The notes below the pieces were generated by a model. It did no database searches and was not told the origin of the DNA. It saw nothing but the letters and a program-made list of their open reading frames with translations. A stretch of DNA of 34,069 nt, taken from positions 1 to 34,069 of the IMG/VR virus record IMGVR_UViG_3300037420_001181. One strand, given 5' to 3'. Shown in pieces: positions 1 to 34,069 of this stretch. The position numbers were made by a program, and so were the translations under genes. The stretch comes from a virus (Duplodnaviria; Caudoviricetes). Each line of letters starts with the position of its first letter. Positions within the stretch are counted from its first letter, which is position 1.

Positions 1-1
1 G

Positions 2-214
2 CCGCTGCGCCATCGCGTCCGATGGCGGCATAAGTAGCTCATACGGGTAAATATTCAGCGCGCTCGCGACATCGTTGAGAATGTCGCGGTTGTATCGCTG
101 CTTCCCGGTGACGAGATCGGACACCTTCGCCTTGGGATAATCGGTGCGGCGCACAAGCTCAGCCTGGCTAGTTCCGGTGGCCGCGAGCCATTCCTTTAGA
201 TACCAGTCGAGCAC
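2..214 (-). CDS. CI-like XRE/HTH repressor, N-terminal part (runs off the left edge)
   Basis: Not in the ORF track. Manual translation from GTG 214: VLDWYLKEWLAATGTSQAELVRRTDYPKAKVSDLVTGKQRYNRDILNDVASALNIYPYELLMPP. XRE-type HTH, divergent from cro. Confidence 0.85.
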   Translation of the reverse strand, partial: MLDWYLKEWLAATGTSQAELVRRTDYPKAKVSDLVTGKQRYNRDILNDVASALNIYPYELLMPPSDAMAQR

Positions 215-220
215 GATCAG

Positions 221-226
221 ATTGTA
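221..226 (-). promoter_or_regulatory. PRM-like -10 box (TACAAT) of a leaderless repressor transcript
   Basis: Minus strand reads TACAAT-ctgatc-GTG with no SD, as for leaderless lambda cI mRNA. Confidence 0.6.
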
Positions 227-247
227 CGAAACCCGCCGATATCTGGC

Positions 248-300
248 GTTCCCGAAAACCTGAACTGAGCCACTTGACTTTGAGTTCAGAAAAGCCGAAC
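248..300. promoter_or_regulatory. Candidate operators and rightward PR-like promoter
   Basis: Inverted repeats GTTC-N10-GAAC (248-265) and GTTC-N9-GAAC (284-300) flank TTGACT (274-279). A possible -10 AACACT lies at 298-303. Confidence 0.55.
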
Positions 301-308
301 ACTTCGGC

Positions 309-521
309 ATGACCCTATCAGAATGGCGCTCGAAGAACGGCAAGTCGCTTGAAGCGGTCGCCTCTATGCTCGGTAAGAGCAAGGGGCACCTCCACGCTGT
401 AGAGACCAGCAATTACGCGACAGCCAAACTGGCGCTGGCAATCGAAGAGATGACAGGGGGCCAAGTCGATGCGGCGTTCCTGAACCCGCAGATCGCCCAA
501 GCGCGGCGAGCGGTCGCTTAA
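309..521 (+). CDS. Cro-like HTH regulator
   Basis: 70 aa; MTLSEWRSKNGKSLEAVASMLG...LALAIEEMTGGQV is a typical Cro/YdaS-like pattern; divergent from the repressor. Confidence 0.85.
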   Translation: MTLSEWRSKNGKSLEAVASMLGKSKGHLHAVETSNYATAKLALAIEEMTGGQVDAAFLNPQIAQARRAVA

Positions 522-724
522 TGGGCTGGGGGAGCCAGCCTGATGACGCGGTCCAGCTGCGCGACTTGCCACTTGGCGAGCGCTTCGCTGAGGCTGGCCG
601 CGACCTGACGAGCCACCGCTTGGGACATGATCCACTCTGTGTCCGCCCAACGGCAGATGATGTGATCCCCCTCGGGCTCAAACTCAGCAGCTTCTCTAAC
701 CCACAACGGCAGTTTCTGACCCAT
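518..724 (-). CDS. Small hypothetical protein convergent on cro
   Basis: GGAG SD upstream of ATG 724; protein-like 68 aa (MGQKLPLWVREAAEF...); its stop overlaps the cro stop (TTAA 518-521). Confidence 0.55.
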   Translation of the reverse strand: MGQKLPLWVREAAEFEPEGDHIICRWADTEWIMSQAVARQVAASLSEALAKWQVAQLDRVIRLAPPAH

Positions 725-915
725 TCGAACGCTCCACAAGCCGCTGATTCGGCAGCGGAATGTGATCGCGAGTCTAAGCTGTCGAGTCCATTAACAAACA
801 GCAATGTTGGCAGCCGTTTGTCGAATATTTTGGCGCGGACCGTTCTCGCGCCGTTGGTGAGTGGGAACGCTGCCCCTGCGCCCCACTCACCTTCCCTGTT
901 GGCGGTCTTGTAGCC

Positions 916-1410
916 GTGGCCGGCAGAATCACTAGATTCATGATCGCCAGCTTGGCGCGGCGCTGTGGCTACGTGCGTCGGCGTCGGGTCGTCAAGTTCG
1001 ACGGGTCGTTTCTGTTCCGCCGCTATGAATTTCTTTGGCACGATGAGGGCCGCACCAGCACCGGAGAATCTTACAATCGACCTCCTTGGTGGCGTCCGTT
1101 CAACGTGTTCCTCCACCTTTGGCGTCCTACGGCCGGAGAGGAATTTCACGACCATCCGCGTTGGTCGATAACGATTTGCCTGACTGGGCAGCTTACAGAA
1201 AAAACGCCTTGGGGACAACGCGTGCTTCGCCCCGGATCGATCCAATTCCGAACGCGGAAATTTATCCATGCCTTTGAGGTGAAGCCGGAACATCGCGGCA
1301 AGACTTGGACACTGTTCATCGTCGGGCGCCGCAACCACTGGCAGAACACCTATCGCATCAAGTCCCAACGCAAAATTGGCGACCGCTTCTCCAGAGCGAA
1401 GGCTGTCTAG
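916..1410 (+). CDS. Cupin-fold (HDHP motif) phage protein; start uncertain (GTG 916 or ATG 940)
   Basis: FNVFLH..EEFHDHPRWSITICLTG.LTE...FIHAFEV...TWTLFIVG resembles cupin metal-binding motifs. Confidence 0.7.
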   Translation: MAGRITRFMIASLARRCGYVRRRRVVKFDGSFLFRRYEFLWHDEGRTSTGESYNRPPWWRPFNVFLHLWRPTAGEEFHDHPRWSITICLTGQLTEKTPWGQRVLRPGSIQFRTRKFIHAFEVKPEHRGKTWTLFIVGRRNHWQNTYRIKSQRKIGDRFSRAKAV

Positions 1411-1680
1411 ATGAGCGCTCTCTACACCGCTCTCGCTATCCTCGGCTGGCTGCTCACCTGCGTCCTCATTTACTTCGCATTTCGCTTCATCACCAACGTT
1501 CTCAATTACGCTGGAGACACGCATAGCGATTTCGCGGACCAATTCGCCCACGGCGACTGCCCTGCGGTGCCGGATGGCTTGAGGCCCGCCCGCCTCGCTG
1601 CCGAGCTCAGTGAGCGGGCCAATACCAACACTAGTCATTCTGTTCTTCTTTCCGGTCCTCTTAACGGGACGGATGCGTAA
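1411..1680 (+). CDS. Small protein with N-terminal transmembrane helix
   Basis: Abuts the upstream stop; hydrophobic ALYTALAILGWLLTCVLIYFAF. Confidence 0.65.
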   Translation: MSALYTALAILGWLLTCVLIYFAFRFITNVLNYAGDTHSDFADQFAHGDCPAVPDGLRPARLAAELSERANTNTSHSVLLSGPLNGTDA

Positions 1681-1683
1681 TAG

Positions 1684-2097
1684 ATGGCCTCGCTCCCCAT
1701 TTCCGCGAACGATTCGCTTCTCGTTTCCCGCAACGCAGTGCGCGAGAAGTTAAGGGACACGCTTCGGCTCTATGTCGGGCGTGGCCGTCGCTACAGCGTC
1801 AAAGAGCTATCGAACGCTACCGGCGTCCCTGATCGCATGATCGAGAGCGCCATGTGCGCTGTGGACGATCCAGACTACCGCCCGCTCACGCTTGAGAATT
1901 TGCTGAGCATCACAAGCTTTCTCAGCGCTCCTTTCGCGTCGGCGTTCCTTGAGCTTTCGGGCTTGGGCGCATTCGAGTTGATGGACGGACAACCACCGCT
2001 TCCGCGTGTGCTCGCCAGCGCGCCCACACAAGAGGACGAAGCCGAAGAGCGCAAGCGCCTCATTCGCCGCTTGGCGGAACTGGACGGTGTGCTGTGA
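1684..2097 (+). CDS. HTH DNA-binding protein in the CII position
   Basis: YSVKELSNATGVPDRMIESAM HTH-like segment; downstream of cro. Confidence 0.65.
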   Translation: MASLPISANDSLLVSRNAVREKLRDTLRLYVGRGRRYSVKELSNATGVPDRMIESAMCAVDDPDYRPLTLENLLSITSFLSAPFASAFLELSGLGAFELMDGQPPLPRVLASAPTQEDEAEERKRLIRRLAELDGVL

Positions 2098-2264
2098 AGC
2101 GCCTCCTCCACCTCCTCGATAAAGCCACAATCCGTCGGAACCGGAAGCTCGCATGCGAGAAGCTTCAGCGGATCGTCGACGCAAACAAGCGAGCACCGGC
2201 AACACAAGAGTTTGCACGGAAGCGCGCTGCGATGCTGCGGCATACGCGGGGGCTGGCGCAGTGA
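2094..2264 (+). CDS. Small basic hypothetical protein (56 aa)
   Basis: Below the ORF-track cutoff; GTGA overlaps at both ends (2094-2097, 2261-2264); VKRLLHLLDKATIRRNRKL...GLAQ. Confidence 0.65.
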   Translation: MKRLLHLLDKATIRRNRKLACEKLQRIVDANKRAPATQEFARKRAAMLRHTRGLAQ

Positions 2265-2968
2265 GCAGTCTCGTCCTCTCCCTTTTTCCTGGCATCGGCC
2301 TTCTCGACCAAGCCTTCGAGGAAGAAGGTTTTTGCGTCGTGCGCGGACCCGATCTTTTGTGGGGCGGAGACATATGCAGCTTCCACCCGACGCGAGGAAG
2401 GTTCGACGGCATCATTGGCGGCCCGCCGTGCCAGTCATGGAGCGGGCTAGGCAACGTAAACCGCGCCAGATGGGGCGATGGCTGCATGATGCCAGACCGC
2501 ATCCCAGAGTTCGCGCGCTGTATCAACGAAGCGCAGCCGACATGGTTCTTAATGGAGAACGTGCCGCAAGCCCCTGCACCGGACTGTCCCGACTACCAGG
2601 TAGTGCAACGCATATGCAACAATAGATGGTGCGGGGGCGATCAGAACCGCGAGCGCAAGTTCACGTTTGGCCTGCACTTGAGAACGCTAGGGAACCCGCT
2701 TTTCCAAATCGATACAGTTGCTCTTGAAAGCCCGAACTACCGACCGACAGTCATCAGCACAGGGCAGAACGGCAAGGGTGGGCCGCGCGCCTCGATCGAG
2801 CAGATGGCGAAGGATCAGGGCCTAGACCCGCGTCGGTTCGATAACTCGCCTTTCACGACAACAGAGCTTCGCCGCGCAATCGCCAATGGAGTACCGCTCC
2901 CAATGGGACGCGCCGTCGCCAGAGCGGTCAAATCTTCCGTGCTCAAGCAATGGGAGATTGAGGCGTGA
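2261..2968 (+). CDS. DNA (cytosine-5) methyltransferase, orphan
   Basis: Motif I LSLFPGIG, IV GGPPCQ, VI FLMENV, VIII QNRER, X IANGVP. Start moved to the coupled GTG 2261. Confidence 0.9.
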   Translation: MSSLVLSLFPGIGLLDQAFEEEGFCVVRGPDLLWGGDICSFHPTRGRFDGIIGGPPCQSWSGLGNVNRARWGDGCMMPDRIPEFARCINEAQPTWFLMENVPQAPAPDCPDYQVVQRICNNRWCGGDQNRERKFTFGLHLRTLGNPLFQIDTVALESPNYRPTVISTGQNGKGGPRASIEQMAKDQGLDPRRFDNSPFTTTELRRAIANGVPLPMGRAVARAVKSSVLKQWEIEA

Positions 2969-3120
2969 AAGACCGATTTCACGGATTTGTGCGCCTTAGC
3001 GATGCGACATGGTGGGACCAGCATGGCCGCAAACTGAGCGACGACCCTGAGTGGAATAAATGGCTCTTGGAGTGCGCAGAACGCGACCGCCGTCGTTTAG
3101 CGAACGGAGGGTGCTTCTAA
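2965..3120 (+). CDS. Small hypothetical protein (51 aa)
   Basis: GTGA overlap with the MTase stop; fills the gap to 3121; VKDRFHGFVRLSDATWWD... Confidence 0.55.
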   Translation: MKDRFHGFVRLSDATWWDQHGRKLSDDPEWNKWLLECAERDRRRLANGGCF

Positions 3121-3516
3121 GTGACCCAACAGACCCCACAAACCCAATCACCTTCAGAGAGGTCGGTACTGATCGAGCTTTGCTGGCCGGCTGATCCGCT
3201 TTGGCCGAACAAGCGCGCACATCGCTACGTCGAAGCCCGCGCCCAGAAGGCAGCGAAGCGCGAGGCATATTACGCGACCAGGCTGACGATGCCCCACGAT
3301 TGGGCTCCGGCTGGCGATAAAGTCAGCGTCCACCTGATCGCCCACTGCAAGCCCACCGGGCCGCATCCTGACAAAGACAATACCGTCGCCGCAGTGAAAA
3401 GTCACCTAGATGGAATTGCCGATGCGATCGGCATGAACGACCGAGATTTCGACGCTCCGACCGTCTCCTTCGCTGATCGATGCGAGCGCGGCAAGCTCAT
3501 CGTGAGGATCAGCTAA
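3121..3516 (+). CDS. RusA-like Holliday junction resolvase
   Basis: IELCWP..LWPN N-terminus and PDKDN..AAVKSHLDGIADAIGMND catalytic pattern. Confidence 0.75.
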   Translation: MTQQTPQTQSPSERSVLIELCWPADPLWPNKRAHRYVEARAQKAAKREAYYATRLTMPHDWAPAGDKVSVHLIAHCKPTGPHPDKDNTVAAVKSHLDGIADAIGMNDRDFDAPTVSFADRCERGKLIVRIS

Positions 3517-3762
3517 ATGAACATGCACGCTACCTTGACGCGCTCTCAACAGCGTATCGCGCAGCTCATCAACATGGGGCGCCCTCTAACCGAAGAGGAA
3601 AGCGAAGAACTCTATCGCGCGCTTCACGCAGACTACATGCGGAAGTGGCGAGCCGAGAAACTGAAAAGAGTTAAGCGTGAGGCCGGGCGCTTTGTCCGCG
3701 ACGAAGCCAAGAAGCACAATCTCCAATTGCTGCGCCGCGTAAGGGCGGAGATGCAGCCGTGA
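3517..3762 (+). CDS. Hypothetical protein
   Basis: Tightly packed in the operon; helical, charged 81 aa. Confidence 0.65.
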   Translation: MNMHATLTRSQQRIAQLINMGRPLTEEESEELYRALHADYMRKWRAEKLKRVKREAGRFVRDEAKKHNLQLLRRVRAEMQP

Positions 3763-3929
3763 GCTGGCGCTTCTATCCCTTGGCAGACTGCATATCAGAG
3801 GGTGTCCTTGTTGGCGAGGGGAGAGGCGGCCACAAGCCAAAGGTCGCTGAGTTTCTGACGCTCGAGGAAGCGAAGGCGCGCGCCAACGTCAAACACACCA
3901 AACGCTTACGGAAGGCGCTCGCGAGATGA
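3759..3929 (+). CDS. Small hypothetical protein (56 aa)
   Basis: GTGA and ATGA overlaps at both ends; VSWRFYPLADCISEG...KALAR. Confidence 0.6.
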   Translation: MSWRFYPLADCISEGVLVGEGRGGHKPKVAEFLTLEEAKARANVKHTKRLRKALAR

Positions 3930-4756
3930 GCCGCATCCGATCGATTCATCCTGGCCTGTGGACAGACGAACGCTTCGTCACGGCCAGCCCAATGGCTCGG
4001 CTATTTTTCATGGGTCTATGGAACGAGTGCGACGATTATGGCTCGTTCGAATGGTCTCCGCTAAAGCTCAAGATGCGCCTGCTTCCGGCAGACAATGCCG
4101 ACGCATCGGCACTTATGGAGGAACTGAGCGAAGCTGGCAGCATCATCCGTTACGAAGTGGGCGGGAAAAGCTACGGAGCGGTTCGGAACTTCTGTCAGTT
4201 TCAGCGACCCAAGAAGCCGAACTCGGTCTATCCTCAGACCGATGAAATTCGGAACTGGGTAAACACTGAAGCTCGATCAACGCGCGACGGTTCGGAAGCG
4301 GTAGAGAACGAGTTACCCACTGGTGGGGAAATTTGCCGCCAGATGGAGGATGGAGGAGATAAAGGGAGGAGGAGAGGGAGAGAGCCTAGCCCACCCGAAA
4401 CAGATAATTCTCCTAAGCCTAGCCAACGCGAGCAAATCCCGAACGACATCTCGGACGGTCGTACGGCGCTGAATTACGTTTGTGCCGAAGCTGGTTGGCG
4501 TCCCGGCAGCGACACCCAGAGGCAGAACTCAATTTCAATTATTGATGGCTGGCTGGCGGCTGGCTGTTCGCTGGAGCTCATTCTCTCAAGCATCCGCCAG
4601 GCTCGAAAGAGCGATCCATCGCCGACACGGTCACTCAAGCGCTTTGACAGCACGATCCGCGGCAAACGACGCGATCAGCTCGGCGGAGATCTGCCTATCT
4701 CGATAGCTGATGTGCGCTCGCTCACGACCTCTATCGCCGGGAGGCTGACGGCATGA
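3926..4756 (+). CDS. Phage replication initiator (replisome-organiser type)
   Basis: N-terminal MSRIRSIHPGLWTDERF...ARLFFMGLWNECDDYGSF pattern, low-complexity linker, lambda O-like position. Confidence 0.75.
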   Translation: MSRIRSIHPGLWTDERFVTASPMARLFFMGLWNECDDYGSFEWSPLKLKMRLLPADNADASALMEELSEAGSIIRYEVGGKSYGAVRNFCQFQRPKKPNSVYPQTDEIRNWVNTEARSTRDGSEAVENELPTGGEICRQMEDGGDKGRRRGREPSPPETDNSPKPSQREQIPNDISDGRTALNYVCAEAGWRPGSDTQRQNSISIIDGWLAAGCSLELILSSIRQARKSDPSPTRSLKRFDSTIRGKRRDQLGGDLPISIADVRSLTTSIAGRLTA

Positions 4757-5154
4757 TCTGCGCGCAAAAAATTTCGGAAATCCGAACACCCCGATGCCCT
4801 TTGGTGATGTTTGAGCGAAGCGGTCACAGGACAACAAGCCCCACCGTGTATTGGTGGAAGCCTGTCCGGACCGCTTCAGTCGATGCCCTTTGGAGCCAGC
4901 CATCGCTTCGCAGTCGCCTGGGGATGGGATTATCCCAAGCTTGGCCGTTGCTTTCGAGGCTAGTTCCCGCCCCGCTCATCCCCGCTCGGCCTTTCGGACT
5001 CGGGTGGTGCTATGATGAGGCCCCGCTGGTAACACCAAGCCGCTTTCGCAGCATCTCACGCCAACGGTATCAAGCCCAACCGCGAGACGAGCGGCGCGTA
5101 GCACACTTCTGCCGCGCAATCAACATTCGCATCTCACCCACCGGAGAAAGGTAA
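4753..5154 (+). CDS. Hypothetical protein (doubtful)
   Basis: ATGA and TAATG couplings at both ends, but the composition is unconvincing. Confidence 0.4.
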   Translation: MICAQKISEIRTPRCPLVMFERSGHRTTSPTVYWWKPVRTASVDALWSQPSLRSRLGMGLSQAWPLLSRLVPAPLIPARPFGLGWCYDEAPLVTPSRFRSISRQRYQAQPRDERRVAHFCRAINIRISPTGER

Positions 5155-5423
5155 TGGCCGAGAACATCGCCTTCACCGAGCGCGTGATCGCCGATGTGCA
5201 AAAACGTCCGCTCGATCTGAAGGCCCAGGCGATAACCGATTATCTGATGCGTTTTGGTCGGCTTGCCTACGACCTCGCTCACAAACTCTGGTGGGTAAAT
5301 CATCCAAGTCAGGGGTGGCAAGTCGCGGTGTGGCTCACGGATGCCTGCGAAGAGCTTAGCGAAGAAGAGCGCGCTTCGATTTCTGTTTCGCAATTCGCGC
5401 AAGAATTGGTCGGAGGAAGGTAA
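5154..5423 (+). CDS. Hypothetical protein
   Basis: SD (GGAGAAAGG) and TAATG coupling. Confidence 0.7.
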   Translation: MAENIAFTERVIADVQKRPLDLKAQAITDYLMRFGRLAYDLAHKLWWVNHPSQGWQVAVWLTDACEELSEEERASISVSQFAQELVGGR

Positions 5424-5977
5424 TGGCGTCCCGCAAGCGCAGCCGCAAGGTCAAGGTCGATCCCGTGCTCAAGCTTGCGGAGTCGATCATTCCTGTCGAG
5501 CAAATTCGTAACCAGTTCTACGCGATCTGCGGTGTGTCGAACCACAGCGAAGCGGACCAGCGGGCAATGGTTCGATCGGGCGAGACCAAGACCCTGCGCC
5601 GGCTGACTCGGATCGAGCTGATGCACAAAGCCGGGATCATCAATGCCGAACAGGCGGCAGCATGTGAGTTTTACGCCGCCGCCTATCAGCTTGGGTTTCA
5701 GACGATCGGCTGTACTGCCAACTACGGTGGAGCGGGAGGGGGATCATTCGGTTCAAGTGATCTCCTTGCCCGCTACAAAGCCCAAGCGGAAGCACGAGAG
5801 AACTACCACTATGCCCGCCTTGCCGTGCCGAAGCATCTCCTGTCGTCACTGGACGCGGTAGTGCTGGAGACTGGTCGCCCGCCGCAGATGATGCGGAAAG
5901 AGGAGAAACTGAGGTTCAGCCTGGCAGCGTTTCTGCTTCACGGGCAGATCGGGCATATGCTATCGGTGGCAGCATGA
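5423..5977 (+). CDS. Putative late-gene regulator (Q position; DUF6456-like)
   Basis: IELMHKAGIINAEQAAACEFY pattern of alphaproteobacterial phage late regulators; near the end of the early operon. Confidence 0.6.
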   Translation: MASRKRSRKVKVDPVLKLAESIIPVEQIRNQFYAICGVSNHSEADQRAMVRSGETKTLRRLTRIELMHKAGIINAEQAAACEFYAAAYQLGFQTIGCTANYGGAGGGSFGSSDLLARYKAQAEARENYHYARLAVPKHLLSSLDAVVLETGRPPQMMRKEEKLRFSLAAFLLHGQIGHMLSVAA

Positions 5978-6071
5978 ACGCAAATATCCGATGGGGAAGT
6001 GATCCCCAGCTAACTGGGTGCCTAATTGTTGGCGATGTTATACGTAACATACCCACTTGTAGGAGGCAGGG

Positions 6072-6323
6072 ATGCCGCCGGATGAGGAGCTAGAAGAAAC
6101 ATCCAGCTCTCACCGGTGGGGTCTCAGGTACTCCACAGTGGAGGGCGTGGTTTGCTTGATGCAGATTGCCGGTGGCGGTCGTATTCGCCTTCGTTGCGGT
6201 GCGCGGGAATGGTGGTCGCGCCCGCAGCGCGCGGTCGCGTGGGAAGCCTATCTGTCCGACGTTGGACAGACTTACGACAGCAAAGAACTTGCCGAAGAGG
6301 TTATCGCCAATCTGACACGATAA
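6072..6323 (+). CDS. Hypothetical protein
   Basis: Strong SD AGGAGG before ATG 6072. Confidence 0.55.
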   Translation: MPPDEELEETSSSHRWGLRYSTVEGVVCLMQIAGGGRIRLRCGAREWWSRPQRAVAWEAYLSDVGQTYDSKELAEEVIANLTR

Positions 6324-6412
6324 TTGCGGCGGCGTCCCATGCGTGGTGAGGTTCCCCTCGCGCTCGTGATGGCCACTCCTGGGTTGTCCGCGCAATCGTG
6401 AACATTTCGCGC

Positions 6413-6441
6413 TTTACAAGTATCAGGCCAGAATGTAGTTA
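6413..6441 (+). promoter_or_regulatory. Candidate late promoter
   Basis: TTTACA-N17-TAGTTA in an AT-rich patch upstream of the packaging genes. Confidence 0.4.
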
Positions 6442-6622
6442 ATTGTCATTGTGTCGTCGTGCGACCGACACGACCCCATCATTGTCGGCGGCTGAGTGTT
6501 TCCCCTTCGCTTGCTCGCCGAATCCCCGCGCCCGATCATCCGACACACCCACTGGAAGCTCTGACGTAGCTTAGCCGGTCGGCAATGCTCGTGGCGCGGG
6601 TTATCTTCAGGAAGTAACGCTT

Positions 6623-6877
6623 ATGAGCGCAGTCGCCTCGGGAACTTCCAGCATTCGCCTTCTCTCCGCAAGAGCGGGAAGGACGGGCTTTGTGATCGAG
6701 AACAGCGACGCCAACCGCCTTCATGTGCTGCTTGGATCGGGAACAGCGGACACATCCAGCTCATACAGCTTCAGCCTCGCGCAAAACGAAACGTCCGCGC
6801 TGCTCAGCTACACTGGCGATGTATTCGGGATCTGGGCCGCTGACGGCACAGGCTACGCTCTCATAACCGAATGGTGA
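6623..6877 (+). CDS. Small beta-rich virion protein, candidate head-spike base/decoration protein
   Basis: 84 aa with alternating beta-strand pattern (RTGFVIENSDANRLHVLLG...YTGDVFGIW); first gene of the late operon. Confidence 0.65.
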   Translation: MSAVASGTSSIRLLSARAGRTGFVIENSDANRLHVLLGSGTADTSSSYSFSLAQNETSALLSYTGDVFGIWAADGTGYALITEW

Positions 6878-6882
6878 CAGCC

Positions 6883-6993
6883 ATGGCGGACAAATCCAAG
6901 CGCCAGCCTCCAACTCCAGCAGACGAACAGCGGATCAAAGCCGCGCGCCAGGCAATGTTCGCCGCCATGCTCAAGGATGCGCTGGATGGCTAA
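6883..6993 (+). CDS. Very small hypothetical protein (36 aa)
   Basis: MADKSKRQPPTPADEQRIKAARQAMFAAMLKDALDG fills the gap and overlaps the TerS start. Confidence 0.5.
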   Translation: MADKSKRQPPTPADEQRIKAARQAMFAAMLKDALDG

Positions 6994-7468
6994 CCGCGCA
7001 TTCGAGGATGATCAGGTCGAAGAACTGCTTGATCGCATCGCTTCAGGCAAAGAGAGCCTGATGGAGATTTGCCGCGATCCCAGAATGCCAGGTCTCAGCA
7101 CGGTTTACGACTGGATCGAATGCGACCCTGAATTTGCCGGACGTTTCCGCGCGCGAAAAGCAATCGGTGTTCGCGCGATGGTCGATCAATGCCGAGAGAT
7201 TGCTGACGAGCCGGTGAGAGATGCTGTTGCCGTCGCCGACAAGCGGGTTCGCATCGACACGCGGTTGAGATTGGCCGGCAAGTGGTTGCGCGATGAGTTC
7301 GGTGACCAGATCAACGTCCACACCAAGTCCGAGGTAACGCATCGGCATGACCTTAGCGGCTACAGCGCCGATGAACTCGACGCGCTTGAAAAGCTTGTCG
7401 CAAAGAGTTCCGACGCTTCGCGAGATACGAGCGGAGAGGGCGCGGAGAAGCCTGGGAGCGTTCACTAG
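6986..7468 (+). CDS. terS: Terminase small subunit (Sf6-like)
   Basis: IASGKESLMEICRDPRMPGLSTVYDWI HTH and RVRIDTRLRLAGK; precedes TerL. Confidence 0.88.
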   Translation: MANRAFEDDQVEELLDRIASGKESLMEICRDPRMPGLSTVYDWIECDPEFAGRFRARKAIGVRAMVDQCREIADEPVRDAVAVADKRVRIDTRLRLAGKWLRDEFGDQINVHTKSEVTHRHDLSGYSADELDALEKLVAKSSDASRDTSGEGAEKPGSVH

Positions 7469-8813
7469 CTACACCGAACCCGCCTATGAGCCGGCAGAGC
7501 ATCAGACGAAGCTGGATGCAGCCCTAGAGGCGGTGGAGCGTGGCGAGATCGACAGGCTGATGGTGTTCATGCCGCCGCGCCACGGAAAGAGCGAAAAGAC
7601 CAGCAAGCGTTTCCCGGCCTGGTATCTGGGGCGGAACCCGAAGCGGCAGATCATTGCCTCCAGCTACAACAGCGATCTGGCTACTGATTTCGGGCGCGAG
7701 GTCAGAAACATCATGGCTTCGCCCGAATATGGTGAAGTTTTCAGCCACGTTGGTTTGAGGCAGGACAGCCGCGCGGCTGATCGGATGAATACCGATCAGG
7801 GAGGGGCCTACTTCGCCTGCGGTGTCGGCACGGCAACGACCGGGCGCGGCGCGCACCTTGGGTTGATTGATGATCCGTTCAAGGATCGCGAGGACGCAGA
7901 CAGCGAGATTCAGCGCGAAAAGGTGTGGCGCTGGTATCGCTCGACCTTCTTCACGCGGTTGATGCCTGGCGGCGCGATTGTTCTGGTGCAGACGCGCTGG
8001 CACGAAGATGACCTGGCTGGACGGTTGCTGGAATTGCAGGGCCGCAAGGAAGATGGCGGCGAATGGACTGTCCTCGATCTTCCCGCTCTGGACGTGGATG
8101 GACGAGCTCTCTGGCCTGAATGGTACGACGAAACGGCGCTGGAGCGGATCAGGTCAACGATCGGCCCGCGGGAATGGTCGGCGTTGTACCAACAGAGGCC
8201 ACAACCGGACGAAGGCACGTTCTTTCAGCGCGACTGGTTCAAGGAGTGGGAGAAGAAGCCAGCCCTCCGCTACTACGGAACCAGCGACTACGCGGTCACG
8301 GACGGAGATGGCGATTTCACGGTTCACCGGGTCTGGGGCGTAGATCCAGAAGGGTGCATTTACCGTGTCGATGGTTGGAGAGGCCAGGCGACTTCGGATG
8401 TGTGGATCGAAGAGAAGCTGAACCTCGTCGACAAGTACAAGCCACTGGCTTGGTTCGGCGAAGGCGGCGTTATTCAGAAGGCGGTTGAGCCGGCACTGAC
8501 CCGACGGATGCGCGAACGCAAGAGCTTTTGCCGGTTGGTGTGGCTGCCCAGCGTCCATGACAAGCCGACGCGAGCCAGAAGCTTCCAGGCGATGGCAGCG
8601 AGCGGCAGGGTGTATTTCGAAAAAGGCGCGGACATCAGCGAGTTCCTGAGCTTCCCCGCCGGAAAGCATGACGACGATGTTGACACAGCCTCGCTGATTG
8701 GGCGGGCGATTGACCAGGCGCATCCGGCGATCATTCATCCGCAAGTACCGGCTAAGAATCCCCCAGATCTGTGGGGCCGCAAGAAGGAGGGCGAGTCATG
8801 GAAGGTTGTCTAA
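7347..8813 (+). CDS. terL: Terminase large subunit (true start uncertain, within the terS 3' end)
   Basis: Walker A MPPRHGKS, TGRGA, Walker B LIDDP, QTRWHEDD, nuclease FPAGKHDDDVD. Confidence 0.95.
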   Translation: MTLAATAPMNSTRLKSLSQRVPTLREIRAERARRSLGAFTSYTEPAYEPAEHQTKLDAALEAVERGEIDRLMVFMPPRHGKSEKTSKRFPAWYLGRNPKRQIIASSYNSDLATDFGREVRNIMASPEYGEVFSHVGLRQDSRAADRMNTDQGGAYFACGVGTATTGRGAHLGLIDDPFKDREDADSEIQREKVWRWYRSTFFTRLMPGGAIVLVQTRWHEDDLAGRLLELQGRKEDGGEWTVLDLPALDVDGRALWPEWYDETALERIRSTIGPREWSALYQQRPQPDEGTFFQRDWFKEWEKKPALRYYGTSDYAVTDGDGDFTVHRVWGVDPEGCIYRVDGWRGQATSDVWIEEKLNLVDKYKPLAWFGEGGVIQKAVEPALTRRMRERKSFCRLVWLPSVHDKPTRARSFQAMAASGRVYFEKGADISEFLSFPAGKHDDDVDTASLIGRAIDQAHPAIIHPQVPAKNPPDLWGRKKEGESWKVV

Positions 8814-8962
8814 ACCATCCTCGCCTGATCGAGGCGGTTGAGGACGATGGGATGATCTACGTCCGCCTTTCGCCAAAGCCGGGATATCGGCGACAGCAGT
8901 TGTTTGCCGCGAGGGGCGAAGACCGCTTTTCGCTGGTCGCAGAGTGGCTGAAACATGCCTGA
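8798..8962 (+). CDS. Small hypothetical protein (54 aa)
   Basis: SD AGGAGG before ATG 8798; bridges terL and the portal gene. Confidence 0.55.
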   Translation: MEGCLNHPRLIEAVEDDGMIYVRLSPKPGYRRQQLFAARGEDRFSLVAEWLKHA

Positions 8963-10802
8963 GGAAACCTCCCTCGCCGACTATAAGAAGATGTTCGCGG
9001 ACGCCCGCGATCTGCTTGCCGAGAACCGCAAAGAGCAGCAGATCGACGACGACTATTACCACGGCTATCAACTGACCCCGGAAGAGCGGAGGATACTCCA
9101 GAAGCGCAAGCAGCCGGACACGGTGTTCAACCGCTATAGGAAGAGCATCAACGGCACGTTGGGAGTTCTCCAGAGCGGCGAGACCGATCCCCGCGCTTAC
9201 GGACGCAATCCCGGCGTTGATGAGGATGCCGCGGACGTGGTGTCCAAGACTCTTCGGTTCGTGGCGGACCTCAACGACTTCCACGAGCTGCGCCTACGCT
9301 GCGCCTATGACTATCTCGTTCCTGGAACCTGTGCGGCTCTGGTCGAGGTCGGGGACGACAATCGACCGAAGCTGACCCAGATCCGCTGGGAAGAGTTCTT
9401 TCACGATCCCCGCTCGCGGATGTGGGACTTCTCCGATGCTCGCTACATGGGCGTCGCCAAGTGGATGTACGCCGATGACCTCACGCGGATGTATCCCGGC
9501 AAGGCGAAGGAGATCGAGGACGCGTTAGGGTCAACCGGGCCGATCACGATTGACGACACGTTCGGAGACAGGCCGCGAGACAGCCTTTCGAACTGGATCG
9601 ATGCCCGCAAGCGCCGTTTGATGGTGGTCGAGATTTACCATCGCGAGGGCCAGGGCTGGAACCGCTGTGTGTTCCATGCCGGGGGCATTTTGGAGGCTGG
9701 CCCAAGCCCCTACGTTGACCAGAAGAAACAGACCGAGTGCGCGATCGTCGCCCAGTCCTGCTATGTGGACCGGGAAAACAACCGGATGGGTGTCGGGCGG
9801 GATCTCAGAACCCCGCAGGATGAGTTCAACAAGCGCCGTTCGAAGCTTCTCCACGAGACCAGCAATCGGCAGATGCAGGCCATGCCCAACGAAATGGGGC
9901 AAATGGCTCTGTCAACCGACGCGGATCAGGTGCGGGCCGAAGCGGCAAGGCCGGACGGGATCATTCCTCCAGGCTGGATGCCGGTTCAACGGGCAGATAT
10001 CTTCACCGGTCAGGTCAATCTGTTGCAGATGGCCGAAGCCGAGCTGGATCGGCAGGGTCCGAACCCGGCTATTCTTGCAAGGTCGGCGTCCTCGGCTTCC
10101 GGCAGATCAAAGCAGGTCGATCAGCAGGCCGGGCTGACCGAAGATGCAATTGTTTACAAGGGCATTCACGCGTGGGAAATGCGGATGTACCGCGCAATGT
10201 GGAACCGCTGCCGCCAATATTGGACCGCTCCCGATTATATCCGTGTTACCGACGACATGCAGGCACCGCAGTTCATCGGCATCAATCAACCTCAAATGGG
10301 GACGCAGATCGGCCGCAATCCGCAGACTGGAATGCCTGAGATTCAGCAGGTGGTGCTGGGCTATGAAAACCAGCTGGCCGAGTTGGATGTGGATATCATT
10401 CTCGACGTTGTGCCGGACACTGCCGCGCTTGCGGATGAGCAGTTCCAGGCATTGACCGAACTGGCAAAGCTCTACGGCCCACAGGAAGTACCGTTCGACG
10501 ATCTTCTGGAGGTCTCGAGCATCCCCAACAAGCGCGAGCTGATCGAGAAGCGGAAGGCGAGAGCCGATCAGGCCGCGCAGCAGGGCGGACAGGGCCAGCA
10601 GATGCAATTGGCCGGCGCCATGCAGGAGATCCGCGAGAAAGCGGCCTCTGCCTCGCTCAAGGAAGCGCAGACCGAGAAAACGCAGGCCGAGACGCAGAAG
10701 ATCGGCGTCGAAACCCAGAACGAAGCTGTGAGACCGCATCTGGAGGCGGTCAGGGACGGCTTCCGAATGGGACAGTCAGCGGGCGGGAACGAAGCCGCCT
10801 AG
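8955..10802 (+). CDS. Portal protein (P22-like, C-terminal coiled-coil barrel)
   Basis: 615 aa after TerL; DDDYYHGYQLT, DPRSRMWDFSDARY, PQDEFNKRRSK; Q/A/E-rich tail. Confidence 0.92.
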   Translation: MPEETSLADYKKMFADARDLLAENRKEQQIDDDYYHGYQLTPEERRILQKRKQPDTVFNRYRKSINGTLGVLQSGETDPRAYGRNPGVDEDAADVVSKTLRFVADLNDFHELRLRCAYDYLVPGTCAALVEVGDDNRPKLTQIRWEEFFHDPRSRMWDFSDARYMGVAKWMYADDLTRMYPGKAKEIEDALGSTGPITIDDTFGDRPRDSLSNWIDARKRRLMVVEIYHREGQGWNRCVFHAGGILEAGPSPYVDQKKQTECAIVAQSCYVDRENNRMGVGRDLRTPQDEFNKRRSKLLHETSNRQMQAMPNEMGQMALSTDADQVRAEAARPDGIIPPGWMPVQRADIFTGQVNLLQMAEAELDRQGPNPAILARSASSASGRSKQVDQQAGLTEDAIVYKGIHAWEMRMYRAMWNRCRQYWTAPDYIRVTDDMQAPQFIGINQPQMGTQIGRNPQTGMPEIQQVVLGYENQLAELDVDIILDVVPDTAALADEQFQALTELAKLYGPQEVPFDDLLEVSSIPNKRELIEKRKARADQAAQQGGQGQQMQLAGAMQEIREKAASASLKEAQTEKTQAETQKIGVETQNEAVRPHLEAVRDGFRMGQSAGGNEAA

Positions 10803-10943
10803 CGGTTCTCCGTCATAATCGCACCAAACGAGAGATTCCTTGCCGTTCCAGCCCATTCGCCGGGCGGCGCTCACAGCGCGACATTGAATGCCGAGCGGCT
10901 CGAAAAGCTGCCGCTGTTTTCGTTTCGCCTGAACGATGAACAT
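10776..10943 (-). CDS. Antisense small protein (55 aa), candidate leaderless moron
   Basis: MFIVQAKRKQRQLFEPLGIQCRAVSAARRMGWNGKESLVWCDYDGEPLGGFVPAR fills the portal-scaffold gap; TGcTATGGA-6nt-ATG. Confidence 0.5.
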   Translation of the reverse strand: MFIVQAKRKQRQLFEPLGIQCRAVSAARRMGWNGKESLVWCDYDGEPLGGFVPAR

Positions 10944-10962
10944 TACGCTTCCATAGCATAGG

Positions 10963-11054
10963 GGCCGCCTCCCTCAAAGGGCGCATCGCCGCTGCCGCGT
11001 AGGCAGCAACTGGCCGCCGCAGTTCGGGCGCATCGTCACTGCTACGTCAAGCAG
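10963..11054 (+). repeat. Tandem ~45-nt structured repeat in the scaffold leader
   Basis: Two units GGCCGCC-N-GGGCGCATCG(C/T)C(G/A)CTGC...GCAG at 10963-11007 and 11012-11054. Confidence 0.7.
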
Positions 11055-11064
11055 AGGGATAATC

Positions 11065-11817
11065 ATGGACAAGCTGGAGTTTTTGGAAGGCGCGGAAGCG
11101 CCGAACGAGGAAGTTGCGCCTGCGGCCCAGGAACCGGCAGCAGAGGAAAAGCCCGAACGTCCCCGCGGACCTGACGGCAAGTTCGCGCCCAAGGAGAAGG
11201 CTGAAGACGCTCCCGTAGCTCAGCCAGAACCAACACCGCAGGCTGAACCCGCACAGGAACAGCCGATGGTGCCTCTCGCGGCACTTCACGAGACCCGCGA
11301 CAAGGTACGAGACCTTGAAGCCCGTCTCGCGGCGATGCAGCCCAAGCAGCAACAGCCTCAACCGACAATCGGCCCGGCTCCCGACATGTTCGAGGACCCG
11401 GACGCCTACCAATCGTGGCAGCAGCAGCAGATCGTCAACGCGACCCTCAACCTCTCGGAAGAGATCACGAGGGAGAAGTACGGCGACGAGCTGGTGGATG
11501 CGGCGAAAGTGTGGGCCACCGAGCAATTCCAGACGCGTCCCGGCTTCGCCCAGGAAGTGCTGAGCCAGCGCAATCCCTACGGCTATGCCGTCAAGCAGTA
11601 CCAGAAGCACCAGTCGCTTTCCCAGCTGGGAGACGACCCGACAGAGATTCAAGCCTACCTCGCCTGGAAGCAGGCCCAGCAGGCTCAGCCGGCGGCACCC
11701 GCCGCCACACCTCCACCTCAGCGCCCTCCACAATCGATCGCTTCTGCTCCTTCAGCCGGAGGATTGCAGTCGCAGGCGGTCGGACCGGGGGTGGCGTTCG
11801 ATTCAATCATAAGGTAA
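11065..11817 (+). CDS. Head scaffolding protein
   Basis: Acidic P/A/Q/E-rich; RGPDGKFA and VPLAALHETRDK motifs; lies between portal and capsid. Confidence 0.88.
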   Translation: MDKLEFLEGAEAPNEEVAPAAQEPAAEEKPERPRGPDGKFAPKEKAEDAPVAQPEPTPQAEPAQEQPMVPLAALHETRDKVRDLEARLAAMQPKQQQPQPTIGPAPDMFEDPDAYQSWQQQQIVNATLNLSEEITREKYGDELVDAAKVWATEQFQTRPGFAQEVLSQRNPYGYAVKQYQKHQSLSQLGDDPTEIQAYLAWKQAQQAQPAAPAATPPPQRPPQSIASAPSAGGLQSQAVGPGVAFDSIIR

Positions 11818-11823
11818 TTCGAA

Positions 11824-12933
11824 ATGGCTGAAGTCACCCTCGCATCCGCTTCTGAAAAGCAGAAGTGGATCAGCGACTATTTCGCTGAATATGTCCGGCA
11901 GTCCGGTTTTTCCGGATACATGGGCCGGTCCAACAACTCGATCATCATTGCCAAGTACGAGCTTCAGGAAGAGGCCGGCAAGACGATCAACATCCCGCTC
12001 ATCACGCGCCTGAAGTCGGCGACCGGCGTTACCGGTTCCGGCGTTCTCGACGGCAACGAGGAAGAGCTCGGCAATTACAACTGCGCGATCTCGATCGACT
12101 GGCGCCGCAACGGCGTCCGCGTTCCGAAATCGACCAGCTTCAAGACCGAGATCGACCTTCTCAACGCCGCTCGTGACATGCTGCGGACGTGGGAAGCCGA
12201 GAAGATCCGCGACGACATCATCAAGGCGATGCTGGCCGTGGTCACGACCGGCGACACGACCGTCAACATGGCGGATTCATCGGCGACCAACCGCAACGCC
12301 TATGCCGCTGCAAACTCGGATCGTCTGCTCTTCGGCAACGCGATCTCGAACTACTCGGCGACGTGGGCCACGGCGATGGGCAACATCGATACGACCAACG
12401 ACAAGTGCAACGTCGCCCAGATGAGCCTGATGAAGCGCATTGCCAAGCTGGCGGACCCGCACATTCGGCCCTTCCGGTCGAAGGTCGGTCAGGAGTTCTT
12501 TGTCGCGTTCCACGGCTCCCGCACCTTCCGCGACCTGAAGGCGGACTCGACCATGACGCAGGCCAACCGCGATGCGCGGCCCCGCGACGTGGAAGAGAAC
12601 CCGATCTTCCAGGATGGCGACCTGATCTATGACGGCATCATCCACCGTGAAGTGCCGGAAATCGATACGGTCGCGGCCAATGGCGGCAATGCCTACACCC
12701 TGAACGGCGTGGGCGCATCGTCGGCGGATGTCCGCCCGGTGTTCCTCTGCGGCGCGCAGGCCGTGGGTATCGCCTGGGGCCAGGAGCCAACTCCGCGAAC
12801 CGACACGGCCAAGGACTATCAGTTCCGTCCAGGCGTCGCGATCGAGGAGCTTTTGGGCGTCAAGAAGCTGGCGTTCAACGGTCTCCAGCAGGGTATGGTC
12901 AGCGGCTTCTTCGCTGCGGCGGCCGACAGCTAA
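11824..12933 (+). CDS. Major capsid protein (DUF4043 / N4-gp56-like)
   Basis: 369 aa, strongly biased codons; GKTINIPLITRL, LDGNEE, NPIFQDG, FLCGAQAVGIAWG. Confidence 0.92.
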   Translation: MAEVTLASASEKQKWISDYFAEYVRQSGFSGYMGRSNNSIIIAKYELQEEAGKTINIPLITRLKSATGVTGSGVLDGNEEELGNYNCAISIDWRRNGVRVPKSTSFKTEIDLLNAARDMLRTWEAEKIRDDIIKAMLAVVTTGDTTVNMADSSATNRNAYAAANSDRLLFGNAISNYSATWATAMGNIDTTNDKCNVAQMSLMKRIAKLADPHIRPFRSKVGQEFFVAFHGSRTFRDLKADSTMTQANRDARPRDVEENPIFQDGDLIYDGIIHREVPEIDTVAANGGNAYTLNGVGASSADVRPVFLCGAQAVGIAWGQEPTPRTDTAKDYQFRPGVAIEELLGVKKLAFNGLQQGMVSGFFAAAADS

Positions 12934-12941
12934 GGAGATGA

Positions 12942-13064
12942 ATGATGCCTGAGATCGGCTCTGGCGATCCGAGCGACCCGCTGTTTCAGCAGGCTCTCGG
13001 CTTCACTCCCAAGGCGAAAGCTCCCGCAAAGCCCAAGGCGAAGCGGAAGCCCAAGCGGAAATAA
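12942..13064 (+). CDS. Small Lys/Pro-rich basic protein (40 aa)
   Basis: SD AAGGAG; MMPEIGSGDPSDPLFQQALGFTPKAKAPAKPKAKRKPKRK. Confidence 0.7.
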   Translation: MMPEIGSGDPSDPLFQQALGFTPKAKAPAKPKAKRKPKRK

Positions 13065-13073
13065 CCATCATCG

Positions 13074-13106
13074 AGTGAGCGGCCTCTTCGGGGGCCGTTC
13101 GCTTTT
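13074..13106 (+). terminator. Intrinsic terminator after the capsid genes
   Basis: AGTGAGCGGCCTC-TTCG-GGGGCCGTTCGCT stem followed by a T run. Confidence 0.8.
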
Positions 13107-13117
13107 GGAGATACGAA

Positions 13118-13555
13118 ATGGCGACTTACTCTTCCTCACAGGTGACGAACAGCATTCCGCTGTCGCACCACGGCCTTGGCAGCAACGTCAAGGTCGCATT
13201 TGCGGACATCAACTGCACTGCCGCGCCCTCGACTTCCGACACGATCAACTTCTTCGATCTGCCGGCAGGAGCGCGGGTTATCCTCGCCGTCCTCGAATCG
13301 GACGACATGGACACCAACGGCACCCCGACGCTCACTATCAACGTGGGCGATGCTGGCTCGGCGACGCGGTACTTCTCCGCTTCGACCGTGGGCCAGGCCG
13401 GAACCCTGTCAACGGCCATTGCCGTGGCCGGAGCCGGTTACTCGAACACGGCGAAAACCCGTGTGGTCGGCGTAGCGGGCAACAATGCCGCGACCGGCGC
13501 TGCCGGGCACCTCTACCTGACGATGTTCTACGTCATCGAGGGTGTGGCGTCCTAA
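13118..13555 (+). CDS. Virion structural protein (capsid decoration-like)
   Basis: SD GGAG; beta-rich; DTINFFDLPAGARV and TLTINVGD patterns typical of post-capsid proteins. Confidence 0.75.
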   Translation: MATYSSSQVTNSIPLSHHGLGSNVKVAFADINCTAAPSTSDTINFFDLPAGARVILAVLESDDMDTNGTPTLTINVGDAGSATRYFSASTVGQAGTLSTAIAVAGAGYSNTAKTRVVGVAGNNAATGAAGHLYLTMFYVIEGVAS

Positions 13556-13560
13556 TGATC

Positions 13561-13596
13561 GGCGGGGGCCTGTGAATGGCTCCCGCCCTTCCTTTC
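13561..13596 (+). terminator. Probable terminator hairpin
   Basis: GGCGGGGGCC-7nt-GGCTCCCGCC followed by CTTCCTTT. Confidence 0.55.
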
Positions 13597-13609
13597 GGGG
13601 AGGGTGTTG

Positions 13610-14188
13610 ATGGCAACATGCCTCGATGTAATCACCTATGCCATGCGCGCGCTTGCGCTGCTTGCCTCGGGAGAAACGCCGAGCTCGCAGGAAAGCGAGG
13701 ACGGGCTTGTCGCCCTCCAGTCCTTCTATGACGAGATTGTCATGTCCGGCATGTTCGGGCGGCTAGAGGACATCTATCTCACCGCTGACGATACTGCGGA
13801 AGAAGGAAAGCGCTACTTTCTCGCGGCCGGGATCACGCTAACCGAACCGACGATCATTCTCGCTGCCGACACGGACGACGGCGAAGACCGACAGCCAAGG
13901 GACCTTTCCCTTTACGAGAGCCTGACCGACACGGGAACGCTTTCCCGGCGCCTATATGATCGGACGGGCTGGGTCGATCTGCTGGATCTGAGCCTGACCG
14001 ACGTGGCTCCGCTGTCCGGCAGGGGCGCTATGGGCCTTGCTGCCGCCGTGGCCTGTTCCGGAGGCTTCTCGGACATGTTTGGGGCTGAACCTGGCCCTGC
14101 TCTTCTCGCTCGTTCTCAGCGGTTCCTGTCCAGCCTCTCGCACAAGCTCGGATCGACGCGTGACCGTCTCGCGGCGGAGTATATGTGA
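13610..14188 (+). CDS. Head-tail adaptor (P22 gp4-like)
   Basis: MATCLDVITYAMRALALLASGETPSSQESEDGLVALQ N-terminus; position after the head genes. Confidence 0.75.
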   Translation: MATCLDVITYAMRALALLASGETPSSQESEDGLVALQSFYDEIVMSGMFGRLEDIYLTADDTAEEGKRYFLAAGITLTEPTIILAADTDDGEDRQPRDLSLYESLTDTGTLSRRLYDRTGWVDLLDLSLTDVAPLSGRGAMGLAAAVACSGGFSDMFGAEPGPALLARSQRFLSSLSHKLGSTRDRLAAEYM

Positions 14189-15553
14189 GTGCCGTCCATT
14201 TCCTACGGCGCCAGCGCCTACAAACGAACCAACGGCAACCTCCCGCCGCTCACGCTCATCAACATGTTTCTGGAACAGGCCAAGACCTCCGAACAGAGCG
14301 TCTGCCTGCTCTCCCGCGAAGGGCTGGTTGAGTCCTCGGCGGTCGGATCAGGCCCGATCAACGGCATCTTCTCAAAGCAGGGCTGCTTCAGCGGCGACCT
14401 GTTCATTGTTTCCAACAACACGCTTTACCGGGAAACTACTTCGTTAGGGGCCATCACCGGTTCGGGACCGGTATCGATCGACGGTTCCGACAATGAGGTG
14501 GTCGTTACCAGAGGGGGCACAGCCTACAGCTACAACGGCACCACTCTGGCGGCGATCACATTCCCCGATTCCGCCGATGTGCGGGCGGTGTGCTTCATCA
14601 ACGGTCGGTTCGTGTTCGTTCGTGATGGTTCGGCCAAATTTTACTGGTCCGACATTCTCGACGGCCGGACAGTAGATGCGCTCAATTTCGCCACTGCGGA
14701 AAGGCAACCGGATCAACTATACGACGTGAAGGCGAGGGGAGATATCCTCTGGCTTCTCGGGCAATCGACAATCGAAGCCTGGAGCAATGACGGGTCGGAC
14801 GCGGATATACCCTTTTCGCGGATTGAGCAGGTGGTGTTCGATGTCGGGACGATCGACACGGGATGCACCTCCCTTGCCGACAACACCATTTTCACCATCG
14901 GCCACGATGGAGTTCTGTACCGCACCGGAGAGGTCCCGCAGCGGGTTTCGGATCATTCGATCGAGGAACGAATCCTCAGCTCGATTTCACAAAAACTGTT
15001 CACATTCAAATATCAGGGTCATGAATTTCTCGCTATAAGGCTAGACAATGAAACCCTGCTCTATGATTGCGCGACGCAGGAATTTTGTGAGTTTCAGTCC
15101 AGCCAGGGTAACTGGATCGTCCAATGCGCGGCAATGGTTGGCGATTTGGCCTATTTCGGCCACGCTTCAACTAATCAGGTGCTTTTGTTCGATGGCTGGG
15201 ACGATCTGGGAAGCGAATTAGAGCGCCGCTTCTCAGCCGCACAGCAGTTGGATGCTCCCACGGTCATCAACAACGCTCGCCTATGGTGCAATGCCGGGCA
15301 TACGGAGGTGCTGGGTTCAGATCCGCAGGTTGAGCTGCGTTATTCTCGGGATGCCGGAAACAGTTTCAGCAATTGGGATGGAGCGAGGCTGGGCGATACC
15401 GGCGAGTTCCGAACTGTTCCGACCTGGAGAAGGCTGGGCCAGTTCGATTTTCCCGGCCTGCTGATGGAGTTTCGAGTCACCGATCCGGTTCCGTTCCGGG
15501 TCAGTGCGGTGAAGGCCAACGAATTTACCGGCGGGCGGTCAAGGAATGGCTAA
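14189..15553 (+). CDS. Tail hub / packaged-DNA stabilisation protein (P22 gp10-like)
   Basis: 454 aa beta-rich; LNFATAERQPD, LRYSRDAGNSFS, WRRLGQF. Confidence 0.88.
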   Translation: MPSISYGASAYKRTNGNLPPLTLINMFLEQAKTSEQSVCLLSREGLVESSAVGSGPINGIFSKQGCFSGDLFIVSNNTLYRETTSLGAITGSGPVSIDGSDNEVVVTRGGTAYSYNGTTLAAITFPDSADVRAVCFINGRFVFVRDGSAKFYWSDILDGRTVDALNFATAERQPDQLYDVKARGDILWLLGQSTIEAWSNDGSDADIPFSRIEQVVFDVGTIDTGCTSLADNTIFTIGHDGVLYRTGEVPQRVSDHSIEERILSSISQKLFTFKYQGHEFLAIRLDNETLLYDCATQEFCEFQSSQGNWIVQCAAMVGDLAYFGHASTNQVLLFDGWDDLGSELERRFSAAQQLDAPTVINNARLWCNAGHTEVLGSDPQVELRYSRDAGNSFSNWDGARLGDTGEFRTVPTWRRLGQFDFPGLLMEFRVTDPVPFRVSAVKANEFTGGRSRNG

Positions 15554-16409
15554 GCTTCTCGACCGGCTGACGGGGCAGAACTCGTCGGGGGTCGCGTTCC
15601 GTAAGCTGTGGCAGAAGAATTGCGAGCTGATCGAGGCTCAGTTCGCGGATATCTTTCTTGCTCTCGCTTCGGTTTCCGAAGTCGCTCCGATCACCATTGA
15701 CGCGGATTATACCGGTGCCGTCAGTCCCGCCGATCAATTGCCCTACGAGGTCGCGATCAAGCGCTTCAATGGGGATACGGACGTTACCACGCTCACGGCT
15801 TGGTCACTGGTTGCCGACGCGGGGATTACGGCCTCGATCGGGGCATCAACCGGGGTCCTGTCGATCACCGCAGTCACAGCTTCGGGCACAATCACGGTTT
15901 CGAGCCTCTACAACGGGATCACCAAGACAAGACTGGTCCCAGTCACATTGACCATCGCAGCACCGCCTTCGACCGGTTCCGGCGGAGGTGGATCGACATC
16001 TTCCGACACAACGTTCAATTCGATTAGTTCGGCCACTCACGCAGCGATTTCTGACGAGCTCACGGTCACCGTAGGGTCATCGGGGACAGTAACGCTCAAC
16101 GCGGCCGGCCTGACCGTGAGGACCGCCAAGAACACCACCGGCACCTTCCCGGTGTACGGGATATGGAGATGGTGGAACGGTGCTTCATGGGCCGATGTCG
16201 GGACCGAGGTTCAGAGCAGCCCGGATTGCGTGCTCGATTACGATTCAGAGACCGGGATTTATTTCTTCAGCCCAACCGGAAGCCTGACGGTCAACACATC
16301 GAAAACCGGACTTGGGGTCGGTAGCAGCCAGAAGTTCCAGCTTTATGCCCGTAATTCGTCGGGAACGCGAACCATGACCTTCACCGGGACGGCTTCGGCG
16401 ATCCCGTGA
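15546..16409 (+). CDS. Tail needle/fibre-like protein (gp26 position) with C-terminal beta domains
   Basis: Helical N-terminus followed by S/T/G-rich beta domains; between the gp10-like and GNAT-like genes. Confidence 0.65.
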   Translation: MAKLLDRLTGQNSSGVAFRKLWQKNCELIEAQFADIFLALASVSEVAPITIDADYTGAVSPADQLPYEVAIKRFNGDTDVTTLTAWSLVADAGITASIGASTGVLSITAVTASGTITVSSLYNGITKTRLVPVTLTIAAPPSTGSGGGGSTSSDTTFNSISSATHAAISDELTVTVGSSGTVTLNAAGLTVRTAKNTTGTFPVYGIWRWWNGASWADVGTEVQSSPDCVLDYDSETGIYFFSPTGSLTVNTSKTGLGVGSSQKFQLYARNSSGTRTMTFTGTASAIP

Positions 16410-16822
16410 GGCTGGCGACCGCTGAAGATATCGAGGCGGTCAACAGGATCATCAACGACCCTTCGGTTCGGCCCACGATCGGCGGCGAAGGCTATCTCGA
16501 CAGCTCGGCGCTCATCACTGATCGGAGAAACAGGATCATCTTCGATGAGCGGGGCGGGGCCTGTTTTGCCTGGCGGGGTCCGGGGATTTTCGAGGGCCAC
16601 AGCTTCTTTCTCGTGAGGGGCAGGGAGGCCTTGTCAGCAGGGCGAGAGGCTATTTCCCTGCTCGATTACCGGATGATCTGGGGCCTGACCCCTACGAAGA
16701 ACGGGAACGCCGATTGGTTCAGGTCTGTGCGGTGGTTCAACCGCCAGCTGGGCTTCAAATCTCATGGAATGATCGACACGCCAGACCAGGGGCGCTGCGA
16801 ACTCTTTGTGTTGGAGAATTAG
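16406..16822 (+). CDS. GNAT-fold virion assembly protein (P22 gp14/DUF2824-like)
   Basis: FEGHSFFLVRGR and FNRQLGFKSHG GNAT-like motifs; conserved position before the ejection genes. Confidence 0.7.
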   Translation: MRLATAEDIEAVNRIINDPSVRPTIGGEGYLDSSALITDRRNRIIFDERGGACFAWRGPGIFEGHSFFLVRGREALSAGREAISLLDYRMIWGLTPTKNGNADWFRSVRWFNRQLGFKSHGMIDTPDQGRCELFVLEN

Positions 16823-16824
16823 GG

Positions 16825-17877
16825 ATGGGCCTCGACACGGTTATTGGCGGCATCACTGGGGGCCTTGGGGGTCTGTTTGGTGGAGCTGGCTCTGACGCCA
16901 CCAAAAAGGCAGCAAACAAGGCCAACGACGCCCAGCAGGCAGCGACACAGGCGCAGCTTCAGCTTGGCCGTGAATCTCTTGCGCTCAACAAAGACATCTA
17001 CAACTCGAATTACGGCATCCTCAGCCCGTTCGTTTCGCGGGGGAATGTCGCAGGGGATTCGATCAACGCCCTCCTAGGCCTTCCCTCAGCTCCTGCGATG
17101 ACCTCACCACTGGCAACCAGCGGAACGGGCGGAACAAATGGCTCGTCATCAGGCGGTTACACCGGTCCCAATCTCTCGCAGATCGTGGCGATGAAAGGCG
17201 ATCATACCAAGGGGAACATGACTTCTGCGGTCAACCAGTTCCTCTCCTACTATCAGGCGCACCCCAACGAAGATCCGGGGATTACCCCCGCTCTCATCGC
17301 CGGACTGAAGGGCGATCATATCCCCGGCGACCAGGAGGCGATACAGGGACTCTACAATACGTGGCAGTCACATCCGGCGCAGACGACGAACCAGGGCAGC
17401 GCCCCCGGCCCTGCGCCGGTTGGCGGCTCGACGACCCCAGCGACAACGCCGATCACCGCACAGAACGCATTCAACAACTTCGCCAATTCGGCGGGGATGC
17501 AGTTCCAGCTTCAACAGGGCGAGAACGCGATCAACAATGGCTATGCGGCCAGGGGCCAGCTTCAGTCCGGCGCCGCGCTGAAGGGCCTTCAGGATTACGG
17601 CCAGAAAACCGCTCTGAACAACTACTTCCTGCCCTATTTGGGGCTTCTCGGAGGTCAGCAGGCGACGGGCGTTGGAGCGGCTTCGTCGATCGCCGGAGTG
17701 GGAGCGAATTTCGGCAATACGGCAGCGAACATCAATGCCGGGATGGGACAGAACATTCAATCTGGCGCGAACGCTGCTTCGAATGCTGCGCTCCTAAAGG
17801 GTCAGGCCAACGCCAACATGTGGTCCGGAATAGCCTCCGGCATCGGCAATTTCGCCTCAAGCTTTGGAGGCTTCTAG
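16825..17877 (+). CDS. DNA ejection/internal virion protein (gp7-like)
   Basis: G/A/N/Q-rich; QFQLQQGENAINNGYAARGQLQSGAALKGLQDYGQ motif. Confidence 0.8.
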   Translation: MGLDTVIGGITGGLGGLFGGAGSDATKKAANKANDAQQAATQAQLQLGRESLALNKDIYNSNYGILSPFVSRGNVAGDSINALLGLPSAPAMTSPLATSGTGGTNGSSSGGYTGPNLSQIVAMKGDHTKGNMTSAVNQFLSYYQAHPNEDPGITPALIAGLKGDHIPGDQEAIQGLYNTWQSHPAQTTNQGSAPGPAPVGGSTTPATTPITAQNAFNNFANSAGMQFQLQQGENAINNGYAARGQLQSGAALKGLQDYGQKTALNNYFLPYLGLLGGQQATGVGAASSIAGVGANFGNTAANINAGMGQNIQSGANAASNAALLKGQANANMWSGIASGIGNFASSFGGF

Positions 17878-18567
17878 ATGACCGATTCGAGTGGCGTCAA
17901 TTGGGGTCTCGGTGTCCCCCAACAGAACCCGGCCAATGCCTTCATGCAGGCATATCAGCAAGGCACCCAGCAGCGCCGCCAGAACCAGTCGCGGCAGGCA
18001 ATGGCGGCGCTGGTCCAGAATCCCAACGATCCGAAGGCCCTTGCTGCACTAGCCCAAGCTGATCCGCAGGCGGCGATGCAATTCCGCCAGCAGCAATTGG
18101 AACAGACCAAAGCTCAGCTCGCTCAGCATCAGGAATCGATCCTGAAGGGCGCGGAGATCGTGCGTCAGCTCAATCCCAAGGACCAGCGGGGCTGGGATCA
18201 GGCACGAGCTCTGGCCGCTCAAGCGGGCATCGATATTTCCCAGGTGCCGCCAGACTTCAACCCGCAATATGTGCAGGGGCTTACGGCTCTCGCCGATGCG
18301 TTCAAGCCGCAGGCGTCGGACAACACGCATTTCATCACTCCGCAGCCCGGTGGCGGCGCTTATGCCTACGATCCCCGCACTGGCGGCGTCACGACAATCA
18401 TTCAGCCGAACTATGGTCAGTCTGTTCCTCAGGGCGGCCTACCCCACGTCTCCGATCAGGCCAGCTACGACGCCGTTCCTCCCGGAAGCCAGTACATGGC
18501 GCCTGACGGGCATGTCCGCATCAAGCAGGGAGGGCAGGCGGCAACCCCGCCTGCCACGTTTCCCTGA
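17878..18567 (+). CDS. DNA ejection/internal virion protein (second)
   Basis: Q/A-rich 229 aa; [15 protein letters not shown] motif; ends TTT CCC TGA. Confidence 0.8.
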
Positions 18568-18571
18568 TCCG

Positions 18572-18823
18572 ATGAAGGCACCGGGACGCATGACATCCGG
18601 ACGCCGAACGGTCGAAGGAAACCGCTTGGTCGGCGGGGTTCAGAATAGCCATCATCTGAGCGGAGATGCCGCTGACTATGTCGGCACGAGCATGAACGCG
18701 CTGATGCAGTATTTTGGGCCGAACGCGCGCTATCTCAACGAGGGCGATCACATCCACGTGACGCTCCCTGGGTATGGGCACATGCCTTTCTTTGGCCGTC
18801 GCGGAACGATTGGAGCGCATTAG
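18572..18823 (+). CDS. Peptidase M15-type (Zn D-Ala-D-Ala/LAS) domain, probably expressed as a +1 frameshift extension of the upstream gene
   Basis: [28 protein letters not shown]...DHIHV gives the SxH, AxD and HxH Zn ligands; no SD before ATG 18572. Confidence 0.8.
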
Positions 18824-21708
18824 TGGCGAATCCCTGGGACAATGATCCGGTCGTGCAGCAGGGACCGGTCCTCGGGCCTCCGCGTCTGCCGTCGCCGCAA
18901 ACGCAAGCTCAGGCCACGCAGGATCAGCTTCAGGTCCAGCACCTTCAGCAGCAGATTGGTAGCCAGCCGCTCCAGAACGAGAATACGGCTGTAAATATCA
19001 AGCAGGGCCAAGCAAGCATCCAGAACCAGCAGTTCAATCAGAACCAGGGATTGCGGCAGGAGTTCAACAATCTCCCCGAGGTCAAGAACTACAGCGCCGC
19101 GATCCAGTCGCTCGGAACTGCCCTGAAGGCTCCAGATACGCCGCAGGGCGACCTTGCGGTGATCTATGCCTACGCCAAGGCCGCGGACCCCGGATCCGTC
19201 GTCCGCGAAGGTGAGATGGACATGGCAACGGCCACCGCCTCCATTCCAGAGAAATACCGGGCCGAAGTCGGAAAGCTGACCGAAGGCAAGCGTCTTCCCC
19301 CTGAGGTTCGCACCGGCCTTATCGAGACCATGCGCCAATCCGTGGGAGGAATGCGGCAGGTCTATGACCAGCAGCGCGAGCGTTATTCGGCTCTCGCCCA
19401 GCAGAATGGCTTCGATCCCCAGCAGATCGTCGGCGAGCCTCTTTACCACGCCTATGAGCCTTCCGAAGAACAATATATCCGCGCTCATGGCGGGACGCCG
19501 CGGATCAACGGTGTGCCGATTGACCAACCAGCTCCAGTAGGCCCGCAAACGAACGCCCCGACGCAATCCGTGGGCCAGTTCGGCGACGCTCCGGGCGAAG
19601 CACCACTTCCGCCTCATGCGGAGGATTTCCGCAACGGCCTCTATTCGGCCATGCGTAACAGGCAGATCAACTCACCCGCCGACATGAAGGCATGGGTCCA
19701 GCAGTTCAACCAGCAGAACGGGACACAATATCAGCCCCAGCTCACCGCCAAGGACACGCTGAGAGCCATTAACGCGGCGAGGAAGGGGCAAGCGTTCAAT
19801 GTCGAGCTGCCCAAGTACACGCCGGAGATTTCCGACATGCGTGGCGGCGGCGGTTTTGGCGAAAAGGCGGATGCGGTCATTCGCGGCGCCGCCGATACGG
19901 CTTCCTTAGGGCTTGCCGATAAAGTCGCTGCTCTTGGCGATACCGTAACGCGCGGCGGAACGTTCGATGAGAATCTGGCCCGTCAATTCGCCATTTCCGA
20001 TTACGACACGCAAAACCATTTTCCGTCTCGTTTGGGTGGGCAGATTGCTGGTGGCTTCGCCGTTCCGGTCGGGGAGATGGTGTCTATCCCGCAGGCGGTG
20101 GGCAAGAGTGCGGCAGTCGGCGCCGCCTATGGGGCAGGTTCGTCTCGTTCGCTTGCCGATGTCCCCAGGAACGCATTTCTGGGAGGAGTTGCGGGCGGTG
20201 CGGTCGGGGGAGTGATTGGGGGCGTTCCGCGCGCCGTGGGAGCATTGCGCCGGTCACCTGGGGAAGTTCCCCCGCTGGTCGATCCGCAGACTGGCCAGCT
20301 CAATCAACCTCTGGAAGCGATGACCCCCGGCCAACGGGTGGTCAAAGCCGAGGAATATGGCGTCAACCTTCCCGCCGACGCCGCAGGGGGTCGAACCGCT
20401 GCTGTCATCGGCAAGGGGCTCGATATCATGCCCGGATCGGCCGGCGTGATGGAGGACGCGCGTAGGGCTACCGAAAGCCAAGTTGCCGCTGCCTCAGATG
20501 TCGTCGCTTCGCGGTTCGGCAATGCCCGCACGATGAACGAGGCCGGCGCAGAGCTTCAGAGAGGAGCAAATGAGCGGATCGAACGGGGAAAGACGGTTAT
20601 TGGCAAAGCGTATGACGCAATTCCGATTGCCGATCAGGCGCCTGCATCCACGAGCAACAGCGTTTCCACGCTTCAAAACCTGACGAGCCGGTTTCAGTCG
20701 AATCCGGATCTCGCCGCGACGCTGAAAGATCCCAAGCTGTCCGGCTATCTCGATGCTCTGCAAAAAGGCGGCCTCAGCTGGAAAGACCTCAAGGACTTTC
20801 GTTCGATCATCGGCGAAAAGATCGGCGAGATGCGGTTCGGTGAAAGCTCGAGCACATCGGATCTTCGGGCACTGTATGCGGGTCTCTCGGAGGACATGCA
20901 GACGACCGCCGCGCAGATGGGACCGCGCGCGTCCGCAGCGTTCAACCGCGCCAACAATATCAATCGCGAAAATGAGCAACTAATCCAAGGCGCTTTGACC
21001 CGCATCCTCGGCAAAGATGGACAGATGAGCCCGGAGAAAGCCGCTGCCGCAGTCCAGGCGATGACCAAGGGCGGCAAATCGACCGGCGACCTCAAGACTC
21101 TAGCGCAAATTCGCTCGGCGACGACGAAAAGTGGCGCGTGGAACGAGATTGCTGCAACCATGATTAGGCTTGGCGGTCAGCCGGTCAATTCGGCAGGCAG
21201 GGATTTCAACCCGCAAACCTTCGTCAATTGGTACGCCGATATGTCCGAACCGGCCCGCAGAATGCTGTTCGGCAAATCCGAGCTCAGAGAGGCGCTGGAC
21301 GGCTTTGTCGCTGTCAACCAGCGGCTTCAAAAGGTCAACGCGCTCCGGAATACGTCGAACACCGCTGGCAACCTTACCGCAGCAGGAACAGTCGGAACAA
21401 TGGCCGCATCTCTCGGCAGTCCGTTGCTGGGCGCTAAATTGCTTGGCGTTATGGCCGGGAACTACGGCATGGCGAAAGCCTGGACCAACCCTGCCTTCGT
21501 CCGGTTGATGACCGGCTACTCAAAAGCCGTCGCATCGGGCAACCAGAATGCGGTTCGCTCGCAGATCGGCCGCATCGGCAAACTCGCCGCGACCAATCCG
21601 GATCTTCGAGAGCCTTTGGAAGCACTTCTGAAGCGTGTCGCCAATGACAATGCGGTTCCGCAGGTCGCGGCGTCATCCAATCCCGATACCGGCAACCAGA
21701 ACCAGTAG
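18823..21708 (+). CDS. Large DNA ejection protein (gp16-like)
   Basis: 961 aa, helical A/G/Q-rich; MANPWDNDPVV start; DPGSVVREGE motif. Confidence 0.82.
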   Translation: MANPWDNDPVVQQGPVLGPPRLPSPQTQAQATQDQLQVQHLQQQIGSQPLQNENTAVNIKQGQASIQNQQFNQNQGLRQEFNNLPEVKNYSAAIQSLGTALKAPDTPQGDLAVIYAYAKAADPGSVVREGEMDMATATASIPEKYRAEVGKLTEGKRLPPEVRTGLIETMRQSVGGMRQVYDQQRERYSALAQQNGFDPQQIVGEPLYHAYEPSEEQYIRAHGGTPRINGVPIDQPAPVGPQTNAPTQSVGQFGDAPGEAPLPPHAEDFRNGLYSAMRNRQINSPADMKAWVQQFNQQNGTQYQPQLTAKDTLRAINAARKGQAFNVELPKYTPEISDMRGGGGFGEKADAVIRGAADTASLGLADKVAALGDTVTRGGTFDENLARQFAISDYDTQNHFPSRLGGQIAGGFAVPVGEMVSIPQAVGKSAAVGAAYGAGSSRSLADVPRNAFLGGVAGGAVGGVIGGVPRAVGALRRSPGEVPPLVDPQTGQLNQPLEAMTPGQRVVKAEEYGVNLPADAAGGRTAAVIGKGLDIMPGSAGVMEDARRATESQVAAASDVVASRFGNARTMNEAGAELQRGANERIERGKTVIGKAYDAIPIADQAPASTSNSVSTLQNLTSRFQSNPDLAATLKDPKLSGYLDALQKGGLSWKDLKDFRSIIGEKIGEMRFGESSSTSDLRALYAGLSEDMQTTAAQMGPRASAAFNRANNINRENEQLIQGALTRILGKDGQMSPEKAAAAVQAMTKGGKSTGDLKTLAQIRSATTKSGAWNEIAATMIRLGGQPVNSAGRDFNPQTFVNWYADMSEPARRMLFGKSELREALDGFVAVNQRLQKVNALRNTSNTAGNLTAAGTVGTMAASLGSPLLGAKLLGVMAGNYGMAKAWTNPAFVRLMTGYSKAVASGNQNAVRSQIGRIGKLAATNPDLREPLEALLKRVANDNAVPQVAASSNPDTGNQNQ

Positions 21709-21792
21709 AGCCGACACCGAATAGACGCGCCAGCGGCGCGGCGTAACCCAACCTGCCGCGATCAACAGAACTGCCACCTGCCAGACCTTCAC
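21673..21792 (-). CDS. Antisense 39-aa membrane peptide, candidate leaderless moron
   Basis: VKVWQVAVLLIAAGWVTPRRWRVYSVSALLVLVAGIGIG has two hydrophobic segments; TGcTATTCC-6nt-GTG. Confidence 0.5.
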   Translation of the reverse strand: MKVWQVAVLLIAAGWVTPRRWRVYSVSALLVLVAGIGIG

Positions 21793-21815
21793 CGGTCGGG
21801 AATAGCACAGCCACG

Positions 21816-21838
21816 GGCCGCCGCGAGCGGCCTTTTTC
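21816..21838 (+). terminator. Intrinsic terminator
   Basis: GGCCGC-CGCGA-GCGGCC-TTTTT. Confidence 0.75.
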
Positions 21839-21855
21839 ATGTCCGGAGCAAATGA

Positions 21856-24075
21856 ATGTCCGCAGCCCAGCTTTATCTTCCAGCCAACCGGGCATTCAAC
21901 TCGAACGGGCTGCCCGTGCCCGGAGCCGTGATGAAGCTCTATACGACGGGCACTAACACTCGCCAATCATTCTACCTGGATGCGGCGCTTACCCAACCTG
22001 TGGCGGAAATCGTCGCCAATGCCGCCGGCCGGTTCGATCCTCCGTACCAGAACAATGCAACGCCGTTCAGGCTGAGGATCGAGGATTCGCTGGGTGCTGA
22101 GCTCGACGATATCGATCCTTATTATTTCGGCACTATCGCTGGAGCGGTCCTCGGCACCGAGGGTGCCGTCGCTCCAACGCGCACCGATATCGCTGGCCTC
22201 AGCGGCGTTGCCGGCGCTTCGGCCATTCTCACGGAATCTGGCCGCGAGGGCAATTTCGTCTGGTCCTCTGCCAATCTCTCCACTTTCGTTTCCGCCGATC
22301 CCCTGCAGGGCATCTACGTCGCTCCAGCATCGGACACGACGGGAGCATCTGGTGCATGGGTCAGGAAGTTTTCCGGGCCGGTCGATCCGACATGGTTTGG
22401 GGTACTTCCGGCCAACAGCGGAGCGTCGAACGATACCGCCATTCTGGCGATGTTCGCGACCCTTCGGCTTCGCGCCGCGAATACCGGGACCTATGCTCTT
22501 GGCGTTGAGCCGATCCGGTGGCCTGCGGGAACCTATAGCTTCTCCTCAACCATCGACCTGACTGACGGCAATTGGATCATCGAAGGCGCAGGACGCTCGA
22601 CCGACAACACGACTGGAACGGTCTTTGTCTTCCCGACTGGTGTCACCGGCATCCGCGTGCAGCGCTACAATACCACTGGAGCGACCTCAACCCGCACCGC
22701 CGCCAAAGGCGCGGATTATTCGATCATCCGCAATCTTGCCCTCAAGGGCGCCTATGCGGGAACTGAAGCGGAAGTTTATGGCATTCAGCTAAGAGCCCGC
22801 GCGATCATCGAGAACAATGTGATCGGTGACTTCCAAGGCGACGGGATCTACATCGCGGCCACTGCCGGAGGAACGCCGGAAGGCAACGCCAATTGCTTCA
22901 TCCTCAGAAGCAACAGCGTCCTCCGCTGCCGCGATGGCATCAATATCGGCGACAATTCTGCCACTTCCGATGTCAACGCCGGTCTTACGGAAAACAACGA
23001 TCTGTCCGCCAACCGCCGCTGGGGTATCGCCGACCGCAGCTTCCTCGGCAACACCCATGTCGGCAATCATACCTCGACCAATGGTCTTTCGACCTCGGGA
23101 AGCCCTTCGGCCTGCGTCAGCTATTCGGGCAACCGCTATGGCGTAATTTCCGGACAGGAAGTGGGAGCTTCGACCAACGCGCCTTCAGGAACGACCGCCG
23201 ACAATACCTGGTGGTACTACATCAGCGCGGGCGGAGTTCATGCCGTTTTCCCGGCGTGGGTCAGCGGGACGACCTATCGTGCTGGCGGTTCCTATTTCAC
23301 CAACAACAGCAATGCCCGCAATCTATTCAGCGGCTGCTATGCGGAGAGCGATCAAGGATTCCCGCAACTCGCATCGCCAACCCTTGCAATAGGTGGAGCG
23401 CTCAGCAAGGTCGTCGGTACGGGTGGATGGCTGTCGCCAATTGCTTCCCCGAGCGGAGCGCTGGTCGGCAATCGCGGCATAGGCGTCCAGACGGTCGCGG
23501 GCTCCAACACCACAACCGTTCTTGTCGGCGAGGCCGGGGTTCCCACCACCATCTTGCAGGTCACGGACACGACGGAGGCTGCGGCAACTTGGAGACTCAA
23601 GCTCTCCGGTCACAACCTGATCCTCGATTACGCCAACGGTGGATCTGCGCGACCGTTCAACATCACAGGACCGATTAGCACCGACCAATTCGGCACCGGA
23701 GCCGCAGTTCCTTATGCGTTCCATCCTATCAATCTCATGGTCGGGGATTACGCGGGGACGATTGCCAACGCGCGGCGGATCGGGATGGAGGCCTCGGTGC
23801 CTGCCGCCAACGCTCATGCGCAAGGCGAGATCGTCTTCAACCGTACCCCAGCGCAGAGTGGAGCGTCATCCAATGCGGGCTGGAAATGCCGCACCGCTGG
23901 CACGCCGGGCACATGGGACAAGTTCGGTGGTTGCGCTGCCGCTCCGACGGCGACCTACGCGGCGCCGAGTGGCGGAACGACGGTCGATACCGAAGGGCGC
24001 GCATCGCTGGCCCAGCTCGCCGCCGACCTCGCCGACCTGAAAACCAAGCTTCAAACAGCAGGGCTGACCCTATGA
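21856..24075 (+). CDS. Tailspike (right-handed beta-helix, putative depolymerase)
   Basis: N-terminal head-binding-like NGLPVPGAVMKLYTTGT; WPAGTY and N/G-rich beta-helix rungs (IIENNVIGDFQGDGIYI); C-terminal PSGGTTVDTEGR helical cap. Confidence 0.88.
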   Translation: MSAAQLYLPANRAFNSNGLPVPGAVMKLYTTGTNTRQSFYLDAALTQPVAEIVANAAGRFDPPYQNNATPFRLRIEDSLGAELDDIDPYYFGTIAGAVLGTEGAVAPTRTDIAGLSGVAGASAILTESGREGNFVWSSANLSTFVSADPLQGIYVAPASDTTGASGAWVRKFSGPVDPTWFGVLPANSGASNDTAILAMFATLRLRAANTGTYALGVEPIRWPAGTYSFSSTIDLTDGNWIIEGAGRSTDNTTGTVFVFPTGVTGIRVQRYNTTGATSTRTAAKGADYSIIRNLALKGAYAGTEAEVYGIQLRARAIIENNVIGDFQGDGIYIAATAGGTPEGNANCFILRSNSVLRCRDGINIGDNSATSDVNAGLTENNDLSANRRWGIADRSFLGNTHVGNHTSTNGLSTSGSPSACVSYSGNRYGVISGQEVGASTNAPSGTTADNTWWYYISAGGVHAVFPAWVSGTTYRAGGSYFTNNSNARNLFSGCYAESDQGFPQLASPTLAIGGALSKVVGTGGWLSPIASPSGALVGNRGIGVQTVAGSNTTTVLVGEAGVPTTILQVTDTTEAAATWRLKLSGHNLILDYANGGSARPFNITGPISTDQFGTGAAVPYAFHPINLMVGDYAGTIANARRIGMEASVPAANAHAQGEIVFNRTPAQSGASSNAGWKCRTAGTPGTWDKFGGCAAAPTATYAAPSGGTTVDTEGRASLAQLAADLADLKTKLQTAGLTL

Positions 24076-24752
24076 CCGACGTAGGCCAGATGCGGCAATT
24101 TCCGCCCGCCGTATCGCAGCCGGTCGAGGACGGCCTTCATACCTCGATACCGGCTGAACAGGGTCGGTTCGCAAACGGCGGTCTCAAACCCAAAGCGCTC
24201 GATATATGGAGCAAGGGTTGCGGCCGTCCACGAGCGGACATGCTGCATCTGGTGGAACACGCAGCCGCAATCCGGGCAGATGCGCTTGTGGGCGTCGAGG
24301 TTCTCATCGTTGGGCGTTGTGACGACCAGATGACCGCCTGGCTTCAACAGCCGCCTAGCCTCGCTCAGCGTTTCGGCGAGTTTCTCGTCATCCAGATGCT
24401 CGACGACTTCGACGATGAACACCGTATCGAAGGCGGCGTCCGGGAAAGACGCTGCGCCGACTTTCGCCCAAAGGAAGTGCGGATCGTTCGCAAAGCGTTT
24501 GACCACGATGTCAACGCTCCCGCTCGACTGATCCGCGCCGGCGACCTGGTGCTTGGCAATCAAGTGACCGATCAGGTCTCCATGCCCGCATCCCAGATCA
24601 AGGACGCGACCAAGGCGGATGCGGCGCTCCGCGAACCGCACGATGCTGTGACCGACCAGCTTAGTGAAGTAGGTATCGTCGAGCGCCCTATTGGAACTGT
24701 AATAGTTCCAGAAGCGGGCAATCTTTTCCGGTGTCCATTCGACCTGATGCAT
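24051..24752 (-). CDS. Class I SAM-dependent methyltransferase (moron)
   Basis: VLDLGCGHG, FDTVFIVEVVEHL, RLLKPGGHLVVTTPN, plus a CPDC...H motif. Confidence 0.9.
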   Translation of the reverse strand: MHQVEWTPEKIARFWNYYSSNRALDDTYFTKLVGHSIVRFAERRIRLGRVLDLGCGHGDLIGHLIAKHQVAGADQSSGSVDIVVKRFANDPHFLWAKVGAASFPDAAFDTVFIVEVVEHLDDEKLAETLSEARRLLKPGGHLVVTTPNDENLDAHKRICPDCGCVFHQMQHVRSWTAATLAPYIERFGFETAVCEPTLFSRYRGMKAVLDRLRYGGRKLPHLAYVGHRVSPAV

Positions 24753-24755
24753 CGG

Positions 24756-24977
24756 CTAGCGGTGGGTCTCGGCTATAGCTCCATAGATCGACTTCGGCTC
24801 GTCGAACATAGTGGTTCTTCCGTCAATCGTGATCGATCGGACATTCCGGATGTGCTGGTTCGGCCAACTCCGCTCGCGCCAGCTCATGAAAAGCCAAATG
24901 GCTCCGAACGCCGCCATTGGCAGAGCAAGCAAAATACCAAGCAGGGCCAGCGTCGTCATCAGCGCGTGAAGCTGCAT
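24756..24977 (-). CDS. Small single-pass membrane protein co-transcribed with the methyltransferase
   Basis: Hydrophobic LMTTLALLGILLALPMAAFGAIWLF; 3 nt upstream of the MTase start; TGgTAGAAG-6nt-ATG. Confidence 0.7.
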   Translation of the reverse strand: MQLHALMTTLALLGILLALPMAAFGAIWLFMSWRERSWPNQHIRNVRSITIDGRTTMFDEPKSIYGAIAETHR

Positions 24978-25039
24978 CCCCGCCTTCTACCAAATCACGA
25001 AAGCAAATCCACCCGCCCTTTTGCCGGGAGTACCGCGTA

Positions 25040-25393
25040 ATGCCGCCACGAACGGGTCAGCTCGACGAGATTAGCGAAGCCATTGGACGGCTGAGCGGAC
25101 AAGTCGAGAGCCTAGACCGCTATACCCACGAGCGCGAACACGGAATCAACAACCTCTCGCAAAAGGTAGAGGGGCTGGGCGTCCGGATCACTCGCGACAT
25201 CGCTTCACTGGAGGGCCGGATCGAAGGCCGGATCAAGACGATGGACGACCGTCTTATAGCATTGGAAGCCGCCAACCAACGTCAGGCTGGAGCAAAGAGC
25301 CTCGGCGCTTTCGTCCTGCAAAGCCCGCTCATCGGCTGGTTGGCTGCTGTCGCCCTGTTCGTCGCCGCGTGGTGGAAAGGGCAGATCAAATGA
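25040..25393 (+). CDS. Coiled-coil protein with C-terminal TM helix (holin/antiholin-like)
   Basis: AIGRLSGQVESL coiled coil and IGWLAAVALFVAAWW TM; ATGA-coupled to the endolysin. Confidence 0.7.
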   Translation: MPPRTGQLDEISEAIGRLSGQVESLDRYTHEREHGINNLSQKVEGLGVRITRDIASLEGRIEGRIKTMDDRLIALEAANQRQAGAKSLGAFVLQSPLIGWLAAVALFVAAWWKGQIK

Positions 25394-25857
25394 CACCCTC
25401 TCCTGCCTGCTATGCGCTCATCAAGCGCTTCGAGGGGTATGCCAAGCTTCTCCCCGATGGCCGCTGCGAAGCCTATCCCGATCCCGCTACGGGGGGTGCC
25501 CCGTGGACCATCGGTTACGGCTCAACCGGCCCCGATATCCACGAAGGCACGATCTGGACCCGAGCAGAGGCCGAGGAGCGCCTTGAGCGCGATGTAAACA
25601 AGTTCGCGGCCAGCATCAATGCTCTGATCGGCAATGACCCCACGACGCAGAACGAGTTCGATGCGTTAGTCTGCTTCTCTTACAACGTCGGCTTCTCCGC
25701 GCTCGCCAAGTCCACTCTGCTGAGCCTGCACATGAAGGGCGACAAGGCTGGGGCTGCGGAACAGTTCAAGCGCTGGAATCGGGCTGGCGGCAAGGAGATG
25801 CCGGGCCTGCTGCGCCGCCGTCTAGCCGAAGCCGATCTGTACCGGGGTGCGGCGTGA
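25390..25857 (+). CDS. Endolysin, GH24 lysozyme
   Basis: IKRFEG, AYPDP, WTIGYG, QNEFDALVCFSYNVG, GLLRRRLAE. Confidence 0.95.
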   Translation: MTPSPACYALIKRFEGYAKLLPDGRCEAYPDPATGGAPWTIGYGSTGPDIHEGTIWTRAEAEERLERDVNKFAASINALIGNDPTTQNEFDALVCFSYNVGFSALAKSTLLSLHMKGDKAGAAEQFKRWNRAGGKEMPGLLRRRLAEADLYRGAA

Positions 25858-26117
25858 GGGGTTTCCTATCGAACGTGTTTCGCGGTCCTAACGGGCTGTG
25901 GGATTTCGGCCGCCTCGCCGCTTTCCACGTCATCACAGCCTACACGTTCGCCTTTCTCTACGCGCTCGTATGGCTGCAGAAGGTTCCAGACTGGTCGAAC
26001 CTTGGGATCGGTTACGCAGCAGTCCTCGCGGGCGCTGTCGGCCTGATCGCGGGCAAGGATATCGCCGTCGCCAAGGCCAACGCGACCACCGCTCAATCGA
26101 CAGGAGGAACACCATGA
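25854..26117 (+). CDS. Holin candidate (2 TM)
   Basis: Two hydrophobic helices; GTGA-coupled to the endolysin. Confidence 0.7.
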   Translation: MRGFLSNVFRGPNGLWDFGRLAAFHVITAYTFAFLYALVWLQKVPDWSNLGIGYAAVLAGAVGLIAGKDIAVAKANATTAQSTGGTP

Positions 26118-26248
26118 ACACGCTTCACCTGATTTTCTCGATCCTCGCGCTCGCCTGCTTCGTCGCTGCCGCAGCCAACATGCCGAGCAAGATCAACCTT
26201 CAGGCGCTTGGCCTCGCATTCCTTGCCGCAGCGATCCTGTTCGTATGA
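26114..26248 (+). CDS. Small 2-TM membrane protein (44 aa)
   Basis: SD AGGAGG; MNTLHLIFSILALACFVAAAANMPSKINLQALGLAFLAAAILFV. Confidence 0.75.
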   Translation: MNTLHLIFSILALACFVAAAANMPSKINLQALGLAFLAAAILFV

Positions 26249-26457
26249 CCGACCGCGTAGAAATCTACCGCAGTCGCCGGGGAATGCTTCGCCGCACCCA
26301 GTGGCGCGCTCGCGTGGTCGCTCCGAACGGGCGCGTCCTCTTCACTTCGGCGGAGAGCTACAACAACCCCGACGATCTGCTGGCGATTGTCGATCGGCTC
26401 TTTGGGCATTTGCCGCGCGAAGGCTTTGCTCTCCGTGATGAAGGCGATCGACTGTGA
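26245..26457 (+). CDS. YegP/DUF1508-like protein
   Basis: EIYRSR...QWRARVVAPNGRVLFTSAESY pattern. Confidence 0.75.
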   Translation: MTDRVEIYRSRRGMLRRTQWRARVVAPNGRVLFTSAESYNNPDDLLAIVDRLFGHLPREGFALRDEGDRL

Positions 26458-27062
26458 GCGGGCTTGCTGGCCTTGGGCTTCTCGCCAAGCTCAGCGGAGC
26501 GAAGGCGACACTGGCTAAGGTGCCGCCGAAAGTCTGGTACGGCCTCGCCATTGTGGCCGCGCTCGTCGCCAGCATTCTCGTTCATCAGCATTACGCGCAC
26601 AAGGCTCTGAAAGCCGCCGACGCTGCCGGATATGCCCGCGCCGCCAAGGAGGATGCGGATGCGCTGGTCGCGCTGAGAAAGAGAGCAGAGGTCGCAGAAG
26701 CCAATGCGAAAGCCATCGCACAGGACATAAGGAACCGCAACGATGAAACGAACCGCGCTATTGCTGCTGATGCTGCCTCTCTCAAGCTGCGCGGGCCAGG
26801 TGCGGCCAGTTGCCGACGCATCAGTGATCCCGCCCTTCCCGCCACCCGCGGTCAACCTGTCGCGGCCGATCATCAACGAGCCGATGCTGCCCCAGGTCAA
26901 GTGCTTGCAACAGACGGGCAGCCCGACCTCGCCGCAGTGCCATGGCAATGGCTCGTAGGCCGCGCTGAGCAATGCGATCTCGACCGCGCTGAATCGCTGA
27001 GCTGGCGAGACTGGTACGCTCGTCAAAGCGCCGAGTGGGCCAAGCTGAAGGGCGGTAAATGA
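26454..27062 (+). CDS. Inner-membrane spanin (Rz-like)
   Basis: N-terminal TM helix, Ala-rich coiled coil, RAEQCD near the C-terminus; contains an embedded lipoprotein ORF. Confidence 0.8.
26743..26958 (+). CDS. Outer-membrane spanin lipoprotein (Rz1-like), fully embedded in Rz in the +1 frame
   Basis: [16 protein letters not shown] lipobox; Pro-rich mature part; AGGA SD upstream. Confidence 0.82.
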   Translation: MKRTALLLLMLPLSSCAGQVRPVADASVIPPFPPPAVNLSRPIINEPMLPQVKCLQQTGSPTSPQCHGNGS

Positions 27063-29650
27063 GTTCTTTCGGCCTTGGTCTCCGTCTCAGGAATTGGAGA
27101 CGTGGAGGGGCGAGCGCGGGAGGCGGCGTGTCCGTTGGCCTCAAGCTCGGGCTCAACATCAATTCAACCTATTATGGCAATCTCCAGACGATCACCAACG
27201 ACATCTTCCAAGCCAGCGCTCCTGAATATGTCGATGGCGGCGGAAATCACTGGCTTCCCGGCGCCAATCTGGACAGCGACAGGTGGGCCGCTTCGCTTCC
27301 CGCTGGAGCTACAGCACTTCGATACGTCATCCAGCTCCCGAAATCCACGAGCCAGGTTTACACTATTTCCTACGGTGCCGGAGCGACCGTCACCAATATC
27401 ACCTCGACCGACGGAACAATCAGCAGCTTCAATTCAGGAACCAGAACCGCGACTTTTACGCCTGCTCACCAGCAGAGCGATGGCGCGCTGGCGGTTGGCA
27501 TTCATTTCGTCTGTTCTACTTCCGCGCCCCCAAAGAATATCACGACCACCCCGAACGGCGTTGGCGGAACCTATGACGCAACTTGGCTAAGCGATCGTTC
27601 AACCGACACGGTATCCGGCGCTCCGTTGCGGTGGATGAAGGCCAATGGCGTCGAGAGCAACAGCGGGGTCACGACGAGATGGGCTGGGGGTACTTCCGGC
27701 TCCCCGGGTCAGCCGATCCCGAACCTCAACACTCCGACTGGCGGCGAATGGTCGCCCAATGACGGGACGAACAACGGCGGCGTACCCAATGACGGAATAC
27801 CAGCAGCAATCGCCGTTGCGGCATCCGCTGCAGCGGGAAGGGACTGCTGGGATTGCTATCAGTATAATTACACCAATGCCCAGGTGGATGCCCGCGCAGA
27901 CGCCGCCGCTGCAGCCCTTGCTATGGGACAGCTCTATTACGCCGAACTTGCGAACGAGCCTTGGAACAGCGGCTATACCAACCAATGGTCGCAGTTGGTT
28001 GCGGAGGCGACAGCCGAGGGCTTGGCGCGGGTTGATGGCGGCTCGTACACCTTCACCGGATCGATCAGCGGAACCACGCTGACGGTTACTGCCGTTACCG
28101 GAACACCGATCCAGGTCGGCCACAAGATCGGTGGCAACAACATCACCTCGGGAACGCAAATTTCCGGCTTCGGGACGGGATCGGGAGGAACCGGAACCTA
28201 CACCATCAACAACTCGCAAACCGTCTCTTCCGCCACGCTGAGGGGTGATATCGGCACAGCGCTTGAGCGAAGCATCGAGAAGACGATAAGCGTGATGGAC
28301 CGCATTGCCGCGCGGTTCGCGGCGGCCGGCAAGTCATCCCAGCTTCGTCGCGTCTATGCGATGCAGAATGCGCAGCCGTCATTGGCGACAAGTATCCTCA
28401 ACTACGCACCGGGTGGGAGCGCGCTCAAGATCCACATCGACGTTCTGGCCTCTGCCCCCTACGCCCGCCCTGACAGTGGTGTAAACCAGAGCCAGAACCC
28501 GTTTACTGCCTACACCGTCTCGCAGATCATTTCACAGCTGTACACCAACGGTCTCACCGAGATAAACAACGCGGTCACGATCAAGGCCGCGGCGGTTGCT
28601 GCGGGGCTGACGTGGGCGGCTTACGAAGACGGAGTTGAGGCGGCGTTCGCCGACACGACCTTTGCCGCCAGCCTTGCCCGCGATTCCGGCATGTACGACT
28701 TCTACATGTGGTGGGTTCAGCAGCATGAATTGCGGCTTGGGACGACCTCGTCCATCTGCATGTTCATCGACCTGGACGTGATCGATAGCTTCGGCGCGTT
28801 CGGCCAAAAGGAATATCTTGCCCAGACGACCAGCCTCGCGAATACTCCGAAGCGTAAGGCCATTGTCGATTATGTAGCGAACACCCGCAAGCTCAAGACG
28901 CTGACGGGAACGCTCTCTGCCCCGGCAGGATCATCGGTTGGTTATGTCTTGGGCACACTCACCGGACGCATCGCCGGGTCCACGGTCACGCTACAATCCA
29001 ACCCGAGCGGGGCGGTGGCGATTACCGATGCAACGGCGGCGGATCTTCAATTCACGATTGCCAATGCGGCTTCCTTCGCGAGTGCGGGGACGGTCAACAT
29101 CACGGTGCGCGAAACGGACTCGCGCGATTCTACCAGCCCGAAAGATACGGCGATCGGAATTACAGTCATCAGCGGGACCATCTGGAACGCCGCGACCAGC
29201 AACGCGGCCTACACTCTCAGCAACGGCAACCTGACCGGAACCCGCTCGACCGGAAGCGGCGACGTTCTTCTGCGGGCTAACAACCTGAAGGCCAACTCGA
29301 CCAGCCATTTCGATGTCACGACTACCGGATCAGCCGGATCGCGCCATGTCGGGTTCGCCGCAGCCGGCGCTCCCACCACCGAATGGCTGGGATCGAGCAA
29401 TCTTACCATCGGTTACATCAATACCGGTGCGATCATGTACAACGGAGCTACGGCTGTGACTGGAGCGAGCTGGACAGCTAGCGACACGATCCGTGCTGAG
29501 TTCGACGGGACCAAGGCATACTTCTACAAGAACGGCGCTCTGCAAAATGCCGGCGGAACGACGATCTCCAGCACGATCCCGAACCCCTATCCGGCGTGCA
29601 GCACGAACAGTTCGCCCAATTCGTTCACAGGGGACTTCAGCGGATGGTGA
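27059..29650 (+). CDS. Multidomain fibre protein: GLGL anchor, GH-A-like TIM barrel, cadherin-like domain, SPRY/ConA-like domain
   Basis: [11 protein letters not shown]-terminus; [10 protein letters not shown] and WAAYEDG catalytic-Glu motifs; [10 protein letters not shown]; [18 protein letters not shown]...FYKNG. Confidence 0.8.
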
Positions 29651-29762
29651 GCCGCCATAGCAGAAACCCGATGTCGAACAGAACGACCGCGACGAGCTGA
29701 CCGCCACCGATCACGAAGAAAAACGGAAGCCAGCGCCTCAGCGCTGAAGGTTCTGGTTCCAT
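29637..29762 (-). CDS. Antisense 41-aa single-TM peptide
   Basis: [41 protein letters not shown]; overlaps the end of the upstream minus-strand ORF. Confidence 0.45.
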
Positions 29763-29923
29763 CGATCTGCGCACTTCGCCATGCGGCGCATTTCAAGCCA
29801 GAACTCATCTGGAGCGCGGACTTCCGCTACCCAACGGTTTAAAGCGCCCGTCCAGGTTAGCCCCTCATCGACCAGCGCGGTCGGATTTTCAGTTACTTTC
29901 AGCACGTGAACACGCTCCTGCAT
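29738..29923 (-). CDS. Antisense small protein (61 aa)
   Basis: MQERVHVLKVTENPTALVDEGLTW...; TATGCT lies 4 nt before the ATG. Confidence 0.5.
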   Translation of the reverse strand: MQERVHVLKVTENPTALVDEGLTWTGALNRWVAEVRAPDEFWLEMRRMAKCADRWNQNLQR

Positions 29924-29994
29924 ACCGAGCATAGGCCGCAAGGTTGTTAACGCACGTTTGCTGGATCGGCAAGCTAATACCAGGAGTGCGAGCA

Positions 29995-30417
29995 ATGAAA
30001 CACGGGCTCCTCATCGGCGCTGCGGTGATCGTCGTTCCGATGGTCCAGCTGAAAGCATCACCCTACCGGCTCTGTCCGAACGGCACCTATGTCCGCAAGA
30101 GTCAGCCCTGTCCGGCTCCGACGCCAACACCTTCTCCGACGCCTAGCCCGACGCCCAGTCCGACGCCCACACCCGTTCCTGCGTCGATCGCCGATGGTGC
30201 GCTGCTGACCGCGACGAAGAGCTGCTCGAGCGTGTGGGTGCACAATGGCATCACCGACTTCCCCGGCGTCACTGCCGGCCAGAGCTATCGCGTCTTTTCG
30301 AGCGTCACTGGTCTGCTGCCGACCTGGTTCACGGGCACCGCCGTCAGCGCGATGCCTCTTCCGCCCGCGCCCTATCCCGGTTCGTCAGGCTATGTCGATG
30401 TGAGCTGCTTCCAATGA
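29995..30417 (+). CDS. Exported Cys-containing protein with Pro/Thr linker
   Basis: SD AGGAG; signal-like MKHGLLIGAAVIVV; CPNGTYVRKSQPCP; PT/PS repeats; two more Cys in the C-terminal domain. Confidence 0.75.
   Translation: MKHGLLIGAAVIVVPMVQLKASPYRLCPNGTYVRKSQPCPAPTPTPSPTPSPTPSPTPTPVPASIADGALLTATKSCSSVWVHNGITDFPGVTAGQSYRVFSSVTGLLPTWFTGTAVSAMPLPPAPYPGSSGYVDVSCFQ
30118..30180 (+). repeat. Coding PTPS tandem repeat
   Basis: Imperfect 12-nt repeats (CCGACGCCYAGY) encoding PTPTPSPTPSPTPSPTPTP. Confidence 0.8.
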
Positions 30418-30593
30418 AGGATCTGACCGAAGCTCAAAAGCGGGTGCTGGACGAGCTCCGCGCCAACCCCTTCGCCAAGCAAAAGCAGATCGGTGCCGCG
30501 ATCGGAATAATCGGTGTCGCTGTCTTGCAGCACTTGAGAGCGATGGAGAAGAAGGGGTTTATCCGTCGCGTTCCGCGGTGGCAGGTGGTCTAG
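30414..30593 (+). CDS. Stand-alone LexA-type winged-HTH protein (59 aa)
   Basis: LTEAQKRVLDEL...IGAAIGI..VAVLQHLRAMEKKGFIRR; no peptidase domain. Confidence 0.8.
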   Translation: MKDLTEAQKRVLDELRANPFAKQKQIGAAIGIIGVAVLQHLRAMEKKGFIRRVPRWQVV

Positions 30594-30612
30594 CGGGTGG
30601 CCCGCGCAAAGG

Positions 30613-31218
30613 TCATGGCAGCGGCTCAATCTCGTAATAATTGCAGCCCGTTCCATGGCGCGGATAAATACGCGGCCGACGGTCCGGATGGACAACGATT
30701 AGCGAGCGGTCCTGATACACAACCCACTTCTCGCCGCCCGCTTCGTCGGGGAGATATCCGAACTCTCTCTTTAGAGCCGATGAGCATTCTTCGTTCATGG
30801 CCTCCTGATGCCTCTCCCTCTCCCCATCCTTAAGCAGGGTAGAGATTGCTTCGGCTGCTTCTCCACAAGCCTCACGACCTTTTGCGTCGCACAACCAGCG
30901 CAACCGCTCGATCAGCTTCTCATAGTTAGGCCTAGGCTCATGCTCCGGATAGCGGAACGAGCCGTCCGGGTTTTTCCCAAGGAAAGAGTCGTCGCGACAT
31001 GGATGCCAGTATCCATCCGGACCTATTTCAGTCGGCCGCCACCCAAGAGCAGAGCTGCCTTCGGTGCGGGCGCTACAGCAGTGTGGGCAAAGCGCATTGC
31101 CCAGACTATTCTTCGGATGGTTGGGAAGTTTCACAAACTCGTGCCCACGCTCACACTCTTCGAGCAGCGCAACGGTCCGCCAATCCGTGCCAGCGTATCT
31201 CAGCTCAACCTCACCCAT
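30613..31218 (-). CDS. Hypothetical protein (possible internal start at 30798)
   Basis: TAATG-coupled; CERGH...CPHC motif; internal AGGAGG-cc-ATG. Confidence 0.6.
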   Translation of the reverse strand: MGEVELRYAGTDWRTVALLEECERGHEFVKLPNHPKNSLGNALCPHCCSARTEGSSALGWRPTEIGPDGYWHPCRDDSFLGKNPDGSFRYPEHEPRPNYEKLIERLRWLCDAKGREACGEAAEAISTLLKDGERERHQEAMNEECSSALKREFGYLPDEAGGEKWVVYQDRSLIVVHPDRRPRIYPRHGTGCNYYEIEPLP

Positions 31219-31364
31219 TACGACTTCCCTTCAGTTCGTGCTCTAAGGGCTTTTCGCGCCGCATGATCTGGACGTTCGCGCTCATCTCTGTGCGTGTTGA
31301 CGCGGCAAGGTTCATAGCCTCTGGCACCGCACAAAGGGCAATCGATTGGCTCCAGCTTATCCAT
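31218..31364 (-). CDS. Small zinc-finger protein (48 aa)
   Basis: Missed by the ORF track: MDKLEPIDCPLCGARGYEPCRVNTHRDERERPDHAARKALRARTEGKS (C-x2-C...C...H). Confidence 0.7.
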   Translation of the reverse strand: MDKLEPIDCPLCGARGYEPCRVNTHRDERERPDHAARKALRARTEGKS

Positions 31365-31761
31365 CATGCTTCTCGCTTGGGGAAAGGGCGGCGCGGTTAG
31401 CTAATGCGAAGTCGATACGGTTTTGTCGTTGAGCTACAAGCGCCTCGTACCGTCGATCACTGGCAAGTTCTCGATAGGACTCGGTTATTCCTGCATCGAT
31501 GCAAAGGCGCGTCACGCATCCTAAGATGCGAAGGGCGGTCCAACCATCTTTTTCGCTGGTGCCAAGACAGGCAAGTTTCGTCAGACATAGCGCCTCCCGC
31601 AACCGCTCGTTCTCCTCCATCGCCGGTTCGAAGAGTGCGAGAACGGAGTCGGCGACTTCCAGCGCGTGAGCATGTTCAATGCCGCCTTCCCTAGGCCATG
31701 CCTCTTCCCACTGAGCGTGCCAAATCGCCCGCGCGATCTTCTCCCGCATCGTGTCAGTCAT
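31357..31761 (-). CDS. Hypothetical protein
   Basis: Overlaps both neighbours; MREKIARAIW...ADSVLA phage-type module. Confidence 0.7.
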   Translation of the reverse strand: MTDTMREKIARAIWHAQWEEAWPREGGIEHAHALEVADSVLALFEPAMEENERLREALCLTKLACLGTSEKDGWTALRILGCVTRLCIDAGITESYRELASDRRYEALVAQRQNRIDFALANRAALSPSEKHDG

Positions 31762-32317
31762 GGGTCAGTCCTTGGGCTTCGGCGAGACGAGCTTCGCGTT
31801 TTCTACGGTTATAGGCAGCGGCAGCAATCTGGCTGCACGCCCGACAGTATCGGTGATTACGCCCGCGTATCGTCAGGCGATAGGTGTTCTTCTCATCATA
31901 CGGATGGCCTCGCGAGCAATGAGTTTTGCGTCGATTGGCGCTGTTCGCTCTGCCCTTGAGAACCTTGTCGCGCATATTGTCGTCATGTGTCCCCAGCCAA
32001 AGGTGGGCTGGATTGCAGCAGGGCGGGTTATCGCAGCTGTGGCAAACGCAAACGGTCGGCTTTGAGCCGTTCGCCAATTCCCAGGCTATACGATGCGCCG
32101 CACGCATGGCAGCTTTCCACACGGTGCGCCCGTATCCGTCCTTGTCGTAATGTAGTTTCCACGGCCAGCATTCATCTGGACCGCGCCGATCTACGCGTGA
32201 CCAGAATTTGTCAGGATCGCTCGTGCGACAAACCTTGCACAGCGGCCCGCGATGGAGGGGCCTGAACTCGCCACAACCGCTGCATATGGCGCGCTTATCT
32301 TTCGCGACATAGACCAT
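31754..32317 (-). CDS. HNH homing endonuclease
   Basis: FWSRVDRRGPDECWPW, AHRIAW, VCHSCDNPPCCNPAHLWLGTHDDN, C-terminal KTHCSRGH...RYCRAC. Confidence 0.92.
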   Translation of the reverse strand: MVYVAKDKRAICSGCGEFRPLHRGPLCKVCRTSDPDKFWSRVDRRGPDECWPWKLHYDKDGYGRTVWKAAMRAAHRIAWELANGSKPTVCVCHSCDNPPCCNPAHLWLGTHDDNMRDKVLKGRANSANRRKTHCSRGHPYDEKNTYRLTIRGRNHRYCRACSQIAAAAYNRRKREARLAEAQGLTHD

Positions 32318-32584
32318 TTAGTCGGCTTCGAGCTTGGCGAGGAGGGCGTCGATCAGGTCACAAAGCTCTGTCGCGCGGACCCCGGCAACGATCTGATCTC
32401 GCGTCGATGCCCAGCCGACGAATGGGGCAGCCTTCACCAGAGCGCTGTAAAGCTCTTCGATTGTGTCGGCGGCTTCGTTGATAGCCTTTGCCTCGTCGGT
32501 CCATCCATGCGCTTTCCACGGCACAGCGTATGCCCGCAGCCGCTCCACGACAGGCAGCGCAGCCCCTGCTTCTTGGTTGGTCAT
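32318..32584 (-). CDS. Hypothetical protein
   Basis: VVERLR...EAADTIEEL phage module; coupled to both neighbours. Confidence 0.7.
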   Translation of the reverse strand: MTNQEAGAALPVVERLRAYAVPWKAHGWTDEAKAINEAADTIEELYSALVKAAPFVGWASTRDQIVAGVRATELCDLIDALLAKLEAD

Positions 32585-32907
32585 GCTGATTCTCCTCGGG
32601 CTTTGGCGGCACGGTCAAGCCGCTCTATCTCGGCGACGATCAGCGCCCCCGCCTTGATTAGGTTGCGGCGTCGGTCGGCGGGTTTCCACCATTCTCGGCT
32701 CCAAGGCCACAAGCGCTCAAAAATCGACGCCATCGTTCCCGCAACGAGAGGGCGCGGCACTATCGCGTAACATGCCGCAGCATCAGCTAGTTCGCCATTT
32801 GCGTGCGTGTCGTCGTGCTCTGGCGTCCATCCCTCTACGTTAACTTGGCGGCGGCGCTCGGCTTGGATAGCCAGAATCGCGCGCGATTTTTCGTAGCTGT
32901 CAGTCAT
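32581..32907 (-). CDS. Conserved phage protein (AERRRQ..EGWTPEHDD..WPW domain)
   Basis: AERRRQVNVEGWTPEHDDTH..GELADAAACY...WPWSREWWKP..RRRNLIKAGALIVAEIERLDR, a recurrent early-region phage domain. Confidence 0.8.
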   Translation of the reverse strand: MTDSYEKSRAILAIQAERRRQVNVEGWTPEHDDTHANGELADAAACYAIVPRPLVAGTMASIFERLWPWSREWWKPADRRRNLIKAGALIVAEIERLDRAAKARGESA

Positions 32908-32941
32908 AACTGCGTCCCTGCTTCTCGATGTGGGTTAAGGG

Positions 32942-33202
32942 TCATGCTGCGTTTTCCCTGATCCACGCTTGAACCTCGCGCGCTACAGTGAGGTAGTCGG
33001 CGCTCGGGTCTTTGGTGACTTCCTGCCCTGGTCGGTATGTTGCCCAAATCCGCGAGCGCAGACGCATCGGAAGTTTGAACCAATGTGCTTTGCAGCCCCA
33101 CATCGCGGGCGGCACCTTGCGCTCACACCCCGGCCAATGGCAGTGATGATCGAACGTCGTGTTTCGCGCGGCTTCGCTGCGGACGTATTCGGCCTTACTC
33201 AC
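32942..33202 (-). CDS. Zn-binding phage protein (CHWPGC...CxxHW)
   Basis: GTG 33202 overlaps the upstream gene end; HHCHWPGCERKVPPAMWGCKAHWFKLP. Confidence 0.75.
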   Translation of the reverse strand: MSKAEYVRSEAARNTTFDHHCHWPGCERKVPPAMWGCKAHWFKLPMRLRSRIWATYRPGQEVTKDPSADYLTVAREVQAWIRENAA

Positions 33203-33521
33203 GGTTCGGCCAACATTGATCGCAGTCCGCACCCTTGGCGCAGCGCGATGTAATGAAGCAATCGAGCCAGTCGATATTGTCGCTTAACGCCTCACTTTGG
33301 AGTGACACGCCCTCCCATTCCTCGCACACCCTCGATTCGAGGCCGCGCAAATTCCGCAGGATCGAGTGCAGGTAATAGTGCTCCTGCTCCGTCCACGGTG
33401 CTGGTTTCAAACGAGCGGCTTGTTCGCGTAAAGCGTCCAGTTCGGCCCATACCTCAGGGGTCGCTTGCCGAGCATAATGCTCGTGGATAGTTTTCACTTC
33501 TGGCAGGGTTGGGTTAGGCAT
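33195..33521 (-). CDS. Hypothetical protein (108 aa)
   Basis: SD GAAAGGG before ATG 33521; the longer ORF-track N-terminus is antisense to the tRNA fragment. Confidence 0.7.
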   Translation of the reverse strand: MPNPTLPEVKTIHEHYARQATPEVWAELDALREQAARLKPAPWTEQEHYYLHSILRNLRGLESRVCEEWEGVSLQSEALSDNIDWLDCFITSRCAKGADCDQCWPNRE

Positions 33522-33672
33522 TGTCGGACCCTTTCTGGGTGGTGGGTGGGCAGGGGCCGAAAGTTCGCTGTGAACCTTCGACCGTGAATCGAACGGGAAC
33601 ATGGGCAAGCATGCGGCATGTGGGCCCGAGAGAAAGCGCCCACAAATCAACGTGTGAGGACAGGAGCCTCGT

Positions 33673-33718
33673 CTTCGGGAGGCAGGGGCCGGAGGTTCGA
33701 ATCCTCTCTCCCCGACCA
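33673..33718 (+). other. Attachment-site core: 3' half of tRNA-Pro(CGG)
   Basis: CTTCGGGAGGCAGGGGCCGGAGGTTCGAATCCTCTCTCCCCGACCA comprises anticodon loop, T-arm, acceptor 3' strand and CCA. The 5' half and D-arm are absent and the 5' anticodon-stem strand does not pair fully. Confidence 0.9.
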
Positions 33719-33732
33719 TTGAATTCAAACAT

Positions 33733-34068
33733 TTACGCTATCCTCGACGCAGGGCGCTGAGGTTCATTTGAACCTTCGGGCTCATCTTCTTCATCTTCTG
33801 GAGGTTCAGTGAGGCCCAGTTTCTCGCGCTCTTCGCGGCAAGCTCGCTGGAATGACGATTCTCCAATGCGCTCGCCGTCGAAAAAGAACTCCTGTTCGCC
33901 CTTCTTCCCATAGTAGTCATGGTCGCAATTACAGCGATCGACTATCGCCAATGCTTCGTCCAGGAAGCCAGCAATCGCATCGTTGGTAAGCTGGCGATTG
34001 GAGCTAAGCCAGCACCATGAATGGCGATACCAGCTGAGTTCAATGTCGCCGCATTTAAGGTTCCAGTG
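33733..34068 (-). CDS. Hypothetical protein, C-terminal part (enters from the right edge), phage-like
   Basis: Frame open to the window edge: HWNLKCGDIELSWYRHSWCWLSSNRQLTNDAIAGFLDEALAIVDRC...ASRIA; no integrase motifs. Confidence 0.6.
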   Translation of the reverse strand, partial: HWNLKCGDIELSWYRHSWCWLSSNRQLTNDAIAGFLDEALAIVDRCNCDHDYYGKKGEQEFFFDGERIGESSFQRACREEREKLGLTEPPEDEEDEPEGSNEPQRPASRIA

Positions 34069-34069
34069 C

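What the first reader, a model, noticed from the sequence alone, without database searches (positions are those of the whole stretch)
18527..18823. Probable programmed +1 frameshift with a hairpin-bridged SD that adds an M15 peptidase to an ejection protein
Seen: the 229-aa ejection gene ends ACG TTT CCC TGA (18556-18567). The +1 frame continues TTC CCT GAT CCG ATG into a complete M15 Zn-peptidase domain whose own ATG (18572) lacks an SD. Both TTT and CCC can re-pair in +1 (TTC, CCT). Upstream is GGAGG (18529-18533), then a perfect 9-bp hairpin GGCAGGCGG-caacc-CCGCCTGCC (18533-18555), then only 3 nt before TTT. Established: CCC-stop +1 shifts occur in phage structural genes (SPP1 tail tube, Listeria phage capsid/tail genes), and prfB +1 shifting uses an SD 3 nt upstream of the shift codon. 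Inference: folding of the hairpin behind the ribosome could place the SD at prfB-like spacing. That would give short (229 aa) and long (~314 aa, peptidoglycan-cutting) forms of an ejected protein at a set ratio. I do not know of this SD-hairpin-slip arrangement being described for ejection genes.
Basis: partly seen in the sequence, partly recalled or inferred. Interest (0 to 1): 0.8.

Follow-up and report, generated by a model that had tools for sequence, protein, structure and literature searches.

The report
Portable +1 frameshift arms ejection protein
A 34-base signal at the end of a phage gene for a likely DNA-injection protein (GGAGG, a small hairpin, three bases, then TTT-C) recurs in many related phage sequences and likely makes some ribosomes slip one base forward, so that part of the protein would gain a predicted cell-wall-cutting domain; this has not been tested at the bench.

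Summary
GGAGG, a covarying 7-9 bp hairpin, 3 nt and an in-frame TTT-C/T recur in 166 distinct cassettes from phage contigs, in 7 of 401 genomes of the Sphingopyxis family, and in the cultured phage Pam1. In junctions chosen by protein similarity alone, the Phe codon is TTT in 34 of 34 (background 18-40%). The +1 frame carries swappable domains (M15-like, SLT-like, NNPG-type); 59 of 158 lack any start codon before their first conserved motif. Eight loci are reversed: the enzyme is in frame and the slip would truncate. Best reading: a programmed +1 ribosomal frameshift giving 229-aa and 314-aa forms of a P22-like ejection protein. The hairpin-bridged SD geometry fits but is untested. Against: Pam1 virion mass spectrometry lists the short-form gene but not the downstream ORF, and no RNA or ribosome data exist. 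Nine literature searches did not find the signal; earlier agents of this scan reported the same cassette in other genomes.

The parts
17878..18567 (+). Frame-0 gene, 229 aa, probable P22-like ejection protein (short form); helical N-terminal two thirds, small beta modules, then the signal-encoded tail
   Evidence: homolog of Pam1 gp14 (25.6% over 133 aa, E 1.6e-6), which is marked as found in virions by mass spectrometry
18529..18533 (+). Internal SD-like GGAGG (family consensus (A)GGAGG(U)), read in frame as Gly-Gly
   Evidence: complementary 16S 3' end found in 4 of 5 cassette-bearing host genomes
18533..18555 (+). Hairpin, 9 bp + 5-nt loop; inner 7 pairs covary in the family, outer 2 overlap the SD
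18556..18558 (+). 3-nt spacer (would be the E-site codon when TTT is in the P site)
18559..18562 (+). Predicted shift site TTT-C (tRNA-Phe re-pairing UUU to UUC)
   Evidence: TTT in 34 of 34 protein-selected junctions, next base C 33, T 1
18565..18567 (+). Frame-0 stop TGA ending the short form
18560..18823 (+). +1 frame, 87 codons: compact M15 (Zn peptidase / Hedgehog-like fold) domain; predicted C-terminal extension of the 314-aa long form
   Evidence: Pfam PF08291 above cut-off; AlphaFold pLDDT 92; best fold match 1lbu Zn DD-peptidase
18823..21708 (+). Next gene, 961 aa, probable large ejection protein; its GTG overlaps the stop of the +1 ORF by one base and has its own GGAG at 18812-18815
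   Evidence: homolog of Pam1 gp16
16714..17877 (+). Preceding gene, DNA-ejection family (context)
   Evidence: phrog_598 'DNA ejection', E 7.6e-11; homolog of Pam1 gp12

Best explanation
The end of the 229-aa gene likely holds a programmed +1 ribosomal frameshift signal that would let a fraction of ribosomes slip from UUU to the overlapping UUC and add a predicted M15 peptidoglycan peptidase, giving 229-aa and 314-aa forms of a likely ejection protein. Shown by sequence comparison: the four-part signal, its phase, its stem covariation, the +1 coding frame, the domain swaps and the reversed polarity. Inferred mechanism: the translating ribosome's anti-SD pairs with (A)GGAGG(U); the 18-23 nt that follow refold into a hairpin on the exit side once the ribosome has passed; with UUU in the P site the stem ends at the E-site codon, so SD duplex and hairpin together sit at prfB-like distance and push peptidyl-tRNA-Phe forward one base. 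No stop or particular A-site codon is required. Inferred purpose: only some copies of an ejected subunit carry a wall-cutting domain, enough to open peptidoglycan locally during DNA injection. My odds: frameshift real about 0.88; both SD and hairpin needed about 0.75; the specific bridged-SD geometry about 0.5.
For: Split is conserved: all 78 proteins are 167-267 aa and 77 of 78 end GG-x(7-9)-F plus 0-7 residues. Unconditioned test on 94 protein-selected loci: 37 distinct split junctions, 35 in +1; 34 show GG-x(7-9)-F in the last 25 codons, with TTT 34 of 34, next base C 33 / T 1, GGA first 33 of 34; background GGA 12-13% of Gly, TTT 18% to 40% of Phe. Pattern-only scans with a free gap: in-phase gaps in 109 of 122 and 67 of 92 distinct hits, against 12 of 27 in the bacterial-genome control. 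Stem: in 112 distinct gap-25 cores the four inner pairs fixed by no pattern, or by one only, pair in 102-112 of 112, shuffle means 57-82; hairpin stronger than synonymous recodings in 35 of 35 cores, p<=0.05 in 23. SD extends: A at -1 in 76 of 166 against 34.7 expected. Domain swaps: M15-like 110, SLT-like 38, NNPG 8, other 2 of 158 (Pfam). No ATG/GTG/TTG before the first conserved motif in 59 of 158, 47 of them also without an SD-led upstream start. In Pam1 the annotated downstream ORF starts after the His and Asp ligands. In-frame fusions exist (P0087, P0090, P0093; L038, L042 with decayed signal). Reversed polarity in 8 loci, +1 stop within 4 codons in 8 of 8 against 20% background. Precedent: UUU_Y is +1 prone in bacteria and the +1 SD spacing is 3 nt (PMC5009743 passages); a synthetic upstream hairpin gives about 60% of SD-driven +1 shifting in 70S lysate (PMC6321510 passages).
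Against: No RNA, ribosome-profiling, reporter or peptide evidence. In Pam1 virion mass spectrometry gp14 is marked found but gp15, the annotated half of the +1 ORF, is not (PMC9382816 Table S2), so the long form may be rare or not packaged. In this M15 subfamily an ATG just before the TSG motif is kept in 38 of 42 loci, and the window has weak SD-like bases before ATG 18590, so a free peptidase is not excluded. The spacer codons are G/C-rich (AAC, GGC, ACC), unlike the weak E-site codon recalled for prfB. The two outer stem pairs are G-C/G-U and U-G against an invariant SD, with no (p 1.0) or weak (p 0.045) covariation. The synthetic-hairpin effect needed absence of RF2 at a stop codon. Sequences are related, so counts overstate independence, and the 166-cassette pool was selected on the motif. 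The homolog in phage Pan3 lacks the cassette altogether.
Confidence: 0.85

Rival explanations
1. The frameshift is real but the hairpin and the SD act separately: the hairpin alone pushes the ribosome forward, and GGAGG only pauses it earlier or competes with the outer stem pairs, with no bridged SD duplex at the moment of slipping. Same products, different mechanics.
For: An upstream hairpin alone stimulates +1 shifting in 70S lysate. The outer pairs G-C/G-U and U-G overlap the SD's last two bases, so SD pairing and full stem are partly exclusive. The review says an SD duplex lasts only 5-7 nt of translation.
Against: GGAGG stays directly against the stem base whatever the stem length (gaps 22, 25, 28), and the extra A at -1 is enriched; a mere pause site need not be fixed there.
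Confidence: 0.35
2. CCC-stop shift as in Listeria and SPP1 structural genes: the ribosome stalls at UGA with CCC in the P site and tRNA-Pro slips to CCU.
For: The window reads TTT CCC TGA; Listeria phages use CCC_UGA; the peptide product would be identical here.
Against: Only 20 of 158 cassettes have CCC-stop; CGC (45), CAA (28), CCG (10) and others follow TTT in the pool of 166, while TTT-Y is invariant.
Confidence: 0.05
3. Two separate genes: the M15 ORF is started independently or by re-initiation after the upstream stop, with the hairpin bringing GGAGG near a start codon.
For: ATG 18572 lies 4 nt after the stop; ATG before the TSG motif is kept in 38 of 42 loci of this subfamily.
Against: Even with the hairpin folded the SD is 16 nt from ATG 18572; that ATG is often replaced (ACC, TTC, CTT, CTA); 59 of 158 +1 ORFs have no start codon before the first motif; linkers of 10-20 codons separate the signal from the domain in L005-L008, L015, L033, L035; it does not explain invariant in-frame TTT-Y or reversed polarity.
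Confidence: 0.06
4. Hairpin-stimulated transcriptional slippage, as in the Roseiflexus IS element, deletes one base from some transcripts.
For: A GC-rich hairpin sits just 5' of a T/C run, and that system loses one C.
Against: The run is T3 plus a variable base string, not T5C5; TTT and GGAGG are always in the ribosome's frame, which RNA polymerase does not see; the SD has no role in that system.
Confidence: 0.03
5. Assembly error or broken gene.
For: In-frame relatives exist; single cases such as L013 could be one-base errors.
Against: Independent contigs agree; the same split is in 35 distinct junctions, in a cultured phage and in seven bacterial genomes.
Confidence: 0.01

Closest known systems
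prfB (release factor 2) +1 programmed frameshift
   Same: +1 P-site re-pairing of a single tRNA, with an SD-like element 5' of the shift site; effective 3-nt spacing if the hairpin folds (PMC5009743 passages)
   Different: SD is 22-28 nt upstream with a conserved hairpin between; shift codon UUU-C rather than CUU-U; no stop in the A site (4 of 158); not autoregulatory
Bacterial UUU_Y +1 shifting (Yersinia YopN-TyeA) and influenza PA-X UCC_UUU_CGU
   Same: Same shift tetramer, UUU followed by a pyrimidine
   Different: The passages read describe no SD-hairpin stimulator (for PA-X no stimulatory signals are evident); here the 5' codon varies
Synthetic upstream (E-site juxtaposed) hairpin stimulators, Huang, Cho and Chang 2018 (PMC6321510)
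   Same: A hairpin that refolds behind the ribosome next to the E-site codon stimulates +1 shifting in 70S lysate
   Different: Engineered, at CUUUGA without RF2, hairpin replaces the SD; here natural, and SD and hairpin occur together in series
Frameshift extensions of phage virion proteins (T7/T3 gene 10, Listeria PSA/A118/A500 capsid and tail)
   Same: Short and long forms of one virion protein from one gene; direction and even use of the shift vary between relatives
   Different: Those extend capsid or tail proteins, often with Ig-like domains, at CCC-stop or -1 sites; here an ejection-module protein gains a muralytic domain (SPP1 case recalled, not found)
Pseudanabaena phage Pam1 gp14/gp15
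   Same: Same gene order, homologous ejection gene, same signal (GGAGG 11173, TTT-T 11203), +1 M15-like ORF of 103 codons
   Different: Annotated as two genes with a truncated 49-aa gp15; 'frameshift' occurs 0 times in the genome paper's main text

Membership tests
prfB-type +1 frameshift | Internal SD 3 nt 5' of the shift codon | tested here: inconclusive
   Literal distance 25 nt (22-28 in family); 3-5 nt only if the hairpin is folded
prfB-type +1 frameshift | [quoted passage not shown] | tested here: not met
   Window has CCC after TTT; 4 of 158 have a stop there
prfB-type +1 frameshift | CUU_U (rarely UUU_U) shift site | tested here: not met
   UUU_C 161, UUU_U 5 of 166
CCC-stop +1 shifts of Listeria/SPP1 structural genes | Conserved CCC directly before the stop | tested here: not met
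   Present in the window, but 20 of 158 in the family
UUU_Y +1 shift sites | In-frame UUU followed by a pyrimidine at the frame switch | tested here: met
   34 of 34 protein-selected junctions
Programmed ribosomal frameshift (general) | Trans-frame product demonstrated | not testable with these tools
   No RNA holder listed; no peptide data; Pam1 gp15 not marked in virion MS
Hairpin-stimulated transcriptional slippage (Roseiflexus IS type) | T5C5-like heteropolymeric run after the hairpin | tested here: not met
   Only T3 plus variable bases; strict codon phase
Peptidase M15 (PF08291) | Profile match above curated cut-off | tested here: met
   31.1 bits against 23.2, partial profile coverage 45-79 of 108
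Peptidase M15 (PF08291) | Arg, H-x6-D and H-x-H Zn/catalytic residues (motif recalled) | tested here: met
   Thr, Ser, Arg, His, Asp invariant in 47 aligned ORFs; H-x-H present in the window
Peptidase M15 (PF08291) | Zn DD-peptidase / Hedgehog fold | tested here: inconclusive
   Top hit in both searches is 1lbu (Foldseek prob 0.99, E 0.11, TM 0.55; VIA Z 5.7, rmsd 3.1, 70 aligned), followed by Hedgehog, Ply500, LysB4, VanXY; scores are below the strict bars
Peptidase M15 (PF08291) | Peptidoglycan cleavage | not testable with these tools
   No assay
P22-like ejection proteins | Position in the ejection module and presence in the virion | tested here: met
   Between a phrog_598 DNA-ejection gene and a 961-aa gene; homolog Pam1 gp14 marked MS+; Pan3 homolog annotated 'ejection protein'
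P22-like ejection proteins | Sequence or fold match to a characterised ejection protein | tested here: inconclusive
   No Pfam or PHROG hit; no PDB match at E<=0.001; BFVD hits are uncharacterised phage proteins
Rfam Clostridiales-2 (RF02937) | Score above gathering threshold | tested here: not met
   28.9 against 58.6 bits; true members are multicopy repeats

The most novel reading that the evidence does not exclude
A natural, portable class of +1 recoding signal in which the anti-SD grips an SD across a hairpin that folds inside the mRNA exit path, forcing a stop-independent UUU slip at a fixed ratio. Phages bolt it onto unrelated ejection proteins, swap the enzyme behind it, and flip its polarity (slip adds or slip removes the enzyme) to tune how many ejected subunits carry a wall-cutting domain.
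Probability: 0.5. Interest if true: 0.88.

Novelty: new variant of a known kind. Interest (0 to 1): 0.77.

Why it matters
If true it adds a new natural stimulator architecture to bacterial +1 recoding, where the PRFect paper says no general forward motif is known, and gives the first natural case I could find of an upstream hairpin working with an internal SD. It makes a structural question testable: can the anti-SD stay paired while a hairpin forms next to the E site? It also shows how podophages may set the number of muralytic domains on ejected proteins, and it means many phage annotations hold truncated or missing genes (Pam1 gp15). A 34-base, stop-independent ratio switch would be a useful expression tool. 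Pam1 is cultured, so the test is cheap.

Tried and rejected
Assembly error: rejected. CCC-stop mechanism: rejected as general. Rfam: only sub-threshold hits. The Clostridiales-2 consensus has similar geometry, so I searched 151 Clostridia genomes (9 with matches, up to 28 copies per genome); my patterns recovered only 4 of 20 fetched loci, 1 of 4 has TTT-Y after the hairpin and none showed a long-ORF-end arrangement, so a link is unsupported, not excluded. The 25 loci were fetched but not analysed. Ruminococcus and other bacterial pattern hits are chance (25 of 27 with hairpin weaker than -11 kcal/mol). Weak tblastn hits to F116-like Pseudomonas phages (E 0.04) were not pursued beyond the annotation. 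No RNA holder listed. Fold of the upstream protein: no PDB match; ESM Atlas hits under 0.9. Metagenome scan gave only 3 loci. Pam5 (5000-25000), Pan3, DSL-LC05, VvAW1 and MW202496 stretches carry no in-gene cassette. No terminator-like site at the hairpin. The Pam1 structure paper is not held. No complex prediction was run. Literature searches without a description of this signal; subscription papers and bioRxiv supplements are not covered.

Full report
Observation. The window is a 34,069-base virus record with a P22-like head and tail module that resembles the cultured podophage Pam1: terminase 72%, capsid 51%, portal 51% identical, same gene order. The 229-aa ORF ends ACG TTT CCC TGA; GGAGG (18529-18533) is followed by a perfect 9-bp hairpin, 3 nt and TTT-C; the +1 frame from 18560 runs 87 codons and matches Peptidase_M15_3 above its cut-off. 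The predicted trans-frame product is 314 aa. Contigs of two runs cover the junction with no difference or gap (one may be the source sample).

The split is conserved. All 78 proteins found with the 229-aa query are 167-267 aa (lengths 125-401 were searched, so 314-aa fusions could have appeared), and 77 of 78 end in GG-x(7-9)-F plus 0-7 residues. To avoid selecting on the motif I took 94 loci found by protein similarity only and looked for a long ORF ending over an out-of-frame enzyme ORF: 37 distinct junctions, 35 in +1. In 34 the GG-x(7-9)-F peptide lies in the last 25 codons; its Phe codon is TTT in 34 of 34, the next base is C in 33 and T in 1, and the first Gly is GGA in 33 (the 34th is an offset in a Gly run that also holds GGAGG). 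The 35th (L015) has the signal slightly further upstream. The two junctions with the other offset are unrelated. Background use in the upstream ORFs is GGA 12-13% of Gly and TTT 18% or 40% of Phe, depending on the set. These loci are related, so the counts are not independent events.

The hairpin is under selection. In 28 distinct protein-selected cores with a 25-nt gap, nine stem pairs form in 22-28 of 28 with swapped pair types, and slid controls are lower overall though single slid positions reach 22-25 of 28. The hairpin is stronger than the mean synonymous recoding in 35 of 35 cores, p<=0.05 in 23. In 112 distinct gap-25 cores of the pooled set the four innermost pairs form in 108, 112, 107 and 102 cases against shuffle means of 75, 74, 82 and 57 (the shuffle ignores relatedness). 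The two outer pairs involve the SD's last G and the following U and show little or no covariation, so the honest anatomy is (A)GGAGG(U), a 7-bp covarying core with two optional outer pairs, and a 3-5 nt spacer. A at -1 is seen 76 times against 34.7 expected from synonymous use, which favours a true SD role; the matching 16S end is in 4 of 5 host genomes checked.

Pattern-only scans. In-phase gaps (22, 25, 28) made up 109 of 122 and 67 of 92 distinct hits; chance gives 3 of 7, and the bacterial-genome control gave 12 of 27, with only 2 strong hairpins, both true cassettes. Most in-phase hits close an ORF of about 170-390 codons and open a +1 ORF of about 80-190 codons.

Portability. The pooled, motif-selected set holds 166 distinct cassettes. 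Of 158 in which the slip extends the protein, the +1 frame holds M15-like 110, SLT-like 38, NNPG-type 8 and an unknown GNIDL-type domain 2, classed by motif. Pfam on 112 of these ORFs confirmed M15_3 for the window's subfamily and SLT for most of the SLT group, but gave little or nothing for two M15-like subfamilies, which rest on alignment and weak PHROG endolysin hits. The N-terminal proteins fall into nine BLAST clusters and only 12 of 92 match the window's family profile. Seven of 401 genomes drawn from the family of Sphingopyxis bauzanensis carry the cassette, which points to sphingomonad hosts for at least part of the group. The homolog in phage Pan3 has no cassette and no enzyme ORF, so it is optional.

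Why not two genes. 59 of 158 +1 ORFs have no ATG, GTG or TTG before their first conserved motif, and 47 of those also lack an SD-led start upstream. The ATG at 18572 is often replaced. In Pam1 the annotated gp15 begins after the His and Asp ligands. In-frame fusions to M15 exist among distant homologs, and L038 and L042 look like cassettes that lost one base and decayed. Against this, the ATG just before the TSG motif is kept in 38 of 42 loci of the window's subfamily, so some free peptidase cannot be excluded.

Two polarities. In 8 cassettes (L013, L024, L026, L039, L186, L259, L317, L318) the enzyme is in frame, the hairpin is as strong (mean -14.2 against -14.5 kcal/mol), and the +1 frame stops within 1-4 codons in 8 of 8, against 20% for off-frames inside the enzyme ORFs. 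They span four domain types. L013 alone could be a one-base error; the pairs L024/L026 and L259/L317 are distinct sequences with the same layout. The conserved outcome is therefore a mix of short and long forms.

Where the slip is. After TTT come CGC 45, CCC 41, CAA 28, CCG 10 and others; TTT CCC TGA is 20 of 158 and a stop directly after Phe is 4 of 158, though frame 0 stops within four codons in 137. The bases before TTT vary, so no -2 re-pairing is shared. The only common re-pairing is tRNA-Phe from UUU to UUC or UUU.

Mechanism (inferred). The anti-SD pairs with the SD, the next 18-23 nt refold behind the ribosome, and with UUU in the P site the stem abuts the E-site codon, placing the duplex at about prfB spacing and pushing the tRNA forward. 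Established pieces: 3-nt SD spacing for +1 shifts and the shiftiness of UUU_Y in bacteria (PMC5009743, passages); an upstream hairpin giving about 60% of SD-driven +1 shifting in 70S lysate, but only without RF2 at a stop codon (PMC6321510, abstract and passages); UUU among the most shift-prone P-site codons in vitro (bioRxiv 10.1101/2025.10.02.679949, passages). Whether SD and hairpin act together or in turn is open. Transcriptional slippage needs a longer run and would not respect codon phase.

Function (inferred). The gene sits between a DNA-ejection-family gene and a 961-aa gene; its Pam1 homolog gp14 is marked as found in virions (PMC9382816, passages and Table S2 of the supplement). The model of the upstream protein is helical with no PDB match. 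The +1 domain folds confidently (pLDDT 92) and its best matches are Zn DD-peptidase, Hedgehog and phage endolysin domains, at modest scores. The long form would carry a wall-cutting domain on a fraction of ejected subunits. Evidence against: gp15 is not marked in the Pam1 MS table; the 49-aa entry offers few peptides, so a minor long form could be missed, but the result does not support packaging.

Novelty. Nine searches of the held library found no description of this signal; the PRFect paper says no general forward-shift motif is known (PMC10885494, passages). Cho et al. 2013 (PMC3639245) was seen as a listing only. Rfam has no family for it. Six earlier notes of this scan describe the same cassette in other genomes; they are not independent evidence, and one supplied the Pam1 lead, which I checked. 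Verdict: very likely a real programmed +1 frameshift, a new variant of SD-stimulated recoding, interest 0.77.

Noticed in passing
L420:11173-11515 (Pam1): Pam1 gp15 is annotated from an internal Met after the first two predicted Zn ligands; the full 103-codon +1 ORF has the cassette in front. Predicted forms 269 and 367 aa.
   Followed up: yes
window 7347-24075 against L420: The structural module is Pam1-like (terminase 72%), yet cassette-bearing prophages were found in genomes of the Sphingopyxis family while Pam1's listed host is a cyanobacterium. Either the lineage spans phyla or a host assignment deserves a second look.
   Followed up: no
window 18821-18825: The +1 ORF's stop overlaps the next gene's start; in 84 of 87 loci the next gene starts within -11 to +4 of that stop. 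The slip could also feed ribosomes to the large ejection gene by coupling.
   Followed up: partly
window 18526-18567: In this window the stem can extend so that bases before the SD pair with the CCC-TGA region, hiding SD and stop in the resting mRNA. Conservation of this extension was not tested.
   Followed up: no
window 18440-18528 and homologs P0004-P0080: The 25-35 residues just before the signal are one of about five interchangeable mini-modules in otherwise close homologs.
   Followed up: no
L024, L026, L266, L287, L354; P0093, P0098: An unidentified domain of about 90 aa (GNIDL/GNLPL start) lies behind the signal, in either polarity, in some cases followed by an M15 domain.
   Followed up: no
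L038:2946-2980, L042:2929-2960: In-frame fusions whose signal is one base shorter with a weakened hairpin: likely decayed cassettes.
   Followed up: partly
window 24051-24752 (-): 233-aa reverse-strand ORF between tail spike and lysis genes with a class I methyltransferase-like glycine motif seen by eye; possible moron.
   Followed up: no
window 27059-29650 (+): 863-aa ORF after the lysis genes with a short tail-fibre PHROG match; possible second receptor-binding or glycan-active protein.
   Followed up: no
G429, G450 (L375-L394): Rfam Clostridiales-2, listed as an sRNA, occurs in 21 and at least 28 copies per genome, more like a dispersed repeat.
   Followed up: partly
P0025: The one homolog without the C-terminal pattern appears to read the signal region in another frame, probably an upstream indel.
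   Followed up: no
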